Assembly: GCA_017640485.1 (NCBI GenBank)
Contig: JAEPQP010000002.1
Location: 2,036-66,035, forward strand
DNA length: 64,000 bases
Reading direction: 5' to 3'
Source of the DNA: Phycisphaerales bacterium
GTDB lineage: Bacteria > Planctomycetota > Phycisphaerae > Phycisphaerales > UBA1924
Shown: piece after piece, positions 1 through 64,000 of the stretch
Layout: every line of letters begins with the position of its first letter
Position numbering within the stretch: the stretch's first letter is position 1
The notes under the pieces: generated by a model
The model's database searches: none
What the model was told of the DNA's origin: nothing
The model's input: the letters and a program-made list of their open reading frames with translations, nothing else
Translations under genes and position numbers: made by a program

Positions 1-279
1 GCAGTTCAATCCCGATCGACTCGGAACAAACAGATCCACATCGCCGTCATTGTCATAATCCGCCGCGATGATCCCCGTCCCCAATCCAGACGCCGGGAAC
101 GCAGGCCGGATCCCCATCGAAACCCCCGCGTTCTCCAGACGCAGTTGCCGATCCATCGGAACCACCTTGGACGAGTTCGGACGCGTCGATTGAACCAGAC
201 CGCTCGGCCCCATCCCCGCGAGCACACCCCCGCCCGCCACAACCGCCGAGCATACCAGTCCAACACGAATCAACGACAT
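1..279 (-). CDS. FG-GAP/VCBS-repeat type secreted protein, N-terminal fragment (gene runs off left edge)
   Basis: Manual minus-strand translation from ATG (CAT at 277-279) gives MSLIRVGLVCSAVVAGGGVLAG (signal-like), then GIIAADYDNDGDVDLFVPS (FG-GAP type Asp-rich loop). The frame is open to position 1. It is not in the ORF track because there is no stop in the window. Confidence 0.55.
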   Translation of the reverse strand, partial: MSLIRVGLVCSAVVAGGGVLAGMGPSGLVQSTRPNSSKVVPMDRQLRLENAGVSMGIRPAFPASGLGTGIIAADYDNDGDVDLFVPSRSGLNC

Positions 280-481
280 ACCAAATCCTCGAAAATCAGG
301 GCAAATCCGTCCCTCCAAGTACAGCACATCCGCTCTCGAAACTCAACCAGAATCCCGTGTATTGGCGCGCTCTTCACAATTTCACACCTTTTCGGACCAC
401 GATCCGCACCCGACTTCTGGATCAGTGGTATACTCCAATCAGAAACCTAACATATTTCCCCCAGCACAACAGGAGAACCCA

Positions 482-892
482 ATGTCCACGACCGCAAGCA
501 CCATCGCTCAGATCGCCAACGACCTCGTTGCCCACTGCCAAACCCCAACCGACGACTTCGTCGAGCACGACGCCAAAATTTGGGACAAGCACTACGCCGA
601 CAACTGGATCAGCATCGAAGGCGACGGCAAGACCTTCCAGGGCCGCGACGAAGTCATCGCCAAGTACAGAGAATGGGAAAAAGGAGTCACCATGCACGGC
701 TGCGAAGTCATCGGCCCATTCCTTGGCCAAACCGGCTTCAGCGTCATCTTCGATATGGATATCGAATGCAACAACGGCACGTTCCCACGCATGAGAATGA
801 AAGAAATCGCCAACTACACCGTCGAGAACGACAAGATCGTCAAAGAAGAGTTCTGCTATCAGTACTCAGACCAATGCGCCGAAGACTGCTAA
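482..892 (+). CDS. SnoaL-like / NTF2-fold small protein
   Basis: ORF 362..892. Internal ATG at 482 (MSTTASTIAQIANDL...). Size and pattern (WDKHYADNW..., EIANYTVENDKIVKEEF) are typical of SnoaL/NTF2-like proteins. The 5' part of the ORF looks non-coding. Confidence 0.55.
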   Translation: MSTTASTIAQIANDLVAHCQTPTDDFVEHDAKIWDKHYADNWISIEGDGKTFQGRDEVIAKYREWEKGVTMHGCEVIGPFLGQTGFSVIFDMDIECNNGTFPRMRMKEIANYTVENDKIVKEEFCYQYSDQCAEDC

Positions 893-904
893 ACAAACAG
901 CCCC

Positions 905-1543
905 TCACGCTTGAGCGGTCCGCGCCGCCGTCACCTTCTCGATCGCTTCCGCGATCGCACGATCGATGTCCTCGTTGATCACGAAGGTGTCGTACACATC
1001 CGATTCTTTCGCAAACGCGATCTCACGCTTCGCTTCCGCGAAGCGTTTTTGGATCTGCTCCTCAGACTCCCGCTTCCGGTTCTGGAGCCGATTCAGCAAC
1101 TCCTCCTCGCTCGGAGGGAGGATAAACATCGCAAACGCATCCGCCATCTTGCTCTTGACCTGCTGCGCCCCCAGCACATCGATCTCCAGGATCACCAATC
1201 GGCCGCGCGCCAGCTGCTCATCAACCCACCGCTTCCGAGTGCCGTACTTCTTCCCGAACACATCCGCCGATTCCAGAAACGCCCCCTCCGCTTCGAGTTC
1301 ATCGAACTGCTCATCGGAGATGAAGTGGTAGTCCACGCCCTCTGTGTCCGCTTCGGTCTTGGCGCGCGTCGTGTAGCTCACCGAGAACACCGAATCCCCG
1401 ATCCCCCGCTCCACGCCGCGCGTAATCGTCGTCTTCCCGACCCCGGAAGGCCCCGAAATAATCAGCAGCAATCCGTTGTCTGTGTCCGTCGCGAGTCGTG
1501 GGTATCCGGTATCCATTTCAATCGTCTCCATACAAACCAGCAT
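905..1543 (-). CDS. gmk: guanylate kinase
   Basis: ORF 905..1816. P-loop ISGPSGVGKTT, SVSYTTR, GVDYHF, and LEIDVLGAQQVK with full-length guanylate kinase layout. Start chosen at ATG 1543, which has GGAGG about 5 nt upstream. Confidence 0.9.
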   Translation of the reverse strand: MLVCMETIEMDTGYPRLATDTDNGLLLIISGPSGVGKTTITRGVERGIGDSVFSVSYTTRAKTEADTEGVDYHFISDEQFDELEAEGAFLESADVFGKKYGTRKRWVDEQLARGRLVILEIDVLGAQQVKSKMADAFAMFILPPSEEELLNRLQNRKRESEEQIQKRFAEAKREIAFAKESDVYDTFVINEDIDRAIAEAIEKVTAARTAQA

Positions 1544-1650
1544 AGCAACCTCCCCCGCGCCTCCCCACACACCCAAACCACAAACCATCAAAAGAAAAAG
1601 AGGACGGCCAGTCCTCCAGACAAGCCGTCCCCGATCAAGAACACCATCAA

Positions 1651-2307
1651 TCAGCGCCGCCGAACTCCGAGCACAAGACCCGCGAGTCCAAGCCCCGCCA
1701 ATGAGCCAGGCACTGGAACCGATCCGATCATCCCGCCGGTGGTATTCAGCGGACGAATCCGATCGCTGATGTCCTCGCCGTAGGTAAAGTTGAGCTCGAC
1801 CTGACCAGCCGTCCATCCATCGAGCGGATTGCCCATCAGATCACCAACGAACACCTCGTAGCGCACCGAGTGGGGACCCTTGACCTCACTGGAATACCAG
1901 TTGTGCGTCATCGTCCCGTCCCATTGCCAGACCTCATCGGACCCATCGGTCCCCAGAATCGGGTCAAACCCAAACTCCGAGTACACCGACAGATGCTCCG
2001 ATCCGCCGAGCGTCCGCACAAACACCCCACTGCTCGGAGGCAGCGAGATGAACCCGCCGACCAACCAACCAAACTGGGAGTTGTGACCTGTGTGGTTGAG
2101 TACCGAAGCATCGCCATCAAACAGACTGGACGATTCCTGCAGCTCAACCGTCGCCATCGCAGGCGACTCAAACCCAATAAACACCTGCTGATCAAAGATC
2201 GACACCAGCAAGTGACTCATATTCCCGCCCATCTGAGGCGTCGTCCCGGCGTGCGATGCCGCACCCAGAACAGAAACAATCCCGATGGTGAACGCTGAAA
2301 GATTCAT
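1651..2307 (-). CDS. PEP-CTERM sorting-domain secreted protein (family C)
   Basis: N-terminal signal peptide MNLSAFTIGIVSVLGAASHAG. C-terminal VPVPGSLAGLGLAGLVLGVRRR is a PEP-CTERM-type tail (P-x-P, hydrophobic helix, Arg cluster). Confidence 0.75.
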   Translation of the reverse strand: MNLSAFTIGIVSVLGAASHAGTTPQMGGNMSHLLVSIFDQQVFIGFESPAMATVELQESSSLFDGDASVLNHTGHNSQFGWLVGGFISLPPSSGVFVRTLGGSEHLSVYSEFGFDPILGTDGSDEVWQWDGTMTHNWYSSEVKGPHSVRYEVFVGDLMGNPLDGWTAGQVELNFTYGEDISDRIRPLNTTGGMIGSVPVPGSLAGLGLAGLVLGVRRR

Positions 2308-2310
2308 GAG

Positions 2311-2940
2311 TTACGCCCTCCGCCGACGAGCCGCGACCAAACCGCCGAGACCCAGCACAGCCGCCCCCGCAGGAGAAGGCACCGCATCGAAATACAGCGT
2401 CACCATGTCGCTCGCGTACTGCGAGTACGCGTTCCCGTCCGCATCACCGACAAACACCTCGTAAGTCACTTCGTATGATCCCAGTTCATCCGCGCTGTAC
2501 CAGTTGTGGACCATCGTCCCGCCCCACATCCACGCGTCGTCCGAACCATCGGTCCCGAGGATCGCGTCGTACGAGTGCATGTCGCGCATCATCCGCATCC
2601 CACCCTCGTACACATTCAAGCCAGCCATAGAGCTCACCCGCTCGATCCACAGGAACTCATCAGCACCCAGACTGATGAACCCATCAGGAACCCAGCCGTA
2701 CTGATCCGAGTAGTAGGTGTCGTTCATCACCGACGAGGCGCCGTCGTAGACCTCGCCTTCAAAGCGGAGCAACTGGATCGCCGAGGACGCATCGTTGTTC
2801 GCGTGCGCCGACACCGCGTTCCCATCAAAGGTCACCATCACATGCTCCATCGGCCAACTGTGCGAGTTGGGAGCGCTGAACCCCGCAACCGCTGAACCAC
2901 TCGCGAGCGCCAGAACCGTCACTGTCATTGTTGCTTTCAT
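2311..2940 (-). CDS. PEP-CTERM sorting-domain secreted protein (family C paralog)
   Basis: Signal peptide MKATMTVTVLALASGSAVAG and tail VPSPAGAAVLGLGGLVAARRRRA. Shares ILGTDGSD..W.W.GTM.HNWYS...YEVFVGD with 1651..2307. Confidence 0.75.
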   Translation of the reverse strand: MKATMTVTVLALASGSAVAGFSAPNSHSWPMEHVMVTFDGNAVSAHANNDASSAIQLLRFEGEVYDGASSVMNDTYYSDQYGWVPDGFISLGADEFLWIERVSSMAGLNVYEGGMRMMRDMHSYDAILGTDGSDDAWMWGGTMVHNWYSADELGSYEVTYEVFVGDADGNAYSQYASDMVTLYFDAVPSPAGAAVLGLGGLVAARRRRA

Positions 2941-2962
2941 CTCAAAATCGCTTTCTATATAT

Positions 2963-2981
2963 ACGCACCCTCAAGGTGCGT
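2963..2981 (-). terminator. hairpin downstream of prepilin-like gene (weak terminator candidate)
   Basis: ACGCACC-ctcaa-GGTGCGT is a 7-bp stem. It is flanked by an A/T-rich sequence but has no clean U-run on the minus strand. Confidence 0.3.
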
Positions 2982-2995
2982 TGTTGTTTCAAAAA

Positions 2996-3754
2996 CTACT
3001 GAACCATCGCCGGGTGCCAATCATCCCGACCGTTCTCCGCGTCGTACACCTCACCAAACGACCGCGTCTCCGCGTGCCCGTCGAGCAACAAGTACCCCGC
3101 GCCGTCCCCGTGCCGCTCCGTCGCGACACCAAACCCAGGCTCCACGCCGCGCGTGCGCCAGAAGTGGGACATGATGTGATCCGCGCTCGAACTCTCCGAC
3201 ATCTCACCAAGCAATATCGTGCCCGATGGACGCGGAACCGACGAACGCTTCCGATACGGCTCAAAGGAAACACCCGGATACTTCTCCGGATCAATCTCCT
3301 CGCGCCTCAACTCGTAATACACATTGAACCCATAACTCACCGCCGCCGTCGAGTACGGCAACCCCGCAACCTCCATCGGACTCTCTCGACGATCATGCCC
3401 GCAACGATAAAACTCGTTCGTCGCATTCCACCAAGACTCATCCTGCCAGAGATCCGACTGCCCCTCAAACGGACGACCGGTCAAATACTCAAACATCTGA
3501 GGCCCCCAAGGTAGCAACCCCGAGAACCCCACCGAATGCTTCGACCTCGGCATCAACCCCTCGTTGTCATCGCTGTACAAACTCATCGCGACACCAAGCG
3601 AACGCATAGTCGCCAAACACTTCACCGATCGCGCACTCCCGCGCGCCCCAGCAAGTGCAGGCATCAGCATCCCGATCAACAACGCGACAATCGCGATCAC
3701 AACAAGCAACTCAATCAGCGTAAACCCGCGACGAGCACCCAATAAGTGTTGCAT
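2996..3754 (-). CDS. prepilin-type N-terminal cleavage/methylation domain protein (DUF1559-like pseudopilin)
   Basis: N-terminus RRGFTLIELLVVIAIVALLIGMLMPAL is the canonical G/FTLIE prepilin motif. The remainder resembles planctomycete DUF1559 proteins. Confidence 0.85.
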   Translation of the reverse strand: MQHLLGARRGFTLIELLVVIAIVALLIGMLMPALAGARGSARSVKCLATMRSLGVAMSLYSDDNEGLMPRSKHSVGFSGLLPWGPQMFEYLTGRPFEGQSDLWQDESWWNATNEFYRCGHDRRESPMEVAGLPYSTAAVSYGFNVYYELRREEIDPEKYPGVSFEPYRKRSSVPRPSGTILLGEMSESSSADHIMSHFWRTRGVEPGFGVATERHGDGAGYLLLDGHAETRSFGEVYDAENGRDDWHPAMVQ

Positions 3755-3842
3755 ACCAGCAACCCTCCATCAGTGCGCACAAGCGCACCAAATCAGAAGT
3801 CAGTTATTTCAGTTTGGTATCAAAGAGCTACGAGCACTCAAC

Positions 3843-4295
3843 TCACGCACGCGGCGGAGGAGTCGGGAGCTCAAGCCCCCTCGACCAAGGCACCCGGTCA
3901 TTCTCAGCAGCAACCAGCGAACACCCAGTATCCGCAAACTCCACCGATCCCGATTGCCCCATCATCGTCCCCACAAAGAACGCGATCGCGGCACTCGTAC
4001 CAGCACCGCCCATCGCGTCGATCGTCTCGTTGTTCTTCGGGACCCTGCGAACAGGTGCCGTGTCGCTCCCGCTCCCTGAGTGCATATCCCCCGACACACA
4101 CAATGGACACGCCGGCTCCTCAGGAGTCGGCATCAGACACGAACACATCGCCTGCCCACACACCGACCACGCCGGACGATCACGATCGATCGTCGACAAC
4201 ACAAACGACCACCCCGATCCCGCCAGCACAAACCCCAGCGCGAAAATCATCGTCGCCGCAAGCTCAAAGCCGGATTGGAATAGTCGCGTACCCAT
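3843..4295 (-). CDS. hypothetical membrane protein
   Basis: ORF 3843..4316 with ATG at 4295. G-ending codon bias matches other minus-strand genes on this side. There is a hydrophobic N-terminus (FELAATMIFALGFVLAG). No recognisable family. Confidence 0.35.
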   Translation of the reverse strand: MGTRLFQSGFELAATMIFALGFVLAGSGWSFVLSTIDRDRPAWSVCGQAMCSCLMPTPEEPACPLCVSGDMHSGSGSDTAPVRRVPKNNETIDAMGGAGTSAAIAFFVGTMMGQSGSVEFADTGCSLVAAENDRVPWSRGLELPTPPPRA

Positions 4296-4345
4296 GTCGC
4301 AAGAAAGAATATGCATTCACAAGAAAGTGGTTCCACAAAAGATCA

Positions 4346-5494
4346 TCAATCCCCGAAATTCGCATTCAACAGGAACGAAACCGCATCACGAACCCGCGAT
4401 TCTTCGATCCGCTCGATCGCGCACCGCTCCGGATGGTCATTCGCTGTTTCATGTGCAGGGAGTTCCGGATCCGCGACCAGCACCACCTCACTCCCGCGCC
4501 CATCCGCGAGCGTCCGAACCGGAACCGTTGTCCATCTCGGATCCGTAGGCCCAAACATCGTCACCAGCTTCGTTCCCATCGCCGCCGCGATGTGTCTTGG
4601 ACCCGTGTCATTCGTCACCATGATGTCCGCGCGCTCGCAGATCGCTTTGAGCGCACCGAGTGTGTTCCCAAGCGCAGGCAATGAAACAGGACCAGTCACA
4701 GGATCACTCGAACTCTCCGACCGGATCGTTTCAATCAGTTCGCTTTCTGCCGGAGACCCATTGAGCAGCACCCGCATCCCGTGCTCATCGTGCAACCAAT
4801 CCGCCAATCGCGCAAACCGTTCCGCGGGCCACCGCTTCTTCTCGTTGTTCCCGCCAGGATTCAGAACAGCGAACCGCTCCCCATCACCAATCCCCGCCTT
4901 CGCCAGTATCTCATCACACTTCGTCTGGTCAGCATCCGACACCGGAAGTTCCATCACCACCCCATCCGGAAGCGTCAGCGGCATCTCCACACAATCCACC
5001 GGCTCATGCACCGACCAATCCACCCCCGGCTCCCCCAACAAATGAGCCGCGAGATTCCAGTAGTAATCCACCGCAGGCACCATCTGCCATGACCGATCAT
5101 CATTGCGAGGAGGCACCACCTTATCCGTCAGCAACATCCCCCGCCCGTCCCGCTCATACCCGATCCGACGAGGGATAAACGCGATCCGCGTCGTCAGCGC
5201 CGTCGAGAACGAGTTCGTCAGCAGCAGCGCCGTGTCGTAGCGGCGCGGACGAACCTTCGCCGCCGCCTTCTTCGTCGCCATCATCCCATGAGGCACAAAC
5301 ACATGCACCTCATCAAACAAGTCGGACCCTTCCCCTTGAGAACTGATCAGCTGATCTATCCCAGGCCGACACAGCGCCCCAATAAAGATCCCAGGCATCG
5401 CCTCGCGGATCCTCCGAATCGCAGGCGTCGCCATCACCACATCACCCACCCACGAAGGCAGCACGATCAACAACCGCAACGGACGATCACCCAT
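4346..5494 (-). CDS. glycosyltransferase family 9 (ADP-heptose:LPS heptosyltransferase-like)
   Basis: LRLLIVLPSWVGDVVMATPAIRRI near the N-terminus and NDTGPRHIAAAMGTKLVTMFGPTDP near the C-terminus are GT9 hallmarks. ATG at 5494 overlaps the gmhB stop by 1 nt (TGATG). An alternative start is 5518. Confidence 0.85.
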   Translation of the reverse strand: MGDRPLRLLIVLPSWVGDVVMATPAIRRIREAMPGIFIGALCRPGIDQLISSQGEGSDLFDEVHVFVPHGMMATKKAAAKVRPRRYDTALLLTNSFSTALTTRIAFIPRRIGYERDGRGMLLTDKVVPPRNDDRSWQMVPAVDYYWNLAAHLLGEPGVDWSVHEPVDCVEMPLTLPDGVVMELPVSDADQTKCDEILAKAGIGDGERFAVLNPGGNNEKKRWPAERFARLADWLHDEHGMRVLLNGSPAESELIETIRSESSSDPVTGPVSLPALGNTLGALKAICERADIMVTNDTGPRHIAAAMGTKLVTMFGPTDPRWTTVPVRTLADGRGSEVVLVADPELPAHETANDHPERCAIERIEESRVRDAVSFLLNANFGD

Positions 5495-6393
5495 CACCAG
5501 TCCCGCCCGACCGACCACAACGCCGTCCCGAAGTTCCGCTCGTGCCAGCGATTCGTGTCCCGGCGCAACTGCGCCATAAACGCGAGCGCCCCCAAGCGAT
5601 GCACCCCGATCACGACCTCGATGTGCTTCGAATCAATCGCGAGCTCATGGATCTCGATCCCCGTCCGCTCCGCGATCCCCCGCGCCACCGCCTCGACCAT
5701 CTCCCGCGTCCGCTCGTCCGCCATCGGCACAAACCCCGCGTCCGTCGATTCCAGCTTCACCCGTGTCCCAGGCTCGATCTCCGGATGCGCATCGACCTCC
5801 GATCCTGAACCAGCAGGCTCCGTCAGAATCTCCTCCGCCGCCGCCATCAGATCCGCGTGCGCGCAGCCACCCCCAATCTGAATCGTGTGCGCCTCCGGCA
5901 CCCCCGCATCCATCCCCGCATCCAAATCCCTCTGCTTATCCCCGATCATCCACGACGTGCTCGCATCCAACCCAAGCTCTTCGCACGCCGCCCGGATCAT
6001 CCCCCCATGAGGCTTGCGCCAAGGATGATCACAGTCATACGGCTCCACACACCCCTCCGCATGATGCGGCGCAAAGTACCACCCCTCGATCAACTGTTCA
6101 CCATACACCCCGCATCCTTTTCCATTGATCTTCTCCCGCAGCGCATCATTCACCGCCTCAACACACCGTGTCGTCCCGCCCCCACGCGCCAGGCCCCCCT
6201 GATTCGTGATCACCACAAGCACATACCCCGCGTTCTTCAACGCCACCAGCGCCTCCCGAACCCCATCCATCAACACCGCATACTCGGGCTTCAGCAGATC
6301 CCCCTCCTTGACCCCCTCCCACGCCCCAGCCGGGAGCTCCGCGTTGACATTAATCGTGTCGTCCCGATCTAAGAATACCGCTGCGCGCTTCAT
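5494..6393 (-). CDS. gmhB: D-glycero-D-manno-heptose 1,7-bisphosphate phosphatase (HAD-IIIA) with about 100-aa C-terminal extension
   Basis: MKRAAVFLDRDDTIN (HAD motif I), VVITNQGG (motif II), and RKPHGGM...GDKQRDLDAG (motifs III/IV). Start ATG at 6393. The upstream part of ORF 5494..6651 looks non-coding. Confidence 0.8.
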   Translation of the reverse strand: MKRAAVFLDRDDTINVNAELPAGAWEGVKEGDLLKPEYAVLMDGVREALVALKNAGYVLVVITNQGGLARGGGTTRCVEAVNDALREKINGKGCGVYGEQLIEGWYFAPHHAEGCVEPYDCDHPWRKPHGGMIRAACEELGLDASTSWMIGDKQRDLDAGMDAGVPEAHTIQIGGGCAHADLMAAAEEILTEPAGSGSEVDAHPEIEPGTRVKLESTDAGFVPMADERTREMVEAVARGIAERTGIEIHELAIDSKHIEVVIGVHRLGALAFMAQLRRDTNRWHERNFGTALWSVGRDW

Positions 6394-6409
6394 GCAAGAG
6401 CATAGCAGC

Positions 6410-7903
6410 ATGGACACAGATTCGGCAGCAGCCCGTATACTCGAATGCATGATCTGGCACGCAGCCGCCATCACACTCCTTATCGCAGGCATCATCCTGT
6501 TCCTCTGGTCATGGTTCTGGGATCGACCAAACTTCCGAGGCCGACCAAAGCATCGTTGCCCGAAGTGCTGGTACGACCTCACAGATTCGGCAAGCCTTCC
6601 AATCACCTGCCCCGAGTGCGGCAGAGTTTGCAAGACCCAACGATCCACCACCCGAACACGGCGTCACAAACGAACCGCACTCCTCGCAATCCTTCTTGTT
6701 CTCGCATCACCCATCGCCGCGCTCACGCCCGCGTACCACAACGGGACTCTGCTAAGCAAGGTCCCAACGGGAGTCCTCGTTCAACTCTTACCAATTACAC
6801 CCGAATGGAGAAAGCATCTTCGTGGTCCAAACCGAAACCAGAACCATCCGGGATTCGAACTCAGTCGTCGTCTGTCAGGGAACACAAAGCCCATGGCCAA
6901 CGAGGAGTATGTCGAGCTCATCAACACGATCGCCGAGGGAAACCTATTCGCAAAGCCAGGTTCACCAAGATGGGCCAAAACCACTGGTGACTGGTTCGGA
7001 AGCCAATCGTTCCGATTCGAAGACTTCGCAACTGGAGAACAGCACTACCCCGACGGCACCCCAGCCGATCAAGCCCTCCTCGACGCATTCGAAAGACTCG
7101 CCAATGTTCTCCCACAATGGGACCCCAAGACCAGAGCAGTCTGGCCAGAAGGTGAAGTCATCACACTTTGGTCCGGATACGAACACCCCAGCTGGTTCAG
7201 CAGTCAGCTCTACGAAAGCGCCACCCTCATTATCCGAGGCCATCAACCAGAACCAGAGCGAGTCGAGATCAAAGACTTCCTGAGTCACTTCCAACTCAAA
7301 GCGCGAGGAAAATCGGGGGATCACATCGAATGCGACATCACTCTCAACTACCACAGAGTCCCGCCAGACTGGGGTTGGAACCCAGAAGAACCGCTTCCAC
7401 CCATCAAGACCGAACAGTTCAGCATCAGCTGGGACATCGTCAGCACGATGGAAGACGCGGTTCGCTTGGTTGATTCACAAGAGATCCACGAAGCACTGAT
7501 CGTCCACACAGCACAAGCGATCCCGCAATCACTCGATGACTTCGAGTTCCACGAAGATTTCCTCGAGCCCCAGTTCGATCAGATCGGATTCGGAGTCATC
7601 ATCCAAGTCTACGACGCCGATGAGTTCCTCGGACAATCCGAGCACAGATGGATGGCAAACAAAGGCGAGTGGATCGGACGAATCACAAGCATGATCGGAA
7701 CGCCTTGGGAAAAATATACTGAGTACACCCAGCGAGCAGCCGACGCACTATCCCGCGGCTCGCTCCGCTTGAAGATCATCGGAGACCCGATCCTCGCGAT
7801 GGAAATCCGCGAAGCACAGACAGTCTGGAAGGGTGAAATCGACATCACCTACCAAGAAGCACTGGTGGTCATCGATCAGTATCAAGCGATGGAAGAGCAG
7901 TAA
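6410..7903 (+). CDS. membrane protein with cytoplasmic zinc-ribbon (CPKCWYDL...CPECG) and large C-terminal domain of unknown function
   Basis: ORF 6206..7903 with ATG at 6410 (alternatives 6392 and 6449). One TM helix, then RCPKCWYDLTDSASLPITCPECGRV, a second TM helix and about 380 aa with no recognisable family. Confidence 0.6.
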   Translation: MDTDSAAARILECMIWHAAAITLLIAGIILFLWSWFWDRPNFRGRPKHRCPKCWYDLTDSASLPITCPECGRVCKTQRSTTRTRRHKRTALLAILLVLASPIAALTPAYHNGTLLSKVPTGVLVQLLPITPEWRKHLRGPNRNQNHPGFELSRRLSGNTKPMANEEYVELINTIAEGNLFAKPGSPRWAKTTGDWFGSQSFRFEDFATGEQHYPDGTPADQALLDAFERLANVLPQWDPKTRAVWPEGEVITLWSGYEHPSWFSSQLYESATLIIRGHQPEPERVEIKDFLSHFQLKARGKSGDHIECDITLNYHRVPPDWGWNPEEPLPPIKTEQFSISWDIVSTMEDAVRLVDSQEIHEALIVHTAQAIPQSLDDFEFHEDFLEPQFDQIGFGVIIQVYDADEFLGQSEHRWMANKGEWIGRITSMIGTPWEKYTEYTQRAADALSRGSLRLKIIGDPILAMEIREAQTVWKGEIDITYQEALVVIDQYQAMEEQ

Positions 7904-7969
7904 CCACACTCTTCAAAATGGATCGTTCAGAATCTGCAACCATTCAGAACAGTCCCAGTACACCCCCCC

Positions 7970-9334
7970 ATGCAGCAGGGGACCACAACTCATCCTCCAC
8001 ACCCGGATCACCACCCGGATCCTCAACAGGATCAGCAGCCATCCACGCTGACCACCACCCTCCTCTCCGGCGCCATCTTCTTCTTCCTCCTCTACGGCTA
8101 CTTCCTCCTCCGCCCGCTCCGCGAAGCGATGGGTGTCCAGCGCTCGATGTCCGACCTCCGCACACTCTTCCTCATCACATGCGCCGCGTCCCTCATCATC
8201 TCACTCGCCTTCGGATCCCTCGTCTCCCGCGCCAACCCAAGGCGATTCATCACCATCGGATACCGAGCCGTCATCGCGTGCCTGCTCGTCTTCGTCCTCG
8301 CGCTCCTCACCCTCCCCGACGACCTCAAGCTCTACTCCGGGTATGTCTTCTATGTCTGGCTCTCCATCGTCAATCTCTTTATGGTCTCAGTCTTCTGGGG
8401 ATTCATGGCCGACACCTGGTCGCTCGAGCTCGCCAAAAAACTCTACCCAACCATCGGAGTCGGAGGCACCCTCGGCGCCATCCTCGGCTCATACACCGCA
8501 TGGACCACCGCCGACCTCATCGGACCCATCTGGCAAATGCTCGCCGCGTGCCTCTGCTTCGAGGGCGCGATTCAAACCATGCGCCGCGTCAAGCAGACGA
8601 CTACCCAACACCAACAACCAGACCGCTCACCACAAAACCAGCCCATCGGAGGCACCTGGCACCAAGGCGCCACCACCCTCCTCCGCTCACCCTATCTCCT
8701 CGGCATTGGTCTCTACATCACCCTCGTCGCCGTCAGCTCCACACTCATCTACTTCACCCAAGCCAACATCGTCTCCGAAGCCGAGGAAGAACTCACGCAA
8801 CGCATAGCCCTCTTCGCGCAGCTCGATCTCTACGCGCAAATAGCCACCCTCCTCGTCCAGCTCTTCGTCACCGCCAAGCTCATCAAACACCTCGGGATCG
8901 CCTTCGCGCTATCTATCATCCCCATCATCACCCTGCTCGGATTCATCGCCCTTGCGTGGGTCTCGGATCAACCCGACATCGAACCCTGGCAGGTCTTTGC
9001 CGTTCTTGCAATCTTCAGCGCTGTCCACCGTGCCACACGCTACGCGATCATCCGTCCGGCGCGCGAAACCCTCTTCTCTGTGGTTTCTCGACACGAGAAA
9101 TACAAATCTAAACCCATCATCGATGTCTTCCTCTATCGCGGAGGAGATGTCGCAGGCACCGGGATCGAGTCCGCACTCGCCGGCGCCGCTGTCGGGCTCT
9201 GGGGGATGGTGATGGTCGCCGCCCCCCTCGCCGCGCTCTGGTCGGGTCTCGCCATCGCGCTGGGAATTATGCAACACGCACGCAACCAATCAGTATCACC
9301 AGATACACAACCACCACAGGAGATCCCATCATGA
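7970..9334 (+). CDS. TLC/Npt1-like (ATP:ADP antiporter family) or related MFS-type transporter
   Basis: Polytopic membrane protein. N-terminal FFFLLYGYFLLRPLREAMGV resembles the conserved Y-x-I-L-R-P-x-R-D-x-x-G motif of COG3202/TLC-family nucleotide transporters. Confidence 0.6.
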   Translation: MQQGTTTHPPHPDHHPDPQQDQQPSTLTTTLLSGAIFFFLLYGYFLLRPLREAMGVQRSMSDLRTLFLITCAASLIISLAFGSLVSRANPRRFITIGYRAVIACLLVFVLALLTLPDDLKLYSGYVFYVWLSIVNLFMVSVFWGFMADTWSLELAKKLYPTIGVGGTLGAILGSYTAWTTADLIGPIWQMLAACLCFEGAIQTMRRVKQTTTQHQQPDRSPQNQPIGGTWHQGATTLLRSPYLLGIGLYITLVAVSSTLIYFTQANIVSEAEEELTQRIALFAQLDLYAQIATLLVQLFVTAKLIKHLGIAFALSIIPIITLLGFIALAWVSDQPDIEPWQVFAVLAIFSAVHRATRYAIIRPARETLFSVVSRHEKYKSKPIIDVFLYRGGDVAGTGIESALAGAAVGLWGMVMVAAPLAALWSGLAIALGIMQHARNQSVSPDTQPPQEIPS

Positions 9335-10527
9335 AAACCCGCCGCGAGTTCATCGGACAAGCCGGAGCAGTCACCCTCGGAGCCGCACTCACCCCCTCGG
9401 CCCTCGCCAGCGGCCTGCTCTCCAAACCAAACAAAAAACTCAACATCCTCATGCTCGGAGGCACCGGCTTCGCAGGACCTAAAATGGTCCAGCGCGCCCT
9501 CGACAACGGACACAAGGTCACCCTCTTCAATAGAGGACAAACCGCGCCCGATATGTTCCCCGACATCGAACACATCCAAGGCGACCGCTACACCGATCTC
9601 TCAGGACTCGAAAAACTCGTCGCCGACGGCCGCCACTTCGACGCCGTCATCGACACCTTCACCTATGTCCCCAAAACCGTCACCGATACGATGGACATCC
9701 TCCTCCCGATCATGAACCAGTATGTCGTGATCTCCACCACCTCCGTCTACGCGTCCCGCACCAACCCAGGGATGGATGAGAACGGCGAGCTCGCAACCGT
9801 CTCCGACGACATCGCAGCGGGAATCACCACGCACCGAGAAGTGGGGGTCCACTACGGCGCGATGAAAGCAAGAGTCGAGCAAGCCGCCGAAGACCGATTC
9901 CCAGGAAAGGTCTGCACCATCCGGCCGGGACTCATCGTGGGAGACCGCGACACCACCGGACGCTTCACCTACTGGTCCGTCCGCGCCAGTGAGGGCGGCA
10001 CCATGATCGGTCCCGGATCGGGAGAAGACTTCATCCAGATCATCGATGTCCGCGACCTCGGAGACTTCACCATCCACTGCATCGAACAACAACATATGGG
10101 CGCCTACAACGGGATCTCCCCCGCCGGACAATGGACCAGCAAAGACATGGTCGAATCCGCAACCCGCGCCGCCAAAAAGCACCTCAAGGTCGACACCAAG
10201 ATCGAATGGATCGACGAAACATTCCTCACAGAGAACGGCGTCAACGCCTGGCAACACATGCCCGCATGGGTCCCCAACTCCGCACCCGGATACGAAGGAC
10301 AAGGCCAGATCTCCACCGCCAAATCCATCAAAGCCGGACTCAAAACAAGACCACTCGAAGACTCCCACTGGAACGCACTCAACTACTACAAAACCCGAGG
10401 CCCAGAAATCCTCGCTGAACACGGCGAAGAACAACACAAAGGCTGGCTCCGCGCCATCCGAGGCGGACTCAACCCACAACGAGAACAAGAAGTCCTCAAA
10501 CTCTGGGTCAACCGCGCCAACGGTTAA
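9331..10527 (+). CDS. Tat-signal NAD(P)-binding epimerase/dehydratase (SDR) family protein
   Basis: MKTRREFIGQAGAVTLGAAL is a twin-arginine signal. LMLGGTGFAGPKMV is a Rossmann GxxGxxG motif. There is a 4-nt overlap (ATGA) with the upstream transporter gene. Confidence 0.75.
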   Translation: MKTRREFIGQAGAVTLGAALTPSALASGLLSKPNKKLNILMLGGTGFAGPKMVQRALDNGHKVTLFNRGQTAPDMFPDIEHIQGDRYTDLSGLEKLVADGRHFDAVIDTFTYVPKTVTDTMDILLPIMNQYVVISTTSVYASRTNPGMDENGELATVSDDIAAGITTHREVGVHYGAMKARVEQAAEDRFPGKVCTIRPGLIVGDRDTTGRFTYWSVRASEGGTMIGPGSGEDFIQIIDVRDLGDFTIHCIEQQHMGAYNGISPAGQWTSKDMVESATRAAKKHLKVDTKIEWIDETFLTENGVNAWQHMPAWVPNSAPGYEGQGQISTAKSIKAGLKTRPLEDSHWNALNYYKTRGPEILAEHGEEQHKGWLRAIRGGLNPQREQEVLKLWVNRANG

Positions 10528-11468
10528 CCCTCATCCACAAACTCCGCGTTGGTGTGCCGAGTGCGATCAACGAGCAGCTTAAGCAGCTCCGGCCGTGCAT
10601 AATGCCCGCTCGGATCAAAGTTCTGCCGCTCCCGATCCACAAACCCCCGCTCAAGCTCAACCACAAACACATCCTCCGTGTCCGCCTGAGGCTCAAGCAA
10701 CCAACTCCCGTCCGGATTCGCCGCCGCTGATCCGCCGTTGTGCAGGATCTCGTCCTCATCAAGGACAATCCGATCACGGTGGGGGACCGAACTAGGGATA
10801 TCGCTCGCGCGGATTAGCGTCGATGCGCTCAGCACATAACTCCGCGACTCACGCGCCACAAAGCGCGTGATGTCCTGCGTGTTCACAACTCCCCCAGGCC
10901 AGATCGCGATGTGCAGGTTCACCCCCAGCGCCTGCATCGCCGCGCGAGGCAACGGCATCCAGTTCTCCCAGCAGTTGAGCGATCCAATCAGGAACCCGTG
11001 ACAGTCGTGCGCCACCAACCCGTGCCCGTCTCCCGGCGCCCACGCCAATCGCTCCTCATACGTCGGCATCAACTTCCGATGCACACTCACGATTTCACCC
11101 GAATCATTGATCGTTACCGCGCTCGCAAAGATCGAGTGCCCACCCCGATCCATCGGCCGCTCCGCAACCCCGATCACCACCCAGATCCCGTGCTCGCGCG
11201 CCGCATCACAGATCGAATCCAGATCCCCCCGCTCGATCTGCACCGATTCCTGCAGATACAACGCGTGCAGTTCTTTCTGATCCTGCGCATCAAACCGCGC
11301 CCCGTCCGTCCGCGACAACCAGACCGGATACGCCGGGAGGAAGGTCTCCCCAAACGCCACAATCTTCGCCCCGCGCGAAGCCGCGAGCCCGATCGCGTCC
11401 ACCGCTTTCGCCGTCGTTGCTACGCGATCCAACAGTACAGGAGAAACTTGTGCCAGCGCCGCTTTCAT
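10524..11468 (-). CDS. nitrilase / carbon-nitrogen hydrolase family protein
   Basis: FGETFLPAYP (catalytic Glu region), HRKLMPT (Lys) and LNCWENWMP (catalytic Cys) form the nitrilase superfamily triad context. Confidence 0.85.
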   Translation of the reverse strand: MKAALAQVSPVLLDRVATTAKAVDAIGLAASRGAKIVAFGETFLPAYPVWLSRTDGARFDAQDQKELHALYLQESVQIERGDLDSICDAAREHGIWVVIGVAERPMDRGGHSIFASAVTINDSGEIVSVHRKLMPTYEERLAWAPGDGHGLVAHDCHGFLIGSLNCWENWMPLPRAAMQALGVNLHIAIWPGGVVNTQDITRFVARESRSYVLSASTLIRASDIPSSVPHRDRIVLDEDEILHNGGSAAANPDGSWLLEPQADTEDVFVVELERGFVDRERQNFDPSGHYARPELLKLLVDRTRHTNAEFVDEG

Positions 11469-11547
11469 GGATTCACCACCTCAATTGAAAAGGGACCCAC
11501 ATCCGTGAGCCCCTCAAGTCATCGATCATACCCGATCAAGCGCCCTA

Positions 11548-12642
11548 TCAAGCAATCGTCACCTTCTCATCCAGATACACATCCTGGATCGCGTTGAGCA
11601 GCGCCGCGCCTTCATTTCGAGGACGCTGGAACGCCTTGCGTCCCGAGATCAGCCCCATGCCACCAGCACGCTTGTTGATGACCGCCGTGGTCACCGCGTC
11701 CTTGAGATCGCTCGCGCCCTTGGACTCGCCGCCCGAGTTGATCAGCGGCGACCGACCCATGTAGCAGTTCGCGACCTGGTATCGGCACAGATCAATCGGA
11801 TGCCCGCCCTGACCCTTCTCATCGCTCGAGTTCAGATCGGTGTAGATCCCCGTGTTGAACTTGCCGTATGAAGAATCGCCCGAGTTGAGCGCCGTGTACC
11901 CGCCGTTGTTGGTCGGGAGCTTCTGCTTGATGATGTCCGCCTGGATCGTCACGCCGAGGTGGTTCGCTTGCGAGGTCAGGTCTGCTGAAGCGTGGTAGTC
12001 CACGCCGTTGACCTTGAACGCGCTGTTGCGGATGTAGCACCAAAGAATGGTCACCATGCCGTAGTCGTGCGCTTCAGCGAACATGTCCGCGACATACTGG
12101 ATCTGTGCTTCCGATTCATCGGACCCGAAGTAGATCGTCGCGCCGACCGCCGCCGCGCCCATCTCCCAGCACTGCTTGATGTTCCCGAACGGGATCTGGT
12201 TGAAGGTGTTCGGATAGGTCATCAGCTCGTTGTGGTTGAACTTGACGATGTACGGGATCTTGTGCGCGTACTTCCGAGCCGTCGCGCCCAGCACGCCGAA
12301 GGTCGAAGCCACCGCGTTGCACCCGCCCTCGATCGCGAGCTCGATGATGTTCGATGGATCGAAGTAATCCGGGTTGGGAGCAAAGCTCGCACCCGCCGAG
12401 TGCTCGATGCCTTGGTCCACAGGCAGGATCGAGGTGTACCCCGTCCCCGCCAATCGCCCGGTATTGAGAATCCGCTGGTAGTTGTTGAGCACATTCTGGT
12501 TGCGATCCGTCATCGCGACCACGCGATCCACAAAGTCCCCGCTCGGCACATGCAGCCGATCCTTGGAAATCGCAGGCGAATCAAAGCTCAGCAACGCGTC
12601 GTCCTCGAGCACCTTCGCCACATCAATCGTCAGATTCGCCAT
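11548..12642 (-). CDS. fbaB: class I fructose-bisphosphate aldolase (DhnA/FbaB type)
   Basis: [20 protein letters not shown], and length of about 365 aa match FbaB-type class I aldolases. Start is ATG 12642 with GGGAG upstream. Confidence 0.85.
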
Positions 12643-12682
12643 CCGTGTTCTCCCACCGGCGATGATCACCGGGATTCATTTC

Positions 12683-12704
12683 GTGTTTCAAGTTGTGTTT
12701 CAAG
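12683..12704 (-). promoter_or_regulatory. tandem direct repeat GTGTTTCAAG x2 upstream of fbaB
   Basis: 12683..12692 and 12695..12704 are identical 10-mers with a 12-bp period, about 40-60 nt upstream of the fbaB ATG. They read CTTGAAACAC on the coding strand. Confidence 0.3.
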
Positions 12705-12768
12705 CAAGACCGCCCGAGCGCGATCATCCATCCGTTCATCCTAGGCAGAGCACCACTTCAAGCGTCCC

Positions 12769-13488
12769 TCAAAACAGCGTCCCCTGCTCCCCCTCCTCGC
12801 CGTCGATCGCTTCGATCACCCCCGCGTCCCCCCGAGCCGCGGTCGCGACCCCTCGCCCGACCCGATGACCCGTCAGCACCCCCACGATCGGACCCCTCCC
12901 CAGCAGCCTGTCAATCTCCCGATCACTCGCCTCCCGATCCATCCACACCCCAGTCTCCTCATTCTCCAAAATCACAGGCATCCGATCATGGATCGCCCCC
13001 AAAAACGAATCGGGCTCCATCGTCAAGATCGAAAACGAATCCAACTCACTCCCGCCCTGTACCCAGCTATCCCACACCCCCGCCAGCAGCATCGCCCCCC
13101 CGTCCGCCCTCGTCACATACCAAGGCCGTTTCCGCTTCTCGCCCGCCACCTGCTCCCACTCAAAGAACCCCGAGATCGGAACCACACACCGCCGAGAACG
13201 CACCAATCCCCGAAACGCTGCCTTCTCCCGCACCGTCTCGCTCCGCGCGTTCATCATCATGGGTCCTGTGCCAGGCCCATCACTCCAAGCAGGCACCAAC
13301 CCAAACCGAGCCCGTTTCGATCGGTGCGCCTGCCCCTGCTCCCCCTGCACCACAATCCCCGCCTGATCCGTCGGAGCCGTGTTAAAGCATGGAATCCCCA
13401 GATCCTCAACAGAGCACGCCGCCCGCAGAATCTGTTCGATCCGCGAGATCCCCTGCTCCTCAAACACCTGTGCAAAGCGTCCACACAT
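12769..13488 (-). CDS. SOS response-associated peptidase (SRAP/YedK family, abasic-site processing)
   Basis: The protein starts MCGRFA (catalytic Cys2 after Met removal). FGLVPAWS and PISGFFEW are SRAP motifs. Confidence 0.85.
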   Translation of the reverse strand: MCGRFAQVFEEQGISRIEQILRAACSVEDLGIPCFNTAPTDQAGIVVQGEQGQAHRSKRARFGLVPAWSDGPGTGPMMMNARSETVREKAAFRGLVRSRRCVVPISGFFEWEQVAGEKRKRPWYVTRADGGAMLLAGVWDSWVQGGSELDSFSILTMEPDSFLGAIHDRMPVILENEETGVWMDREASDREIDRLLGRGPIVGVLTGHRVGRGVATAARGDAGVIEAIDGEEGEQGTLF

Positions 13489-13559
13489 GCCCAAACCATA
13501 CCCGATCTCGCTCCAAAATCCGGGATTATCCCCGCTCCAATGTGCTAAACTCAGGTCCT

Positions 13560-16400
13560 ATGCCATCAGACGACCACAACCAGACCGCCATCCGCTACGA
13601 CGCGGCCCTCGCCTCCGACATCGAGACACGATGGCAGTCCTACTGGGACCAGCACCAAACCAACAAGGTCCCCAATCCCGGCGAGCCAAACTTCGACCCC
13701 TCCAAACCCAAATACTACTGCCTCGACATGTTCCCCTACCCCTCCGGCGCAGGCCTCCATGTCGGACACCCCGAGGGATACACCGCCACCGACATCATCT
13801 GCCGTTACAAATGCATGACCGGACACAATGTCCTCCACCCGATGGGATGGGACGCGTTCGGACTCCCCGCCGAGCAGTACGCAATCCAGACCGGTGTCCA
13901 CCCAGAAGTCACCACCAAACAAGCGATCGACAACTTCCGCCGTCAACTCAAACGCTTCGGGTTCTCCTACGACTGGGAACGCGAGTTCGGAACCATCGAC
14001 CCCGACTACTACAAATGGACCCAGTGGATCTTCCTCAAGATCTACAACTCCTGGTTCGATGTCGACGCTGACAACGGGAAAGGCAAAGCCCGCCCGATCA
14101 GTGAACTCATCGCCGATCTCGAATCGGGTGCACGCAAAGCCAAGCTCAACCCCAACGCCGCAGAGTACACCGGCGCGGGCGACCTCCCCGACGGCACCGA
14201 CGCCGGAAACTGGACCACCCTCGATCGCGAAACCAAAAAAGCAATCATCGACTCCTACCGACTCGCCTACCTGAGCGAGCAAACCGTCAACTGGTGCCCC
14301 AAACTCGGGACCGCGCTCGCCAACGAAGAAGTCATCGACGGCAAGTCCGAACGCGGTGGATACCCCGTCCATCGCAAACCACTCCGCCAGTGGATGTTCC
14401 GCATCACCTCCTACGCCGACCGCCTCCTCGATGGACTCCAAGACCTCGATTGGCCGTCCTCCACCAAAATCCAGCAAGCCGAATGGATCGGAAAGTCCGT
14501 CGGCGCGGAGATCGACTTCCAAATCCTCGGCCCAGATGGATCGGAAATGGGAGAAGCCCTCCGCGTCTTCACCACCCGTCCCGACACCATCTTCGGCGCC
14601 ACCTACATGGTCGTCGCGCCAGAACACCCCCTCGTCGAACTCGCGATGGACTTCGCGCCACCCGAACTCGACCTCAAGCGCCTCAACAACTATGTCGAAT
14701 GGGCGCGCGACCGCTCCGATGTCGAGCGCCAAGAGAACAAAGAAAAATCGGGCGTTGACCTCGGACTCAAAGTCATCAACCCCGCGACCGGAAAGATGAT
14801 CCCCGTCTGGACCTCCGACTATGTCCTCATGGGCTACGGCACCGGCGCGATCATGGCCGTCCCCGCACAAGACCAACGCGACTGGGACTTCGCAACCGAG
14901 TTCAAACTCCCCATCGTCCGAACCGTCCAACCCCCCGAAGACTTCGACGGCGAAGCATTCACCGGAACCGGACCCGCGATCAACTCCGACTTCCTCGACG
15001 GCCTCGAAGTCGAAGAAGCCAAAGCCAAAATCATCAACTGGCTCACCGACCGCAAAGCCGGCGCACCAAAGGTCAACTACAAACTCCGCGATTGGCTCTT
15101 CTCGCGACAACGCTACTGGGGTGAACCCTTCCCCATCGTCTTCGACGAATGGCAGAACCACTACCCCATCGACGAATCCCAGCTCCCCGTCGAGCTCCCG
15201 CCGCTGACCGACTACGCGCCAGTGGAATCCAACGACCCACAACCCCTCCTTGCCAAAGCCGAGGACTGGGTCAATGTCACCGCCGGACAAGTCGGAGGCG
15301 TCGATGGCTTCGACGATGACAAACCCCTCAAGCGTGAAACCAACACCATGCCCGGATGGGCCGGGAGCTGCTGGTACTACCTCCGCTACTGCGATGTGAA
15401 CAACACATCCAAGATCATCAGCGACGAAGCCCAAGACTACTGGCTGGGAGATTCAGGAGTCGACCTCTACATCGGAGGCAACGAACACGCCGTCCTCCAC
15501 TTGCTGTACGCACGCTTCTGGCACATGTGTTTGCACGACCTCGGCGTCCTCAAATCCGAAGAACCCTTCCGCAAACTCTTCCACCAAGGCATGATCACCT
15601 CCATGGCCTACCAACGCGGAGACAAGTCCCTCGTCCCCATCGACGAAGTCGAAAACCGAGGCACCGAAGACAACCCCCAATACACCGAGATCGCCGACGG
15701 CGCCCCTGTCGAACGCATCGTCGCCAAGATGTCCAAGTCCCTCAAAAATGTCATCAACCCCGATGATGTCATCGCCGACTACGGCGCCGACACCTTCCGC
15801 CTCTACGAGATGTACATGGGACCCCTCGAAGCCTCCAAGCCCTGGTCCACAAGAGACATTGTCGGACTCCAGCGCCTCCTCCAAAAGATCTGGCGCCTGA
15901 CCACCAACGACGACGCGACCATCGCGCTCGCCGATTCAGCCGACGAAACCACCGAGAAGCAGCTCCACCGCCTCATCGCCAAAGCCGGCGCGGACATCGA
16001 GAAGCTTTCTTTCAACACCGCGATCGCCGCGATCTTTGAGTTCGTCAACATCGCCAAACCGTTGACCCGCGACCAGCTCGACCGCTTCGCCCGCGTCCTC
16101 GCGCCGTTCGTCCCACACCTCGCCGAGGAACTCTGGTCCAAGCTCGGGAACCCCCCAAGCGTCGCCCACACCGATTGGCCAACCTACGACGAATCCAAGC
16201 TCGTCGACGACGAGATCGAGATCCCCGTCCAGGTCATGGGCAAGCTCCGTTCCAAGATCATCATGCCCAAAGACGCCGACAACAAATCGATGGAAGAAGC
16301 CGCCCTCGCCGACGCGAAGATCACGACCTTCCTTGAAGGCAAGCAAGTCCGCAAAGTCATCGTCGTCCCAGGCCGCTTGGTCAACATCGTCGCCAACTGA
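13560..16400 (+). CDS. leuS: leucine--tRNA ligase
   Basis: PYPSGAGLHVGHPEGY (HIGH region), KMSKSLKN (KMSKS), CP1 editing domain, and about 946 aa. Start ATG at 13560 within ORF 13389..16400. Confidence 0.95.
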   Translation: MPSDDHNQTAIRYDAALASDIETRWQSYWDQHQTNKVPNPGEPNFDPSKPKYYCLDMFPYPSGAGLHVGHPEGYTATDIICRYKCMTGHNVLHPMGWDAFGLPAEQYAIQTGVHPEVTTKQAIDNFRRQLKRFGFSYDWEREFGTIDPDYYKWTQWIFLKIYNSWFDVDADNGKGKARPISELIADLESGARKAKLNPNAAEYTGAGDLPDGTDAGNWTTLDRETKKAIIDSYRLAYLSEQTVNWCPKLGTALANEEVIDGKSERGGYPVHRKPLRQWMFRITSYADRLLDGLQDLDWPSSTKIQQAEWIGKSVGAEIDFQILGPDGSEMGEALRVFTTRPDTIFGATYMVVAPEHPLVELAMDFAPPELDLKRLNNYVEWARDRSDVERQENKEKSGVDLGLKVINPATGKMIPVWTSDYVLMGYGTGAIMAVPAQDQRDWDFATEFKLPIVRTVQPPEDFDGEAFTGTGPAINSDFLDGLEVEEAKAKIINWLTDRKAGAPKVNYKLRDWLFSRQRYWGEPFPIVFDEWQNHYPIDESQLPVELPPLTDYAPVESNDPQPLLAKAEDWVNVTAGQVGGVDGFDDDKPLKRETNTMPGWAGSCWYYLRYCDVNNTSKIISDEAQDYWLGDSGVDLYIGGNEHAVLHLLYARFWHMCLHDLGVLKSEEPFRKLFHQGMITSMAYQRGDKSLVPIDEVENRGTEDNPQYTEIADGAPVERIVAKMSKSLKNVINPDDVIADYGADTFRLYEMYMGPLEASKPWSTRDIVGLQRLLQKIWRLTTNDDATIALADSADETTEKQLHRLIAKAGADIEKLSFNTAIAAIFEFVNIAKPLTRDQLDRFARVLAPFVPHLAEELWSKLGNPPSVAHTDWPTYDESKLVDDEIEIPVQVMGKLRSKIIMPKDADNKSMEEAALADAKITTFLEGKQVRKVIVVPGRLVNIVAN

Positions 16401-16436
16401 TCCGCTCAGTTCATGAGAGCACTCCTAGAGTCTCGC

Positions 16437-17939
16437 ATGAGCCAGCCAACCAGCCCCCACGACACCTACACCTCCCCCCTCGCCGCCCGAAACGCATCCC
16501 CCGAGATGTGCAAAATCTGGTCACCCAGACACAAGTTCACCACCTGGCGCAAGATCTGGCTCGCCGTCGCCCAAGCCCAACAAGCCTGCGGCCTCGACAT
16601 CACCGACCAACAAATCAACGAGATGAAAGCCAACCTCGAAGTCACCGACGAGGACATGACCGCCGCCGCCAAATACGAACGCGAACTCCGCCACGATGTC
16701 ATGGCCCATGTCCACGCCTTCGGCGACAAATGCCCAAGCGCCAAAGGCATCATCCATCTGGGATGCACCAGCCAAGATGTCGTGTGCAATGGCGATCTGC
16801 TTGCAATTCACGAGTCACTCCGCCTCATCGACATGAAGATTGACCGGTGCATCTACGCTCTCGGAGACACTGCATCCAAGTATCGTTCCCTCCCGACATT
16901 AGGATTTACGCATTACCAACCTGCGCAACCTGTTACCCTCGGAAAGCGGTTGGTGATGTATGCGTATGATTTGAAACTTGCAGAAGATGGCGTCTTTAAA
17001 AATGCATTTGGACGCAATCCCCTTCGGGGAATGAAGGGTGCAACCGGTACACAAGCTTCGTTCTTGAGTTTGTTCGATAACAACACAAAGAAAGTAGACA
17101 AGTTTGAACGAAAGTTCATGGCCAACCTACTCGCTGACAAATTTCCAAACGAAAAATCAATATTGTTGATGGGTGTCCACTCAACTGTTGGGCAAACATA
17201 TCCGCGAATTTGTGATGCAAACATCTTGGCAAGTCTCGCCTCCGTCGCCTCAGTCCTCCACAAAATCGCCACCGATATCCGCCTCCTCTCCAACCGAAAA
17301 GAAATCGACGAACCCTTCGGCAAAAACCAGATCGGTTCCTCCGCGATGCCCTACAAACGCAACCCCATGAAATGCGAACGCATCTGCGGCCTCACCCGCT
17401 TCGTCATGAACCTCGTCGGAAACGCCTACGACACCGCCGCCACCCAATGGCTCGAACGCACACTCGACGACTCCTCCAACCGACGCCTCTCCCTCCCCGA
17501 AGCCTTCCTTGCCTTGGACGGCGCGCTCGACCTCATGCACACCGTTGCATCCGGACTCGTCGTCAACGAAGCAATGGTCCGCAAGAACCTCATGCTCGAA
17601 CTCCCCTTCATGGCCACCGAAAACATCCTCATGGAAGCCGTCAAAGCCGGAGGCGACCGCCAAGACCTCCACGAAAAAATCCGAGTCCACTCCCAAGAAG
17701 CCGGACATCGAGTCAAACAAGAAGGACTCGACAACGACCTCATCGACCGCCTCAAAGCCGACCCCGACTTCGCACCGATCCACCACATGCTTACCGAAGA
17801 TCAGATCCTCAACCCCATGAACTTCGTCGGCCGAAGCGTCGAACAAACCGAACGCTTCCTCAAAGAAGTCGTCGAACCACTCAAAGAACGCTACAAAGAC
17901 GAACTCAACTCCCTCGGCTCCGCCGACCGAGGCGTCTAA
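16437..17939 (+). CDS. purB: adenylosuccinate lyase
   Basis: YTSPLAARNASPEM, GFTHYQPAQPVTLGKR, and SSAMPYKRNP (fumarate-lyase signature). Start is 16437 or 16413. Confidence 0.9.
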   Translation: MSQPTSPHDTYTSPLAARNASPEMCKIWSPRHKFTTWRKIWLAVAQAQQACGLDITDQQINEMKANLEVTDEDMTAAAKYERELRHDVMAHVHAFGDKCPSAKGIIHLGCTSQDVVCNGDLLAIHESLRLIDMKIDRCIYALGDTASKYRSLPTLGFTHYQPAQPVTLGKRLVMYAYDLKLAEDGVFKNAFGRNPLRGMKGATGTQASFLSLFDNNTKKVDKFERKFMANLLADKFPNEKSILLMGVHSTVGQTYPRICDANILASLASVASVLHKIATDIRLLSNRKEIDEPFGKNQIGSSAMPYKRNPMKCERICGLTRFVMNLVGNAYDTAATQWLERTLDDSSNRRLSLPEAFLALDGALDLMHTVASGLVVNEAMVRKNLMLELPFMATENILMEAVKAGGDRQDLHEKIRVHSQEAGHRVKQEGLDNDLIDRLKADPDFAPIHHMLTEDQILNPMNFVGRSVEQTERFLKEVVEPLKERYKDELNSLGSADRGV

Positions 17940-18526
17940 CCCTCCGCTTTATCCTTCTCCCCAACCTTCTTCGACGGCTCCTCGTCCACCTTGTTCGCGT
18001 CAATCGGAGTGATCTCGTATTCATCGAGCGTCCCGTCCGCCAGCGCCACCACCCAAGGCGTCCAAAGCGTCACAAACGCGATCGAGAACAAGAACAACGC
18101 GATCATAAACTCCCCGAACCCACACGCCGCCCCGATCGCTGCGACCGCCCAGATCGACGCCGCCGTGGTCAAGCCCTTCACCGAACGCTTCGAGTGCAGG
18201 ATTGCCCCCGCACCCAAAAAGCCAACCCCCGAGATGATGTACGACAACACACGCGTCGGATCCGCCCGGATGATCGCCTCGTCCCCGCCCGACTCGATCA
18301 TCCGTTCCCCGAGCAGTGTGAACATCGCCGCCCCCGCGCCGATCAGGATCATCGTTCGGATATCCGCAGGTTTCTCAGCCCGTCCCCGCTCCCACCCGAG
18401 CAGCGCCCCAAACAACGCCGCGAGCCCAAGCCGAAGCATCACGCTCACCTTCTCGTCGTACGGCACAGACCAATCGATCTGCGCCACCGACATCCCGCTC
18501 ACAAAGAAACTATGCAAAAAGTCCAT
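17936..18526 (-). CDS. MgtC/SapB family membrane protein
   Basis: LGLAALFGALLGWERG, IRTMILIGAGAAMFT, and GVGFLGAGAILH are typical MgtC-domain motifs. Start is ATG 18526 (alternative 18547). Confidence 0.8.
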   Translation of the reverse strand: MDFLHSFFVSGMSVAQIDWSVPYDEKVSVMLRLGLAALFGALLGWERGRAEKPADIRTMILIGAGAAMFTLLGERMIESGGDEAIIRADPTRVLSYIISGVGFLGAGAILHSKRSVKGLTTAASIWAVAAIGAACGFGEFMIALFLFSIAFVTLWTPWVVALADGTLDEYEITPIDANKVDEEPSKKVGEKDKAEG

Positions 18527-18596
18527 TCGGCCATCATACGACCGCACGCCCGATCACGCAACCAACCCGCTCGCCCCATTCAATACCAGCCCCTGA

Positions 18597-19349
18597 TCAC
18601 GCACTCGTCCGGTCAGAATGCAACAACACCCCAGACGCGGCATCCTTCGCTTCGATCTCGCCAGCCGCCGGACCATGCCTTTTGACCATCCGCGCCCCCC
18701 GCACGATCGAAGCCCATTCCTCAGCGGTGAACGACTGAATCCCACGCTCAGATGCAAACCGAACCAGTTGAGCACGGCTATGCGTCCCCAACTTCCCATG
18801 AATCGAGTTCACATGATGCTCGATCGTCTTATCCGCTCGGCACACCAACTCCGCGATCTCATGAGTCGACATCCCCGTCGCCACATAGTGCAGAATCTCC
18901 AACTCCCGCGAAGAGAGCACCCCGAGACGGAGCAGATTTGGAGTCGAAAGCACATCAATATCATGGAACTCGCACAGACGTGTATTGACCGGCGCATCCT
19001 TCACAATCGCAAACACCCCCTTGTGACCAAACGCATCCTCATCCAGCGGAAAGACTGTGCACAGCACCCGAGCATCCGCACTGAACTGGTAGTGACTGGT
19101 CGATTCCCCCGTCTCCATCACCCGCTGGTGAATCAACGTACGCTCCTTCGCCGCCCCCATCGGTAAAATTTCATTAAGGGTTGTGCCGTGAATGTCCTCC
19201 GACGAATCCACAGTTCCAGCGACTTTCACGAACGCCTTCGTACACCAGAATAAACGGAGATCCTGGTCCCGCGCGACCGCGGCAATCCCAGGAATTTGAG
19301 CGAATACACCAAAGTCGTCAGGTCGGATAGGTCGTGTAGAAATCCCCAT
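18597..19349 (-). CDS. LuxR-family transcriptional regulator (PAS-like N-terminal domain + HTH)
   Basis: LSSRELEILHYVATGMSTHEIAELVCRADKTIEHHVNSIHGKLG is a LuxR/FixJ-type HTH. There is an N-terminal sensory-like domain of about 140 aa and a roughly 50-aa C-terminal tail. Confidence 0.75.
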   Translation of the reverse strand: MGISTRPIRPDDFGVFAQIPGIAAVARDQDLRLFWCTKAFVKVAGTVDSSEDIHGTTLNEILPMGAAKERTLIHQRVMETGESTSHYQFSADARVLCTVFPLDEDAFGHKGVFAIVKDAPVNTRLCEFHDIDVLSTPNLLRLGVLSSRELEILHYVATGMSTHEIAELVCRADKTIEHHVNSIHGKLGTHSRAQLVRFASERGIQSFTAEEWASIVRGARMVKRHGPAAGEIEAKDAASGVLLHSDRTSA

Positions 19350-20064
19350 ATATGTTTACCTCATAACTTGCTACGCAATGTTCATATCATACAGCAAGAC
19401 GGAAACATCGAAACACAAAACTCGACACTGCACAACAGTGTGAACAACTCCAACCGGTCCACGCTGCACAATTTCCGATCGCACAGCGAATCGCCAAAAC
19501 CAAGATGAAATGAATTACACCCGACTTTTCTAGGTATTTTCACCTCAAACACCAGGGGTTCTACGGATATACGACCGCCGATTTCCCCCAGAAATGAGCA
19601 CGAAGATTCCAGTCGTGCGCAAAAATGCGCCAGTCCATCGCAATCAAGCCCAAGTTAGTTATTCATTCAATGAGCAAATTCTGATCAGCAATAAAATTAT
19701 TTTTTATCACCTTTCCACACCCAAAAACACCCCCAATCAAGCGCGCCAGCCCCGCTTGGATCCAAAACTGACAACAAACCACGCCCCGGATGAGCCCCGC
19801 ACGATCCATCCCACGCACGCGCCGCGAGCCCGCAAGCATGGCAGTGGATGCCAAAAAAAATACAAACAAACCAACTGAATGAGCGACCAGACCATCCATG
19901 GTTTCTCGCCCGCCCGTCCCACACACCCCATCAACCCATCTACTATACCGCTCGCGCGATCGAACCAAACCACGCTCGCGTGCGGATACAACACACCCGC
20001 GATCGTTGCGGGAACATCGCATTCACTCACCCTCGAAGGGCACACCACCCAACAGGAGAGTCCT

Positions 20065-21441
20065 ATGGCAGCTCGCACCGGAGCAAGCGTCGGCGTCGCC
20101 GTCACCATCACAGTCCTTGGCGCATTCGCACTCGGATTCTTCGTCACCACCATGGTCTTCTACGGCCAAGCTCAACGCGCCCAAGGTGATCTCGCGACCG
20201 CCAACGACAGCTACAAGCAGTTCGTCTCCCCAGACCAACGCGAGCACGCCATCATCCGCGCCATCCTCGAAGAAGCCCGCGCCGACGGCAACAAAACCGT
20301 CGTCGAGTACCTCGCCGGGAACCGCTCCGAGCTCGTCGCCTCCATCACCGGAGACTCATCCACCCAGATGACCCAACTCCGCGATCAACTCAACCAACTC
20401 CCAGACATCGCCGAAGGATCCCTCCTCGACCTCGTCGAGAAGAAGAACAGCGAGATCGAATCGCTCACCGAGCGTCTCCAAGAAGCCGAAGACCAACGCC
20501 GCGCCGCACAGCAAGCCGCGGAATACGAAGCCAACCGCGTCGCCTCGATCGAGTCGGAGTTCAACTCCACCGCCGAAGTGATGCAAGCCAATGTCTCGGA
20601 CTACTCCGACCGCGTCGTAGGACTCGAAGGCACACTCAACCGCATCGAAGGCCGCTACACCAGCCGCATCGAAGAAACCGAGTCCGACACCGCGACCGCA
20701 CTCAACGACATGCAAGCCCGTCTCGACGACTCCATCCGCGACAACCGCATCCTCCGCGATCAACTCGCACGACTCCGAGGCGAAGGCAAGTCCGACCGCC
20801 TCAAACCAGTCAACGAAGCCGAACTCGTCGACGGCCGAATCGACCAAGTCATCTCCGCAGACGACGAAGTCCTTCTCTCCATCGGACGCAACCAAAAAGC
20901 CGTCCTCGGCATGACCTTTGCCGTCTACGACAACGCCACCGAGATCCGCATCGACAGCCTCGGAAACTACCCAGCAGGCAAAGCCGTCATCGAGATCATC
21001 GAAGTCGAAGACGACTTCTCTCGTGCACGCATCATCTCCTCCTCAGAAGGCAACCCGATCCTCCGCAACAATGTGATCGCCAACGCCGTCTACGACCCAT
21101 CCAAAACCTACAAGTTCGTCGTTGATGGCCTCTTTGATATCAACGGCGACGGCATCGCGTCCGGTTTCGAAACCGATGAACTCGAAGCACTCATCCAGCA
21201 GTGGGGAGGCACCATCGAAGACGAGGTCGTTGGTGACATCGACTTCGTCGTCCTCGGCGAAAAACCAGTCCTCCCACCACCTCCAGGACCAGGCGCACCG
21301 ATCGCGACCATGCAGGAATATGTCCGTCTCCAACGCGAAATCCAGCGCTACGACGACCTCATGCTCCGCGCCGAAGACGCCTCGATCCCGCTCCTGAACG
21401 CCAACCGCCTCCAAACACTCATCGGCGACTTCCCGAACTGA
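20065..21441 (+). CDS. membrane-anchored coiled-coil protein with BRCT-like C-terminal domain
   Basis: ATG 20065 is preceded by AGGAGAG. There is an N-terminal TM helix (VGVAVTITVLGAFALGFFVTTMVF) and a long Q/E/R/L-rich segment. The C-terminus FVVDGLF...ELEALIQQWGGTIEDEVVGDIDFVVLGE resembles BRCT (inference). Confidence 0.55.
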   Translation: MAARTGASVGVAVTITVLGAFALGFFVTTMVFYGQAQRAQGDLATANDSYKQFVSPDQREHAIIRAILEEARADGNKTVVEYLAGNRSELVASITGDSSTQMTQLRDQLNQLPDIAEGSLLDLVEKKNSEIESLTERLQEAEDQRRAAQQAAEYEANRVASIESEFNSTAEVMQANVSDYSDRVVGLEGTLNRIEGRYTSRIEETESDTATALNDMQARLDDSIRDNRILRDQLARLRGEGKSDRLKPVNEAELVDGRIDQVISADDEVLLSIGRNQKAVLGMTFAVYDNATEIRIDSLGNYPAGKAVIEIIEVEDDFSRARIISSSEGNPILRNNVIANAVYDPSKTYKFVVDGLFDINGDGIASGFETDELEALIQQWGGTIEDEVVGDIDFVVLGEKPVLPPPPGPGAPIATMQEYVRLQREIQRYDDLMLRAEDASIPLLNANRLQTLIGDFPN

Positions 21442-21510
21442 TCCAACAAACGCGATCCAGTTCAGGTGCGTTCTTGCGTTCATCACAATCGAGTAAAGCG
21501 CTGGTGACCC

Positions 21511-22611
21511 ATGGCCCGTGACCCAAGAGGGACCCTCTCGCCCCTCCAACAACATGTCACCCAGCCCCTCACCTACGCCGCAATGCGCACGGCGCTATTG
21601 CCCGCACACCTCTTCCCACTCCCCGCCGTCCTCCGCGCCGCAAGCACACTCGGAAACAAGTTCGGGAACGCACGCTTCAACAAGAAACGCGTCGATCAAG
21701 CCATCGCGCGCCTCGAAATCGCGTTCCCCGAGATGACCCTCGAGCAGCGCCAGGACCTCGTCTCCAAAGCGTACGAACACCTCGCGATGCTCGCCGTCGA
21801 ACTCGCTGTCACCCCAAGACTCCTGAGCGAAGACGCCTGGACCGACTATGTCCAGCTCGGAAACCTCCAGTCCGTCATGCGACCCCTCCTCGACGGCCGA
21901 CCCTCCCTCCTCCTCACCGGACACTGCGGCAACTGGGAAATCATCGGATACACCATGGCGCTGCTCGGCTTCAATATGCACGCCATCTACCGACCCCTCG
22001 ACCTCAGACCCGCCGACGACTGGGTCCGACAAACCAGATCACGCCGAGGACTCGATCTCCTCGACAAGTTCGGAGTCATGCGGGCCATGCCCGAACTCAT
22101 GGCCCGCGGCGAAGCCGTCGCCTTCGTCGCCGACCAGAACGCCGGGGACCGAGGACTCCAAGTCCCATACTTCGGACGCCTCGCATCGAGCTACAAATCC
22201 ATCGGACTCACCGCCCTCCAGTACGACGCCAACATCCTCATCGGACAAGCACGCAGACTCCCAACCACCCCAGGCACCGACCAATCCATGCGCTACCGCA
22301 TCGAGGTCATCGACCAGTTCTCCAGCGACGACTGGAAAGACCAGCCCGACCCTCTTTTCTACATCACCGCCCGCTACCGCCGCTCAATCGAGCAGATGAT
22401 CCGCAATACCCCGGAACAGTACCTCTGGATGCACCGAATCTGGAAGAGCAGGCCGCGCCACGAACGACTCAACAAACCCTTCCCAGAGTCCCTCAAACGC
22501 AAGCTCGCCGATCTCCCCTGGATAACCGACGACGAACTCGCACGACTCATCGACCGCTCCGACCGCGACCGCGCCTACATGGCCGAGCACAACATCACGC
22601 ATTTCAAGTAA
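21511..22611 (+). CDS. lipid A biosynthesis (Kdo)2-lipid IVA acyltransferase family protein (LpxL/HtrB-like)
   Basis: LLLTGHCGNWE (HX4D/E-type acyltransferase box), AFVADQNAG and GLTALQYDANILIG match the layout of late lipid A acyltransferases. The start is uncertain. Confidence 0.8.
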   Translation: MARDPRGTLSPLQQHVTQPLTYAAMRTALLPAHLFPLPAVLRAASTLGNKFGNARFNKKRVDQAIARLEIAFPEMTLEQRQDLVSKAYEHLAMLAVELAVTPRLLSEDAWTDYVQLGNLQSVMRPLLDGRPSLLLTGHCGNWEIIGYTMALLGFNMHAIYRPLDLRPADDWVRQTRSRRGLDLLDKFGVMRAMPELMARGEAVAFVADQNAGDRGLQVPYFGRLASSYKSIGLTALQYDANILIGQARRLPTTPGTDQSMRYRIEVIDQFSSDDWKDQPDPLFYITARYRRSIEQMIRNTPEQYLWMHRIWKSRPRHERLNKPFPESLKRKLADLPWITDDELARLIDRSDRDRAYMAEHNITHFK

Positions 22612-22646
22612 GATTCTGATTCATACGCACAAGCACAGGGACACCA

Positions 22647-23084
22647 ATGGACGACCAACAACAAGACAGCTACGACGAAGGACGCCTCTCCGATGTCCGA
22701 GTCCTCATCGTTGACGATGAACGCGACATCCTCGAATCCTTCGACGCTGCATTCCAATCCGAAGACGCCCTCACCCTCACCGCCGCCGACGGCGACGAAG
22801 CCGTGCGCATCTGCAACGAGGACCCACCCGACATCGTCATTCTCGACATGATGCTCCCCAAACGATCCGGATTCCTCGTCCTTGAACGCATCAAAGGCCT
22901 CGAATCCTCACCCATCGTCATCATGGTCACCGCCAACGAAGGACAACGCCACCAGGCCTACGGCGAATCCCTCGGCGTCGACGCCTACCTCCAGAAACCC
23001 GTCCCCCTCTCACTCCTCCTCGATAAAGCCGTTGAACTCCTCGACGCCCGCGACGATGCCCTCGACACACTCGAAGACGAATAG
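22647..23084 (+). CDS. single-domain response regulator (REC only)
   Basis: VLIVDDERDI, DIVILDMMLPKRSG (phospho-acceptor Asp) and IVIMVTA. There is no output domain. Confidence 0.85.
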   Translation: MDDQQQDSYDEGRLSDVRVLIVDDERDILESFDAAFQSEDALTLTAADGDEAVRICNEDPPDIVILDMMLPKRSGFLVLERIKGLESSPIVIMVTANEGQRHQAYGESLGVDAYLQKPVPLSLLLDKAVELLDARDDALDTLEDE

Positions 23085-23121
23085 AAGAAGACGAAACACT
23101 CCTCCCCTACACTCCCAAGCC

Positions 23122-23457
23122 ATGGCCAAATCCAAAAAACGAATCCTCGTCTTCATCAAGCCCAAAAACATCGATAACCCCATCGAAGGCAATCACCCCC
23201 TCGGCTCACCCAAAGAAGTCTGCAAAGAACTCGCACGATTCAACACCCTCCCCGACGGCGCCACCCTCACCCGCATGGGAACCATGGTCCTCCACGGCCC
23301 CGGATACACCGTCGAATACGCACAAGGCCACGACACCCTCCAGCAAGCCATGGTCGTTGTCTACAACACCGACTTCGCTTGGCCCGTCCTCCAACGAATC
23401 TGCAAAGCCACCGGATGGAAAATGCAAGACACCGACTCCGGCCAAGTCTTCGGCTAA
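23122..23457 (+). CDS. hypothetical protein (111 aa)
   Basis: ATG 23122 within ORF 22882..23457. It has native C-ending codon usage for plus-strand genes on this side. No recognisable motif. Confidence 0.45.
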   Translation: MAKSKKRILVFIKPKNIDNPIEGNHPLGSPKEVCKELARFNTLPDGATLTRMGTMVLHGPGYTVEYAQGHDTLQQAMVVVYNTDFAWPVLQRICKATGWKMQDTDSGQVFG

Positions 23458-23640
23458 CCACCCCAGCCCAACCCCCTCCAAGTACTCAAAATCCCGCCTA
23501 ATTTCCGCAAATCCAGCAGATTACCGGATTTACGCCATCTTCACTCAACCACACCGCTCCGCATCGCCGATAGCAAAAGGTCGCGAACATACGCTCGCGC
23601 AACAACTTACACACTCCCATATGTTCCAAGGGGTACAAAG

Positions 23641-24003
23641 ATGACGACCACCAATCGACGACGCTACGAGCGTGCACCCGCCGAGATCGCCTGCAAATGC
23701 CGTCGAAGCGCCAACACCCTCTACGCCCCCGCCCAGACCATCAACCTCTCCCCAGGCGGAGCCGCCCTCGAACTCACCTCTCCAAGATCTACCCAAGTCG
23801 GCGACCGCCTCGCCCTCGCCTTCAACTCCCCGACCTGCCCCATCCTCAGCGCCAACAAAATGATCAGCGCCACCGTCGTCCGCGTCACCCCGATCAATCA
23901 CGACCGCCAACACATCGCCGTCGAGTTCGACGCCCCTCAGTTCAACCTCACTGAACTAATCTCCCCCCCATCAATCCAATCCCCACAGCGACGCGCCGCC
24001 TGA
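23641..24003 (+). CDS. PilZ domain protein (putative c-di-GMP binding)
   Basis: RRRYER (RxxxR) followed by INLSPGGAAL (D/NxSxxG) matches the PilZ motif pair. Confidence 0.7.
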   Translation: MTTTNRRRYERAPAEIACKCRRSANTLYAPAQTINLSPGGAALELTSPRSTQVGDRLALAFNSPTCPILSANKMISATVVRVTPINHDRQHIAVEFDAPQFNLTELISPPSIQSPQRRAA

Positions 24004-24010
24004 CACACGA

Positions 24011-24580
24011 TCAGAAACTCACCGAAGGCACCTCCCGCACCGTCGCTTCCTCGATCTCGAAGTACTCCGCTTTCTCAAAGTTGAACACCCCCGCGATCAG
24101 CACGCTCGGGAAGGTCTCGACCGCCGTGTTCATATCCCGCACATTCCCGTTGTACAACCGCCGCGTCGATGCGATCCGATTCTCAGTCTCCGCGAGCTCC
24201 TGCTGCAACTCGATGAACTGGGTATCCGCTTTAAGATCCGGGTATTGCTCCACAACCACAGACAACTGCTTCATCGCCCCGATGAGCATCCCCTCATCCT
24301 TTGCCTGTGATTCAGGAGACCCTTCATTCGCAACACACGCATTCCGCGCCGCGATCACACTCTCGAGCGTCTCGCTCTCGTGCGCCGCGTAGCCCTTGAC
24401 CGTGTTGACCAGATTCGGGATCAGGTCATACCGACGCTTGAGCTCCACATCAACTCCAGACCACGAATCCTTGAGGTGCTGACGGATCCGCACCAGCGAG
24501 TTGTACACCCCGACACCCCACAGCAGCACAATCAGCCCGATCGCAACCACCACTCCAAGCGTAATCCAAAGTCCAATCAT
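24011..24580 (-). CDS. LemA family protein
   Basis: N-terminal TM helix, then YNSLVRIRQHLKDSWSGVDVELKRRYDLIPNLV and RRLYNGNVRDMN, which is the classic LemA pattern. Confidence 0.9.
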   Translation of the reverse strand: MIGLWITLGVVVAIGLIVLLWGVGVYNSLVRIRQHLKDSWSGVDVELKRRYDLIPNLVNTVKGYAAHESETLESVIAARNACVANEGSPESQAKDEGMLIGAMKQLSVVVEQYPDLKADTQFIELQQELAETENRIASTRRLYNGNVRDMNTAVETFPSVLIAGVFNFEKAEYFEIEEATVREVPSVSF

Positions 24581-25359
24581 GACAGCTTCCCTTCTTCTAA
24601 ATCCTCAACCAAATAGTCAGGCCAGCGCCCAAGAAACTCCAGCGTCCAACCAAGCGACCCGACAAACCGATCCGCGTCCCAAACAGAATACCCGTCCGAC
24701 AAACAGATCCGTCCGCGCTCAATATCAATCAAGCCGGGCTCCGTTTCCAGCAAGAACTCAATCATCCGCTGATGCACAACATCATACGCGAACTTCCTGC
24801 TGTCACATTTCACATAGTACTTCTTCGAGAACTCCGAGCTCTCAAAGTCAATATCGTTCTTCCCAAACAGCGACGCGATCCGATCAAACACACCCTCCCT
24901 CCGGATCAGTAGGTCAGGCATCTGCGCATACCCCGTGTCATAAATAAAGTAACTGAACCGATGCGTCACGATCCGCGTCCTCGTCCGTGTCCGACCCTTC
25001 GAGTCCGTCGTCGTGTAGGTCTCGCGCGTCTTGTAGGTATAGTCGCCCGCCGTCACCCGCCCGCTCAGCTCCCCGTTCTCGATGATCCCAGAGATCGTGT
25101 TGTACGCCCGCTTCGCGAACCCGCGCTGGAACAGCTCGATGTGATAAAACTCCTCGTCGTGCGACGCGTTGGGTTCAGGACGAAACACCAGCCCATTCCG
25201 CTCCGCGAACGCGACCATCGCCGCGAGCCGAGCCGCCGCCCGCGCCTTCGCCTTCTCCGCTTCCTTGATGATCCAGTAGATCATCCCCACCAGCAGCACA
25301 ACGCCGACCGCCCCCAGCCCGATCGTCCCCAAGATTCCAACCGCCTCAATCATCTCCAT
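24577..25359 (-). CDS. membrane protein, DUF3137-like, translationally coupled to LemA
   Basis: ATGA overlap at 24577..24580 with the lemA start. N-terminal TM helix, FESSEFSKKYYV and FAYDVVHQRMIEFLL resemble DUF3137 proteins that commonly pair with LemA (from memory, not searched). Confidence 0.55.
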   Translation of the reverse strand: MEMIEAVGILGTIGLGAVGVVLLVGMIYWIIKEAEKAKARAAARLAAMVAFAERNGLVFRPEPNASHDEEFYHIELFQRGFAKRAYNTISGIIENGELSGRVTAGDYTYKTRETYTTTDSKGRTRTRTRIVTHRFSYFIYDTGYAQMPDLLIRREGVFDRIASLFGKNDIDFESSEFSKKYYVKCDSRKFAYDVVHQRMIEFLLETEPGLIDIERGRICLSDGYSVWDADRFVGSLGWTLEFLGRWPDYLVEDLEEGKLS

Positions 25360-25431
25360 TCATCATACTTCTTCGTAATCTGCAACACCAGATTTCACCC
25401 TCTTTTCACACGCAAACCCCTACAATACAAC

Positions 25432-26688
25432 ATGCTCTGGCAACCCTCCATCCCCGATTCCTACCACACGCTCTCCGAAGCAGAGCTCACCGCGCGCATC
25501 GAAGACCGCCGCAAACAACTCGCCACCAAACTCCTCATCCTCGGCCACCACTACCAGATGGACTCCGTCGTCCAGCACGCCGACTTCATGGGTGACTCAC
25601 TCAAGCTCGCACAACTCGCCGCGTCCGTCGTCGAAGACCGCGCCGCCGCAGGAACCCCCGTAGAACACATCATCTTCTGCGGCGTCCACTTTATGGCCGA
25701 AACCGCCGACATCCTCACACCCGACTCCGTCCAGGTCATCCTCCCAGACCTCTCCGCAGGATGCTCCATGGCCGACATGGCCGACTACGAACAAACCGTC
25801 GAAGCATGGGAGGTCATCCACGAATCACTCAAAGACCAAGGATGGACTGGACGCATCATCCCCATCACCTATGTCAACTCCACCGCCGCCATCAAAGCTT
25901 TCGTCGGAGATCACGGCGGCGCCTGCTGCACCTCCTCCAATGCCGGACAAGTCTTCGAATGGGCCATGAACGGCGGCACCGAACCCCGCAAACCAGACGA
26001 AGACATCAAAGTCCTCTTCCTCCCCGACCAACACCTCGGACGCAACACCTCCGCCGCCTTCGGCATCGATGTCGTCAACAACACCTGCGTCTACGACCCC
26101 AAGAAAACAGAACGCGGCGAACCCCTCGGCGGAGCGTCCGCCGAGCAGTTATACAACGCCGCAACCATCTTGTGGGCAGGACATTGCAGCGTCCACAAAC
26201 TCTTCGCACCAGAACACTGCGCCCAGATCCGCGAAGACAACAAGAACCTCGAAGCCGGGATCGAACCCATGCAGATCCTCGTCCACCCCGAGTGCTGCAA
26301 AGAAGTCGTCGACCTCGCCGACCTCGCCGGATCCACCGAGTTCATCATCAACACGATCAAGAACGCTCCCCCCGGATCCCGCTGGGCCATCGGCACCGAA
26401 GTCCACCTCGTCAACCGCCTCGCAAACGCCCACAAAGAGCGAGGCGTCGAGGTCACCATGCTCTCCGATTGTCAGTGCCTCTGCACCACCATGTACCGCA
26501 TCAACCAGCCCCATCTCCTCTGGATCCTCGACGGCCTCTGCGCCCTCACCCCCGAAGGCACCCCCAACAAAGACAACAAGCAAATCGTCAACAATGTCGT
26601 GAGCGTCCATCCCGAAGCCCAGAAGCTCGCGATCCTCGCCCTCGATCGCATGCTCTCCCACACCGGCACCGGCGCCGTCAAAGCATAA
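25432..26688 (+). CDS. nadA: quinolinate synthase
   Basis: ILGHHYQ, FCGVHFMAETADIL, CSMADM, VNSTAAIKAF, HCSVH and VHPEC are NadA Fe-S ligand and substrate motifs. Start ATG 25432 within ORF 24961..26688. Confidence 0.9.
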   Translation: MLWQPSIPDSYHTLSEAELTARIEDRRKQLATKLLILGHHYQMDSVVQHADFMGDSLKLAQLAASVVEDRAAAGTPVEHIIFCGVHFMAETADILTPDSVQVILPDLSAGCSMADMADYEQTVEAWEVIHESLKDQGWTGRIIPITYVNSTAAIKAFVGDHGGACCTSSNAGQVFEWAMNGGTEPRKPDEDIKVLFLPDQHLGRNTSAAFGIDVVNNTCVYDPKKTERGEPLGGASAEQLYNAATILWAGHCSVHKLFAPEHCAQIREDNKNLEAGIEPMQILVHPECCKEVVDLADLAGSTEFIINTIKNAPPGSRWAIGTEVHLVNRLANAHKERGVEVTMLSDCQCLCTTMYRINQPHLLWILDGLCALTPEGTPNKDNKQIVNNVVSVHPEAQKLAILALDRMLSHTGTGAVKA

Positions 26689-26787
26689 CCCGCGCCAAAC
26701 CCCTCCCGCAACAACCCCCCGTGTGCGGAAATCTCGCCCCCACCAAAACTTCCCGCACGATTCGAGCGATCCCCATCGAATCGCCGA

Positions 26788-27333
26788 TTGTTCCACGTGG
26801 AACATCCGCGCGACCATTCTGACCAATCCAAAACCCAGGACCTCGCCTCCGAGATCTCGCGAGCCGGATTTTTCATCGCAGGCATTGTCCTCATCGTCGC
26901 CGCCGCGATCCTCCCGCTCCGCGCCGATCTCGAATGGACCACCCACCAGCGCAACCTCGCGCTGGTTCAGGAACAAGAAAACGCCGCACGAAACGCGTCG
27001 TACCAGCAGATGATCGACGCGATCGATCAGCAAAATCCCGACACGCTCCGATTGCTCGCCCAGTCCAACCTCGGCGTGATCCCCGCCGATCACAACGCGC
27101 TGGTCGCGCCAGGCGCGAAGCCCGACCCGATGGTGTTCGAGCTTCTGGAACCGACGCCGTTGGATCGTCCGGAGTTCGCGCCGCGTTACTCTCGGCTTGA
27201 GCGTTTGGTCATGGTCCCCGAAACCAGGTTGTGGGTCATCGCGGGTGGGATGCTGCTGGTGTTGCTGGGATTGCTGCCGCAAGCGAAGCCGTCGCCGCGT
27301 GCCCAGACCCGCCGGGTCGTCCACGCCGGCTAG
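26788..27333 (+). CDS. hypothetical two-TM protein (weakly supported; overlaps parS and the strand-bias switch)
   Basis: TTG or GTG start inside parS. The translation has two hydrophobic helices and a polar middle, so it looks protein-like, but there is no family match. Codon third positions change from C-ending to G-ending midway. Confidence 0.4.
   Translation: MFHVEHPRDHSDQSKTQDLASEISRAGFFIAGIVLIVAAAILPLRADLEWTTHQRNLALVQEQENAARNASYQQMIDAIDQQNPDTLRLLAQSNLGVIPADHNALVAPGAKPDPMVFELLEPTPLDRPEFAPRYSRLERLVMVPETRLWVIAGGMLLVLLGLLPQAKPSPRAQTRRVVHAG
26789..26804. promoter_or_regulatory. parS (ParB-binding centromere-like site), perfect palindrome TGTTCCACGTGGAACA
   Basis: This exact 16-mer differs from the widely used consensus TGTTNCACGTGAAACA only by the symmetric A-to-G change that makes it a perfect palindrome. 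Only one copy was noticed in the window. Confidence 0.7.
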
Positions 27334-27341
27334 AGTGTGCG

Positions 27342-28307
27342 ATGCCATCTGCGCGATCAGTTCAGAACTATCCTGTGATTGTCGGCCCGACCGCCGGGGG
27401 GAAGACGGCGTTGTCGATCGCGCTGTGCCGAGAATACGAACGCCGAGGACTCCCAGCGGGACACGCCGTCGCGGCAGATGCGTACCAAATCTATCGAGGC
27501 ATGGACATCGGGACCGCGAAACCGACGGCCGAGGAACGCACGCAAGCCGAGCATCATCTGATTGATCTGGTTGATCCGAGTGAGCGATTCACAGTCGCGG
27601 ATTGGCTTGAGCATGCCGAGGGGGTGACGGATCGATTGATCGAGGATGGCATCCATCCGGTCGTCGTCGGCGGGACAAACCTCTATATCCAAACCTTTCT
27701 CGACGGCATGTTCCACGCGCCGGAGCCGAGCGATGAAGTCATGGCGCAGGTCGAAGCCATGGAACAAGCTGAGCGCCGCGCGAAGTTGCTGGAGGTTGAT
27801 CCAGAGGCGCACGAGCGGATCGATTCCAATGATCTGCGTCGGACCCGGCGAGCGCTCGCGGTGTATCTCCAGACCGGGACGCCGATCACCGAGCTGCAGC
27901 GCCAGTGGGATCAGGAGGATCATGCGCGCGAGGACGCGATGCTGATCGGATTGCACTGGCCGAGCGAAGAGATCAATCCGAGGATCAACGCGCGCGTCAA
28001 GCACATGATCGAGCTGGGATTGGTCGAAGAAGCTCGTGGCTTGTGGGAGTCGGGGATGCTCGGCGATCAGGCGTCCCAAGCGATTGGGTACAAGCAACTC
28101 ATCGAGCACTTCGAGGGTCGGTGCTCACTCGACGATGCGATCGAGCGGATCAAGATCGACACGCGCCGATTCGCAAAGAACCAACGCACTTGGCTCAAGC
28201 GTTTCCGGGGCAGACGGCACGGTTCGATCTGGATCGACGCACCGGGTCGAGATGCGGATACCATGGCTCATGAGATTGTGGATCGGCTGATGGAACCCAG
28301 CGGCTGA
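27342..28307 (+). CDS. miaA: tRNA dimethylallyltransferase
   Basis: VIVGPTAGGKTALSIAL (P-loop), YRGMDIGTAKP, HHLIDL and VVGGTNLY. ATG 27342. Confidence 0.9.
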   Translation: MPSARSVQNYPVIVGPTAGGKTALSIALCREYERRGLPAGHAVAADAYQIYRGMDIGTAKPTAEERTQAEHHLIDLVDPSERFTVADWLEHAEGVTDRLIEDGIHPVVVGGTNLYIQTFLDGMFHAPEPSDEVMAQVEAMEQAERRAKLLEVDPEAHERIDSNDLRRTRRALAVYLQTGTPITELQRQWDQEDHAREDAMLIGLHWPSEEINPRINARVKHMIELGLVEEARGLWESGMLGDQASQAIGYKQLIEHFEGRCSLDDAIERIKIDTRRFAKNQRTWLKRFRGRRHGSIWIDAPGRDADTMAHEIVDRLMEPSG

Positions 28308-28336
28308 CTGGGCGAGATGAAGGGACGAAAGCTCGA

Positions 28337-30055
28337 ATGGACTCTTGGCATCTGCTGCTTGATATTCTGATTCTGCTCGGCGGGGCGCTCGTGCTCGGGG
28401 TGGTGTGTGAACGGCTTCGGCAGTCGCCGATCCTTGGGTATCTCGCGGCGGGGACGCTGCTGGGTCCCAACGCGTTGCAGATCGTTTCGACCGCTGATGA
28501 GGTGACGGTGCTCGCGGAGCTTGGGGTGGCGCTGCTGCTGTTTACCATCGGGCTCGAGTTCTCCTGGCCGCGGCTCAAGAAACTCGGTTCGGCGGCGTTC
28601 GGAGGCGGGACGGGGCAGGTGCTGGTGACGCTCGGGCTCGCGGCGGGGTGCGCGATGATCCTTGGTTTGAACTTCCGTTCCTCGCTCGCGATCGGTGCGA
28701 TCGTGGCGCTGAGCAGCACAGCGGTGGTGCTCAGGCTGTTGATTTCGCGCGCCGAGATCGAGAGTGCGCACGGGCGTTTTGCGCTTGGGATCCTGCTGAT
28801 GCAGGATGTCGCGGTGGTGCCTTTGGTGCTGCTGGTGACGGTGATCGGCGAGGGTGGATCACTCCAAGAGATGAGCAAGGATATCTCGCTGGCGATCGTG
28901 GGGGCGCTCGGGCTGGTGGCGGTGTTGTATGTGCTGCTCAACAAGGTCGCGCCGAAGGTGATGGGGCTCGGCGAGATGCAGCGGAACCGGGACCTGCCGA
29001 TCTTGCTTGCGATCGTGATCGGTCTGGGTTCAACATGGGGATCGCACAAGCTCGGCTTGTCTCCGGCGCTGGGGGCGTTCGTCGCAGGGATGATCCTCGC
29101 GGAGTCTCCTTTTGCGACGCAGATGCGCGCCGATATCGGATCGATCCGTACGCTGCTGGTGACGCTGTTCTTCAGTTCGATCGGGATGCTCGGCGATCCG
29201 GCGTGGTTCCTGAGTCATCTGCCGCAGGTGCTCGGGTTTGTCGCGGCGATTGTCATCGGCAAGAGCGTGGTGATTTGGGCTGTCCTCAAGAGCTTCGGGC
29301 TTACGCATCGGCACGCGCTGGCCGCGGGAATTTGTCTTGGTCAGGTCGGGGAGTTCTCGTTTGTGCTCGCGGCGGTGGCGCGGGGGACGGTGATCAGCGA
29401 GGAGATGTTCACGCTGATTATTTCGTCCACGATTGTGACGCTGTTTTTGACGCCGTATCTGGTGGCGTTTGCGCCGAGGGTGTCGGGCGCGGTGGTTGGG
29501 GTGCTCGAACGCGCGGGGGTTGTGAAAGCGGGGGCGCTTGAGACGGTCGGGGAGCAATCAGCGGCGAGCGATCGGTTGGTGGTGATCGGGTTTGGTCCTG
29601 CGGGCGAAGCGGTGGCGCACGCGCTGGACGGGCACGAGGATCGGGTGACGGTTCTGGATCTGAACCCTTCGAGTATCCGTCGCGCCAATCAGCTGGGGTA
29701 CTCGGCGCACATCGGGAACGCGGCTCAGGCGGAGGTGCTCGAGCATGCGGGTGTTGAGAACGCGAGCGCGGTGGTGGTGACGGTTCCGGATCCCGGCGCT
29801 GCGCGGGAGATCGTGGAGCTTGTGAGGACGCTGGCGCCGGGGGTGCACATCATCGCGCGGGCGCGGTACCACCGGTTCTTCGAGGACATCCAGCGCGGCG
29901 GGGCGGATGATGTGGTGAACGAGGAGTGGATCGTGGGCGCGATCCTCGCGTCGCGTGTGCGGGCGCGTTTGCGCAAGAGCGAGCAAGTTGATGAGGCTGT
30001 GCTTGAGCAAGAGGACGACCGATCCAGCGATCAGCCGCTGGATGATCAGGACTGA
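28337..30055 (+). CDS. CPA2-family cation:proton antiporter with RCK/TrkA-N domain (KefB/KefC-like)
   Basis: About 12 TM Na_H_exchanger-type core (ILGYLAAGTLLGPNAL) followed by LVVIGFGPAGEAVAHAL, a Rossmann-type RCK N domain. Confidence 0.85.
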   Translation: MDSWHLLLDILILLGGALVLGVVCERLRQSPILGYLAAGTLLGPNALQIVSTADEVTVLAELGVALLLFTIGLEFSWPRLKKLGSAAFGGGTGQVLVTLGLAAGCAMILGLNFRSSLAIGAIVALSSTAVVLRLLISRAEIESAHGRFALGILLMQDVAVVPLVLLVTVIGEGGSLQEMSKDISLAIVGALGLVAVLYVLLNKVAPKVMGLGEMQRNRDLPILLAIVIGLGSTWGSHKLGLSPALGAFVAGMILAESPFATQMRADIGSIRTLLVTLFFSSIGMLGDPAWFLSHLPQVLGFVAAIVIGKSVVIWAVLKSFGLTHRHALAAGICLGQVGEFSFVLAAVARGTVISEEMFTLIISSTIVTLFLTPYLVAFAPRVSGAVVGVLERAGVVKAGALETVGEQSAASDRLVVIGFGPAGEAVAHALDGHEDRVTVLDLNPSSIRRANQLGYSAHIGNAAQAEVLEHAGVENASAVVVTVPDPGAAREIVELVRTLAPGVHIIARARYHRFFEDIQRGGADDVVNEEWIVGAILASRVRARLRKSEQVDEAVLEQEDDRSSDQPLDDQD

Positions 30056-30355
30056 TTAGTCGTCGAGGGAGATGGACTTGGGTCCTTCTTTGCCTGCGGT
30101 GCGTTCCATGTAGCCGTCGCCTCGTTTTTCGTATTTGGTGAATCCGAGTCGGTCGAGGTTCTCGTTGGAGAGCTGTGATTTGCCTTTCATGTCGGACCAT
30201 TTGCCGGCGATGTTTGGGGGCTGGATTACGCGCTCGACGGGACGGCCCTCGTGCTCGGTGAGCGCGTCTTCGGACATCTGCTGGATGATCTCGAAGGTGG
30301 GTTCGCCGGTGGGTTCGCCTTGCTCGTTGAGGTATTGGTAGACATAGATGGGCAT
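30056..30355 (-). CDS. hypothetical small protein (FmdB-like N-terminus lacking cysteines)
   Basis: ATG 30355. MPIYVYQYLNEQGEPTGEPTFEIIQ resembles the MPIYEY.C..CG start of FmdB-type zinc ribbons, but no Cys are present. Confidence 0.4.
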   Translation of the reverse strand: MPIYVYQYLNEQGEPTGEPTFEIIQQMSEDALTEHEGRPVERVIQPPNIAGKWSDMKGKSQLSNENLDRLGFTKYEKRGDGYMERTAGKEGPKSISLDD

Positions 30356-30393
30356 GTGGTGATCCTGATGGGGGGCCTGATTCTGCTTGTATT

Positions 30394-31755
30394 CTAGGGG
30401 AGTTTGAGGCCGAGGGTGGATTCGAGGATCTGTGCTTTGGTGAGGGTTTCGCGCCACTCGGATTCGGGGTCGGAGTCGGCGACGATTCCCGCGCCGGTGC
30501 GATAGGTGAGTGTTGCGGTTTCGAAGCTGTCGGGGGAGGCCGGGGAGGGGGTGCCTTGGATGTGGAGGGTTCTGATGTTGACGGACGCGTGGAATGATCC
30601 GTCTGGATCGAGCGCGAGTGTTGATCCGCAGTACGGGCCTCGGTCGTCTTGGTGGGGGTGGAGTTGGGACTCGAGTTCGTGGATGATCTGCATCGCACGG
30701 ACTTTGGGAGCGCCGGTGATGGATCCTGGGGGGAAGGTGGCGCGGAGGATGTCTGCGAGGTTGGCGGATGGTTTGGGTGTGGAGGTGATGGTTGCGGTGG
30801 CTTGGTGGACGGAGTTGTGGTGGGTGGTGATCTGACGAGGGTTGGTGACCTTGACGGAAGCGGGGATGGAGATGCGGGTGAGATCGTTGCGCATGAGGTC
30901 GGTGATCATGTTGAGCTCGGCGCGGTCTTTCTCGGAGTGGTAAAGGAGGGCGGGGTCGGTCGATGCGGGGCTGGTGCCTTTCATCGGGGTGGTGGTCAGC
31001 ACGTTGTCGCTTGGCGAATAGGTGAGGAAGGATTCGGGCGAGAGGGAGATGATCGCGTGGCGGGTGTGTGGGTTGGTATCGAAGCAGATGCAAGAGCCTT
31101 GCGCGGGGGCAGTCTGGGTGAAGAGGTGCTGGGCGAGTGACTGGGAGGACCCGACGAATGGGACGGTGATGGGGTGGGTGAGGTTGACCTGGTAGATGTC
31201 CCCGGCGGCGATGTACTCTTTGGCGCGGGTGACCATGTGGGTGTAGGTGTGCATGGGGATCAGTGTGGTTTGGGTTGGGTCGATCGAGTATGGGTGCGCG
31301 GGGAGTTCTTGTTGAGCCGGATCGATGGGGCGGGCGCGCTGGGCGATGATGTCGGGGAAGGTGGAATCGGGGCGCGGGACCGTGGGCTCGATCGTCGAGG
31401 CGAGGTTGTACGCGAGGGTGATGATCCAGTGATTGGATGGGTGCTGGTCGATCAGGGACTGAAGATCGGAGAGTGGGTCTGATTCAGGATCTGATTCTGG
31501 ATCTGGGGCGTTCCTGATGAGGTGGGTATCGAGGATGTGGAGATGGGAAGCGCGAGACCCCAGACCCGAAAGGATCGAGCGATGGATTTGGTTGGTCGCG
31601 GTCGGGGTGGTCACGGGAGATGGTATGGCGGGTGGTCTATTGATAATGTCTGGGTCAGGGAGTTCTGATACACTGATTGGTGATTGCGTGCGGCGGATCG
31701 TGCGTTTTGGAGTGTGATTGGAGCAGGTGCGCGATGGCAAAGAAGAAGCGTTCAA
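30394..31755 (-). CDS. pabB: chorismate-binding enzyme, aminodeoxychorismate synthase component I-like
   Basis: GDIYQVNL, MITDLMRNDL, PPGSITGAPKVRAMQII and GAGIVADSDPESEW are chorismate-utilising enzyme motifs. The start is uncertain, because the maximal ORF overlaps the divergent ppdK ORF by 22 nt. The pabB versus trpE assignment is inferred from the pabC-like gene at 42850. Confidence 0.65.
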   Translation of the reverse strand: MNASSLPSRTCSNHTPKRTIRRTQSPISVSELPDPDIINRPPAIPSPVTTPTATNQIHRSILSGLGSRASHLHILDTHLIRNAPDPESDPESDPLSDLQSLIDQHPSNHWIITLAYNLASTIEPTVPRPDSTFPDIIAQRARPIDPAQQELPAHPYSIDPTQTTLIPMHTYTHMVTRAKEYIAAGDIYQVNLTHPITVPFVGSSQSLAQHLFTQTAPAQGSCICFDTNPHTRHAIISLSPESFLTYSPSDNVLTTTPMKGTSPASTDPALLYHSEKDRAELNMITDLMRNDLTRISIPASVKVTNPRQITTHHNSVHQATATITSTPKPSANLADILRATFPPGSITGAPKVRAMQIIHELESQLHPHQDDRGPYCGSTLALDPDGSFHASVNIRTLHIQGTPSPASPDSFETATLTYRTGAGIVADSDPESEWRETLTKAQILESTLGLKLP

Positions 31756-34697
31756 AGAAGGGATCGAAAAAGACGACCAAGAAGACCACGCATCAGGGGA
31801 AGGGGGCGGGGAAGAAGACGGGGAAGAAGGCGGTCAAAAAGATCGGGAAGAAGGTTGCGAAGAAAGCGGCTGGAAAGAAATCGGGGGACGGGAAGAAAAT
31901 GAGCAAGAAGAGCGCGAAGCGTCACGCGGGTGCGGTGCGGAAGAACGCGCCGCGCAAAAGCGGGAAGAAGGTTGCACGCAAGGGGGGCAAGGGCGCCGGT
32001 CAAACAAGGAAGTCAACGGGCAAGCGCGTCAAGCGTGTGGTTGCGGGGAAGATGGTGTATGCGTTCGGGGCGCGGACGGAGGGGGACGGGTCGATGCGCG
32101 CGCTGCTGGGCGGGAAGGGCGCGAATCTCGCGGAGATGACAGCGCTCGGGCTTCCTGTGCCTCCTGGGTTCACGATTACGACGGAGGCGTGCGCGGAGTA
32201 CTACTCGAACAAGAAGCGGGTTCCCAAGCGGCTCATGGAAGAGGTGGGCTCGCAGATGCGGGCGCTGGAGAAGCAGCGCGGGAAGGTGTTCGGGGATGAG
32301 GGTGATCCGTTGCTGGTGTCGGTGCGGTCGGGTGCGGCGGCGTCGATGCCTGGGATGATGGACACGATTCTGAATCTTGGTTTGAATGATCGTTCGGTGC
32401 GCGGGCTCGCGGAACTGACGGGCAACGAGCGGTTCGCGTTTGATGCGTATCGACGGCTGATCAACATGTTCGGGAATGTGGTGATGGGGGTGGAGCACAG
32501 TTACTTCGAGCAGGCGTTTGACATTATCAAGGAACGCTACGGGGTGGAGGCGGATACGGATGTTCCTGCGGAGGGGCTGCGGGATGTGTGCGAGTCGTAC
32601 AAATCGGTGTACGAGATGCATGTCGGGAAGAAGTTCCCCCAGGATCCGATGGTGCAGCTCAAAGCGGCGGTCGAAGCGGTCTTCGGGTCGTGGATGGCGG
32701 AGAAGGCGGTGACCTTCCGCGCGATCGAGGGGCGCCGGAATGAGGCGATCCGTGGGCTGACGGGCACGGCGGTCAATGTACAGGCGATGGTGTTCGGGAA
32801 TATGGGCGATGATTGCGGGACGGGTGTCGCGTTCACGCGGAATCCTTCGACAGGTCAGAACACATTCTTTGGGGAGTTCCTGGTCAATGCGCAGGGGGAG
32901 GATGTGGTCGCCGGGATCCGGACGCCGAGGCCTGTCGCGGAGATGCGCGGGTGGAACACGAAGTTGTATGCGCGGCTCCTTGAGATCAAGAGCATTCTTG
33001 AGGGGCATTACCGCGATGTGCAGGACATCGAGTTCACGATTGAGTGCGGCGAGTTGTTCATGCTCCAGACGCGGACGGGCAAGCGGACGGGGATGGCGGC
33101 GGTGAAGATTGCGTGTGATCTGGTGCGGGAGAAGTTGATCACTGAGGAGGAAGCGCTGCTTCGGGTGCCTGCTTCGGATCTGATTCAGTTGCTGCTGCCG
33201 TATTTTGATCCGAACGCAAAGGCGGACAACGAGGCGCTCACGGTCGGGCTCCCGGCGTCTCCGGGCGCTTCGGTCGGGCATCCGGCGTTCACGGCGGAGG
33301 AAGCCGTGGAACGGGCGGCGCGGGGGGAGAAGGTGATCTTGGTGCGCAAGGAGACGAGTCCGGAGGATGTGGACGGGATGAACAGCGCGGCGGGGATCCT
33401 GACGAGCACTGGGGGGATGACTTCGCACGCGGCGGTGGTCGCGCGCGGGTGGGGCAAGTGCTGCGTCGCGGGTGCGAGCGGTGTACACATCCATGAGGAG
33501 GAGGGTGTCTTCGAGGTTGGTGGTCGGACCTTTGGGCGCGGGGATCTGATCTCGATTGATGGATCGACAGGGGAGCTGTTCTCGGGGTCGCTCGCGAGGG
33601 TTGAGCCTGAGGGGATCTCGGGTGACTTTGCGAAGTTGATGCGCTGGGCGGACAAGCATCGGACGCTCGCGGTGCGGACGAACGCGGATACGCCTGCGGA
33701 TGCGGCGCGTGCGCGTTCGTTTGGGGCGCAGGGGATCGGGCTGACGCGGACGGAGCACATGTTCTTTGAGGGGGAGCGGATCGTGGCGATGCGGGAGATG
33801 ATCCTTGCGGAGACAACGGCGGATCGTGAGCTGGCGCTCGAGAAGTTGCTCCCGTTCCAGCGCGAGGACTTTGTGGGGATCTTCACGGCGATGAAGGGGC
33901 TCCCGGTGACGATCCGGTTGTTGGATCCTCCGTTGCACGAGTTCTTGCCGCACGAGCAGGAGGCGATCCAGCGGGTGGCGGTGAATCAGGAGTTGTCGGT
34001 TGATGCGGTTCGGAGGCGCGTCGCGATGCTGCACGAGGCGAACCCGATGATGGGACATCGCGGGTGTCGATTGGCGATCAGTTATCCGGAGATCCTGAGC
34101 ATGCAGGTCCGCGCGATTGTCGAGGCGGCGATCGAGTGTTCGCTCAACAAGATCAAGGCGGTCCCCGAGATCATGATCCCGTTGGTGGGGACGCACCAGG
34201 AATTGGCGATCCTGCGGGCGCACGCGGAGGAGGTGATCGCGGCGGTGAAGAAGGAGCACGGGTTCCGGAGGAAACTCGCGATCACAATCGGGACGATGAT
34301 CGAGATCCCGCGCGCGGCACTGACGGCTGATGAGATCGCGGAGCATGCGGACTTCTTTAGTTTCGGGACCAACGACCTGACGCAGCTCGCGTTCGGGTAT
34401 TCACGCGATGACATCAATAGTTTCTTGCCGGAGTATTTGCAGCGGGAGATTCTGCTCGAGGATCCGTTCCAGAGTCTGGATCAATCGGGGGTTGGGCAGC
34501 TGGTCACGATGGGGGTCGAGAAGGGACGCGGGATCAAGGAAGGCTTGAAGGTCGGGATCTGCGGCGAGCACGGCGGGGATCCCAAGAGTGTGTGGTTCTG
34601 TCATCGGGAGGGGCTTGATTATGTGAGTTGCTCGCCGTTCCGGGTGCCGATCGCGCGGCTCGCAGCGGCGCAGGCGGCGATCTTAGATATTCAATAG
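31734..34697 (+). CDS. ppdK: pyruvate, phosphate dikinase with in-frame Lys-rich N-terminal extension
   Basis: The canonical PPDK core starts at MVYAFG (ATG 32052): GGKGANLAEM, GGMTSHAAVVARG (phospho-His) and NDLTQ. The frame is open upstream to ATG 31734, encoding MAKKKRSKKGSKKTTKK... Confidence 0.9.
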   Translation: MAKKKRSKKGSKKTTKKTTHQGKGAGKKTGKKAVKKIGKKVAKKAAGKKSGDGKKMSKKSAKRHAGAVRKNAPRKSGKKVARKGGKGAGQTRKSTGKRVKRVVAGKMVYAFGARTEGDGSMRALLGGKGANLAEMTALGLPVPPGFTITTEACAEYYSNKKRVPKRLMEEVGSQMRALEKQRGKVFGDEGDPLLVSVRSGAAASMPGMMDTILNLGLNDRSVRGLAELTGNERFAFDAYRRLINMFGNVVMGVEHSYFEQAFDIIKERYGVEADTDVPAEGLRDVCESYKSVYEMHVGKKFPQDPMVQLKAAVEAVFGSWMAEKAVTFRAIEGRRNEAIRGLTGTAVNVQAMVFGNMGDDCGTGVAFTRNPSTGQNTFFGEFLVNAQGEDVVAGIRTPRPVAEMRGWNTKLYARLLEIKSILEGHYRDVQDIEFTIECGELFMLQTRTGKRTGMAAVKIACDLVREKLITEEEALLRVPASDLIQLLLPYFDPNAKADNEALTVGLPASPGASVGHPAFTAEEAVERAARGEKVILVRKETSPEDVDGMNSAAGILTSTGGMTSHAAVVARGWGKCCVAGASGVHIHEEEGVFEVGGRTFGRGDLISIDGSTGELFSGSLARVEPEGISGDFAKLMRWADKHRTLAVRTNADTPADAARARSFGAQGIGLTRTEHMFFEGERIVAMREMILAETTADRELALEKLLPFQREDFVGIFTAMKGLPVTIRLLDPPLHEFLPHEQEAIQRVAVNQELSVDAVRRRVAMLHEANPMMGHRGCRLAISYPEILSMQVRAIVEAAIECSLNKIKAVPEIMIPLVGTHQELAILRAHAEEVIAAVKKEHGFRRKLAITIGTMIEIPRAALTADEIAEHADFFSFGTNDLTQLAFGYSRDDINSFLPEYLQREILLEDPFQSLDQSGVGQLVTMGVEKGRGIKEGLKVGICGEHGGDPKSVWFCHREGLDYVSCSPFRVPIARLAAAQAAILDIQ

Positions 34698-34714
34698 AGT
34701 CTTCGTGGAGAGAC

Positions 34715-35197
34715 ATGATGTCACAATTTGACAAAGAGCTTGATCTTGTACGCTTGGCGGATCGTCAGCGTGAGTTGTTGTATTTGATTCTGGCAATTCT
34801 GTTCGGCTGGGCAGTGCTGTTTAGTGGGCTTGCAGTGCCGCAGTATTCGGATGTGATGGCTGCGGTGGGCTTTCTGATCATGCTACTTGCCCAGTTACTT
34901 GCATTCATTCAGTTGTTTCGGGTATGCGGTGCACTACAGATCAGTAAGTTGATTCCACTGCTCATGCTGCTAGGAATTTTCATTCCGCTCCTCGGATTGA
35001 TTGTGTTGATTATCATTAGCTCCAAGGCGAACTCGAAACTGAAGATGTCGGGCGCGAAGATCGGGTTGCTTGGTGTGCCTCGGTCGGAGTATCCGAAATT
35101 GAGGGGTGGGCACTGTCCGAAATGCGGATACTCCCGACAAGGTCTTGAATTGTTAGAGGCCTGTCCAGAGTGTGGGCGTGTGCCTCAGGTGATCTGA
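34715..35197 (+). CDS. multi-TM protein with C-terminal zinc ribbon (CPKCGY...CPECGRVPQVI)
   Basis: ATG 34715. There are 3-4 hydrophobic helices, then GHCPKCGYSRQGLELLEACPECGRVPQVI. G+C is lower than in neighbours (two lines hand-counted at 27/60). Confidence 0.6.
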   Translation: MMSQFDKELDLVRLADRQRELLYLILAILFGWAVLFSGLAVPQYSDVMAAVGFLIMLLAQLLAFIQLFRVCGALQISKLIPLLMLLGIFIPLLGLIVLIIISSKANSKLKMSGAKIGLLGVPRSEYPKLRGGHCPKCGYSRQGLELLEACPECGRVPQVI

Positions 35198-35257
35198 TGG
35201 GTTTGGGTGGCGGCAGCGCAGGCGGCGATCCTGAGTGGTGGATCGTGAGGAGGAACG

Positions 35258-35737
35258 ATGGCGCAGAAAACAATCTTTGATCTGGATCTGGTGAATATCG
35301 CACGCTGGCACCGGCGGTGTGTGGTGCTCGTGATGATTGTGCTGCTGATGGTGGTGGGCATGATCCTGAGTTCGGTGAACTCGATCGCGATCCCGGAGTT
35401 GGTGTCGTTTGCTGTGGGCGTTTTGTATCTGGTCGCGATTGTGGCTTCGATTGTCTTTGTGGTGATCCTTCAGCACGCGTGCGGGTCGGGCTGGTTCGAG
35501 GCGGCGTTGTACGGCGTGATCACGGTGTTCTTTTCGTTTTTGATTTTGCTGGTCTCCATCTCAAGGGCGGGGACCATCCTGCGGCTTGCGGGTGCGAAGC
35601 CGGGGTTCTTTGGGTTTGGTCCTGACCAATGGGACAAGCTGCGTCCGGGTCATTGTCGGGGGTGTGGGTATGACCGGGAGGGGCTTGAGTTGCTGCAGGG
35701 GTGTCCGGAGTGTCAGCGCGTGCCTCGGGTGATCTGA
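35258..35737 (+). CDS. multi-TM protein with C-terminal zinc ribbon (paralog of 34715..35197)
   Basis: Same architecture, ending GHCRGCGYDREGLELLQGCPECQRVPRVI. Confidence 0.6.
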   Translation: MAQKTIFDLDLVNIARWHRRCVVLVMIVLLMVVGMILSSVNSIAIPELVSFAVGVLYLVAIVASIVFVVILQHACGSGWFEAALYGVITVFFSFLILLVSISRAGTILRLAGAKPGFFGFGPDQWDKLRPGHCRGCGYDREGLELLQGCPECQRVPRVI

Positions 35738-35770
35738 TCGGTCGGGGCGGGCTGTGGATCAGTTTGCGGA

Positions 35771-37090
35771 TCAGTTGATGGCTTCGTTGATCGCTGCTCG
35801 GGTTTGATCGATGAGGTCTTGGTGGGTGGTGTCTTTGGAGAAACTGTTGCTGGCGATGATGCGGGAGCGTTCATCGAGCACGATGATGGTGGGGAAGACG
35901 CGGGCTTTGAACTGGGCGGCCATGGTCGGGGAGGGGTTGATCGCGAGTGCGTGGGCAGCGCTTGAGTTGTTGTGGTTGTCGGTGAGGGTTTGGGGGTCGG
36001 ATTCACGGAAGGCGAGGGCGTAGAAGTCGACCGGTGTGGTTGGGTCGGTTGCTTGGATTTCGCGCGCGAGCTCGGCGAAGAGTGGGGTGGTTTGCTTTGA
36101 GGGGATGGACCAGGACCCATAGAAGTAGAGGACGGTGATCCGTCCGGCTTGGGAGGCGCGGGTGACGGTGGTGGATGAGGTGTCGGTGAAGCTGAAGTTG
36201 GGGGCTTGGGGATTGGAGGGGGTTGTGGGCCGAGTGTTTTGTTTGGTTTCGGTCGAGCGGTTGGTCGGCGCGGTGGTGTTGGGTGCTTGGGCGGTTGCTT
36301 TGGGTGGGGTCTGGGCGCGGGCTTTGGTGGTGTCGGAGACTTTGTAGGAATCGGGGCGGAAGACATCGAGCTCGGAGTCTTCTGGTTTCTTGATGGTGAG
36401 GTTCGAGAGCTCCATGATGAGGGTGGCTTTGATCATCCCGGCGTCGGTGATGTGCTCCACGCGTCTTGGGAGGTTGTCGTCGGCGCCGATGTACCAGCGC
36501 TCGAGGTTGTGGGCGCCGACGCCGGAGCGTTTGGAGCCGGCGGATGACGGGCGGGTGATGAGGACGACGCGGCAGTCGGTGCCTGCGATGGATTGGTTGG
36601 GTTCGAGGTCAACGCTGTCGGCTTTGGCGAGTTCGGACTCGAAGGGGTTCTCTTTGAGGAGCTCGGCGAACATGAGGTACTTGAAGGGCGCGGGTTTCTG
36701 ACGCGCGGAGACGGAGGGTGGTCGGATGTTGATGGTCTGCTTGGCGTGGTCGGTCCAGATGAGTTTGGAGGGGGTGTAGACGATGTCGAAGGACTCGGGC
36801 GGGGCGCCTTCTTTTTGGACGAACTCACCGATGAGGTGGAGGACTTTGCCGAGCTCGGAGTGGGTTCCCATCGTGAACTGGGCGTTGAGTGAGGGGAGGG
36901 TATTGAGGATCATCGCGGATCCGTCGCCGGAGAGTTCGACCTTTGCGGAGAATCCTGGGGTCGCTTTGAGGGCGGCGGCGGATTCTTGAAGGATCTGGAC
37001 GGGGTTCTCTTCCTGAGCGTGGGTCTCGGTGGTGAAGAGGGCGGTCAGGAGGACGGCGGCAATGGTCAGGATGCGGAGGGGGGTGTTCAT
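35771..37090 (-). CDS. secreted two-domain protein: LolA/DUF2092-like N-domain + thioredoxin-fold C-domain with SxxS in place of CxxC
   Basis: Signal peptide MNTPLRILTIAAVLLTALFTTETHA, a T/P/Q-rich linker, and C-terminal VLYFYGSWSIPSKQTTP in TlpA/Trx context (normally WCxxC). The Ser codons fall within 36098..36112. Confidence 0.55.
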   Translation of the reverse strand: MNTPLRILTIAAVLLTALFTTETHAQEENPVQILQESAAALKATPGFSAKVELSGDGSAMILNTLPSLNAQFTMGTHSELGKVLHLIGEFVQKEGAPPESFDIVYTPSKLIWTDHAKQTINIRPPSVSARQKPAPFKYLMFAELLKENPFESELAKADSVDLEPNQSIAGTDCRVVLITRPSSAGSKRSGVGAHNLERWYIGADDNLPRRVEHITDAGMIKATLIMELSNLTIKKPEDSELDVFRPDSYKVSDTTKARAQTPPKATAQAPNTTAPTNRSTETKQNTRPTTPSNPQAPNFSFTDTSSTTVTRASQAGRITVLYFYGSWSIPSKQTTPLFAELAREIQATDPTTPVDFYALAFRESDPQTLTDNHNNSSAAHALAINPSPTMAAQFKARVFPTIIVLDERSRIIASNSFSKDTTHQDLIDQTRAAINEAIN

Positions 37091-37156
37091 AACAGGTGCT
37101 CAACGAGGGGGTTGCGGGGGTATTGCGTGATTGTATGCTGGTATTGGAGGGGGCGG

Positions 37157-38014
37157 TTATCGGTTTGGGGAGAGCAATTCGGCGAGTGCGTGTCCTGGGT
37201 TGGGGGTGGCCATGAGGTGTTGTCCGATGAGGGCGATGTTGAGTCCTGCGGCCTTGAGGGTTTGGAGGTCTTCTCGGGTGCGGATGCCTGACTCCGTGAC
37301 GAGGGGGATGTGTTCGGGGATGTGTCCCATCAGGTTGATGGAATGGTGGAGGTCGGTGGTCATTTTGGTGAGGTCGCGGTTGTTGATGCCGAGGAGGGTG
37401 GATTTGGGGGGGGCAGACTCGATGATCGGGAGGACGCGGTCGAGGTTGGCGCGGTCGTGGATCTCGAGGAGGGTGGTCATGTGGAGATTGCTGATTTGTG
37501 CGATGAAGTCGGTGATCTGGGTGTCTGAGAGGCACTCGGCGATCAGGAGGACGGCGTCGGCGTTGAGGGCGCGGGCTTGGGTGATCTGGTAGGGGTCGAT
37601 GATGAAGTCTTTGCGGAGGACGGGGAGGGGGACCTGTTGTTTGATTTGGTTGATGAAGGCGGGGTGGCCTCCGAAGAATTTTTGGTCGGTGAGGCAGGAA
37701 ATGGCCGATGCGCCTGCATCGGAGTACCCTTGCGCAATGGATGCTGGATCGAACTCATTTTGGTCATACTCAGGTCGGATCAGGCCTGCGCTTGGGCTGC
37801 GCCTTTTGACCTCGGCGATGACGGACATGGTCTCGTGGCGCGGGTGCTCGACGACGGACGCGAAGAAGTCGCGCGGGGGTTCGGTGTCTTTGCACTGTGA
37901 CTCGAGCTGCGACATTGGGGTGGACGCGATCTCGGCTTCGACTTCTGATCGCTTGAAGTCGATGATCTCGGAGAGGACGGCTGGGATTTCGGGCTTGGGG
38001 GGTGGCTGGGTCAT
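37157..38014 (-). CDS. trpC: indole-3-glycerol phosphate synthase
   Basis: VIAEVKRRSPS, LRKDFIIDPYQ, AVLLIA and LLGINNRDL are IGPS motifs. Confidence 0.9.
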   Translation of the reverse strand: MTQPPPKPEIPAVLSEIIDFKRSEVEAEIASTPMSQLESQCKDTEPPRDFFASVVEHPRHETMSVIAEVKRRSPSAGLIRPEYDQNEFDPASIAQGYSDAGASAISCLTDQKFFGGHPAFINQIKQQVPLPVLRKDFIIDPYQITQARALNADAVLLIAECLSDTQITDFIAQISNLHMTTLLEIHDRANLDRVLPIIESAPPKSTLLGINNRDLTKMTTDLHHSINLMGHIPEHIPLVTESGIRTREDLQTLKAAGLNIALIGQHLMATPNPGHALAELLSPNR

Positions 38015-38993
38015 GTGGTTGATTATTGGGGTGGTGTTGGCGGGAGTCGCGCCTGAAGCGCTTGGGCAGGTGGTGGATTCTGGTGGGATGCAGGATCAGA
38101 GCGTGGGGGATCTGGTTGATAAACTAAGAAAGTGGGAACTCGCGATTCTTGGGGTGTCGTTTCTTTTGGTCATCGCGCTGTTGTTTGCGGGTGGGTTGCT
38201 GCGTCCCGGCGGGTTCGCGAAGGCGGGGCTGCGGGATATCTCGACGCTGCCGAGCGTGATCTGGCTGTTTGCGATCATGATGGTGTTTCTCGCGATGTTC
38301 GCGGCTCCGGAGACGATCAAGCACATCAGCTGGATTCATGAACAAGAGTTCGACGAGACGCAGATGCTCGCGATCAACACGGTGGGGATGTATCTGTTCG
38401 GGATCATCGCGGGGCTGGGGATGCTGTTTGTGCTCAAGCGGAGCACGATCGTTGAGGGCGAGAGCAAGAGCGGGCTTGGGCTGAGTTTCTTGGATCTCCC
38501 GGTCGGGCTCGGGTGTTTCATGCTCGCGTTCCCGTTTATTCAGTTGATGAATCTTCTGGGTGTGTTCGCGTACTCGCAGACGCAGGGGGAGTCACCTAAC
38601 GGGATGGGGCACGGGACGCTGCAGATGCTGGTGGATCAGCCTGAGAATGGGTGGGTGTGGGCGATTGTCGCGTCGGCGGTGATCGGGGCGCCGTTTGTTG
38701 AGGAGTTGATCTATCGCGTGTTCTTGCAGGGGGCGTTGATCAAGTGGCTCAAGAGTCCTTGGCTTGCGATTATCTTCGGTTCGATCATCTTTGCGGGGAT
38801 GCATCGGATTGGCGGAACGGTGCCTTGGCATGCGTTGCTCCCGATCTTTGCGGTGGGGATGTCGTGCGGGATTGCGTACGAGCGGACTAAGCGGGTGGGT
38901 GTGCCAATCATGATGCACATGTGCTTCAACTTGTACAATGTGGTGTTGGCGTTGATCATCAATGCGAATGCATCACAGACCGGCGTGCTCTGA
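38013..38993 (+). CDS. CPBP family intramembrane glutamic endopeptidase (CAAX protease/Abi-like)
   Basis: GAPFVEELIYRVFLQG (EExxxR), FAGMHR and HMCFNLYN are CPBP motifs 1-3. ATG 38013 overlaps the trpC start codon, so 38088 is a plausible alternative start. Confidence 0.8.
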   Translation: MWLIIGVVLAGVAPEALGQVVDSGGMQDQSVGDLVDKLRKWELAILGVSFLLVIALLFAGGLLRPGGFAKAGLRDISTLPSVIWLFAIMMVFLAMFAAPETIKHISWIHEQEFDETQMLAINTVGMYLFGIIAGLGMLFVLKRSTIVEGESKSGLGLSFLDLPVGLGCFMLAFPFIQLMNLLGVFAYSQTQGESPNGMGHGTLQMLVDQPENGWVWAIVASAVIGAPFVEELIYRVFLQGALIKWLKSPWLAIIFGSIIFAGMHRIGGTVPWHALLPIFAVGMSCGIAYERTKRVGVPIMMHMCFNLYNVVLALIINANASQTGVL

Positions 38994-39047
38994 GGCACGC
39001 GGTCTGGTGTGATTCTGATGCGGGTGGGTGTTGGATCCGGTGGTGGG

Positions 39048-39731
39048 TTACGGGCAACCGTTGGCGAACGCAGCGAGGAATGCGGAGACATCGAAGAAGT
39101 CGATGAAGCCGTCGACATTGATGTCTGCGGTGAGGTCGTTGTTGCTGACGAGTGTGAGGAATGCGGAGATGTCGAAGAAGTCGAGTTGGCCGTCGCCGTT
39201 GTAGTCGGGTTGGCAGGCGGTGGAGAAGTAGAACCCGGGGGCGAGGGTGATGAGGTAGTCGCCGAACTGTGATTGTGGGTGGTTTGAGTATGAGCTGACG
39301 ACGAGTGTGTAGACCTGTGTTGTGTCGACGACTGCTTCTGCGAAGATCAAGGCGTTTGGGTATCCGTTGGAGTCGTCGTCGATGTCGATGAGGTTGGTGA
39401 GTGGTTGGTTGGGGTCGAGGACGCCGCAGTAGACTGCTGCCATGGGGTCGAAGTCGATTGGTGTGGGTTCGAGTGAGTCGATGGCTGCGTCGAAGAAGGT
39501 GGCGTCGATGTTGGCACGGATGTAGTAGACATCGTAGTGGACGGAGTCGTTGAGTGAGTCGGCGGCGGGGGTGTTGCAGTTGCCGTCGGGCATGGTGCCT
39601 GTTGGGTTTGGGCGGTTCCAGGTGGGGTCGGTGTTGGTGATGGTTCCGACGGTTTGTCCGCCTCCGGCGAGTGTGGTGGAAGCGAGGAGGATCGTCGGGG
39701 CGAGGAGGGATGTGATCGATCGCGTGTTCAT
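39048..39731 (-). CDS. secreted protein with GC-type dockerin-like C-terminal anchor
   Basis: Signal peptide MNTRSITSLLAPTILLASTTLAG. The C-terminus CQPDYNGDGQLDFFDISAFL...DINVDGFIDFFDVSAFLAAFANGCP has two EF-hand/dockerin-like repeats and ends in GC(P). Confidence 0.65.
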   Translation of the reverse strand: MNTRSITSLLAPTILLASTTLAGGGQTVGTITNTDPTWNRPNPTGTMPDGNCNTPAADSLNDSVHYDVYYIRANIDATFFDAAIDSLEPTPIDFDPMAAVYCGVLDPNQPLTNLIDIDDDSNGYPNALIFAEAVVDTTQVYTLVVSSYSNHPQSQFGDYLITLAPGFYFSTACQPDYNGDGQLDFFDISAFLTLVSNNDLTADINVDGFIDFFDVSAFLAAFANGCP

Positions 39732-39780
39732 CGTGTGCTTTCTAGTTGAGGAGCTGATTTTTTAGTGTGCGGACATGCGA

Positions 39781-40305
39781 TCAGTTTGGTGATGGGAAGA
39801 TGCCTGTGAGTGCTATGACGAAGTTGACGGCTTGGTAGGGCTGCATGTTTTGGTGTGCTTGTCCTGAGCCGGCGTTTGCTGAGGAGACGCTTCCGAGGGT
39901 GGTGTCGGTTGCTTGGGTGGTGTATCCGCCGTTACTTGATTTGGCGAGTGCGTTTGAGCCCGGTAGTGCGGAGTCGCCTTCTGCGGAGGAAGTCTGGATG
40001 GTGACGGGGTGATTGTGCGGGGGGAGGTGGGCGAGGGAGAGTGTTGTGGATTCTTCGCCTGCTTTTTGTCCAATTGGTCTGTTGGTGAGACCCGGTCCGT
40101 TGCCGGCGTGTAGGGGGACTCTTCCTCGGAGATCTGGGAGTCCGAAGGTGGTTTCGCCATCGCCGCCGTATTGGGTTCCAAGGAGTGAGAAGAGGGCTTG
40201 GTTCTGGCTGATTGGGAGGAGTTGTCCGTCGCATTTGGCCCAGCCTCTGGGCGCGTAGTTGAAGCCGACCATTTTGATTTCGCCGATGAATGGTTCGAAT
40301 CCCAT
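39781..40305 (-). CDS. phage tail collar domain protein (microcystin-dependent protein MdpB-like)
   Basis: MGFEPFIGEIKMVGFNYAPRGWAKCDGQLLPISQNQALFSLLGTQYGGDGETTFGLPDLRGRVP is the canonical Tail_Collar domain. AGGAGA lies upstream of ATG 40305. Confidence 0.8.
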   Translation of the reverse strand: MGFEPFIGEIKMVGFNYAPRGWAKCDGQLLPISQNQALFSLLGTQYGGDGETTFGLPDLRGRVPLHAGNGPGLTNRPIGQKAGEESTTLSLAHLPPHNHPVTIQTSSAEGDSALPGSNALAKSSNGGYTTQATDTTLGSVSSANAGSGQAHQNMQPYQAVNFVIALTGIFPSPN

Positions 40306-40307
40306 GA

Positions 40308-41009
40308 TTATTCTCCTGGGTTGTATGTGATGATGATGCTGAGGTAGACGCAGTGAGTTGAGGCGGCTCTCAGTGGGTTGGTGAGGTGGGTGATTTCGTG
40401 TGTGTCGTTGGAGTGCGCGGTGGTGAGGCGCCATGCCGCGTTTGAGGCGTGGTGGGCGGTGGGGACCGCGAGGAGGTAGGTTGCGGGCTGGGAGCTGTCG
40501 AGGGTGATGGTGCTGTGCTGGGTGGAACTGGAGTGTTGTTGGGTGATGCGAAGAGTGGTGCGGGCTTTGGAGTCACGGGGTGCTTTGGTGACGGTGGTGG
40601 AAGCGAAGTCGGGGAGGGCGGTTCCTGGGATGTCTTTGTTGTGGGCGTGGAGGAGGGTGGTGTAGAGGTTGGGGACCGGGTGGAAGGCTTCGATGGTCAG
40701 CGATGCGTTGCGGGCGAGTCGCGAGGAGATGCACGAGAGGGGAGTGATGGTGAGGGTGGGATTGCTGATGCGGGCGCGGGGGGACGGGGATGGGTTGGGG
40801 CAGCAGCGGAGGCGTTTTGTCGTGGGGTTGGTCGGGTTGGGGAGGACGGCGGCGAGCGATGGAGCGGGCAGGGCGGCTGCAGGTAGATGTGAGGAGGTTG
40901 GAGTGGTCGAGGCGAGGGTGTTGGGTGAGATTGTCGCGGTCGCGGCGGCCGCGGTTGAGAGGGCGACGAACTGGCGGCGGGAGATGTTGGTGAGGGGGGG
41001 TGTGTTCAT
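40308..41009 (-). CDS. Tat-signal hypothetical protein
   Basis: MNTPPLTNISRRQFVALSTAAAATATI is twin-arginine-like. AAGGAG lies 7 nt upstream of ATG 41009. The stop is 3 nt before the tail-collar gene start. T/S/P-rich with no family match. Confidence 0.5.
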   Translation of the reverse strand: MNTPPLTNISRRQFVALSTAAAATATISPNTLASTTPTSSHLPAAALPAPSLAAVLPNPTNPTTKRLRCCPNPSPSPRARISNPTLTITPLSCISSRLARNASLTIEAFHPVPNLYTTLLHAHNKDIPGTALPDFASTTVTKAPRDSKARTTLRITQQHSSSTQHSTITLDSSQPATYLLAVPTAHHASNAAWRLTTAHSNDTHEITHLTNPLRAASTHCVYLSIIITYNPGE

Positions 41010-41150
41010 CGTCGGCTCCTTGGGCAACTCGATGAGCTGCTCTACCGAGACAGTGTACCAGTAAGCTTGGGGTTGCCGAAGCGAATTGTGTGGGGATGGG
41101 GGAATTGATTTTTGCTCGGATTGGCCTTCTTTGGGCTACGATCGTGGTCT

Positions 41151-42245
41151 ATGAGTGACTCAACAGCAAATGGAACGGGCGAGGCGCGACCACGGATTTT
41201 GACGGGTGATACTCCGACGGGGCAGTTGCATCTGGGGCACTGGGTGGGTTCGCTTGAGAACCGGGTGGCGCTGCAGGACTCCTATGAGTGTTTCTTCCTG
41301 ATCGCGAACATGCACGCGTTTACGACGCGGGCGGATAAGCCTGACGAGATCCGTCGGAGCACAATTGATATTGTGAAGGACTGGATCGCGTGCGGGATTG
41401 ATCCGGAGAAGTCGACCTTTGTGTTGCAGACGGAGATTCCGGGGATCGCGGAGTTGAGCTGGTATCTCGCGATGCTGCTGCCTTTCAATCGGGTGATGCG
41501 GAACCCGACGCTCAAGAGCGAGTTGGAGGATAAGGGGCTGGGGGATAACTACAGCTTTGGATTCCCGATGTATTCGGTGGGTCAGTGTGCGGATATTCTG
41601 CTGTTCCGTCCTGAGCTTGTGCCTGTTGGGGAGGATCAGCTGGCGCATATTGAGCCTTGTAGAGAAGTGGCGCGGCGGTTCAATCAAATCTACTGCGGCG
41701 TGAATCCGCACACTGAGGACGAGGACTATGTGAAGGAGGGTGGGCTGTTCCCGATCCCGGAGGGGAAGGTCGGTCGCGTCGCGCGATTGGTGGGGACGGA
41801 CGGGAAGCACAAGATGTCCAAGTCGCTCAACAACGCGATTTTCTTGACGGATACCTTTAAGCAGATCAAGAAGAAAATGGGCGGGCTGTTTACGGGTCGG
41901 ACGGCGATGGATGAGCCTGGGGATATCAACAACTCGTTGTTTGAGTATGTGCATGCGTTTATCCGCGATGACGAGCGGATCAAGGAGCTCGAGGAGGCGT
42001 ATAGCACAGGGGACAACATCGGGGACGGGCACATCAAGGTGGAGGTCGCGGAGCATATCGATAAGCTCTTAGAGCCGATGCGTGAGCGGCGGGCGGCGTA
42101 CGAGGGGGACGCGGGGGACGCGAAGGTTTTGGAGTTGTTGTATGAACATACCAAACAAGCGAATAACGCGGCGGAAGAGACGCTTTACCTTGCCAAGGAA
42201 GCGATGAAGATTGATTTTGGGAAGCGGTCGTTGGTGTTTGCGTAA
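41151..42245 (+). CDS. trpS: tryptophan--tRNA ligase
   Basis: TGDTPTGQLHLGHWVG (HIGH) and KMSKSLNN (KMSKS). ATG 41151. Confidence 0.92.
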   Translation: MSDSTANGTGEARPRILTGDTPTGQLHLGHWVGSLENRVALQDSYECFFLIANMHAFTTRADKPDEIRRSTIDIVKDWIACGIDPEKSTFVLQTEIPGIAELSWYLAMLLPFNRVMRNPTLKSELEDKGLGDNYSFGFPMYSVGQCADILLFRPELVPVGEDQLAHIEPCREVARRFNQIYCGVNPHTEDEDYVKEGGLFPIPEGKVGRVARLVGTDGKHKMSKSLNNAIFLTDTFKQIKKKMGGLFTGRTAMDEPGDINNSLFEYVHAFIRDDERIKELEEAYSTGDNIGDGHIKVEVAEHIDKLLEPMRERRAAYEGDAGDAKVLELLYEHTKQANNAAEETLYLAKEAMKIDFGKRSLVFA

Positions 42246-42315
42246 TGGAGAATATGGGGTAGTGCATGAGCAGCCGATAAATCGCGTTGAGGGTGGGGGG
42301 CTGAGGAAGCCTCGG

Positions 42316-42804
42316 ATGATTGTGCCTCGCGTGTGCGTGGGGTTGATCCTCGCGATGTGGGTCGCGGCGGGGCTGTCGAAGGTGCGGGACATCTCGGACT
42401 TTGTGAACACGGTGGAGCAGCATGATGTGCTGCCTCAGGAGTTGTTCGGGTTGATGTGGTGGGTTGGTCCTGGGGAGTTGGTGCTGGGGCTGATGCTGGT
42501 GTTTGTGATGGGGTCGGAGCTGACAAAGTTCTTTGGGCGCTTCGTGCTCGTGATCTCGATGAGCGCGATCATCGCGTTTAGTTATTATCTGACGCTGGTG
42601 GATGACGCGGTGCTGCTCGCGACGGGGTGCGGGTGTCTGAAAGCGATTGATCGGATCCATACGGGGATCGACGGGGATGTGCGGACGATCCGGATGGTGA
42701 TTAATGGGACGCTGGTATTGTTGCATGTAATCGCGTTGCTCGGTCCCGGCTCGATCATGCGGGCGCACCGGAAGAAGGTGGCGGCTTTGGAGGCGGCTGA
42801 GTAG
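42316..42804 (+). CDS. MauE/DoxX-like membrane protein
   Basis: ATG 42316 after GAGGAAG. LSKVRDISDFVNTVEQHDVLPQ, four TM helices and a GCGC motif are typical of MauE-family proteins. Confidence 0.55.
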   Translation: MIVPRVCVGLILAMWVAAGLSKVRDISDFVNTVEQHDVLPQELFGLMWWVGPGELVLGLMLVFVMGSELTKFFGRFVLVISMSAIIAFSYYLTLVDDAVLLATGCGCLKAIDRIHTGIDGDVRTIRMVINGTLVLLHVIALLGPGSIMRAHRKKVAALEAAE

Positions 42805-42849
42805 TCGCTTGACGAAAGAATTGGACAGGCGGCGGGGGTACGCTTGGGG

Positions 42850-43806
42850 ATGGACGATCAGCAACACAACGGCGGACTGGGCGGAACATCTGACGGTGAC
42901 TCGGGCGGGGAATCGTGCGAGAGTGTGTTTCTTGATGGGCAGATGATGACGCGGGAGGAGGCAAAGCTTTCTGCGTTTGATGCCGCGTTCCAGCACGGGG
43001 TTGGGCTGTTTGAGACGATGCACGGGTACGCGACTCCGGACGGGGTGGTTGTTGAGGATCTGGACGAGCACATGGATCGGCTGCAGGAATCCGCGGCGAT
43101 GCTCGGGTTGAGTGATGATCTGAAAACCGGGGCGCTCGGTGAAGCGGTGGTGGAGACTGTTCGTCGCGCTCGGTACAAGAACACGCGCGTTCGCCTGACG
43201 GTGACGGGCGGGGATCTGAACATGCTGCAACTCGGTGGGCAGGGTGGTCATCGTCCGACGGTGTTGATTCAGGCGCATCCTTCGACGGAGTATCCGGACG
43301 AGATGTTCGAGAACGGGGTGATGGCGACGATCGCGGAGGCTCGCGCCAATCCGCTTGATCCAACGGCGGGGCACAAGACTTTGAACTACTGGTGGCGGCT
43401 GCGCGAGCTGCAGAGTGCGGCGGCGAAGGGCGCGGGGGAGTCGATCGTGCTGCAGGTGAGCAATCACTTGTGCGGCGGGTGTGTGTCGAATCTGTTTGTG
43501 GTCAGCGAGGGGAAGCTGATTACGCCCATCGCGCGGGGTGAGGAGAGCGGGGAGGCGCATGCGCTTCCGAGTCCGGTGTTGCCTGGGATTACCAGGTCGC
43601 GGGTGCTGGAGGTTGCGAGGGAGATGGGGCTGGGGGTCGAGGTTCGGATGATGACGATCGATGATCTGCTCGATGCGGACGAGGTGTTTTTGACGAACTC
43701 GAGTTGGAAGGTGCTGCCTGTGGTGAAGGTGGAGGCGGAGGTGATCGGGAGTGGGTCGCCTGGGATGGTGACGGGGGAGATTCGGTTTGGGGTGGTTGGT
43801 GCTTAA
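42850..43806 (+). CDS. pabC: class IV aminotransferase fold protein, aminodeoxychorismate lyase-like
   Basis: FQHGVGLFETM, HKTLNYW, SNLFVV, LPGITR and EVFLTNSSWKVLPV match the PLP fold-type IV pattern. The pabC versus ilvE assignment is inferred. Confidence 0.7.
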   Translation: MDDQQHNGGLGGTSDGDSGGESCESVFLDGQMMTREEAKLSAFDAAFQHGVGLFETMHGYATPDGVVVEDLDEHMDRLQESAAMLGLSDDLKTGALGEAVVETVRRARYKNTRVRLTVTGGDLNMLQLGGQGGHRPTVLIQAHPSTEYPDEMFENGVMATIAEARANPLDPTAGHKTLNYWWRLRELQSAAAKGAGESIVLQVSNHLCGGCVSNLFVVSEGKLITPIARGEESGEAHALPSPVLPGITRSRVLEVAREMGLGVEVRMMTIDDLLDADEVFLTNSSWKVLPVVKVEAEVIGSGSPGMVTGEIRFGVVGA

Positions 43807-44249
43807 GCCCCCATCATGATTGCTATTGTGATGAACAGGAAAATCAGATATACGAACGCTGATGCGAGAGTGACGCTGAGCAGGATAGCGATTGTCCCAC
43901 TGACATCTCTGAATTGAGAATCGGGTTTCTTGTATCGAATCGTGATCCAGAAAGCTAATGGAACCCATACGAGTGGGGCGATGATAACGACTCTCAAAAA
44001 CAGTTGAGCAAATTTGGATGCGACTTCCCGATCCAGAACACTGAACAGAAGTATCGCAGTTAGCGGCACAACTACGGCGGGGATACCGATAAGCCCAACT
44101 GCAAAGTTAAAGGCGTATTTGAGTGATTGTTTAGTCCTAGTAGATGGTACGACAGCATTACCACATTCAGGGCATGTGACGGTGTCTTCTTTGACAATGC
44201 CAGAGAGTTCGTAGGCGCAGTTGGGGCAGGTTGGTTTGGGGTCGGTCAC
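43803..44249 (-). CDS. membrane protein with N-terminal zinc ribbon (CPNCAYEL...CPECG)
   Basis: MTDPKPTCPNCAYELSGIVKEDTVTCPECGNAV, then 3-4 TM helices. Two hand-counted lines are 30/60 G+C, below the neighbours. Confidence 0.55.
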   Translation of the reverse strand: MTDPKPTCPNCAYELSGIVKEDTVTCPECGNAVVPSTRTKQSLKYAFNFAVGLIGIPAVVVPLTAILLFSVLDREVASKFAQLFLRVVIIAPLVWVPLAFWITIRYKKPDSQFRDVSGTIAILLSVTLASAFVYLIFLFITIAIMMGA

Positions 44250-44318
44250 TGGATGATTCTACAGGATCGGTAGACACGGCTTGCCGAGGACGGTCAAGCC
44301 GTGACACCCGATGGTTCT

Positions 44319-44585
44319 CTATTCATCGGGGCTGATGACTTTGACATTGTGTCGTCCGTCGAGGGGGCCGTTGGGGGCGTGGGCTTTGGTGAAGAGTGAT
44401 TTGATTTTGAGGATGATGTAGAAGACGAGGCCGAGGATGAGGGCGAGGAGGATGAGGGGGATCGCGATGATGAGCGAGAGGACGGCGAAGAGGATCACGG
44501 CGAAGAAGAGGAGCAGGCGTTTGAGTGGGCCTGCTTGTCCGATGCGGACGGTGGTGGTGGTTGAGGTGGCGTTGAGGTGTTCCAT
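44319..44585 (-). CDS. small hypothetical membrane protein (88 aa)
   Basis: Single long hydrophobic stretch LLLFFAVILFAVLSLIIAIPLILLALILGLVFYIIL. No family match. Confidence 0.4.
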   Translation of the reverse strand: MEHLNATSTTTTVRIGQAGPLKRLLLFFAVILFAVLSLIIAIPLILLALILGLVFYIILKIKSLFTKAHAPNGPLDGRHNVKVISPDE

Positions 44586-44651
44586 CGGATGATTGTAGGG
44601 ATGTTGTGGTGAGGGCTTTCAGGGGGCGGGTTGGTGTTGGTTTGGCGCGTG

Positions 44652-44682
44652 AAAAAACCCGCTGCCTGGGCGGGCAGCGGGT
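44652..44682 (-). terminator. rho-independent terminator after PEP-CTERM gene 44740..45456
   Basis: On the minus strand: ACCCGCTGCC-cgccca-GGCAGCGGGT followed by TTTTTC. Confidence 0.65.
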
Positions 44683-44739
44683 CTGCGGGGAGAGTTTGGA
44701 GAACAGTCTCGGTGGAGAATGTCTTTGGAGTCGGCAGGA

Positions 44740-45456
44740 TTAGCTGCGGCGACGGCGGGTCGCTGCGAGTCCGCCTATTCCGAGGAGCGCGAGAGCGCCT
44801 GGGGTTGGGACATAGACGAGCTGATCTTGGTAGGTTGCGTTCGCGAGACCGACGACCCCACCGAATGAGCCCTCGCCGTTGGCGAGCGCGGTCATGAGAC
44901 CTGAGGTGATGTTTGAGAGCTCTGCGAGGATACCTGCATCCAGCGCGCCTCCGCCGACAGCGGTTGCTTGGATGTATCCAGCGTCAAGGTCGATGGATGC
45001 GACGGTGCCGTCGAAGTCGTCGACGATTTCGTAGATCACGAGTTGGAACGCTGCGGCGTATTCATCGGAGAGTGATCCGGCTTCGAGCGTTGATGATGCG
45101 GATGAGTAGAGTGCACGGATCGCGTCGGCTTTGACCATGCCCATTGGCATGATGCCTGGTGCGTCTGGCATGTCTTCGATTGGCGAGGTGTAGTACTCGA
45201 CTGCTGCGGCACCGCTGACGACTTGGGTGATGTCCACGCAGAAGGTGTAGTGGATGCCGTTGAGTGCTGCGTCGGCACCCATGGCGTTGCTGATTTCGTG
45301 CTCGAGTTCGCCGACGAAGATGTCGCGGCTGTCTGCGCCTTCAATGAGGTTGACTTCGAGTCCTGCACCTGCACTCAGGTACTGAAGGTCGAGGACCCCT
45401 GCGGACGCGGCGGATGCGATTGCGAGTGCCGAGATGGCGATGGTCATGTTTTTCAT
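44740..45456 (-). CDS. PEP-CTERM sorting-domain surface protein (family A)
   Basis: ATG 45456 (GGGAGA upstream), signal peptide MKNMTIAISALAIASAASAG, and tail VPTPGALALLGIGGLAATRRRRS. Confidence 0.8.
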   Translation of the reverse strand: MKNMTIAISALAIASAASAGVLDLQYLSAGAGLEVNLIEGADSRDIFVGELEHEISNAMGADAALNGIHYTFCVDITQVVSGAAAVEYYTSPIEDMPDAPGIMPMGMVKADAIRALYSSASSTLEAGSLSDEYAAAFQLVIYEIVDDFDGTVASIDLDAGYIQATAVGGGALDAGILAELSNITSGLMTALANGEGSFGGVVGLANATYQDQLVYVPTPGALALLGIGGLAATRRRRS

Positions 45457-45662
45457 TTTGGATTCTCCCGTAAACTTCTCTCTAGGAGGGATTTGCGCAT
45501 GCGTACACAAGCATGCGAAACTGGGGTGTGAGACCCGGTCCCATGGATATAAAGTACCCCGGAATTTCCGTTTGTACAGAAAATTCAGGTATAAACGATT
45601 GAAACATATAGACTTATGGCAAAAATTGGGTTGTTATGGGGCCTAACGGGTCCGATTCGATG

Positions 45663-45686
45663 AAAAACCCCCGATATGCGGGGGTT
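45663..45686 (-). terminator. rho-independent terminator after 45716..46459
   Basis: On the minus strand: AACCCCCG-catat-CGGGGGTT followed by TTTCA (run of 5 T including stem end). Confidence 0.65.
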
Positions 45687-45715
45687 GTGGGGGAGTTGGG
45701 GATGTGCTGGATGCT

Positions 45716-46459
45716 TTAGAAGCGACGACGGCGGCGATGGGCGATGAAGCCTCCGATCGCGAGGAGTGCGTAGGCGCCTGGTGCGGGGATCGTGACGAGC
45801 TGATCCTGTGCACCGCTGTTGGTGAGGCCGATGACACGATCGATGCCGTCGTGTTGTTGGTTGATCGCGAACATGACATCGGATCGGAGGGCGCTGAGTT
45901 GATCGAGGATCTCTTGATCCAGATCTGAGCCGTTGGTCGCGGTCACGCGGAGTGAGCCTTGGCTGAGATTGATGGAGTCTGCGGAGCCGTCGAAGTCGTT
46001 GACAATTTCCCAGACGGTGAGCTGCATCGCGGTTGCGTACGCGTTGGAGATGTCGCCGGCGAGGAGGGTCGCGGAGCTGGAGCGGTAGAGCGCACGGATC
46101 GCGTCTGCGCGTGTCGAGGACATCGGGGTTGAGTTGGATGCGGTCAGCGGGATGGACTCGATGGGCGCGGTGAGGTACTCGGCGCCGTTGCGTGAGACGG
46201 TCTCGGTGATATCGGCGCAGAATGTCCGGTGCTGACCGTTGAGGTATGAGTCGAGGCCGGTTGCGTTGGAAATGACATGGTTGAGTTCGCCTGCGAAGAC
46301 ATTGCGGGCGTTGGATTCGCCGAGCTGGATTTTGACGGACGATCCGGCGCCGGTCCCGGTGAACTGCATGTCAACGACATCGGCGCTGGATACGGCGGTG
46401 CATGCGGCGACGGCGATGATCGCTGCTGGAACGATTGAGTTCTTCTTGGTTGTGCTCAT
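45716..46459 (-). CDS. PEP-CTERM sorting-domain surface protein (family A paralog)
   Basis: ATG 46459, signal peptide, and tail IPAPGAYALLAIGGFIAHRRRRRF. Collinear with 44740..45456 (VFAGELNHVISN, TFCADIT, ADAIRALY and MQLTVWEIVNDFDG). Confidence 0.8.
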   Translation of the reverse strand: MSTTKKNSIVPAAIIAVAACTAVSSADVVDMQFTGTGAGSSVKIQLGESNARNVFAGELNHVISNATGLDSYLNGQHRTFCADITETVSRNGAEYLTAPIESIPLTASNSTPMSSTRADAIRALYRSSSATLLAGDISNAYATAMQLTVWEIVNDFDGSADSINLSQGSLRVTATNGSDLDQEILDQLSALRSDVMFAINQQHDGIDRVIGLTNSGAQDQLVTIPAPGAYALLAIGGFIAHRRRRRF

Positions 46460-46655
46460 GATGTGAATCCCCTGAGTCATGGTCGGTGTTGATCGCACCG
46501 GACGAGTGTTGGTGCCGAACTTCATTTCAAGGGTCCAATTCAGAACTGAGGAATGCTAATGGATCGCATGCGGCGGATTGATTCGAGCCGTGAATGGCTG
46601 CACGATCGTTTCAAACAGGCGCGGAGGTTCGATAAGTGGGCTTTGGGTGGACACG

Positions 46656-46685
46656 AAAAAGGCCTCCGTTTGACGGGAGGCCTTT
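46656..46685 (-). terminator. rho-independent terminator after 46712..47518
   Basis: On the minus strand: AAAGGCCTCC-cgtcaaac-GGAGGCCTTT followed by TT (5-T run overall). Confidence 0.65.
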
Positions 46686-46711
46686 CGCAAAGAGTGACTT
46701 GGGTGCAGGGA

Positions 46712-47518
46712 TTAGCTGCGGCGACGGCGTGAGGCGGTCAGGCCTGCGGCTCCGAGGAGGAGCATGGAAGCCGGTGCTGGGACGATGGACTTGTCCTTGG
46801 TGATGATGAATGCTTCACCAGCAGCAAGTGTGAAGTCCCATTGGAATGCCCAGCCCACATCGCCGATCCCGGAAGCGGTGCCGTCGAGGTTGTCGATGTT
46901 TCCATCGTTGAGCAGGTCGGACATGGCGACTGCGTTGCCCATCTGGAACGCGGTTGGCGACGGGGTCACGACGGTTTCGGAGACTGAGAAGTCGTTGTCG
47001 AACTGGCGTGCGGTGTTGCCGTTGATGATGTCACCGGAGTCATCGCTGAAGTCTCCGCCCAGGTCGAAGTCGACGAACTGGAAGAAGGAGAGCGACATGG
47101 ATGCGTTGGAGTTGTTGCGGATGATGATTTGCTCAGCGAGGTCAGCGTTTGCTGATCCTGCGGTTCCGCCGCGGAGAGTGAAGATGGTTTCGATCTGGAG
47201 ACCGTTGCCGTCGGAGTAGAGTTGTGAGAGTGCATCGACATTGTTATCCGAGAACGGGTTGGTGTCGGTGGTGAAGATGCCGTCGAGGTTGAGATTGTTT
47301 GCGTTGACGCCGAGTTCTTGGGTGTCGTTTGCACGACGGAAGTAGAACTCTTGTGCGAAGAGTTGGTTGACTCCATCGACAAGCCAATCAACTTGACCGG
47401 TGTTGGTGTCAAAGGTTGCGGTGCTGTTCGCATCTGCGAGAACATGTGTCCCGCCTGCGAGCGTCACTGATGCCATACCCGCGCACGACGCGATAGCAAC
47501 GATGGTGTTTCTGAACAT
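46712..47518 (-). CDS. PEP-CTERM sorting-domain surface protein (family B, copy 1)
   Basis: ATG 47518, signal peptide MFRNTIVAIASCAGMASVTLAGG, and tail VPAPASMLLLGAAGLTASRRRRS. Confidence 0.8.
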   Translation of the reverse strand: MFRNTIVAIASCAGMASVTLAGGTHVLADANSTATFDTNTGQVDWLVDGVNQLFAQEFYFRRANDTQELGVNANNLNLDGIFTTDTNPFSDNNVDALSQLYSDGNGLQIETIFTLRGGTAGSANADLAEQIIIRNNSNASMSLSFFQFVDFDLGGDFSDDSGDIINGNTARQFDNDFSVSETVVTPSPTAFQMGNAVAMSDLLNDGNIDNLDGTASGIGDVGWAFQWDFTLAAGEAFIITKDKSIVPAPASMLLLGAAGLTASRRRRS

Positions 47519-47741
47519 GGTAATTTCTCTCTTTCTCAAGTTCTCTCTAGATGAGCAGTCAGAACAGAACTGCGTTACTCGTCCCACTGTACCGATTGTA
47601 CTGTGGGGCAAAGTGCCAATGCAAGCATGATTTTTGAATTACAAGTGAATTGCCGAGAATAAGTTGTGAATTTTGAAGTGAACTGAGGTGCAATTCCGGA
47701 GTGCTGGGTCGGGTAATTGGGCTGTATTCATGCAGAATGAA

Positions 47742-47768
47742 CAAGACCCCGCATTGAACGGGGTCTTG
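47742..47768 (-). terminator. hairpin after 47820..48629 (weak U-tract)
   Basis: CAAGACCCCG-cattgaa-CGGGGTCTTG is a 10-bp stem. The minus-strand tail is TTCATTCTG. Confidence 0.4.
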
Positions 47769-47819
47769 TGTCGGTTTTGCTGATTGATAGAGAGCTGAGA
47801 TTGGTACTCAGCGGCCGAT

Positions 47820-48629
47820 TCAGCTGCGACGACGGCGTGAGGCGAGGAGGCCTGCGGTGCCGAGGAGCATCATGGATCCTGGTGTTGGGACCAGAGTCTT
47901 GTTCTTGGAGATGAGGAAGGAGTCGCCTGCGGCGAGGGTGATGTTCCACTGGAATGCCCAGCCGACATCGCCTGCGAATGCTGCGGTTCCGTCGAGGTCA
48001 TCGATGGATCCGTCTGCGAGCATTGCACGGAGGGAGACGCCGTTGCCCATCTGGAAGAGGTCTGGCGAAGGGGTCGTTGCGGTTTCGGAGAGGATTGAGG
48101 ATCCGCCGTCGTATTGGAACGCGGTGTTTCCGTTGACGATTTCTCCGGAGTCGTCTGAGAAGAAGGTGCCGAGGTCGAAATCGACGAACTGGAAGAAGGA
48201 GAGGGTCATGGAGGAGCTCGATGTGTTGCGGAGGGTGATGACCTCTGCGAGCGATGAGCTGTTTGATCCTGCGGTGTTGCCGCGGAGCGTGAAGAGTGTT
48301 TCGATTTCAAGGCCGTTACCATCGGTGAAGAGCGACCCGAACGCGTCGTCGCGTGTGTCGGTGAATCCGTTAGTGTCGGTTGCGAAGTTTCCAACATTGT
48401 TGAAGTTAATGGAATCAACGCGGAGTTCTTGTGTATCGGTGGAGCGACGGATGTAGAACTCTTGCGTGAAGAGTTGGTTGACGCCGTCGACATTCCAGTC
48501 GATTTGCCCTTGGTCTGGGCTAAATGTTGCGGTGGAGTTGCCATCGCCGAGGACGAAGTCCCCACCGGCGAGTGCGGTTGCTGCGAATCCGGCGCACGAA
48601 GCGATCGCGAATACTGTTTGCTTTTGCAT
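47820..48629 (-). CDS. PEP-CTERM sorting-domain surface protein (family B, copy 2)
   Basis: ATG 48629, signal peptide MQKQTVFAIASCAGFAATALAGG, and tail VPTPGSMMLLGTAGLLASRRRRS. Confidence 0.8.
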   Translation of the reverse strand: MQKQTVFAIASCAGFAATALAGGDFVLGDGNSTATFSPDQGQIDWNVDGVNQLFTQEFYIRRSTDTQELRVDSINFNNVGNFATDTNGFTDTRDDAFGSLFTDGNGLEIETLFTLRGNTAGSNSSSLAEVITLRNTSSSSMTLSFFQFVDFDLGTFFSDDSGEIVNGNTAFQYDGGSSILSETATTPSPDLFQMGNGVSLRAMLADGSIDDLDGTAAFAGDVGWAFQWNITLAAGDSFLISKNKTLVPTPGSMMLLGTAGLLASRRRRS

Positions 48630-48818
48630 GATTGTGTTCTCTCTCTCTATCTCTCTAGGGAGCAGCCAGCACGGAGCCGCTTTGAAAACCTGTCCCACTG
48701 TTCTAAGTGTACTGGGGTGTATCACCAGTTCAAGGGTGATATCTGCAATTTCGAATTAATTATCGGGGTCGCAACACATTTTGATCGGATTTTGATTGGA
48801 TAAGTGCTGTCGGGGTAT

Positions 48819-48845
48819 AAAAAAACGCCCCGGATGACCGGGACG
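48819..48845 (-). terminator. rho-independent terminator after 48877..49683
   Basis: On the minus strand: CGTCCCGG-tcat-CCGGGGCG (one mismatch) followed by TTTTTTT. Confidence 0.65.
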
Positions 48846-48876
48846 CTTGAGATTGACTGTTTTGTTTCAGTCTGAC

Positions 48877-49683
48877 TTATGCACGGCGGCGGCGGGTCGC
48901 GACGAGTCCTGCGGATGCGAGGAGTGCGAGTGAGCCTGGGGTTGGGACGCCGAGGGTCTTGTTCTTGGAGATCAGGAAGGAGTCGCCTGCTCCGAGTTCG
49001 ATGTTCCACTGGAATGCCCAAGCGACATCGCCTTGGTATGAGTCGTTGCCGTTGAGGTCATCGACTCCGTCATCGTTGAAGATGTCGTACATAGTGCCTT
49101 CGTCGTCCATTTGGAAGAGGGTCGGCTGTGGGGTGACGACGGTTTCGGAGAGTGCGAACTCGTCATCGTACTGGAGGGCGGTGTTGCCGTCGACGATTTG
49201 TCCCCAGTCATCGCTTGCGTCTCCGCCGAGGTCGAAGTCGACATACTGGAAGAACGAGATGAACATGGTGGAGGTGCTGGTGTTGGTGATGGAGATCTGC
49301 TCGGCGAGGCTGGAGATTCCGGAACCTTCTGAGCCACCGCGGAGGGTGAAGAGGGTTTCGATTTCAAGGCCGTTGCCGTCGGAGTAGAGGGTGTTGATCG
49401 AGTCGTCGCGATCATCGGTGAAGGTGTTGGTGTCGTTGACTGCGACTCCCAGGACTTCGAGTGAGCCGATGTTGAACTCTTGGTTATCACCTGCACGACG
49501 GAAGTAGAAGGATTGGTCGTAGAGGTGGTCGGTGCCGTCGACGCTCCATTCAAACTGACCGTTTGAGGAGAAGGTTGCGGTCGAGTTTGCATCGCCGAGG
49601 ATGATACCCTCTTCTTCGCCTGCGATGGCAGCAGATGAGAGTGCGGTGAGTGCAGCGAGTGTGAGTGCGGTTGTCTTTTTCAT
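48877..49683 (-). CDS. PEP-CTERM sorting-domain surface protein (family B, copy 3)
   Basis: Signal peptide MKKTTALTLAALTALSSAAIAG and tail VPTPGSLALLASAGLVATRRRRA. Confidence 0.8.
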   Translation of the reverse strand: MKKTTALTLAALTALSSAAIAGEEEGIILGDANSTATFSSNGQFEWSVDGTDHLYDQSFYFRRAGDNQEFNIGSLEVLGVAVNDTNTFTDDRDDSINTLYSDGNGLEIETLFTLRGGSEGSGISSLAEQISITNTSTSTMFISFFQYVDFDLGGDASDDWGQIVDGNTALQYDDEFALSETVVTPQPTLFQMDDEGTMYDIFNDDGVDDLNGNDSYQGDVAWAFQWNIELGAGDSFLISKNKTLGVPTPGSLALLASAGLVATRRRRA

Positions 49684-49792
49684 GTTGGTCTCCCCCGGAG
49701 TGTTCCCATCGAGTGGGGGCTCCAGATCTTTGAACTACTTGGTGATGATTCTGGTGTTGCAGTTGAATCAAGTGAGATATGGACGGAATGGA

Positions 49793-50599
49793 TCAGCGGC
49801 GACGACGGGTGACGAGTGCACCTGCGAGGCCGAGGAGTGCGAATGAGCCTGGTGATGGGACGATGGACTTGTCCTTGGTGATGATGAATGCTTCACCGGC
49901 ACCGAGGGTGATGTCCCATTGGAAGGACCAGCCGACATTGCCTGCGAATGACGCGGTGTTGTCGAGACTGTCGACCTGGTCGTCGTTGAGCATTGCTGAG
50001 ATTTCATCAGCGTCGCCGACTTGGAAGAAGTTTGGTTGTGGTGTGACGACGGTTTCCGAGACGGAGAATCCGTCGTCGGATTGGCTGACGGTGTTGCCGC
50101 TCATGATCTGACCGGCGTCATCTCCTGCGTCGCCGCCGAGGTCGAAGTCGACGAACTGGAAGAACGAGATCGACATGGTCTCTTGTGAGAGGTTGCGGAT
50201 GACGATCTGCTCAGCGAGGTCTGCACGGCTTGAGCCGTCGGAGCCGCCGCGGAGGGTGAAGATGGTTTCGATCTGGAGACCGGCGTCATCGGAGAAGAGC
50301 TGTGAGAGCGCGTCGTCGCTGTCGTCGCGGAATGGGTTGGTGTCGGTGGTGAAGATGCCATCGAGGCTGAGGTTCTCAGCGCTGAGGAGGCGTTCGCTGG
50401 TGTCGTTTGCGCGACGGAAGTAGAACTCTTGAGCGAAGAGCTGTGAAACGCCGTCGACTTCCCAAGAGATTTGGCCGTTGTTGACGTCGAAAGTAGCGGA
50501 TGAGTTGCGGTCCGAAAGGACGAACTGAGGATCGCTCGCGACTGCGGTCGAGGCAATTGCGGCGGATGCTGCGATGATGAGTGCGTGATTTGTAAACAT
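49793..50599 (-). CDS. PEP-CTERM sorting-domain surface protein (family B, copy 4)
   Basis: ATG 50599, signal peptide MFTNHALIIAASAAIASTAVA, and tail VPSPGSFALLGLAGALVTRRRR. Confidence 0.8.
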   Translation of the reverse strand: MFTNHALIIAASAAIASTAVASDPQFVLSDRNSSATFDVNNGQISWEVDGVSQLFAQEFYFRRANDTSERLLSAENLSLDGIFTTDTNPFRDDSDDALSQLFSDDAGLQIETIFTLRGGSDGSSRADLAEQIVIRNLSQETMSISFFQFVDFDLGGDAGDDAGQIMSGNTVSQSDDGFSVSETVVTPQPNFFQVGDADEISAMLNDDQVDSLDNTASFAGNVGWSFQWDITLGAGEAFIITKDKSIVPSPGSFALLGLAGALVTRRRR

Positions 50600-51098
50600 A
50601 GTCAGTTTTCTCCCACGGGGTGACCCCCATTTATTGAGACTCTCCAAACGTTCTCGGGTGTAATGTGCGCCTGTTTTGGGGGAGTGCAAGCAATTGTGCG
50701 AGAAAGACTTGGGTAATTGAGAAATTATCAGCGGAGTGTTTGGTCCCATAAGAACTCGAGCGGTGGGGAGGGGGCTGGTTGATTTGGGTGCTGTCAGGAG
50801 CGTCCGATTTTGAGCGGGTCGACTCGGCGAGCGGATTTAGGGTCTGATAATTTCGTGGAGCATGAAGAGTGAGAGGGTATAGATTTTTCTAAATACCTGA
50901 TAATACGGCAGATAAGACCCGCTGCAGTGGGTGTTTATGGGGCTGGTGTGTCGGGTTTTGGGATTCAGGTGAGCGGATGGAGCAGCCGTGGATAGGCTGT
51001 CGGATGCGGAGAAATCGGGGTGACTGGCTGCGATAGGGAGGGGTGCTTGGTAGGATGAGGCTTGGTTCGCGCAGCTGATGATCGGGATGGAGCGGTTG

Positions 51099-54000
51099 AT
51101 GTCGGAAGAGAAGAAGTCGAACTCGTTTGTTCACTTGCACTTACACTCAGAATACTCGCTTCTGGATGGTGGGAATCGGACGGATAAGCTCGTCAAGCGT
51201 GTGAAAGAGCTCGGGATGGATGCGGTCGCGATCACGGATCACGGCAACATGCACGCGGCGGTGAAGTTCTACAACATCGCGCGGAAGGAGGGGGTCAAGC
51301 CGATTCTGGGGGTGGAGGCGTATGTGGCGCCGAGGGATCGGCACGATCGGACCTATACAGGGGTCGCGGATGGTGGGTACCACTTGGTCCTGCTCGCGGA
51401 GAACAACACGGGGTGGGAGAACCTGCTGTATCTCTGTTCTGAGGCGTACATCAACGGGTTTTACTACAAGCCTCGGATGGATCGCGAGATTCTGGAGAAG
51501 CACTCGGAGGGGTTGATCGCGATCAATGGTCACCTGGGTTCTGAGATTGCGTTCCACATGGTCAAGTACGAGCAGACTCGGGACCAGTCGCACTGGGACG
51601 CGGCTCGGGATGTCGCGAAGTGGCACGCGGAGACTTTCAGGGGGACAGAGAACGGGCCTGGGTTTTATCTGGAGTTGCAGCACCACATCGGTCTGCAGAA
51701 CTCGATCAATCCGCATGTGATCAAGCTGGCGCGGGAGATGGATCTGCCTTTGGTGTGTGACAATGACTCGCACTTCCTGATGGAAGAGGATCACGATGCG
51801 CACGATACGCTGATTTGTATTTCGACTGGGAAGGTCAAGAACGATCCGGAGCGGATGCGGTATCCGACTGAGTTGTATGTGAAGTCTCCAGAGGAGATGC
51901 GCTCGCTGTTTGAATCCGACGAGTACAACAACGAGGAGTTCGGGGACGCGGGGATCGAGGCGCTGGACAATACGGTCTCGATCGCGGATCGGTGTGATGT
52001 GGAGCTCCCGATCGGCGCGAACCACGCGCCGGTGGTGGTGGTCAAGGCGCCGGCGAAGAGCAAACTCCCCAAGCACAACGCGAAGGAGTTTGGTGGGGAT
52101 CTGACGGCGTGGTTCAAGGATTTTTGCACGAACTTCGAGCTTGAGCCTGCGAATGATCCGGATCTGGATCAGGCGTCGTTGAAGAAGGAGTGTGACAAGA
52201 CGCTGCGGTTGTTGTGTGAGGCGGGGATGGTGTGGCGGTATGGGCCGAGCATCATGGACCACTTGCATAAGGGGATCGAGGGGATCGATGAACTCCCTGA
52301 GGGGATGGACGGCGAGGACGCGGATGGGTGGCGGAAGTGGGCGCGATTGAATCGTGAGCTCAAGATCCTTGCGGATAAGTTGATCAGCGCGTACTTCTTG
52401 ATTGTGTGGGACTTTGTGAACTGGGGGCGTCAGCGCGGGATTCCGTCGCTGGCTCGTGGTTCGGGTGTGGGGACGATGACGGGGTTCGTGCTTGGGTTGT
52501 CCAATGCGTGTCCGGTGCATTACGGGTTGCTGTTTGAGCGGTTCACTGATCCGGATCGAACGGAGTATCCCGATATTGATATTGATCTGTGTCAGAACGG
52601 GCGCGGCGAGGTGATCCAGTATGTGCGCGAGAAGTACGGGCATGTGGCGCAGATCATCACCTTTGGGACGCTCAAAGCACGCGCGGCGATCCGCGATGTC
52701 GCGCGGGTGATGGAGTTCCCGCTCGGGGATGCGGACAAGCTCGCGAAGTTGATCCCGGAGGATCTGGGGATCACGCTCGAGAAGGCGCTGGAGCAGGAGC
52801 CCGATCTCAAGGATTGGTATGACCAGGACCCAACGGTCAAGCGGATCATTGATACAGGGCGGACCTTCGAGGGGCAGGCGCGGCACTCATCGGTGCACGC
52901 GGCGGGGGTGATTGTCGCGACGCGTCCGTTGCATGAGGTTGTGCCTCTGTATAAGCAATCGGGGAGTGATGATGTCATCACGCAGTGGGATGGTCCGACC
53001 TGCGAGATGATGGGTTTGCTCAAGATGGACTTCCTTGGGCTGCGGACGCTGTCGGTGATCGAGGGGGCGAAAGAGCGGATCCAAGCGACGCTTCCTGAGG
53101 AGAAGATCTGGGAAGCGGTGGGGCGCGAGAAGAAGAAGGGTGCGGATCATCCGTTGGATCTTGAGCGGTTGAAGTTCGATGACCCGCTGGTGTTTGATAT
53201 GTTCCAGCGCGGGGACACGACGGGGGTGTTCCAGTTTGAATCGGGGGGGATGCGCCGGCTGCTGACGGAGATGAAACCCGACCGGCTGGAAGATCTGATC
53301 GCGGCCAACGCGTTGTTCCGTCCGGGTCCGATGGACCTGATCCCGGATTACAACATGCGCAAGCACGGGCAGGCGGAGGTCCCCAAGGTGCACTCGATCG
53401 TGGATCATTTCACGGAAGAGACCTACGGCGTGATGATCTATCAGGAACAGGTCATGCAGATCGTGCACGAGCTGGGCGGGATTCCGCTGCGCAGCGCGTA
53501 CTCGTTGATTAAAGCGATCAGCAAGAAGAAAGAGAAGATCATCAACGCGGAGCGTCCGAAGTTCATCGAGGGCGCGGTCGAGAAGGGGCTGGATGCGAAG
53601 AAGGGTGAGGAGCTCTTTGATCTGATCCTGAAGTTTGCGGGGTATGGTTTCAATAAGTCGCACTCGACGGGGTATGCGATCGTTGCGTATCAGACGGCAT
53701 ACCTGAAGACCTATTTCCCGAATCATTACATGGCGTCGTTCCTGAGCTTTGAATCGCAGGCGCAGAAGGTCAGCGATTGGATCCCGTATCTGGATGACTG
53801 CAAGCGGACGCGGTTTATTGATCCGAAGTCTGGGGAAGTGATCCGGACAGGAGTGGAGGTCAATGCGCCGGATGTGAATCTGTCGCGGACGGACTTCAGC
53901 GTGGTCTTTGGTGAGAACGAGGAACCGAGCGCGAGCGGGGGGCAGGTGCGGTTCGGGATGCGGGCGATCAAGGGAGCGGGGACCAAGGCGATCGAGGCGA

Positions 54001-55079
54001 TCGTGAAGGAGCGGGACATCGGGGCGGATCCGGAGCAACCGGAGCGGAAACCCTTTGCGAGTCTGTTTGATTTTTGCGAGCGTGTGCCGAGTGGATCGGT
54101 GAACAAGGCGACGATCGAGGCGTTGATCCGCGCGGGGGCGTTTGATGCGGTGCATTCTCGTGAGGAGCGAGCGTCGATGATCGCGAGCATCGAGGCGGCG
54201 GTGAGCGCGGGGCAGTCGATCGCGGCGGACAAGGCGGCGGGGCAGGGCGCGTTGTTTGGGTTTGGTGGAGGGGAGGAAGTGCAAACGCAGGAGATGCCTG
54301 AGACGCCGCTGATACAGGTCGAGGGGTGGAGCGAGAGCGAGACGCTCCGTCAGGAGAAGGAGACGCTGGGGTTTTATGTGTCCAGTCATCCGATGGAGGA
54401 GTGGGACGACTGGGCGCGGGTGTTTACGCCATTGAAGGTTGGGGAGTTGAAATCGCTGCCTCAGGACAAGCGGGTGATTGTGCCTGCGATGGTGCAGGGG
54501 GTGCGGACGATCGTGACGAAGAACGGTCGGAGCGCGGGACAGAAGATGGCGATCCTGACGGTGGAGGATGCGACGGGGACAACGGACGCGGTGATGTTCT
54601 CGAATGTGTACGCGCAGTTCGGGCATCTGACGGACACGGACATGCCCAAGTTCTTCATGGGGCGGTTGGATCACTCGCGTGGTGATGCGCAAATTATCTT
54701 GGATCGTGTGGTGCCGATAGATGGGCATCCGCTGGAGCAGGGGACGATCCAGGTGATGGTGCGGAGCAGTCGAGTGAACGGGAACGCGGGTGAGGTGCTG
54801 GATCGGGTGCGCGGGATCCTGGAGACCCCTGCGGACGCGAGTGATTTGTCGATCGGGAAGAGTGCGCGTCCGGTGATGGTGATCGCGGAGATTGAAGGGG
54901 CGTGGGTGCTGATTGAGCCCGGCGGGGGGGAGGACGGCAAGAGCGTGAAGACGCATATGCGTCCGGAGTTAGTGCGATCGATCTGTCAGGAGTTGGGGGC
55001 GGACTCGGTGCGGCTGAGCGGGGGGGTGAGCGTGGAGCTCAATAAGGATGATCGGCGCAGGCAGTACGCGAAGAACTGA
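51099..55079 (+). CDS. dnaE: DNA polymerase III subunit alpha
   Basis: N-terminal PHP domain FVHLHLHSEYSLLDG, a palm/fingers region (RGSGVGT) and GYGFNKSHS with an OB-fold C-terminal region. About 1326 aa. ATG 51099 (alternative 51078). Confidence 0.95.
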   Translation: MSEEKKSNSFVHLHLHSEYSLLDGGNRTDKLVKRVKELGMDAVAITDHGNMHAAVKFYNIARKEGVKPILGVEAYVAPRDRHDRTYTGVADGGYHLVLLAENNTGWENLLYLCSEAYINGFYYKPRMDREILEKHSEGLIAINGHLGSEIAFHMVKYEQTRDQSHWDAARDVAKWHAETFRGTENGPGFYLELQHHIGLQNSINPHVIKLAREMDLPLVCDNDSHFLMEEDHDAHDTLICISTGKVKNDPERMRYPTELYVKSPEEMRSLFESDEYNNEEFGDAGIEALDNTVSIADRCDVELPIGANHAPVVVVKAPAKSKLPKHNAKEFGGDLTAWFKDFCTNFELEPANDPDLDQASLKKECDKTLRLLCEAGMVWRYGPSIMDHLHKGIEGIDELPEGMDGEDADGWRKWARLNRELKILADKLISAYFLIVWDFVNWGRQRGIPSLARGSGVGTMTGFVLGLSNACPVHYGLLFERFTDPDRTEYPDIDIDLCQNGRGEVIQYVREKYGHVAQIITFGTLKARAAIRDVARVMEFPLGDADKLAKLIPEDLGITLEKALEQEPDLKDWYDQDPTVKRIIDTGRTFEGQARHSSVHAAGVIVATRPLHEVVPLYKQSGSDDVITQWDGPTCEMMGLLKMDFLGLRTLSVIEGAKERIQATLPEEKIWEAVGREKKKGADHPLDLERLKFDDPLVFDMFQRGDTTGVFQFESGGMRRLLTEMKPDRLEDLIAANALFRPGPMDLIPDYNMRKHGQAEVPKVHSIVDHFTEETYGVMIYQEQVMQIVHELGGIPLRSAYSLIKAISKKKEKIINAERPKFIEGAVEKGLDAKKGEELFDLILKFAGYGFNKSHSTGYAIVAYQTAYLKTYFPNHYMASFLSFESQAQKVSDWIPYLDDCKRTRFIDPKSGEVIRTGVEVNAPDVNLSRTDFSVVFGENEEPSASGGQVRFGMRAIKGAGTKAIEAIVKERDIGADPEQPERKPFASLFDFCERVPSGSVNKATIEALIRAGAFDAVHSREERASMIASIEAAVSAGQSIAADKAAGQGALFGFGGGEEVQTQEMPETPLIQVEGWSESETLRQEKETLGFYVSSHPMEEWDDWARVFTPLKVGELKSLPQDKRVIVPAMVQGVRTIVTKNGRSAGQKMAILTVEDATGTTDAVMFSNVYAQFGHLTDTDMPKFFMGRLDHSRGDAQIILDRVVPIDGHPLEQGTIQVMVRSSRVNGNAGEVLDRVRGILETPADASDLSIGKSARPVMVIAEIEGAWVLIEPGGGEDGKSVKTHMRPELVRSICQELGADSVRLSGGVSVELNKDDRRRQYAKN

Positions 55080-55090
55080 GTTGGCTTAGT

Positions 55091-55762
55091 TCATCCTTCC
55101 CAGCGGGTTTTGAGATCGTGGGGGATCTTCAGTAGGTCGAGGGCTTTGCCTACGGTGAAATCGACGAGGTCGTCGATTGATTGGGGGAGCAGGTACAGGC
55201 CGGGGTTGCAGGGTGCGATGGTGGCGCCTGCGAGGGTGAGTGTGCGCATGTTCTCGATGTCGATAAGATTCAGCGGGGACTCGCGATGGCAGATGATCAG
55301 GGGGTGGCGTTCTTTGAGGGTGACGGCGGCGGCGCGGCTCAGGAGGTTGGATCCTGATCCGGTTGCGATCGCGCCGAGGGAAGTCGATGAGCAGGGGAGG
55401 ACGACCATGCCGTTGTGGAGGAATGAGCCTGAGGCGATGGAGGCGCCGACATCTTTGTTGGGGTGCATGATGAGGCGGGAGTCGTAGAAGTCGCTGTGTT
55501 GATCAGCGGCGAGGTGGGGGGCGAGGGTCTGGAGGTTGAACTTGGTGATGTTCATTTCATCGGCGAGCAGGCGCTTGCCGTAGGTGGAGATGACGAGGTG
55601 GACCTCGTGTCCTTTGGTGAGGAGTTGGTCGAGGAGTCGGGTGGCGTAGACGGCTCCGGAGGCGCCGGTGATCGCGAGGATGTAGCGGTTTTGGGAGGGT
55701 TCTGGGGGAGATGCGGGCGGGGTGGTCTGCCTTGATGTCATGTAGGGTTTGGTGTTGGGCAT
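55091..55762 (-). CDS. ubiX: flavin prenyltransferase UbiX
   Basis: ILAITGASGAVYATRLL, VVLPCSSTSLGAIATG and PLIICHRESPL match the UbiX/Pad1 flavoprotein pattern. Confidence 0.85.
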   Translation of the reverse strand: MPNTKPYMTSRQTTPPASPPEPSQNRYILAITGASGAVYATRLLDQLLTKGHEVHLVISTYGKRLLADEMNITKFNLQTLAPHLAADQHSDFYDSRLIMHPNKDVGASIASGSFLHNGMVVLPCSSTSLGAIATGSGSNLLSRAAAVTLKERHPLIICHRESPLNLIDIENMRTLTLAGATIAPCNPGLYLLPQSIDDLVDFTVGKALDLLKIPHDLKTRWEG

Positions 55763-55894
55763 GCAAGGATCCTATGTGCATGGGAGGAGCGTGGGTTTCG
55801 TGTTGGGTCGGCACTATCATCAGTCGGGCACCACGATGGATATTCGGGTGCGACAGCGATGCAGACGCGTGAGAGCACGCGGCGGGAGATCGAA

Positions 55895-56581
55895 ATGGCA
55901 GGTTTGAAGCGGACGGTTCTTGGAGTGGTGATCGGGTCGGGGATTCTCGGGCTTGCGGCCGGGGGGTGCGTGAGTTATACGAATGTGCCTGTCCCGAGCA
56001 GCGCTCCGGCGTTTAAGCACGCGAACTCCGGCGCGTCGATCAAGTCGATCTCGGCGGCGATCGAGCGGGTGGTGCTCCGTCATCCGATGAAAGATGCGCA
56101 GGGGCGCTACGCGGTCAACCTCCCAGCGGGGACGACCCCTGAGACTGCGGAGAAGATCCTGGATCGGTTGTCGGACGGCGCGGTGATTCCTTGGGAGGGG
56201 ATGGACGAGTCGGTTCCGGTGTATCACATCTCGCGGATCTGGTTGCGCGGCGCGACGGGGAAGGTTGATGTGGTGTACCCGATCGATGCGGACACGGATG
56301 GCGGGGTGACAGCGTGGGTGCAGGGGGGTGATCGTTCGTGGTATGTCGAGCGTCTGCAGTACTGGGCGCCGGGGACCATCCCGACACCTCCGGTGTATGT
56401 CCCGATCGGGGATACGGAACGACGGGGTGAGATGATGACCGATGATGAGTACGAAGCGCCGGTTGACATGGACGAGCTCGAGTCGGCTCCGGAATCTCCG
56501 GCGGTCGATGAGTCGGTGCGTGAGCGGGCGGCGGAGCCTGAGCCTGATGATCAGGTGTTGTACCGCGAGATTGATGACTGA
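55895..56581 (+). CDS. putative lipoprotein with acidic C-terminal tail
   Basis: MAGLKRTVLGVVIGSGILGLAAGGC has a lipobox L-A-A-G-G-C. The C-terminus is D/E-rich. No family match. Confidence 0.55.
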   Translation: MAGLKRTVLGVVIGSGILGLAAGGCVSYTNVPVPSSAPAFKHANSGASIKSISAAIERVVLRHPMKDAQGRYAVNLPAGTTPETAEKILDRLSDGAVIPWEGMDESVPVYHISRIWLRGATGKVDVVYPIDADTDGGVTAWVQGGDRSWYVERLQYWAPGTIPTPPVYVPIGDTERRGEMMTDDEYEAPVDMDELESAPESPAVDESVRERAAEPEPDDQVLYREIDD

Positions 56582-56595
56582 TTGGAGCTGGGTCG

Positions 56596-57504
56596 ATGTG
56601 GACTGGTCGGAGCTTGCTGACGATGGATGGGGTCGATTCGGGCGCGGCGCGGTCGCTGCTGGATGCGGCGCATCGTGAATCGTGGCGCGGCGACGAGTTG
56701 GCGGGGAAGGTGGTTGCGAATCTGTTCTTCGAGGATTCCACGCGGACGCGGGTGAGTTTCTCGATGGCGGCGCAGACGCTCGGCGCGAAGGTGGTGGATC
56801 TGACGAGCAAGGGATCAAGCGTTGCGAAGGGGGAGACGCTATTGGATACGGCGTGGACGATCGAGGCGATGGGCGTTGATGCGATCGTGGTGCGGTCGGG
56901 AGATTCGGGGGTGGCGGAACTGATCGATGAACACACACAGTGCGCGGTGCTCAACGCGGGTGATGGGACGCATCAGCATCCGACGCAGGCGCTCACGGAT
57001 GCGTTGACGATCGGGCGGTCGCTGGGACTGAGCGATGGGTGGGACTTCGGTGGGCTGCGTGTTGCGATCGTTGGGGATGTGGTTTCCTCGCGCGTGGCGC
57101 GGAGCAATGTTGGTTTGCTGACGGGGCTGGGTGCGGAGGTGGTGCTTGTTGGTCCGCCGGGGATGGCGCCGAGCTCGCTTGAGTCGATGGGTTGCAGGGT
57201 GACGAGCGACTTTGATTCGGTGCTTGGAGAGTGCGACGCGGTGATGATGCTGCGGATTCAGTTTGAGCGCGGCGGGGGCGCGACGCTCGCATCAACGCGG
57301 GAGTACCACGCGCGGTTCGGGATGAACGAGGGGCGGCTTGAGCGGATGAAGGATCGCGCGATTGTGATGCATCCGGGTCCGATGAACCGGGGTGTGGAGA
57401 TCAGTGCGTCGGTTGCTGATGGGGAGCGGTCGGTCGTGCTCGAACAGGTGCGTGGCGGGGTGCTCGTCCGTCAGGCGGCGATGGCGCACGCGATCGGTCA
57501 CTGA
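56596..57504 (+). CDS. pyrB: aspartate carbamoyltransferase catalytic subunit
   Basis: FFEDSTRTRVSF (carbamoyl-phosphate site), HQHPTQAL and HPGPMNRGVEI. Confidence 0.9.
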   Translation: MWTGRSLLTMDGVDSGAARSLLDAAHRESWRGDELAGKVVANLFFEDSTRTRVSFSMAAQTLGAKVVDLTSKGSSVAKGETLLDTAWTIEAMGVDAIVVRSGDSGVAELIDEHTQCAVLNAGDGTHQHPTQALTDALTIGRSLGLSDGWDFGGLRVAIVGDVVSSRVARSNVGLLTGLGAEVVLVGPPGMAPSSLESMGCRVTSDFDSVLGECDAVMMLRIQFERGGGATLASTREYHARFGMNEGRLERMKDRAIVMHPGPMNRGVEISASVADGERSVVLEQVRGGVLVRQAAMAHAIGH

Positions 57505-57523
57505 GGTATTGGGCGTCTTTTGA

Positions 57524-57838
57524 TTAGGAGTGAGCCGGGACCGGTTTGTTGTCGGGCTGGTTTGTTGGTGGGGTCTGTGTTTGTTGGTTGGGTTGGTTGG
57601 GGATCCACCAGCGGGTGTGCGGGAACCGGTTGTGGAGCGCGTCGAGGAGGCCTCGGGGTGTTGCTCCGATGTGTGCGGGCTGACCACAGATGTGGGAGAT
57701 GGTTCCGGTGCGGAGGACGGGGTCAATTTTCCCCTGTGCGTAGAGGCCTTGGGTGGTTGGGGGTTCGGTGATCTGCGAACAGGTGTGGAGGATTCCCGCG
57801 GCGTCGATCCACCAGATGATGAGGTTTTGAGTGACCAT
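57524..57838 (-). CDS. hypothetical small protein (104 aa)
   Basis: ATG 57838 within ORF 57524..58048. The upstream part of that ORF is antisense to the tRNA. C-ending codons fit a minus-strand gene on this side. No family match. Confidence 0.3.
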   Translation of the reverse strand: MVTQNLIIWWIDAAGILHTCSQITEPPTTQGLYAQGKIDPVLRTGTISHICGQPAHIGATPRGLLDALHNRFPHTRWWIPNQPNQQTQTPPTNQPDNKPVPAHS

Positions 57839-57990
57839 ATCCGGACCTTTCAGAGGTGGGATCGGCGGATTGAGGGGGCGACTGAAGGCGGAATGGAGAA
57901 TTGAGTGTGGGGGGCGGGAGGGATTGCTTGACCTTGTGGGGTTGATTCCTAGGATGAATGCCCGGTGTGATGAGGTTATTGCGCTGTCTA

Positions 57991-58063
<73 letters not shown>

Positions 58064-58073
58064 CTTACAGAAA

Positions 58074-58105
58074 ACGCCGCTGGTTTGATGCCAGTGGCGT
58101 TTTTT
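58074..58105 (+). terminator. rho-independent terminator after tRNA-Ala
   Basis: ACGCCGCTGG-tttgatg-CCAGTGGCGT is a 10-bp stem with one G-U pair, followed by TTTTTT. Confidence 0.75.
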
Positions 58106-58135
58106 GGTGTCTAATGGAGATGACTGAATTTGGGT

Positions 58136-58167
58136 TTGACCCGCTGTGACCCGTTTGTTGACCCGCT
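58136..58167. repeat. three phased direct repeats of TGACCCG (TTGACCCGCT / GTGACCCGTT / TTGACCCGCT)
   Basis: TGACCCG starts at 58137, 58147 and 58159. The outer 10-mers are identical and lie 22 bp apart. Confidence 0.5.
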
Positions 58168-58275
58168 AGGTCGGCGGGGCAGTCATCATCGGATTGGGTT
58201 TGGGAATCAATCTTGAGTCGTGTATCATCTAACTAGGGAGTGGACAGTGAGATCCATTTCTCAGTAGGGACAATT

Positions 58276-61200
58276 ATGACTGAAGAGAATGATTCATCGG
58301 GCCATCCAAAGCTAAAGATTGAAGCAGTAACCAAAACGACATTTGCGGCGGCTCAGAATGCAGTCCCTATTCTGCGACAGATAGTTGTATCCAACGAATG
58401 TGACCAGCCATTTAGCAAGCTTCGATTGACAATGCAGCCTCAGCCTGCGTTCTGTAAAGCCAAAGAGTGGGCTATTGATCGTTTACCGGCGTTGGATGAG
58501 ATCCAGATCAGTGATCTTCAGGTTACGCTCGATTTCAGTGTGCTTGATCGACTCAATGAGGCCGAGCATGGGCAGTTGGCGTTTCGATTGTTTGACGGAG
58601 AAGAGCTGCTCGATGACCAAATAGTTCCAATTGAGTTGCTCGCTCGGGATGAATGGGGCGGCTCGACAGAGATGTCTCAAATCTTGGCAGCATTTGTTTC
58701 GCCGAATCATCCTCAAACATCTCAGATACTCAAAGAAGCATCAAGAATTCTTGAGAAGAGTGGTCACAATGGAGCATTGGATGGATACCAGTCCCGTGAT
58801 CCTCGCAGGGCTTATATGCTTGCAGCAGCTATTTGGTCTGCAATCAGTGGGATGGGACTCTCGTATGCGCAGCCTCCCCGGTCATTCGAGAAACAAGGGC
58901 AGAAGATCCGTGATCCGGGCAGCATTGCTGAGACAGGATTGGCGACATGTCTTGACACAACACTGCTGCTCTCAGCAGCATTTGAAGCTGTAAAGCTCAA
59001 CCCAGTTGTGATTTTTACGAATGGTCATGCATTCGTAGGCGTTTGGCTTGTTGATAAAACATTCCCAATGACGGTTGAGACCGATGTCACGGAAGTCCGC
59101 AAGGCTGTGGCCTCCAAGGAGTTCATGGTTTTAGAGTCTACATTGCTTACTCATCGTCCTGTCGTTGGCTTTGAGCAGGCAAGGGAGAATGGGAAGAGCC
59201 AACTAGCCGAGGACCGTGAACATGAGTTTCATATGGCTGTTGATATTGCACGGGCTCGTGCAGCGGGTATCCGTCCGATTTCGAATCTGCAATCTGGCAT
59301 AGTTTCGTCATCAGACGTAGACGACACGGTAGCACCGGCGTCATTGCCGAAGTTTCCGGGATTCGACATGATTCCGGCTGAGTATGTTGAAGAGTTGACA
59401 GCTTCGCCTTCTGACCGGTTAGAGAGATGGCAGAAAAAGCTCCTCGACTTGTCGCTGCGTAATCGCTTGCTCAATTTTTCTGATACTCGCCAGACTCTTG
59501 GATTCGTTTGTGCTGATGTTCCATCCCTTGAAGATGCGCTTGCGGATGGGAAGAAGTTTCGGGTGATTTCTCTGAAAGATGAGAATCCGATTGGAAATCG
59601 TGACCCAAAATTGTACAAGCAACAGACCGGGCGTGATATACAGCATGATTTTTCGGCAACTGCGTTCACGAAGGGACAAGTTTGTGCAGTTGAATCTGGT
59701 AAGGAGATGCAGTCTCGGTTGACTACGCTCTATCGGAAAGCCAAGAGCGATTTGGCAGAGGGCGGAACAAATACACTGTTTATGGCTGTTGGTTTTTTGA
59801 GGTGGAAGAAGGACATCAAGGATGCCAGGTCTTACAAAGCTCCATTGCTGCTGTTGCCTATCAAGCTCACGAGGCGATCGGCGAAATCCAGTTACTACAT
59901 TTCACATCATGAAGATGATGTCGTATTCAATCAAACACTTCTTGAGTATCTTGAACAAGAGTTTGGATTATCGATTCCCGCTCTGAGAGGGGATCTTCCT
60001 GAAGACCATTCAGGTCTTGATATTAAACTGATTTTCGAGATCATGAAACAGGCCGTTCGTGAAGTGCCAGGCTTTGAGGTCGTTGAAGACATTGCCGTTT
60101 CGACGTTCTCGTTCTCGAAGTATCTGATGTGGAAAGATTTGGTTGATCGAACGGATAGTCTGAAAAACAATCGACTGGTCAGGCATTTACTTGATAATCC
60201 AACCGAGCGTTTCGCCGATGATGGCGGGGACTTTCCACAGCCTGAGAGCATCGATCAACGAATTAGTCCGGCAAATATCTTTACTCCCCTGCCTGCTGAT
60301 AGCTCGCAACTCGCTGCGGTCGTTGCTGCGGAATCAGGGAAGGATTTTGTTATCATCGGGCCGCCGGGTACGGGGAAAAGTCAGACGATTGCCAACATGA
60401 TTGCGCACTGTTTGGCTCATGGGAAGACTGTACTCTTTGTTGCGGAGAAATCTGCGGCGCTTGATGTCGTGTACAGGCGTCTCAAGGCATATGGGCTTGC
60501 GGATGCGTGTCTGGAGCTTCATTCAAATAAGACCGATCGGAAGTCAGTGATTGCGCAGTTGGGTGCGGCTTGGGACCGTTCGTCTCGGGATACTGAAGAC
60601 GAGTGGATCCGGTTGACTGAAACACTGAAAGTACAACGGGACGAGCTCAACCTCTATGTAAACGAACTCCACCAGCCGGGAAGCCACGGATACAGCGTGT
60701 ATGAGGGGATCGGTTTCCTGGTCGGAAACAAACCCAAGTTTGAGCTTTCGTTTGCTGGGGTTGAATCGCACGACCAGGAGAGCTTTCAGTCACTAGTAGA
60801 AGTGACAGAGCGGCTGGCACTGACTCACTCTGCGGTTGCAGATTGCCAATCGTTAAGCGGGATCGAGAAAACAGAATGGTCATTTGAATGGCAGCGGGAG
60901 CTTCTCAAGTCTTCCGAGCAGTTTCACAATGAAACGCTTGGATTGGTATCTGCGTGCAATCGGCTTGAGGAACATTTGGGACTTGTGGAGAAAGTGGACT
61001 ACTCAAATTCTGAACTCTCGGCTTATCTCAACCTTGCAAAAGCTATCGGGTCCGTGGCGGCAGGTGACTACCGGTTTGTGTTGAGTAGTGATGTGGAGTC
61101 TATCTCTGATTCAATTGATGAGCTTGAACAACATGTTCTTTCTTATTCAGAGAACAGCGGTTTGTTAGAGGCCAGCTTCGAGGATCAGGAGATTCTCCGT

Positions 61201-64000
61201 ATACCCATCGATGAGATTGACCGAGATTGGAGAAAGGAGTCTGCTAAGCTCTGGCCGTTCTCTGCGCTCGGGAAGCGAAAGATTCAGAAACTGCTCCAGA
61301 GCTATGCATCCAGCGGTGTCACAAATCCAGAAGCCGATGTATCGAGACTAATCAAGATTAAGAGTGCCTTGGAATCTGTGGCGACAAGCCCAAGCAGTTC
61401 TCTACCTTGCTTTGATGGTGTGCGTTCTGATTTGGCACAGGTTCGGTTGTGTGTTGAAAATGCGGTAAGCTTGAAGAAAGCTGTTGCGGAACTTACTCGG
61501 ATTGGTGCTGATAAAGCAAAGCTGGAAGAATCTTTGGGAGATGTGTTGACCTTGGATAGTAAGTCATCTCCTGTCGGAGAGGCGGCCCAAGGGCTGCGAG
61601 AAGCAAGACGCCGATTTGATCAGGCAGGCAAGATATACCTAGGGATGACAGGTGGTAAGCTCTCGGGTTCTTCGATGCGAGGTCTTGTCGACGAGTTGTC
61701 CGAAGTGCAGCGGCAATCCAACAGACTCAACGATTGGGTAAAGTGGACAAGTATCCGGAAAGAAGCCTCGGCTCGGGGGCTCAATCCGGTTGTCGAAGCA
61801 TTGACAGCTGGTTTGATAGATGATCCAAAGACCGATTTCATGGTTGCCTACTTTGATTGGTGGTTGCCGTTGTCGATTGACTTGAAGCCAAAGCTTCGTA
61901 GTTTTGCTCATTGGGAACAAGAAAACCATATTGAAAAGTTCAGGGAGTTGATTGAATCAGTCCAAAGTCTTGCTACACTTCAGGTTCGGCGTGCGGTGTC
62001 TCATGGGCTACCGTCACGTGATGATGTTCCTCGTAAATCAGAGCTAGGCTTGCTTCGGCATCAACTAGGACTCCAGCGACCCAGCCAATCTATTCGTGGG
62101 CTTATTGAAGGTATGCCAGAGTCGTTTACCAAGCTGACGCCATGTGTGTTGATGTCGCCACTCTCTGTCGCACAATATCTACCTGCGGAGCAGGCGTCAT
62201 TTGATATGGTGATTTTTGATGAAGCGTCTCAGATAACAACATGGGATGCGGTTGGTGCAATTGCTCGTGGTAGGCAATCGATTATTGTCGGTGATCCGAA
62301 GCAGCTACCGCCTACAAACTTCTTTGGGCGGACAAATGACGAAGAAGATGAAGAACTCGCCTTGCATGAGCGCGATCTCGCAAGTATTTTGGATGAAGCG
62401 TCAGCCGCAGGTTTACCGCTACATCAACTCAACTGGCACTATCGAAGCCGAGACGAGGGGCTGATTGCGTTCTCAAATCACCACTACTACGGCCATAGGC
62501 TTGTGACTTTCCCATCCCCCAAGACCGAATCTGATGCGGTTCAGTTCCACAGAGTAGATGGTGTATATGCCCGCGGATCTGGTAGGACGAATGAAATAGA
62601 AGCAAAGGCGATTGTTGAATACATGATTGCTCGGCTCAATGATTGGGTACAACTACCAGAGGAACATCGGCTCTCAATCGGTGTTATTACCTTTAATGCT
62701 CCTCAGCAAGAACTGATTCTTGATCTTTTAGATCTTGAGCGCTCAAATCATCCCGAGTTGGAGTGGTTCTTCTCTGAAGAGAGAGAAGAGCCTGTGATTG
62801 TGAAGAATCTTGAGAATATACAAGGCGATGAACGAGACGTGATGCTGTTCTCGATTACATTTGGGCGTGATAGTGCCGGCAAGTTACCGATGGATTTCGG
62901 AGCAGTTAATCGACTGGGCGGCGAAAAACGACTCAATGTTGCCGTTACACGAGCCAAGTCAGAGTTCCATGTTTTTTCATCCATATCCGCAGAAGACATC
63001 GATACCAGGCGGGCAAAAGGGCTTGGGGTGCAGCATCTCAAAAACTATCTTGATTTCGCTGAACGAGGTGCGATTGCATTACCAGCAATGGATGAAGGGT
63101 CTCTTGGGCCGGCAGAGAATCCGTTTGAGGAATCAGTAGCAGAAGCGCTTCGTTCTAGAGGATGGGAAGTGCGTACACAGATTGGAGTTTCTGGTTATAG
63201 GATAGATCTAGGCGTAGTACACCCAGATCATGCGGGGGCGTTCCTTGCAGGCGTCGAGTGTGATGGCGCTACTTACCATAGTTCTGCCACTGCAAGAGAT
63301 CGTGACCAAATCCGTGAAGGCGTGCTTCGACATTTAGGGTGGGAAATACTTCGTGTTTGGTCTACAGATTGGTTTATGCACTCAAAGTCCGCATTGGATC
63401 GAATCGATGAACTGTTGCATCAACTTCTGGAATCCAGCCGGGAAATTGAAAAGGAGGCGGAAGATGATGGGCAGCACGAGGCTGACAATGAAGAAGTGCC
63501 TGAGGCTAGTGAAAAACTAGACCTTGAAGAAGAGACGCTGTATGCAAGTCGGGTAACTGTTGATGAGACGCATGATTCGAGCGTGAATCAGGATCAAGAA
63601 CTCCCGGAAGATCTGTGTGTCAATGTAGAACAGTTCTTTGAGTGGAGCTATACAGAGACACTCAAGTCGATAATTAATCATGTTGTGGCAAATCAAGGGC
63701 CAATTTCGGAAAGAATGCTGTGTAGGTCTGTGGCTCGGATTCATGGGTGGCAGCGTGCGGGCAGGCGTATCCAAGAGCGTGTGAAAGCTTGTCTTGGAGA
63801 GAATGAGTGTCATGAAGAGAATGGCAACGTCTTCATTTGGGAATCAGGGACTTTTGCAGGGGTGATTCCGTTCAGGCCGCACTTAGAAAGATCTACTCGT
63901 GATATTTCTCAATCGGAGATTCTAGGGCTTATTCAAGAGCAGCCGCATGTTCAAATGGCAGATGATCCAGCAAAAGAAGTTGCCAATCTGATGGGATTAG
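58276..64000 (+). CDS. giant DUF4011-like / SF1 (Upf1-DNA2-like) helicase / Vsr-DUF559-like endonuclease / DUF3320-like protein, 3'-partial (>1908 aa); Hhe-like candidate defence gene
   Basis: Manual translation from ATG 58276; the frame is open to the window end and is not in the ORF track. Motifs: GLATCLD (Cys codon 58948-58950) and NGHAFVGVW (His codon 59026-59028); RLERWQKKLLDLSLRNRLLNF and GGTNTLFMAVGFLRW (DUF4011-like, about 59410-60140); Walker A GPPGTGKSQT 60358-60381; VIFDEASQ (DEAS 62218-62229); VGDPKQLPP; NWHYRSR; LNVAVTRAK 62932-62958; GYRIDLGV...ECDGATYH...GWEILRVWSTDW (about 63125-63375); tail from about 63600. Confidence 0.85.
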   Translation, partial: MTEENDSSGHPKLKIEAVTKTTFAAAQNAVPILRQIVVSNECDQPFSKLRLTMQPQPAFCKAKEWAIDRLPALDEIQISDLQVTLDFSVLDRLNEAEHGQLAFRLFDGEELLDDQIVPIELLARDEWGGSTEMSQILAAFVSPNHPQTSQILKEASRILEKSGHNGALDGYQSRDPRRAYMLAAAIWSAISGMGLSYAQPPRSFEKQGQKIRDPGSIAETGLATCLDTTLLLSAAFEAVKLNPVVIFTNGHAFVGVWLVDKTFPMTVETDVTEVRKAVASKEFMVLESTLLTHRPVVGFEQARENGKSQLAEDREHEFHMAVDIARARAAGIRPISNLQSGIVSSSDVDDTVAPASLPKFPGFDMIPAEYVEELTASPSDRLERWQKKLLDLSLRNRLLNFSDTRQTLGFVCADVPSLEDALADGKKFRVISLKDENPIGNRDPKLYKQQTGRDIQHDFSATAFTKGQVCAVESGKEMQSRLTTLYRKAKSDLAEGGTNTLFMAVGFLRWKKDIKDARSYKAPLLLLPIKLTRRSAKSSYYISHHEDDVVFNQTLLEYLEQEFGLSIPALRGDLPEDHSGLDIKLIFEIMKQAVREVPGFEVVEDIAVSTFSFSKYLMWKDLVDRTDSLKNNRLVRHLLDNPTERFADDGGDFPQPESIDQRISPANIFTPLPADSSQLAAVVAAESGKDFVIIGPPGTGKSQTIANMIAHCLAHGKTVLFVAEKSAALDVVYRRLKAYGLADACLELHSNKTDRKSVIAQLGAAWDRSSRDTEDEWIRLTETLKVQRDELNLYVNELHQPGSHGYSVYEGIGFLVGNKPKFELSFAGVESHDQESFQSLVEVTERLALTHSAVADCQSLSGIEKTEWSFEWQRELLKSSEQFHNETLGLVSACNRLEEHLGLVEKVDYSNSELSAYLNLAKAIGSVAAGDYRFVLSSDVESISDSIDELEQHVLSYSENSGLLEASFEDQEILRIPIDEIDRDWRKESAKLWPFSALGKRKIQKLLQSYASSGVTNPEADVSRLIKIKSALESVATSPSSSLPCFDGVRSDLAQVRLCVENAVSLKKAVAELTRIGADKAKLEESLGDVLTLDSKSSPVGEAAQGLREARRRFDQAGKIYLGMTGGKLSGSSMRGLVDELSEVQRQSNRLNDWVKWTSIRKEASARGLNPVVEALTAGLIDDPKTDFMVAYFDWWLPLSIDLKPKLRSFAHWEQENHIEKFRELIESVQSLATLQVRRAVSHGLPSRDDVPRKSELGLLRHQLGLQRPSQSIRGLIEGMPESFTKLTPCVLMSPLSVAQYLPAEQASFDMVIFDEASQITTWDAVGAIARGRQSIIVGDPKQLPPTNFFGRTNDEEDEELALHERDLASILDEASAAGLPLHQLNWHYRSRDEGLIAFSNHHYYGHRLVTFPSPKTESDAVQFHRVDGVYARGSGRTNEIEAKAIVEYMIARLNDWVQLPEEHRLSIGVITFNAPQQELILDLLDLERSNHPELEWFFSEEREEPVIVKNLENIQGDERDVMLFSITFGRDSAGKLPMDFGAVNRLGGEKRLNVAVTRAKSEFHVFSSISAEDIDTRRAKGLGVQHLKNYLDFAERGAIALPAMDEGSLGPAENPFEESVAEALRSRGWEVRTQIGVSGYRIDLGVVHPDHAGAFLAGVECDGATYHSSATARDRDQIREGVLRHLGWEILRVWSTDWFMHSKSALDRIDELLHQLLESSREIEKEAEDDGQHEADNEEVPEASEKLDLEEETLYASRVTVDETHDSSVNQDQELPEDLCVNVEQFFEWSYTETLKSIINHVVANQGPISERMLCRSVARIHGWQRAGRRIQERVKACLGENECHEENGNVFIWESGTFAGVIPFRPHLERSTRDISQSEILGLIQEQPHVQMADDPAKEVANLMGL

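Follow-up and report, generated by a model that had tools for sequence, protein, structure and literature searches.

A probable chromosome replication origin in marine Phycisphaerales, marked by a strand-bias switch inside a conserved gene beside parS

The locus lies in a 64-kb stretch of DNA, here called the window, from a Phycisphaerales MAG (NCBI locus tag JJ974_00555; ENA ERZ23500363). At its centre, a short run of housekeeping genes surrounds a small gene in which the G/C bias of the top strand changes sign. The features discussed below are as follows, in window coordinates.

1 to 27,084, no strand: left replichore segment, with a C- and A-rich top strand (GC skew −0.26, AT skew +0.18)
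23,641 to 30,355, no strand: conserved core pilZ-lemA-h260-nadA-ORF178-miaA-kefB-h99, defined by gene-order comparison and gene tables
25,432 to 26,688, plus strand: nadA (quinolinate synthase), the left neighbour, assigned by Pfam PF02445, NCBIfam NadA and synteny
26,689 to 26,796, no strand: nadA-ORF178 spacer; in alignments, no other non-coding DNA near the switch is conserved
26,789 to 26,804, no strand: parS centromere-like site, TGTTCCACGTGGAACA, a perfect match that overlaps the ORF178 start codon
26,797 to 27,333, plus strand: ORF178, a conserved protein with two hydrophobic transmembrane-type segments, supported by homologues, alignment and independent gene calling; its coding sequence spans the switch
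27,085 to 27,230, no strand: GC-skew sign change and putative fork-divergence point, inside the 3′ half of ORF178, placed by maximum likelihood (ML), pooled third codon positions and the 13-species mean skew
27,231 to 58,000, no strand: right replichore segment, with a G- and T-rich top strand (GC skew +0.30, AT skew −0.12)
27,342 to 28,307, plus strand: miaA (tRNA dimethylallyltransferase), next to ORF178 on the right and the first gene in the G-rich arm, assigned by Pfam PF01715, TIGR00174 and synteny

Pfam and NCBIfam agree on the gene names given in the original prediction (leuS, purB, nadA, miaA, a KefB-like exchanger, ppdK, trpC and dnaE). The frame around the switch had been called a weakly supported ORF; it proves to be a real and conserved gene. 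ORF178 encodes 178 aa, was also called by an independent gene-calling pipeline, and has 32 database homologues, 31 of them at 65–100% identity and one at 41%. The named homologues are hypothetical proteins from Phycisphaerales MAGs. Their alignment contains 34 invariant columns, and the majority-base fractions at codon positions 1, 2 and 3 (0.85, 0.91 and 0.69) give ORF178 a coding signature. The translation has two hydrophobic segments, and an AlphaFold model predicts a mostly helical protein (pLDDT 73). Searches of Pfam, NCBIfam and PDB folds returned no relatives of ORF178, and the gene shows no DNA-binding features or iterons. Gene order between nadA and miaA is conserved in the relatives compared, with ORF178 intact between them, and the nadA-ORF178 linkage is retained even in relatives at 41% identity. 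Upstream of ORF178 the window has 108 bp of non-coding space, and relatives have up to ~190 bp. The spacer between ORF178 and miaA is 8 bp in the window and mostly up to ~60 bp in relatives, and the only motif shared there is CTAGAGT/CTACAGT, a −10-like hexamer before miaA. Rfam and tRNA scans found nothing near the switch. The sole tRNA gene of the window (Ala, 57,991–58,064, plus strand) is co-directional with a rightward fork, and no tRNAs were found in the 18 related loci scanned.

Recomputation over the 64-kb window indicates that the abrupt negative-to-positive flip of strand bias at ~27.1 kb, as first reported, is genuine. GC skew is −0.263 over positions 1–27,100 and +0.302 over 27,100–58,000; in 2-kb windows of the top strand it ranges from −0.19 to −0.36 between 1 and 27 kb and from +0.22 to +0.46 between 28 and 58 kb. 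The cumulative-skew minimum of the window falls at 27,128. In a two-state likelihood model the ML change point is 27,129 and the 2-log-likelihood support interval spans 27,097–27,228; the switch raises the log-likelihood by 1367, whereas none of 200 shuffles of 500-bp blocks gave more than 139. The per-line G/C counts reported earlier were reproduced exactly except in line 27181–27240, which holds 18 G and 17 C rather than 19 and 16. AT skew reverses at the same place, from A>T on the left (+0.18) to T>A on the right (−0.12). In the left arm, coding-strand GC3 skew is −0.4 to −0.76 in plus-strand genes and +0.3 to +0.6 in minus-strand genes, and in the right arm these signs are reversed, in agreement with the codon-ending biases first noted on the two gene strands. 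Since the arm sets the sign of GC3 skew in both gene orientations, with a magnitude of ~0.6 in either, the bias follows the chromosome strand and not the direction of transcription. On both sides the skew keeps its full strength (±0.3) as far as the switch, and it persists for tens of kb, and no opposite, positive-to-negative switch occurs anywhere in the 64 kb. The skew corresponds to a per-nucleotide excess of ~0.155 C or ~0.18 G (~0.16–0.18 for the clade), compared with a typical excess of ~0.025 per nucleotide in SkewDB (PMC8941118).

The same switch is found in relatives. We gathered ORF178 loci from 14 GTDB species representatives as well as JGI, ENA and Logan contigs, and read flanks of up to ±10 kb around ORF178 in each. 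This set includes two records labelled ‘chromosome: 1’, OZ252285.1 (2,927,844 bp) and OZ246976.1 (2,901,844 bp), and JGI contigs of 2.88 and 2.92 Mb. In 15 of the 20 related loci analysed the ML change point precedes the end of the ORF178 match by 55–264 bp, with flanking skews of −0.26 to −0.40 on the left and +0.16 to +0.37 on the right. These loci come from GTDB species representatives and JGI contigs, three of them contigs or chromosomes of 2.9 Mb. Two loci place it just downstream of the match (L015, with weaker skew, and L026, with only 116 bp left of the match). The other three are the distant, weak-skew loci L010 and L027 (41–42% identity) and L021, which has only 0.56 kb left of the match. 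Averaged over the 13 species with ~10 kb of flank, skew stays between −0.25 and −0.31 until 200 bp before the ORF178 stop, is 0.02 in the last 200 bp, and reaches +0.17 just after. When third codon positions were pooled over 17 orthologues, the change from C to G fell at alignment column 109, equivalent to window position 27,097; in some species this codon-position-3 switch comes ~140 bp later. Across the clade, then, the 5′ half of ORF178 uses C-ending codons and its 3′ half G-ending codons. The nadA-ORF178-miaA junction was found in ENA, NCBI, JGI and GTDB assemblies from many species. Judged from these comparisons, the switch is conserved at the orthologous place in more than 12 related marine Phycisphaerales genomes.

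The original prediction also noted a parS site ~300 bp away, and a perfect TGTTCCACGTGGAACA, without a second perfect copy in the 64 kb, indeed lies 0.3 kb leftward of the switch. It conforms to the 16-bp palindrome TGTTNCACGTGNAACA and is identical to the experimentally validated parS2/parS3 of P. aeruginosa, which are high-affinity ParB sites beside oriC, parS1-4 all lying near oriC (PMC4368675). More broadly, parS sites are characteristically origin-proximal (PMC7333895). The site is present at the orthologous position with 0–1 mismatch in 16 of 18 related loci, and is absent from the distant, weak-skew L010 and L027. Thus the locus resembles the origin-proximal parS/ParB centromeres of P. 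aeruginosa in the identity of the 16-bp sequence, its conservation across species and its position near a presumptive origin. It differs in having one site in 64 kb instead of a cluster, in the overlap with the ORF178 start, and in the distance to parAB: Pfam found no ParA or ParB domains among the ~50 window proteins (−27/+37 kb). Adjoining parS is a conserved 9-bp palindrome, ATCGCCGAT (26,780–26,788), and the spacer contains further conserved blocks upstream, CAACAACCA…CGTGCGC and ACGATTCGAGCGATC. Beyond the parS palindrome we found no conserved structure in the spacer, and no covariation. The nadA-ORF178 spacer is the best candidate for a site of initiator or regulator binding.

Canonical origin elements were sought around the switch in the window and in its relatives. 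In 17 species, the region from ~750 bp left of the ORF178 stop to 400 bp right of it contains no DnaA box with ≤1 mismatch, and 9-mers resembling TTATCCACA with ≤2 mismatches have a density of ~2.7/kb against a background of 2.5/kb; both scans used the E. coli consensus, which may not be that of this phylum. Near the switch, no 6–8 nt k-mers other than the parS arms are enriched as repeats in 13 species, and direct and inverted repeats between 26.3 and 27.8 kb are limited to short matches of the chance type, with no iterons. Neither duplex stability nor AT content points to an AT-rich unwinding element. The 40-mers at 27,080–27,140 (−67 to −69 kcal/mol) are close to the window's most stable 1%, and the regional maximum of AT per 30-mer is a modest 53–77%, usually 57–67% and usually in the nadA-ORF178 spacer. 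These scans reach quantitatively, in up to 17 species and with the E. coli box consensus, the same outcome as the earlier inspection, which had seen no convincing DnaA boxes or AT-rich element. Nor is there any non-coding stretch near the switch longer than ~110–190 bp, the switch itself being inside a conserved coding sequence. The earlier statement that dnaA and dnaN are not nearby also holds for the window: Pfam Bac_DnaA and DNA_pol3_beta gave no hits among the ~50 window proteins (−27/+37 kb, or ~1% of a 2.9-Mb chromosome on each side). A tblastn search with E. coli DnaA likewise found no dnaA in the window or in 27 related loci. In SkewDB, dnaA is within 5% of the skew-derived origin in >80% of chromosomes (PMC8941118), and 5% of 2.9 Mb is 145 kb, well outside the window. 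A literature search found no papers specifically on the replication origins of Phycisphaerae or Planctomycetes.

The absence of recognisable cis elements implies either DnaA sites that are strongly diverged or embedded in other sequence, or non-canonical initiation. One alternative accepts the switch as a real boundary of fork divergence, and holds either that it marks one of several origins or a secondary one, or that it is an ordinary DnaA-dependent oriC with cryptic, diverged boxes. We consider this improbable, though it is the best placed of the alternatives. The extent of sequence read (±10 kb per relative, 64 kb for the window) leaves room for other origins, and the SkewDB distances quoted above accommodate a dnaA gene beyond the window. 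Diverged boxes, unlike those of E. coli, would lie in the spacer and the 5′ half of ORF178, and in most species AT content within the region is highest in the spacer. Against cryptic boxes, no repeated motif is present in the spacer or in ORF178 across 13 species. Against a subsidiary origin, the skew of ±0.3 that runs up to the switch and onward for tens of kb is as expected at the main replichore boundary.

The polarity of the switch bears on whether forks would depart from this locus or meet there. Substitutions were polarised in close species trios (e.g., L017 and L018 with outgroup L005) and expressed on the G-rich strand, with both arms pooled. C>T occurs at 0.032 per site versus 0.020 for G>A (1.64-fold, p=0.01), G>T at 0.021 versus 0.0027 for C>A (7.8-fold, p=1.5e-7), and T>G at 0.022 versus 0.005 for A>C (4.4-fold, p=9e-5). 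These asymmetries are mirror images across the two arms, indicating that a strand-biased mutation process is ongoing and flips at the switch. A leading strand rich in G+T is the sign expected where forks depart, and the lagging-strand template has the leading-strand sequence. Bhagwat et al. (PNAS) reportedly established in 2016, by experiment, that the C>T excess falls on the lagging-strand template. Because the C>T excess lies on the top strand of the right arm, which would be the lagging-strand template, the right-arm fork would move rightward, as from an origin.

Alternatively, the locus could be a terminus, with dif or fork fusion, in a lineage whose leading strand is C- and A-rich and whose forks converge here. 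A terminus requires no DnaA boxes, AT-rich element or intergenic space, may sit within a gene, and may be the pivot of symmetric inversions. Genes around the switch show no co-orientation bias, so their orientation cannot decide between origin and terminus. The signs of both GC and AT skew are nevertheless of the origin type, with no terminus-type change from positive to negative, under the rule that G exceeds C on the leading strand, a rule that applies, as far as is known, to nearly all bacteria. Two further points tell against convergence: per site, the excess of C>T falls on the G-rich strand, where a lagging-strand template would have it, and a conserved, perfect parS, of a kind characteristically origin-proximal (PMC7333895), lies 0.3 kb away. 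No dif-like 28-mer matched CATAATN6TTATGTNAA near the switch with ≤3 mismatches, a pattern that is of the proteobacterial type only. Taken with these observations, we regard a terminus as very improbable.

Comparison of gene order places the switch at the centre of a rearrangement. Set against ten other species, the window and L014, its closest relative, carry the 6.7-kb core in the opposite orientation with respect to the flanking genes. These two have purB…h111 left of the core and chorismate-binding…ppdK…trpC right of it, whereas in the ten other species the two flanks have exchanged sides and orientation, which is equivalent to inversion of the core. The ends of this inversion lie ~3.5 kb to the left (~23.5 kb) and ~3.25 kb to the right (~30.37 kb) of the switch, and neither shows a skew discontinuity. 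On gene order, the switch is the pivot of a near-symmetric core inversion and not an inversion end, and such near-symmetry would typify a pivot at an origin or a terminus. Classically, inversions that are symmetric about either of these points preserve strand bias. Such ‘X-alignments’ were reportedly described in 2000 by Eisen et al. and by Tillier & Collins. The core inversion resembles them in its nearly equidistant breakpoints (3.5 and 3.25 kb) and in flanks that exchange arms while each gene keeps its strand bias, and differs in its very small size (6.7 kb) and in being documented within ±10 kb only.

The second option of the original prediction, a recent inversion breakpoint, to which an assembly chimera joining pieces of opposite replichores may be added, is almost certainly wrong: although the pilZ…h99 core did invert in the window lineage relative to most relatives, ORF178 is intact and conserved with C-ending 5′ and G-ending 3′ halves throughout the clade (opposite codon-position-3 bias in 17 species), which effectively refutes it, the same junction recurs in different assemblies, long complete chromosomes from other species among them, the real inversion ends (~23.5 and ~30.37 kb) flank a central switch without any skew discontinuity of their own, and the 64-kb window holds no opposite switch.

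We consider it likely that this locus is the fork-divergence point, or origin, of the chromosome in this Phycisphaerales clade, with an adjacent parS and with cis elements that are non-canonical or unrecognised. This reading rests on the orthologous position of the switch, its origin polarity in GC skew, AT skew and substitutions, the conserved parS 0.3 kb away, and its place as the pivot of a symmetric inversion; the same evidence backs the first option of the original prediction, an uncharacterised or non-canonical oriC. Two forks would depart from the 3′ half of ORF178, at 27.1–27.2 kb, on a chromosome of ~2.9 Mb in this marine clade. The G+T-rich strand would be the leading strand (that is, the lagging-strand template), and the negative-to-positive switch would mark the start of leading-strand synthesis in both directions. 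An initiator may bind somewhere in the nadA-ORF178 spacer, in ORF178 itself, or in both, and ParB loading at parS would segregate the newly replicated origin. In this sense the locus appears to work like an oriC that lacks three sequence features of canonical DnaA-box/DUE origins, namely the boxes, the DUE and a non-coding location. Simple symmetric initiation at the spacer would fail to explain the pattern, as the conserved non-coding DNA is offset leftward from the switch by ~300 bp, in sequence that is fully C-rich. More speculatively, the forks might diverge inside a conserved protein gene that has no DnaA-box array, iterons or AT-rich element, by means of a diverged or different initiator or mechanism. 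We hold this to be possible but rather doubtful; examples of such a mechanism may be cryptic sites that lie within coding sequence, or initiation that does not depend on DnaA.

Several known origins offer partial parallels to the proposed one. The E. coli oriC lies between mnmG/gidA and mioC and the Caulobacter Cori near hemE, and origins of this type are non-coding, 250–500 bp long, and contain several DnaA boxes and an AT-rich DUE. The Phycisphaerales locus likewise combines a skew switch of the origin type with housekeeping neighbours that are not replication genes, and does not adjoin dnaA or dnaN. Unlike them, its switch is within a coding sequence, its largest spacer is 108 bp (~190 bp in relatives), and boxes and DUE are not detectable. 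Bipartite origins flank a gene, as in incAB-dnaA-incC of B. subtilis and oriC1-dnaA-oriC2 of H. pylori. Here too a gene stands between an upstream conserved non-coding region and the change in strand asymmetry, a layout that suggests, by analogy, initiator binding upstream and opening or priming downstream. In this case, however, the intervening gene encodes a small membrane protein, ORF178, and not DnaA, and the downstream spacer is mostly 8–60 bp. Finally, the λ ori lies inside gene O and the pT181 ori inside repC, in each case a host gene that encodes the initiator and contains iterons. These origins share with the Phycisphaerales locus a replication start inside a functional ORF, but ORF178 is of the transmembrane type and is without DNA-binding features or iterons.

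The very strong skew of this clade permits an unusually fine mapping of the flip in strand asymmetry, which falls inside a gene; parS and the closest conserved non-coding DNA are ~300 bp away. It is the exceptionally strong and ongoing strand-asymmetric mutation that makes the putative start point mappable to ~100 bp from sequence alone. If the origin is confirmed, a fragment of ~0.7 kb (26.69–27.34 kb) would be available for testing what a planctomycete origin requires. The locus would also provide an anchor for MAG rotation, quality checks and peak-to-trough growth-rate estimates in an abundant marine group, and the clade would be a natural system for the study of strongly asymmetric G>T, T>G and C>T mutation.

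Insertions are tolerated around the switch, the GC-skew sign change within ORF178 that marks the inferred origin, in some species (related loci L006, at 7194-9842 and 12028-12676, L007, and L008, at 11015-11701). One insertion, an 882-aa FG-GAP protein, separates nadA from the ORF178 spacer, which is the intergenic DNA ahead of ORF178. An IS200-like Y1 transposase (a weak Pfam match) and a K+ channel gene are likewise found between miaA and kefB. In every such case, the unit formed by ORF178 and parS, the 16-bp centromere-like site over its start, is unbroken. The window contains two additional parS-like sequences:

23,622-23,637, TGTTCCAAGGGGTACA, three mismatches to parS, at the left boundary of the inverted core (the eight-gene block from pilZ to h99), directly upstream of pilZ
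27,708-27,717, ATGTTCCACG, a perfect parS half-site within miaA

Matches with up to three mismatches are expected by chance at 0.4 per window, and both the parS-like site and the half-site are compatible with chance.

At the 3′ end of ORF178, the motif CTAGAGT/CTACAGT is conserved 5-8 nt 5′ of the miaA ATG (window 27,330-27,344) and occupies the same place in 16 relatives. It includes a -10-like hexamer, TAGAGT, and in the window the TAG stop codon of ORF178 falls within it. Such a -10-like motif so close to the ATG suggests that the miaA transcript may be leaderless or near-leaderless, starting at the extreme 3′ end of ORF178.

The related loci also carry a repeat unit with two hairpins, CCTCCCCCG-N4-8-CGGGGGAGG-TGTC[stem-loop]GACGGAGGGGG, in which the stem of the bracketed stem-loop differs in length and sequence from copy to copy. 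Copies were located as follows:

L017 7997-8338, 9809-9860 and 19854-19900, repeat copies
L006 4931, L023 6316, L024 7667, L025 10075 and L026 3228, repeat copies
L014 (the closest relative of the window), upstream of the ORF178 spacer, degenerate copy

The repeat frequently lies directly 3′ of stop codons, and one L017 copy sits between nadA and the ORF178 spacer. In all 12 copies from the skewed clade, the element's G-rich strand coincides with the chromosome strand that is rich in C. The element corresponds to no Rfam family; its core pattern matches more than 120 metagenome contigs (a lower bound; GC 0.34-0.73), and it is thus very widespread.

Several gene calls in the window call for comment:

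11,548-12,669, aldolase of the DeoC/LacD family, originally named fbaB
44,740-50,749, minus strand, six tandem paralogous ORFs, originally named PEP-CTERM genes

The original prediction cited fbaB to illustrate G-ending codon use, for which it is a poor example because its GC3 skew is ∼0.02, unlike that of its neighbours. None of the three tandem ORFs scanned gave a Pfam match at E ≤ 0.001. The long nadA ORF (575 aa), whose extra 5′ part spans 24,961-25,431, overlaps the minus-strand gene h260; a start at 25,432 (418 aa) is backed by relatives and an independent gene call.

The right end of the window (57,991-64,000) is compositionally distinct:

57,991-58,064, tRNA-Ala(GGC) gene
58,240 up to the right edge of the window, an open reading frame that runs for 1,920 codons or more and encodes the domains DUF4011, AAA_11/AAA_12 helicase, MTES_1575 nuclease and DUF3320

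After the tRNA gene, GC falls from ∼0.60 to 0.48 and GC skew is only +0.14. This region looks like a horizontally acquired island inserted at the tRNA gene, possibly with a role in defence.

Across window positions 1-58,000, strand bias is extremely strong: the excess of C or G is ∼0.16-0.18 per nucleotide, roughly 6-7 times higher than the typical excess quoted by SkewDB (PMC8941118). Substitutions, polarized in species trios (L017/L018/L005 and others), form a strongly strand-asymmetric spectrum in which transversions predominate. Read on the G-rich strand, G>T exceeds C>A 7.8-fold and T>G exceeds A>C 4.4-fold, and C>T is in 1.6-fold excess. Together, the strong skew and this spectrum suggest that an unusual, replication-linked mutational process may operate in the clade, possibly one of an oxidative-damage type.

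Follow-up and report, generated by a model that had tools for sequence, protein, structure and literature searches.

A probable acquired defence island beginning with a ProA-family gene at the pyrB–tRNA-Ala(GGC) site of a Phycisphaerales bacterium

The window, by which we mean the whole 64-kb stretch of DNA analyzed, contains one tRNA gene, a tRNA-Ala(GGC) located with ARAGORN on the + strand at 57991–58064, which serves as the anchor of the hotspot described below. To its left lie dnaE (51078–55079, + strand), ubiX (55091–55762, − strand), and pyrB, encoding aspartate carbamoyltransferase (56596–57504, + strand). These three NCBIfam equivalog matches were used as native left-flank markers and are syntenic in the related loci L001, L082–L086, L093, L130, L201, and L206. 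The tRNA gene lies downstream of pyrB in every relative examined.

Base composition breaks directly after the tRNA and its terminator. In 500-nt bins, GC is 0.59–0.66 between 54000 and 57999 and 0.46–0.52 between 58000 and 64000. Across the whole window, the native 1-kb bins (n = 57) have a mean GC of 0.591 (S.D. 0.027, minimum 0.516), compared with 0.488 (maximum 0.511) for the five island bins, and the two sets show no overlap. The giant ORF occupying the island has a GC3 of 0.46 versus 0.67–0.81 in native genes, pyrB having a GC of 0.65, a GC3 of 0.77, and a third-position skew of +0.52. The original prediction had described a lower-GC stretch on the 3′ side of the tRNA, lacking the strand G/C bias of its surroundings and holding a single giant ORF and no integrase in its visible part. 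The drop in GC, from 0.59 ± 0.03 to 0.49, was confirmed, whereas the strand bias proved to be weakened but still present, with a third-position GC skew of +0.29 in the ORF and of +0.39 to +0.68 in adjacent native genes. The ORF is indeed single, starting at ATG 58276 and remaining open through the window end for 1908 codons, and the window contains no integrase gene.

This ORF (58276–64000 in the window, + strand) represents 1908 of the 1928 codons of a ProA gene, the stop codon of which falls at window-equivalent 64060–64062, placing the ORF end 62 nt past the window edge; the complete gene, encoding 1928 amino acids with no internal stops, is present on the identical public contig L081. With the NCBIfam equivalog model NF058533.1, “anti-phage protein ProA,” the protein scores 2107.6 bits, above the cutoff of 1500, and residues 23–1907 align to profile positions 2–1900 of 1903. 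It also matches the PADLOC profile PDC-S37 (1186.7 bits), which has candidate status only in PADLOC. A literature search found no paper describing either ProA or PDC-S37. ProA is apparently a catalogued yet uncharacterized protein, and its putative anti-phage role rests on the database family name. A consensus scan of the 5′ region revealed a putative promoter-like site, TTGGGA-17-TATCAT (58200–58228, + strand). L001 (rep4) and L009 share this conserved stretch ahead of their ProA genes, and the promoter-like region travels with the gene.

AlphaFold2 predicted an N-terminal module (aa 12–330; 58309–59265, + strand) that comprises a β-sandwich and a transglutaminase/papain-like α/β domain (pLDDT 88.4, pTM 0.85). 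Pfam gives no match to this module, and Foldseek returned TG2/TG3, PNGase, and BDI_1141 with E about 1e-4 but TM about 0.2. In a 35-sequence alignment, Cys-225 and His-251 are invariant and Asp-270 nearly so; on the model, we tentatively regard the module as Cys-His-Asp transglutaminase-like. It is followed by a DUF4011 domain (aa 388–559; 59437–59952, + strand; Pfam PF13195, E 4.5e-45) and by an Upf1-like SF1B helicase core (60301–62979, + strand; Pfam AAA_11/AAA_12/AAA_30), which is interrupted by an insert of ∼520 amino acids and whose PDB sequence matches are IGHMBP2, Sen1, and Dna2. A Vsr-like/PD-(D/E)xK nuclease domain (MTES_1575, aa 1617–1712; 63124–63411, + strand; Pfam PF18741, E 7.1e-34) and a DUF3320 domain (aa 1786–1834; 63631–63777, + strand; Pfam PF11784, E 7.1e-14) complete the protein. 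The helicase motifs include the Walker A GPPGTGKS (aa 695–702), FDEASQ (1314–1319), and GDPKQLPP (1339–1346), and the nuclease motif residues are Asp-1644 and Glu-1661-Cys-Asp-1663. The Walker A, DEASQ, GDPKQLPP, RID, and ECDG motifs are all intact and invariant across the 35 homologues.

This architecture resembles that of Hhe, a one-gene DUF4011–SF1 helicase–Vsr nuclease anti-phage protein (Gao et al. 2020), the two proteins having in common, in the same order, DUF4011, an AAA_11/AAA_12 helicase, a Vsr-like nuclease, and DUF3320. The Hhe profiles match ProA partially (PADLOC, 562 bits; NCBIfam, 797 bits). We rejected an assignment to Hhe itself (NF042953.1), as the equivalog cutoff is 2000 bits and the match is good in the C-terminal region only. 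Unlike Hhe, ProA has an extra N-terminal module of ∼380 amino acids that lies outside both the Hhe and the PDC-S37 models. The sequence comparison suggests that ProA is related to Hhe but is not Hhe. An E-to-A mutation in the Vsr domain of Hhe abolished defence (bioRxiv 10.1101/2022.06.16.496414), and the ProA motif that corresponds to this required glutamate is intact. By analogy with Hhe and from the intact motifs, the sole basis of this proposal, ProA would couple ATP-driven translocation along invading nucleic acid to nuclease cleavage.

Contig L081, which matches ours with 0 mismatches over 9037 nt, adds a view of 3.5 kb past the window. The gene order there is ProA, a frameshifted DUF2130 gene, and HsdM. 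ProA and the DUF2130 gene form a low-GC block of ∼7.6 kb, and GC is back to 0.62–0.64 at hsdM. The type I restriction-modification (R-M) system after the DUF2130 gene has host-like GC and the wrong strand skew (−0.21 in HsdM versus +0.39 to +0.68 in native neighbors), and this cassette is a separate and probably older acquisition. Of the further cargo, integrase, and att repeat that were to be looked for beyond the window, the cargo is present, as DUF2130 and type I R-M, but these 3.5 kb contain neither an integrase nor an att repeat. Over the whole 9.4 kb visible from the tRNA to window-equivalent 67,504, we found no integrase and no distal partial tRNA, att repeat, or P arm. An att-like remnant at the DUF2130/hsdM junction was discarded as chance level, since 280 of 500 shuffles scored equally well.

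The source is a metagenome-assembled genome, and contigs are classically misjoined at tRNA genes and repeats; an assembly or binning error could have fused two sequences into a chimera at the conserved tRNA. We consider such an artefact scarcely credible. L081 has other contig ends and the identical junction, although it possibly comes from the same sample, and the pyrB–tRNA–ProA junction was independently assembled in L093, L130, and L201/L206, from other samples.

The ∼150 nt at the left junction resemble the attachment site of an integrating element. An intrinsic terminator, consisting of a hairpin and a T-run (58068–58107, + strand), follows the tRNA; its RNA fold has −29.2 kcal/mol (z = −6.9), a value equaled by 0 of 200 shuffles. 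The terminator belongs to a repeated unit; all copies of the repeat retain it, and the changes in its stem are compensatory. Next comes a P′-arm-like block (58126–58170, + strand) with three direct TGACCCG heptamers at 58137, 58147, and 58159, which are candidate arm-type integrase binding sites; the block is unique within the window (one match, 0.02 expected). Homology with L082 and L084–L086 ends at about 58153–58170, and the cargo diverges beyond.

In relatives, the repeated segment is the 3′ 48 nt of the tRNA, beginning with the anticodon stem-loop and equivalent to the putative att core at 58017–58064 (+ strand) in the window. These “partial tRNA” copies were found in L001 (three), L009, L082, L097, L106, L124, L134, L153, L154, L165, and L203, and they start at window-equivalent 58017–58026 in all loci that have them. 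The segment is single in L082 (20176–20234) and forms tandem arrays in L001/L134, L154, L124, and L165. The heptamer triplet lies at +115/+125/+137 from the anticodon loop after 14 of 15 full tRNAs and after 11 of 16 partial copies. A conserved P arm of ∼115 nt precedes the partial copies, and truncated P arms occur directly after the ProA terminator in L093/L206 and directly after GmrSD in L001. The boundary first proposed, just after the tRNA, was correct as to the 3′ side, but the formal left edge lies inside the tRNA, at the anticodon stem (58017). With edges at the anticodon stem, the repeats match the anticodon-loop class of tRNA integration sites.

Comparison of the tRNA-Ala locus for presence or absence of the island, as advocated in the original prediction, revealed that relatives differ in cargo. 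The closest by core genes are L082 (DnaE 92.5%, PyrB 90%) and L083–L086/L200 (PyrB about 81%). ProA is missing at the tRNA-Ala site of L082–L086 and L200, which carry other cargo instead: an integrase fragment, TetR, and an RND pump, with the partial-tRNA repeat as boundary, in L082; an AAA_15 ATPase, a BglII R-M system, a 372-aa integrase, and xis in L084/L085/L200; and a VapE-like element in L083. Three small cassettes precede ProA and GmrSD in L001/L134, and the hsdM cassette of L142 carries its own att unit. The 372-aa tyrosine integrase and xis are found in L084, L085, L094, L097, and L200, with no recognizable attR or P arm beside int/xis in L084, L085, and L094; the att-bounded cassettes of relatives contain no integrase genes. 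Non-defence cargo also occurs at the site, namely the RND pump, a β-lactamase-fold/TPR protein, and S74-domain proteins. The tRNA–terminator–heptamers–ProA junction recurs in L001 (after the last partial tRNA), L009, L093, L130, and L201/L206.

Homologous recombination between shared flanks could have swapped ProA in, with or without DUF2130 and without a site-specific integrase. The left flank would be the tRNA, terminator, and heptamer block; DUF2130, hsdM, or another cassette common to donor and recipient would supply the right flank, and the att-like units would be relics that now act mainly as portable homology. The absence of an integrase and attR from the visible part of this genome is consistent with such an exchange, as are the 85–97% conservation of the ∼150-nt left junction across genomes, the adjacency of DUF2130 to ProA in the window, L093, L002, and L006, and the position of ProA in L009 between two terminator-plus-triplet copies, of which the downstream one lacks the tRNA core. 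In L004, HsdM also follows ProA, and between this locus and the window HsdM stands at 92.5% versus 66.6% for ProA, a pattern in keeping with exchange of a single cassette bounded by conserved flanks. Nevertheless, the repeat edges are sharp at the anticodon stem, and a P-arm heptamer doublet at −103/−91 lies upstream of 8 of the 16 partial copies and none of the 15 full tRNAs, a fixed-distance pattern that is the signature of arrays built by site-specific integration. Homologous recombination alone does not produce partial-tRNA duplications. We judge it unlikely as the explanation of the locus; the two processes are not mutually exclusive.

ProA retains its own composition wherever it occurs at this site. 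Its GC is 0.46–0.49 across six host backgrounds in which pyrB GC ranges from 0.486 to 0.648, and its GC3 is 0.39–0.46 in hosts with GC3 of 0.67–0.81, with no amelioration. The presence of the same gene at the locus of related genomes, with native composition, had been named as a refutation of the island; they do carry the gene, but never with native composition. These data bear on vertical inheritance, by which ProA would have occupied the site since the Phycisphaerales common ancestor, its low GC being intrinsic to the gene and its absence from the nearest relatives reflecting loss or replacement. At least six lineages have ProA in the same position and orientation and with the same 5′ region, which agrees with this proposal, and so do the positive third-position skew (+0.20 to +0.29) that the tRNA-Ala-locus copies have in common and the window–L206 comparison, in which ProA (69.8%) is of similar order to PyrB (76.3%) and UbiX (70.8%). 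The unameliorated GC3 argues against it, as do other pairs: between the window and L001, ProA stands at 88.6% but PyrB at 65.0% and an adjacent 240-aa protein at 47.7%, and between L130 and L206 the ProA N terminus stands at 88.4% versus 65.0% for PyrB. Moreover, the five closest relatives all lack ProA, and ProA relatives elsewhere adjoin tRNA-Asn (L003) and tmRNA (L002). Vertical descent appears highly improbable, and the pairwise sequence data indicate that the ProA tree may be incongruent with the core-genome tree. That at least six lineages carry ProA at this one position, and that its copies have the positive skew in common, suggests that the gene has long been associated with the clade and with its present orientation, rather than being a one-off foreign arrival.

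Together, cargo turnover, the constant GC of ProA, the incongruence of its identity with that of core genes (in the window–L001 and window–L206 pairs), and the tRNA repeats in relatives support the original view of foreign DNA on the 3′ side of tRNA-Ala. The region shows features of a genomic island, abutting a tRNA 3′ side with atypical composition and differing in cargo between close relatives, with no integrase gene within the island to window-equivalent 67,504. We conclude that the sequence from the anticodon stem onward is probably the tRNA-proximal end of an acquired defence island at a lineage-wide pyrB–tRNA-Ala hotspot, with ProA as first cargo and arrival of the tyrosine-integrase type. 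For this genome we infer the insertion mechanism, because the visible 9.4 kb holds neither an integrase nor a distal att repeat. Site-specific recombination by a tyrosine-type integrase would have taken place within the anticodon loop, leaving 58017–58170 (the tRNA 3′ half, terminator, and three heptamers) as the O-P′ side, contributed by the element, of an attL junction and ProA as the P′-proximal cargo with its own promoter-like 5′ region. Newer insertions at the same tRNA would shift older cassettes distally, as in relatives, and the integrase may have acted in trans, been lost, or be encoded further downstream.

A bolder, rather doubtful extension is that the site is not a graveyard of decayed islands but a cassette platform of integrase-less attP-like units moved in trans by a shared tyrosine recombinase. 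Each unit would consist of the ∼115-nt P arm with two TGACCCG heptamers, the 48-nt tRNA core, the terminator, and the P′ arm with three heptamers. Such units would be small, often with one defence gene such as ProA, and would be inserted, excised, and shuffled in trans. If true, this would amount to integron-like or satellite-of-tycheposon-like exchange of defence genes in Planctomycetota.

Our results give ProA/PDC-S37 a clear setting of gene mobility, in a marine phylum that has been little studied, as a gene that moves into one tRNA site across hosts differing by 16 GC points. The att anatomy with its fixed heptamer spacing makes the recombination mechanism and possible in-trans, single-gene defence cassettes directly testable. 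Current understanding is not overturned, as defence islands anchored at tRNAs and the turnover of hotspots are already well established.

Among known systems, the tycheposons of marine Prochlorococcus consist of successive integrations separated by partial tRNAs, and tRNA-Ala(GGC) is one of their seven targets (Hackl et al., bioRxiv 10.1101/2020.12.28.424599). The likeness includes an island directly 3′ of the tRNA, defence genes in the cargo, a marine planktonic host, elements parted only by partial tRNA copies with newer ones pushing older ones outward, and degenerate integrase fragments, here in L082. Such tandem elements occur in relatives and not in the window itself, and no tycheposon-type recombinase or replication (primase/helicase) module is visible in the window. 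The host phylum also differs (Planctomycetota, Phycisphaerales), and most array cassettes in relatives lack any integrase. The core defence hotspots cDHS1 and cDHS2 of Pseudomonas aeruginosa (Johnson et al. 2023, PMC10250203), of which cDHS2 was found through the tmRNA gene ssrA, are likewise fixed sites between core genes with a different defence set in each strain; here, by contrast, cassette junctions have kept the att-site core, P arm, and P′ arm, and the cargo is not exclusively defence. As in integrons, small, often one-gene, recombinase-less cassettes are arrayed at one site (L001/L134, L154, L124), and every cassette has a recombination-site module. An integron was rejected, as there is no IntI, attI, or attC hairpin, and the repeats are tRNA-derived with phage-attP-like arm repeats. 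The cassettes may possibly be mobilized in trans. Set beside these systems, the region is a fairly ordinary kind of defence island, but a real one, whose att anatomy is well preserved in relatives.

The tRNA-Ala(GGC) at 57991–58064 on the + strand is the sole tRNA that ARAGORN detects in the window, and a hairpin with a T-run (−29.2 kcal/mol, z = −6.9) lies directly on its 3' side. The original prediction placed a shift to lower GC right after this tRNA and its terminator, and our measurements bear this out. In 500-nt bins, GC is 0.59–0.66 just 5' of the tRNA and 0.46–0.52 from 58000 to the window end. Native 1-kb bins (n = 57 over the window) have a mean GC of 0.591 (S.D. 0.027, minimum 0.516), and the five island bins (mean 0.488, maximum 0.511) do not overlap with them at all. 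As had also been noticed, the visible island holds a single giant ORF, which begins with an ATG at 58276 and stays open through the window end; its GC3 is 0.46 versus 0.67–0.81 in native genes. The strand-specific G/C bias of the native DNA had been called absent here. It is weakened but not lost, with a + strand third-position skew of +0.29 in the ORF versus an unusually strong +0.39 to +0.68 in native genes right of ~27 kb.

Third-position skews of the window reach ±0.4 to 0.68, far above those of most bacteria. The + strand GC skew flips near 27000, from ~−0.25 over 1–27 kb to ~+0.3 over 27–58 kb, and its sign changes between nadA (24961–26685) and miaA (27231–28304). No dnaA is found near this flip, which resembles an origin or terminus of replication, or else the breakpoint of a large inversion.

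Against NCBIfam NF058533.1 (“anti-phage protein ProA”), an equivalog model with a cutoff of 1500 bits, the 1908 codons of the ORF present in the window reached 2107.6 bits and matched profile positions 2–1900 of 1903. The score on the PADLOC candidate PDC-S37 was 1186.7 bits. On the equivalog of Hhe, a known single-gene anti-phage protein with DUF4011, SF1 helicase, and Vsr nuclease domains, the ORF reached just 797 bits, below the cutoff of 2000. Because the first score lies above its cutoff and the last below, profile matching identifies the ORF as a predicted ProA, kin to Hhe and not an Hhe member. Pfam domains comprise DUF4011 (aa 388–559), an SF1 helicase core in which an ~520-aa insert splits AAA_11/AAA_30 (aa 676–772) from AAA_11/AAA_12 (aa 1294–1568), an MTES_1575 Vsr-like nuclease (aa 1617–1712), and DUF3320 (aa 1786–1834). 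Sequence matches in the PDB are confined to the Upf1-like helicase core (IGHMBP2, Sen1, and Dna2). The Walker A, DEASQ, GDPKQLPP, RID, and ECDG motifs are all present and invariant across 35 homologues.

A Pfam search with the N-terminus alone (first ~380 residues) gave zero matches, and this module lies outside the coverage of both the Hhe and PDC-S37 HMMs. Its structural model (pLDDT 88.4, pTM 0.85) consists of a β-sandwich followed by an α/β domain. Within aa 221–274 (window 58936–59097), Cys-225 is invariant and sits at a helix N-terminus, His-251 is invariant on the next strand, and Asp-270 is nearly invariant. The best multidomain Foldseek matches (E ~1e-4, TM ~0.2) were to transglutaminase 2, transglutaminase 3, PNGase, and a putative protease. 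A transglutaminase/papain-like fold is plausible but tentative on this model, and the module may act as a sensor or as an additional effector.

A literature search for ProA or PDC-S37 found no paper. A preprint on Hhe cites Gao et al. for activity against lambda, T3, T7, and PhiV-1 (bioRxiv 10.1101/2022.06.16.496414), and mutation of the Vsr-domain glutamate abolished Hhe activity (bioRxiv 10.1101/2022.06.16.496414). By analogy with Hhe and from its own domains, ProA would translocate along invading nucleic acid through its helicase, coupled to cleavage by its nuclease. No ProA was found on phage or viral contigs in IMG/VR.

To follow the island further, we used an ENA contig identical to the window (L081; ERZ23500363 scaffold_95), which carries an identical PyrB and has 0 mismatches to the window across 9037 nt. 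It extends the view to window-equivalent position 67,504, and searches of this genome's island cover the tRNA to that point. The full ProA comprises 1928 aa, with its end at window-equivalent 64062. A spacer of 118 nt separates it from a DUF2130 gene (L081 9217–10421, window-equivalent 64180–65384), which a frameshift at ~L081 10200 splits near its C-terminus into 328 aa and a conserved 71-aa tail read in a different frame; in the relative L093 the homologue is intact and has 470 aa. The split reflects either a pseudogene or a fault in the assembly. As an explanation of the island itself, an assembly artefact is very improbable. DUF2130 adjoins ProA in this genome and in three relatives (L093, L002, and L006); as a named ProA partner it was rejected, with no NCBIfam or PADLOC family match.

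Next lies hsdM of a type I restriction-modification system (L081 10684–12312, window-equivalent 65647–67275), followed by the start of another gene. GC is 0.42–0.52 across ProA and DUF2130 and rises again to 0.62–0.64 at hsdM, which limits the low-GC block to ~7.6 kb. The hsdM gene has host-like composition (GC 0.60, GC3 0.77), and its nearest relatives, 80–92% identical, are all from Phycisphaerales. Its third-position skew is −0.21, opposite in sign to the +0.39 to +0.68 of the residents. Because of this opposite skew in a strongly skewed genome, and despite the normal GC, we take hsdM for a cassette in its own right, recently acquired from a related high-GC genome or recently inverted. On a JGI contig (L142), an hsdM with 90% identity comes immediately after a tRNA-end, terminator, and heptamer unit of its own, and homology to the window's genome starts ~100 nt 5' of hsdM. 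The region forms the tRNA-proximal part of a composite defence island, made up of ProA, the decayed DUF2130 gene, and the type I restriction-modification system.

The window comes from a marine Phycisphaerales MAG, and MAGs of this order also contain the best relatives of ProA. Comparison of the locus on public contigs from relatives revealed a conserved gene order, dnaE, ubiX, a 240-aa gene, pyrB, and tRNA-Ala(GGC), and a content 3' of the tRNA that differs between all lineages compared. ProA is present at this site in none of the five closest relatives, which hold other cargo instead. L082 (PyrB 90% identical to that of the window) carries a 102-aa integrase fragment, TetR, an OEP/MFP/RND pump, and a β-lactamase-fold/TPR gene; between pump and TPR gene, at 20176–20234, the 3' 48 nt of the tRNA recur in direct orientation. 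The low-GC island shared by L084, L085, and L200 (82%) encodes an AAA_15 (OLD/Gabija-like) ATPase, a BglII-type restriction-modification pair, a 372-aa tyrosine integrase (Int372), and an HTH_17 excisionase-like gene, and L083 (81%) has an element with a VapE-like primase/helicase. L001 and L134 (64–65%) contain three small cassettes, each ended by a partial tRNA (an S74-domain protein; β-lactamase/TPR; and DUF3891, an NAD-binding protein, and MarR), and their last repeat is followed by ProA and GmrSD. A junction of tRNA, terminator, heptamers, and ProA is common to the window, L093, L201/L206, L130, L001, and L009, and in L093, as in the window's genome, a DUF2130 gene lies 3' of ProA.

Several of these loci carry further features. 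The island occupies 11712–16720 in L084 and 5111–10416 in L085; its ATPase has weak matches to AriA, Old, and GajA. The integrase and excisionase genes are followed by amidoligase, RuvB-like, and XerD-like genes of intermediate GC, which may still be part of the island. The closest ProA copy (L001 10001–15484, 88% identical) is interrupted into ORFs of 1731 and 92 aa, pointing to decay or to a sequencing error in this MAG, and GmrSD (type IV restriction) follows it. Peptidase_S74 (endosialidase-chaperone, tail-fibre-like) proteins recur as separate cassettes of tRNA-Ala arrays in several lineages (L001 3677–5002, L142 776–1645, L154 148–4788, and L124 2502–2912). L009 carries, 5' of ProA (945–6333), a DprA/SLOG-domain protein, a DEAD-box helicase-phosphoribosyltransferase fusion, and GmrSD; the first two may be a defence pair.

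ProA and PyrB identities are incongruent. Between the window and L001, ProA is 88.6% identical, PyrB 65.0%, UbiX 71.0%, and the neighbouring 240-aa protein 47.7%; the window and L206 share 69.8% in ProA and 76.3% in PyrB, and L130 and L206 share 88.4% (N-terminal 267 aa) and 65.0%, respectively. ProA at the tRNA-Ala locus has a GC of 0.46–0.49 in all hosts, and pyrB on the same contigs ranges from 0.486 to 0.648. More distant relatives of ProA lie on the 3' side of tRNA-Asn (L003) and of tmRNA (L002), and the copies in L003 and L004 each sit within a discrete lower-GC block. The host-independent GC, the incongruent identities, and the use of other tRNA-type sites argue for repeated horizontal delivery of ProA, and by their composition hosts of ~0.49 GC (of the L130 and L002 type) are plausible donors. 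Third-position skew is positive (+0.20 to +0.29) in the copies at the tRNA-Ala locus but not in the other ProA copies; the lineage therefore seems to have circulated long within this high-skew clade, in its present orientation, which counts against a purely foreign picture. Vertical inheritance of ProA, with which such long residence might be reconciled, is nonetheless quite improbable given the incongruence. The prediction of foreign DNA at a tRNA integration site is thus supported by composition, cargo polymorphism, and the ProA/PyrB identities.

The repeated unit of the site (window 58017–58170) begins at the 5' side of the anticodon stem and takes in the remainder of the tRNA, the terminator, and a block of three direct TGACCCG heptamers, a triplet unique within the 64-kb window (0.02 expected). 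A metagenome scan with the 17-base heptamer pattern returned 120 loci, 24 of them with tRNA-Ala or a partial copy; the 96 matches lacking this context were set aside as probable chance. One contig without tRNA-Ala context, from an unrelated soil-type metagenome (L099, 3–72), has three tandem copies of the 22-nt heptamer pattern at 24-nt spacing, probably an unrelated tandem repeat.

Heptamer geometry was counted over 31 cores, 15 full tRNAs and 16 partial copies, which did not capture the diverged L009 core. A triplet at +115/+125/+137 from the anticodon-loop start follows 14 of the 15 full tRNAs and, among the partial copies, 11 of 16. A doublet at −103/−91 precedes 8 of the 16 partial copies and none of the full tRNAs; inspected by eye, the L009 core has both. 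The doublet sits within a conserved arm of ~115 nt (P arm; consensus CTGACCCGCTTGCTGACCCGCTTTGAGTCCAAACGAGTCC). An attL has the structure B-O-P', in which the sequence after the rebuilt tRNA is element-derived, and junctions between stacked elements are P-O-P'. Because the triplet (P') occurs after full tRNAs and the doublet (P) only before partial copies, the fixed geometry is what a tyrosine-integrase system predicts, and the heptamers are candidate integrase binding sites. Williams reportedly distinguished, in 2002, an anticodon-loop class of tRNA integration sites, and the anticodon-stem repeat boundaries here fit that class.

Downstream of ProA in L093 and L206, the stop codon is followed by a terminator, the first ~50 nt of the P arm, and DUF2130. 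The same truncated P arm lies 3' of GmrSD in L001, and L009 has, 3' of ProA and in this order, a terminator-plus-triplet copy, an IS transposase, and native ResB/CcsA genes. In relatives, therefore, att-derived sequence flanks on both sides a unit of ProA, with or without GmrSD, that has no integrase. The ProA-DUF2130 spacer of the window's genome contains neither terminator nor P arm, and no P arm, core, or integrase was found from the tRNA to window-equivalent 67,504. The visible island had been described as lacking an integrase, which holds in the extension as well; of what was to be sought beyond the window, further cargo (DUF2130 and hsdM) appeared but a tRNA-end repeat and an integrase did not, up to 67,504.

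Two candidate att copies were rejected. The 15-mer CACTTGCAGAAAACG (L081 10254), similar to the tRNA end, lies inside the DUF2130 frame and belongs to one of 48 comparable short repeat families, consistent with chance. A stretch containing GCATGCAAG at the DUF2130/hsdM junction was considered as a decayed core, but 280 of 500 shuffles and 62 of 94 control tiles did equally well, which leaves the junction with no detectable att remnant. Next to Int372 and the excisionase gene in L084/L085, a search for attR gave only 8–10-nt chance matches and zero heptamers. The integrase-bearing elements of relatives have no recognizable attR beside these genes.

Recombinational replacement of cassettes between conserved flanks is less probable but still a serious alternative. 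Site-specific integration together with horizontal origin is the best reading and a probable one, in which the mechanism of arrival in the window's genome is inferred from sequences of relatives. It is conceivable, if on balance doubtful, that integrase-less cassettes with complete attP-like modules are mobilized in trans as a cassette system, and this possibility is the most interesting aspect of the ProA/tRNA-Ala locus. Tycheposons form stacked elements separated by partial tRNAs (bioRxiv 10.1101/2020.12.28.424599) and likewise target tRNA-Ala(GGC) (bioRxiv 10.1101/2020.12.28.424599).

What the first reader, a model, noticed from the sequence alone, without database searches (positions are those of the whole stretch)
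58276..64000. Giant multi-domain helicase-nuclease (Hhe-like) with an extra transglutaminase-like N-terminal module: candidate single-gene defence system
The hand translation gives a continuous ORF of more than 1908 aa. It begins with an N-terminal region of about 330 aa. That region contains a Cys...His pair in a context like transglutaminase-fold cysteine peptidases (ETGLATCLDTTLL, then 26 residues later NGHAFVGVWLVD). A DUF4011-like segment follows. Next is an SF1 Upf1/DNA2-type helicase with Walker A at aa 695 and DEAS at aa 1315, so there is an insertion of about 620 aa between them. After that come a Vsr/DUF559-type PD-(D/E)xK endonuclease module and a DUF3320-like tail. As I recall, the core of DUF4011, helicase and Vsr-like endonuclease matches the single-gene Hhe system from the Gao et al. 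2020 defence-island screen. The mechanism of that system is unknown. The combination with a putative peptidase or transglutaminase module, and its location as the first gene of a tRNA island in a planctomycete, may be new. The protein is cut by the window end.
Basis: partly seen in the sequence, partly recalled or inferred. Interest (0 to 1): 0.85.

Follow-up and report, generated by a model that had tools for sequence, protein, structure and literature searches.

The report
ProA-family antiphage helicase-nuclease gene
This is a real, nearly complete giant gene for a protein that joins a protease-like domain, a DNA motor and a DNA-cutting domain; it belongs to an already catalogued anti-virus family (ProA) and was horizontally acquired next to a tRNA gene, so it is a good example of a known kind rather than a new kind.

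Summary

- **Not Hhe:** the protein scores 797 bits on the Hhe equivalog, whose cutoff is 2000.
- **It is ProA:** it matches NCBIfam NF058533 "anti-phage protein ProA" end to end (2107.6 bits, cutoff 1500). Its core also matches PADLOC candidate PDC-S37.
- **The N-terminal module is part of ProA:** it is a beta-sandwich plus a transglutaminase-fold domain, and Cys225, His251 and Asp270 are conserved in 52-53 of 53 homologues.
- **The fusion is not new:** it occurs in at least 560 genomes and 6,751 protein-cluster representatives, and was described in 2013 for MTES_1575.
- **Horizontal acquisition is well supported:**
  - GC falls from about 0.62 to 0.49 at tRNA-Ala.
  - ProA is 89.5% identical to its copy in a relative whose flanking genes are only 48-71% identical.
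  - GmrSD and type I restriction genes neighbour it in close relatives.

The likely mechanism is ATP-driven translocation on foreign DNA with Vsr-type cleavage. The role of the protease-like module is unknown. Verdict: a new member of a known kind, of low to moderate interest.

The parts
57991..58064 (+). tRNA-Ala (anticodon GGC). It marks the boundary between the core genome and low-GC foreign DNA.
   Evidence: ARAGORN. The GC drop starts here. The 3' half of this tRNA is repeated in relatives L003 and L005.
58074..58105 (+). Intrinsic terminator hairpin of the tRNA: a 10-bp stem, a 7-nt loop and a T-run.
   Evidence: Read from the sequence. The scan finds a terminator-like site here. It is conserved in all repeat copies in alignment A2.
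58137..58165 (+). Three copies of TGACCCG, conserved upstream of ProA in relatives. This may be an arm-type or operator site; its function is unknown.
   Evidence: Two overlapping pattern matches against 0.02 expected, and found nowhere else in the window. Conserved in the L003 and L005 copies.
58200..58228 (+). Promoter-like site (TTGGGA, 17 nt spacer, TATCAT), a candidate for the gene's own promoter.
   Evidence: Consensus scan. The sequence is conserved in L003 rep4 and L005. This is a consensus match only.
58276..64000 (+). ProA-family gene, codons 1-1908. About 22-30 C-terminal codons lie beyond the window end.
   Evidence: Open frame. NCBIfam NF058533 gives 2107.6 bits against a cutoff of 1500, aa 23-1907 on profile 2-1900/1903. 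PADLOC PDC-S37 gives 1186.7 bits. C-terminal extension of relatives.
58309..58638 (+). N-terminal beta-sandwich (Ig-like) domain, aa 12-121.
   Evidence: AlphaFold model with pLDDT 90 and pTM 0.84. Foldseek matches the beta-sandwich of transglutaminases, GH2 enzymes and UNC119.
58648..59280 (+). Transglutaminase-fold (papain-like) core, aa 125-335. The putative triad is Cys225 (58948-58950), His251 (59026-59028) and Asp270 (59083-59085).
   Evidence: Core model with pLDDT 94 and pTM 0.92. The Foldseek hit list is almost all transglutaminase-fold proteins, but weak (E 0.01-0.4, TM 0.3-0.39). Weak Pfam hits to DUF553 and Transglut_core in 7 and 2 of 32 homologues. C225 53/53, H251 52/53, D270 53/53. 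Cys sits at a helix N-terminus and His at a strand start.
59437..59952 (+). DUF4011 domain, aa 388-559.
   Evidence: Pfam PF13195, E 4.5e-45, 153.9 bits against a cutoff of 22.2.
60301..60645 (+). First part of helicase RecA-like domain 1, aa 676-790, with Walker A GPPGTGKS at aa 695-702 (60358-60381).
   Evidence: Pfam AAA_11, AAA_19 and AAA_30. Walker A is invariant in 53/53.
60646..62145 (+). Insertion of about 500 aa inside RecA-like domain 1 (aa 791-1290). It is the least conserved enzymatic-core segment.
   Evidence: The AAA_11 profile is split: positions up to about 60 match before the insertion and positions 198-253 after it. Mean column conservation is 0.51, against 0.76-0.84 for the flanking helicase parts. 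The ProA, PDC-S37 and, in part, Hhe profiles also cover it.
62146..62979 (+). Rest of the SF1B (Upf1/DNA2-type) helicase core, aa 1291-1568: motif II DEAS (62218-62229), motif III GDPKQLPP, and RecA-like domain 2 (AAA_12).
   Evidence: Pfam AAA_11 72 bits and AAA_12 54.9 bits, both against a cutoff of 27. PDB sequence hits to IGHMBP2, Sen1 and DNA2. Motifs are invariant in 53/53.
63124..63411 (+). Vsr-type PD-(D/E)xK nuclease (MTES_1575 REase), aa 1617-1712, with Asp1644, Glu1661 and Asp1663.
   Evidence: Pfam PF18741, 116.2 bits against a cutoff of 38.2. D1644, E1661 and D1663 are 53/53 and H1668 is 51/53.
63631..64000 (+). C-terminal DNA-binding tail: DUF3320 (aa 1786-1834) and following residues, truncated by the window end. 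The literature describes this as two winged-helix domains.
   Evidence: Pfam PF11784, E 7e-14. PMC3710099 states that the two wHTH domains overlap DUF3320. The tail is absent in 8 of 53 homologues, including the nearest relative L003.

Best explanation
The gene encodes a member of the ProA family of single-gene antiphage proteins. This family is a cousin of Hhe and of PADLOC candidate PDC-S37. The gene sits on horizontally acquired DNA directly downstream of tRNA-Ala in a Phycisphaerae-like planctomycete.

**Shown here**
- Family membership.
- Intact and strongly conserved catalytic residues in three separate enzymatic modules: a transglutaminase-fold Cys-His-Asp domain, an SF1B Upf1/DNA2-type ATPase-helicase, and a Vsr-type nuclease.
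- Foreign base composition and evidence of mobility.
- Defence-gene neighbours in close relatives.

**Inferred mechanism**
1. DUF4011, the large insertion in the helicase and the winged-helix tail engage foreign DNA or its replication intermediates.
2. The SF1B motor uses ATP to translocate 5'->3' along DNA.
3. The covalently attached Vsr-type nuclease cuts the DNA it travels on, which stops phage replication. In the cousin Hhe a nuclease point mutant loses defence.
4. The N-terminal beta-sandwich plus transglutaminase-fold cysteine hydrolase is an active peptidase or isopeptidase-type enzyme. It would act as a sensing or licensing module, or as a second effector on a DNA-bound phage protein. 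This step is the least certain.

**My estimates**
- ProA-family defence gene acquired by horizontal transfer: about 0.85.
- Helicase-driven DNA cleavage as the effector: about 0.6.
- Transglutaminase-like module catalytically required: about 0.5.
For: **Family membership**
- NCBIfam NF058533 'anti-phage protein ProA' (equivalog) gives 2107.6 bits against a cutoff of 1500, covering profile 2-1900 of 1903.
- All five segments of the protein match the ProA profile.
- PADLOC PDC-S37 gives 1186.7 bits over aa 379-1882.

**Domains and conservation**
- Pfam domains are listed.
- In 53 full-length homologues from several phyla, Walker A, DEAS, D1644/E1661/D1663 and C225/D227/D270 are 53/53, and H251 is 52/53.
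- The transglutaminase core is as conserved as the helicase core (0.72 against 0.76-0.84).

**Transglutaminase fold**
- Confident models.
- Foldseek hits to TG2, TG3, BDI_1141, PNGase, PeiP/PeiW, LapG, CPR-C4 and Rad4.
- Weak Pfam hits to transglutaminase-like families.

**Horizontal transfer**
- GC is 0.487 in ProA against 0.61-0.65 in the flank. GC3 is 0.46 against 0.77-0.78.
- ProA is 89.5% identical to its L003 copy, whereas syntenic flank proteins are 48-71% identical.
- L003 carries tandem tRNA 3'-half repeats at the same tRNA.
- 69 plasmid records carry full-length copies.
- A fragmented copy lies inside a lambdoid prophage.
- A truncated copy lies next to an integrase and tRNA-Val.

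**Defence neighbourhood in close relatives**
- GmrSD is adjacent in L003, L005 and L006, and type I HsdM follows in L006.

**Single-gene system**
- No partner gene is conserved across 52 loci.

**Hhe precedent**
- Hhe is active against lambda, T3, T7 and PhiV-1, and its nuclease mutant E1731A abolishes defence (10.1101/2022.06.16.496414).
Against: - Nothing experimental exists for this protein.
- I could not find the primary ProA publication in the held library after 10 searches. The 'anti-phage' label therefore rests on the NCBIfam curators' name.
- The structural match of the core to transglutaminase-fold proteins is distant (TM 0.3-0.39, E 0.01-0.4). No Pfam transglutaminase model reaches its threshold.
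- Across phyla, many immediate neighbours are housekeeping genes.
- A DUF4011 gene is a core gene in P. aeruginosa (PMC10250203). I did not test its relation to ProA.
- The rest of the island is outside the window, so no distal repeat, integrase or further defence gene can be shown for this genome.
Confidence: 0.75

Rival explanations
1. It is an Hhe system in the strict sense (the Gao et al. 2020 single-gene helicase plus Vsr nuclease) that has picked up an extra N-terminal module.
For: The protein shares DUF4011, the split SF1 helicase and the Vsr-type nuclease with Hhe. PADLOC Hhe gives 562.5 bits and NCBIfam Hhe gives 797 bits.
Against: The NCBIfam Hhe equivalog cutoff is 2000 bits, so 797 fails. 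The ProA model scores 2107.6 and passes. The Hhe profile has no match to aa 1-380 or beyond about aa 1727. PDC-S37 scores twice as high as Hhe in PADLOC.
Confidence: 0.03
2. It is a housekeeping DNA repair or replication helicase-nuclease (DNA2-like, or like the core DUF4011 gene of P. aeruginosa) and not an immune gene.
For: It is an SF1B helicase fused to a nuclease, as in DNA2, and has PDB sequence hits to DNA2, Sen1 and IGHMBP2. The DUF4011 gene is core in P. aeruginosa (PMC10250203). Many neighbours across phyla are housekeeping genes.
Against: GC is 0.487 against a flank of about 0.62, and GC3 is 0.46 against 0.78. The gene is far more similar to its L003 copy than the flanks are. It sits in different contexts in closely related genomes. 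The distribution across phyla is patchy, and truncated or broken copies occur. It is carried on plasmids and in a prophage. There is a curated antiphage equivalog.
Confidence: 0.07
3. The N-terminal transglutaminase-fold domain is a non-catalytic scaffold or DNA- or protein-binding domain, like the inactive transglutaminase fold of Rad4/XPC. ProA would then work purely as a helicase-nuclease.
For: Foldseek lists Rad4/XPC and menin, which are non-enzymatic transglutaminase folds, among the matches. No transglutaminase Pfam model passes its threshold.
Against: Cys225, Asp227 and Asp270 are invariant in 53/53 and His251 in 52/53 homologues that share only 45-89% identity. They have the canonical order and spacing. 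Cys lies at a helix N-terminus and His at a strand start. Inactive homologues such as Rad4 have lost the triad (established knowledge of that family; not tested here).
Confidence: 0.3
4. The gene mainly serves competition between mobile elements, such as plasmid or prophage exclusion or stabilisation of its carrier element, rather than protecting the host against lytic phages.
For: Full-length copies occur on 69 plasmid records, many of them megaplasmids. One copy lies inside a lambdoid prophage. The gene lies at tRNA-linked islands.
Against: The curated family name is antiphage. The neighbours in close relatives are classical restriction genes. The two roles are not mutually exclusive.
Confidence: 0.1

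Closest known systems
ProA (NCBIfam NF058533, 'anti-phage protein ProA', equivalog)
   Same: The match runs end to end and is above the curated cutoff (2107.6 against 1500). It includes the N-terminal beta-sandwich and transglutaminase-fold module, DUF4011, the split SF1B helicase, the Vsr-type nuclease and the DUF3320 tail.
   Different: Nothing structural differs. This copy comes from a Phycisphaerae-like planctomycete, lacks its last 22-30 or so residues because of the window end, and has not been tested. I could not locate the primary publication, so I do not know what has been shown experimentally for ProA.
PADLOC phage-defence candidate PDC-S37
   Same: It matches strongly (1186.7 bits) from DUF4011 to the DUF3320 tail, aa 379-1882 on model 7-1486/1550. 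It is a single-gene system.
   Different: The PDC-S37 model starts at DUF4011, so its exemplars lack the roughly 380-aa N-terminal module present here.
Hhe (Gao et al. 2020; NCBIfam NF042953, PADLOC PDLC02194)
   Same: It has DUF4011, an SF1 helicase with a large insertion between Walker A and motif II, and a Vsr-type nuclease in one polypeptide. It is a single-gene defence, and its nuclease residue is required for defence.
   Different: The score is below the Hhe equivalog cutoff (797 against 2000). Hhe has no counterpart to aa 1-380 or to the DUF3320 tail.
MTES_1575 of Microbacterium testaceum (Anantharaman et al. 2013, PMC3710099)
   Same: [quoted passage not shown] The nuclease here hits the Pfam family named after it, PF18741.
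   Different: MTES_1575 carries an additional N-terminal HEPN RNase domain, which is not present here. A few ProA-module homologues do have 95-170 aa N-terminal extensions.
Transglutaminase-like cysteine peptidases: LapG, PeiP/PeiW, PNGase, BDI_1141, CPR-C4
   Same: They share the fold family and a Cys-His-Asp triad in the same order. The beta-sandwich-then-core arrangement is as in animal transglutaminases and BDI_1141.
   Different: The relationship is very distant (9-16% identity, TM 0.3-0.39). Here the domain is fused to a helicase-nuclease, and its substrate is unknown.
Upf1/DNA2/Sen1/IGHMBP2 SF1B helicases
   Same: Motifs I, II, III, V and VI are present, with Pfam AAA_11 and AAA_12 and direct PDB sequence hits. 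DNA2 likewise couples an SF1B motor to a PD-(D/E)xK nuclease.
   Different: There is an insertion of about 500 aa inside RecA-like domain 1. The nuclease is C-terminal and Vsr-type. The gene's context is defence or mobile DNA.

Membership tests
ProA (NCBIfam NF058533 equivalog) | Whole-protein HMM score at or above the curated cutoff of 1500 bits | tested here: met
   2107.6 bits, E = 0.
ProA (NCBIfam NF058533 equivalog) | End-to-end coverage of the 1903-position profile, including the N-terminal module (positions 2-323) | tested here: met
   aa 23-1907 match profile 2-1900. The N-terminal 380 aa alone give 373 bits on profile 2-323.
ProA (NCBIfam NF058533 equivalog) | Confers resistance to phage | not testable with these tools
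   This needs expression and phage challenge. The primary ProA paper was not found.
Hhe (NCBIfam NF042953 equivalog) | Whole-protein HMM score at or above the curated cutoff of 2000 bits | tested here: not met
   797 bits.
Hhe (NCBIfam NF042953 equivalog) | Architecture that starts with DUF4011 and ends shortly after the Vsr nuclease | tested here: not met
   The Hhe profile has no match to aa 1-380. Its matches span about aa 475 to about 1727 (profile 124 to 1711 of 1797).
Hhe (NCBIfam NF042953 equivalog) | Catalytic nuclease glutamate (E1731 in E. coli Hhe) present | tested here: inconclusive
   The nuclease region aligns to the Hhe profile and E1661 is invariant. I had no E. coli Hhe sequence with which to map E1731 residue by residue.
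PADLOC PDC-S37 (single-gene candidate) | Match to the PDC-S37 HMM over most of its length | tested here: met
   1186.7 bits, model positions 7-1486 of 1550. The tool shows no curated threshold.
PADLOC PDC-S37 (single-gene candidate) | Stands alone, with no obligatory partner gene | tested here: met
   No neighbour family recurs in more than 8 of 104 immediate neighbours across 52 loci.
Transglutaminase-like (papain-fold) cysteine hydrolases | Transglutaminase core fold | tested here: met
   The two-domain model hits TG2 (E 5e-5), BDI_1141 and TG3. The core-only model returns almost only transglutaminase-fold proteins, but weakly (E 0.01-0.4, TM 0.3-0.39).
Transglutaminase-like (papain-fold) cysteine hydrolases | Cys-His-Asp triad in that order, conserved | tested here: met
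   C225 53/53, H251 52/53, D270 53/53, with spacings of 26 and 19 residues. Cys lies at a helix N-terminus and His at a strand start. Spatial proximity could not be measured because no coordinates were accessible.
Transglutaminase-like (papain-fold) cysteine hydrolases | Pfam Transglut_core or a related model above its gathering threshold | tested here: not met
   This protein has no hit. Only sub-threshold hits occur in homologues: DUF553 in 7/32 (best E 0.0011) and Transglut_core in 2/32 (best E 0.019).
Transglutaminase-like (papain-fold) cysteine hydrolases | Peptidase, isopeptidase or transamidase activity | not testable with these tools
   This needs biochemistry.
SF1B Upf1/DNA2-type helicases | AAA_11 and AAA_12 above threshold, with motifs I, II, III, V and VI intact | tested here: met
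   72 and 54.9 bits against cutoffs of 27. Motifs are invariant in 53/53. PDB hits to IGHMBP2, Sen1 and DNA2.
Vsr-type PD-(D/E)xK nucleases (PF18741 MTES_1575) | Profile match above threshold with acidic catalytic residues present | tested here: met
   116.2 bits against a cutoff of 38.2. D1644, E1661 and D1663 are 53/53.
tRNA-linked genomic island | Starts at the 3' end of a tRNA gene with a compositional break | tested here: met
   tRNA-Ala at 57991-58064. GC falls from about 0.62-0.65 to about 0.49 there, and GC3 is 0.46 against 0.77-0.78.
tRNA-linked genomic island | Distal direct repeat of the tRNA 3' end, and an integrase | not testable with these tools
   The window ends inside the first gene. 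In relative L003 the tRNA 3' half is repeated three more times, with the last copy directly before ProA. A truncated copy in L001/L009 abuts an integrase and tRNA-Val.

The most novel reading that the evidence does not exclude
The invariant Cys-His-Asp transglutaminase-fold module may be an active peptidase or isopeptidase that is indispensable for immunity. It could recognise or cleave a phage protein, or license the nuclease by processing. ProA would then be a three-enzyme, single-chain immune protein that couples protein sensing or cleavage to helicase-driven DNA destruction. I found no description of such a mechanism in the accessible literature. It may already be covered by the ProA paper that I could not locate.
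Probability: 0.35. Interest if true: 0.55.

Novelty: new member of a known kind. Interest (0 to 1): 0.25.

Why it matters
Taken by itself, the gene adds a planctomycete member to a catalogued antiphage family, so it does not change the map of defence systems. It has two uses.

First, it gives a clean natural example of recent horizontal acquisition at a tRNA. The cassette is 89.5% identical between genomes whose flanking genes are 48-71% identical.

Second, the comparative data assembled here show that three catalytic centres are all essentially invariant across phyla: the Cys-His-Asp triad, the ATPase and the nuclease. That turns the unexplained transglutaminase-like module into a directly testable point-mutant hypothesis for the Hhe/PDC-S37/ProA superfamily. 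I found no published mechanism for this superfamily.

Tried and rejected
- **Literature.** Ten full-text searches for ProA, PDC-S37, DUF4011, DUF3320/MTES_1575, Hhe and transglutaminase plus helicase defence found no primary ProA or PDC-S37 paper. 'ProA' hits were words such as 'proactively' and 'proaerolysin'. The Druantia III preprint is unrelated.
- **Profile search of the N-terminal alignment against PDB sequences.** No hit at E <= 1, so the fold assignment had to come from structure prediction.
- **Full-length sequence against the PDB.** This returned only generic SF1B helicases, with no solved ProA or Hhe structure.
- **'tRNA adjacency is a family trait'.** Rejected. Only 4 of 54 loci have a tRNA within 1.5 kb. 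The link holds in the Phycisphaerae clade only.
- **'The N-terminal module also exists as a separate gene'.** This idea was prompted by many 350-650 aa hits on long contigs. It is mostly rejected. Their C-termini are frameshift junk or truncations. In genomes the module is fused in full-length ORFs. Representative hits are about 1,740-2,300 aa, with the module at the N-terminus.
- **A conserved partner gene.** None was found. A Metallophos plus SMC-like pair recurs only in a subset of Alphaproteobacteria.
- **Probing the 2026 E. coli RefSeq annotations** with an enterobacterial homologue's DNA gave no match.
- **BFVD fold search.** This added only a weak PeiP-type hit.
Full report
**1. The observation**

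Translating window 58276-64000 on the + strand gives 1908 codons with no stop. The frame starts at an ATG 211 bp after a tRNA-Ala(GGC) gene at 57991-58064.

| Feature | Position (aa) | Evidence |
|---|---|---|
| ETGLATCLD (Cys225) and NGHAFVGVW (His251), 26 residues apart | 225, 251 | |
| Pfam DUF4011 | 388-559 | E 4.5e-45 |
| Pfam AAA_11, split into two parts | 676-735 and 1294-1347 | |
| Walker A GPPGTGKS; DEAS | from 695; from 1315 | |
| Pfam AAA_12 | 1372-1568 | |
| Vsr-type nuclease PF18741 (MTES_1575) | 1617-1712 | E 7e-34; DUF559 only E 0.013 |
| DUF3320 | 1786-1834 | |

Full-length relatives run 22-30 residues beyond the last window residue. The ProA profile is matched to position 1900 of 1903. 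So the protein is about 1,930-1,935 aa long and only its extreme C-terminus is missing.

**2. Which family it belongs to**

NCBIfam returns an equivalog-level, end-to-end hit to NF058533, 'anti-phage protein ProA'. It scores 2107.6 bits against a curated cutoff of 1500, with aa 23-1907 on profile positions 2-1900.

The Hhe equivalog NF042953 scores only 797 bits against a cutoff of 2000. PADLOC ranks the candidate system PDC-S37 first (1186.7 bits, aa 379-1882 on model 7-1486/1550) and Hhe second (562.5 bits).

I then scanned the protein in five segments.
- The ProA profile matches every segment, including the N-terminal 380 aa (373 bits on profile 2-323).
- The Hhe profile has no match to aa 1-380.
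- The Hhe profile starts at about aa 475 (profile position 124) and stops at about aa 1727.

This gives three related families.
- **Hhe:** DUF4011, helicase, Vsr nuclease.
- **PDC-S37:** the same plus a DUF3320 tail.
- **ProA:** the same plus a roughly 380-aa N-terminal module.

**3. The N-terminal module**

Pfam finds nothing on aa 1-380, and a profile of 33 homologues finds nothing in PDB sequences. Structure prediction was needed.

- *Two-domain model.* An AlphaFold model built on that alignment is confident (pLDDT 90, pTM 0.84). It shows a beta-sandwich at aa 12-121 and an alpha/beta domain at aa 130-330.
- *Foldseek on the two-domain model.* The best PDB matches are transglutaminase 2 (E 5e-5), the transglutaminase-like putative protease BDI_1141, TG3 and fish transglutaminase. 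All of these have the same beta-sandwich-then-core order.
- *Core-only model.* This model (pLDDT 94, pTM 0.92) returns a hit list made almost entirely of transglutaminase-fold proteins: PNGase, PeiP/PeiW, BDI_1141, a bacterial TGase, Rad4/XPC, CPR-C4, a Cytophaga cysteine protease, LapG, TglA and TG2. The scores are weak (E 0.01-0.4, TM 0.30-0.39).
- *Sequence signal.* 7 of 32 homologues touch Pfam DUF553 ('transglutaminase-like', best E 0.0011) and 2 touch Transglut_core.
- *Conservation.* In 53 full-length homologues from Planctomycetota, Alpha- and Gammaproteobacteria, Nitrospirales, Acidobacteriota and others (45-89% identity), Cys225, Asp227 and Asp270 are 53/53 and His251 is 52/53.
- *Geometry.* The spacings are 26 and 19 residues. 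Cys lies at the N-terminus of a helix and His at the start of a strand. This is the canonical papain/transglutaminase arrangement.

I accept the transglutaminase-fold cysteine-hydrolase reading as a distant but consistent assignment. I could not measure the triad geometry, because model coordinates are not exposed.

**4. The fusion is not new**

- Anantharaman et al. [quoted passage not shown] The nuclease Pfam family hit here is named after that protein.
- A scan of one genome per species found at least 560 loci encoding the N-terminal module. In those loci it is nearly always fused in an ORF of about 1,950-2,050 aa. A shorter class of about 1,735-1,830 aa lacks the tail (8 of 53, including the nearest relative).
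- An exhaustive HMM search of 1.84 billion cluster representatives gives 6,751 hits at E <= 1e-3 and 2,146 at E <= 1e-30. The module sits at the N-terminus of proteins of about 1,740-2,300 aa.
- 69 plasmid records carry full-length copies. In 2024 these were annotated 'DUF3320 domain-containing protein'.

**5. Other catalytic centres**

The following are invariant in 53/53 homologues: Walker A (GPPGTGKS), motif II (DEAS), Q1343 in motif III, and the Y1389, S1391, G1517, E1519, R1520, T1558 and R1559 positions in later motifs. The nuclease residues D1644, E1661 and D1663 are also 53/53, and H1668 is 51/53.

Direct PDB sequence hits are to IGHMBP2, Sen1 and DNA2, which are SF1B helicases.

The roughly 500-aa insertion inside RecA-like domain 1 (aa 791-1290) is real. 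It is the least conserved part of the enzymatic core (0.51). It is shared with PDC-S37 and, in part, with Hhe.

**6. Genomic context**

Upstream of the tRNA lie housekeeping genes:
- dnaE at 51078-55079.
- A flavoprotein at 55091-55762 on the minus strand.
- A carbamoyltransferase at 56596-57504.

GC is 0.61-0.65 in the last 4 kb before the tRNA and falls to 0.48-0.50 throughout ProA. GC3 is 0.46 in ProA against 0.78 (dnaE) and 0.77 (carbamoyltransferase).

The closest genome locus is L003, on a 270-kb contig. It is syntenic upstream as far as tRNA-Ala. Its flanking proteins are only 48-71% identical to those of the window, yet its ProA is 89.5% identical over 1,728 aa. This means the gene arrived more recently than the two genomes diverged.

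In L003 the tRNA is followed by three more copies of a unit made of the tRNA 3' half, a terminator hairpin and TGACCCG repeats. These bound small cargo segments, and the last copy lies directly in front of ProA. In L005 the same unit precedes ProA, and its terminator-plus-TGACCCG part recurs after ProA.

| Locus | Context of the ProA homologue |
|---|---|
| L003 | ProA, then GmrSD |
| L005 | DEAD helicase-PRTase, GmrSD, ProA, IS transposase |
| L006 | ProA, GmrSD, type I HsdM |
| L004 | tRNA-Asn 240 bp downstream |
| L001/L009 | truncated ProA remnant abutting an integrase and tRNA-Val |
| L083 (Mangrovibacter) | fragmented copy inside a lambdoid prophage |

Across 52 loci from many phyla there is no conserved partner gene. 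Immediate neighbours are a mix of housekeeping, mobile and defence genes. Only 4 of 54 loci have a tRNA within 1.5 kb.

The 'first gene of a tRNA island' reading is therefore well supported for this clade, but it is not a property of the family. The rest of the island in this genome lies beyond the window.

**7. How it most likely works**

*Shown:* three intact, strongly constrained catalytic modules in one chain; membership of a curated antiphage family; horizontal mobility; restriction-gene neighbours.

*Inferred from the established behaviour of SF1B helicases (Upf1, DNA2, Sen1) and Vsr/PD-(D/E)xK nucleases, and from the published finding that Hhe loses defence when its nuclease residue E1731 is mutated (10.1101/2022.06.16.496414):*
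1. The protein loads on foreign DNA or replication intermediates through DUF4011, the helicase insertion and the winged-helix tail.
2. It translocates with ATP.
3. It cuts DNA with the attached nuclease.

*Least certain:* the transglutaminase-fold module is probably an active peptidase or isopeptidase that senses a phage factor, licenses the nuclease, or attacks a phage protein. The alternative is a non-catalytic scaffold, as in Rad4/XPC. That alternative is disfavoured by the invariant triad but is not excluded.

**8. Novelty and verdict**

The gene is a new member of a known kind. What remains open, as far as I could find, is what the module does. The mutants listed under the decisive next steps would settle that. 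Interest: 0.25.

**Limits**

I could not find the primary ProA paper, so 'antiphage' rests on the curators' naming. The transglutaminase fold match is distant. No experiment exists for this protein.

Noticed in passing
window 1-58000, switch at about 27000-27400: GC skew on the + strand is about -0.25 from 1 to 27 kb and about +0.3 from 27.4 to 58 kb. This is an unusually strong, origin-type sign change. It lies between nadA (24961-26688) and miaA (27231-28307), with no dnaA beside it. ProA itself has a lower skew (0.06-0.23), consistent with foreign DNA.
   Followed up: partly
L003 3443-10000 (closest relative, CAXBJM010000004.1): tRNA-Ala is followed by three further copies of a unit of about 130-150 bp, made of the tRNA 3' half, a terminator hairpin and TGACCCG repeats. 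These bound cargo segments of 1.4-2.4 kb that contain no integrase. The cargo is a Peptidase_S74-domain protein; a beta-lactamase-fold plus TPR protein; and DUF3891 plus an NAD-binding protein plus MarR. This looks like tandem accretion of small elements at one tRNA.
   Followed up: partly
window 58137-58165: There are three TGACCCG repeats between the tRNA terminator and the ProA promoter-like site. They occur nowhere else in the window (0.02 expected) and are conserved in the L003 and L005 copies, including downstream of ProA in L005. Their function is unknown; they may be a recombinase arm site or an operator.
   Followed up: partly
L041 15921-19663; also L042, L050, L071, L075 (downstream of ProA) and L045 (upstream): A pair of a 374-aa Metallophos protein and an SMC/AAA_27-like protein of about 874 aa (SbcCD-like) lies directly next to ProA in 6-8 alphaproteobacterial loci. 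A 1,131-1,145-aa AAA_27 protein recurs in 4 other loci. These may be an adjacent defence system or a clade-specific partner.
   Followed up: partly
L083 8001-13905 (Mangrovibacter sp. SLW1): The ProA homologue is broken into at least six ORFs. It lies inside a lambdoid prophage, between the replication genes O/P and rusA/ybcO. A CdiI/RNase_A_bac pair and a DNA methylase lie nearby. DNA of this copy has no match in 5,426 complete E. coli genomes.
   Followed up: partly
L003 10001-15196 compared with window 58276-63440: The nearest relative (89.5% identical) ends right after the nuclease domain and lacks the linker plus DUF3320 tail. So do 7 other loci out of the 53 sequences compared. The tail is therefore a gain-or-loss module even between very close copies.
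   Followed up: partly
L001/L009 6502-8748 (Phycisphaerales bacterium JB050): A 366-aa N-terminal remnant of ProA (71% identical) stops where a phage-type integrase gene begins, next to tRNA-Val. This is a decayed or interrupted copy on another tRNA-linked element.
   Followed up: partly
L007 8708-9853: A 381-aa protein with a dUTPase/dCTP-deaminase-like domain lies immediately upstream of ProA in a Phycisphaeraceae MAG. dCTP deaminases are known defence genes (my own knowledge), but I did not examine this one further.
   Followed up: no
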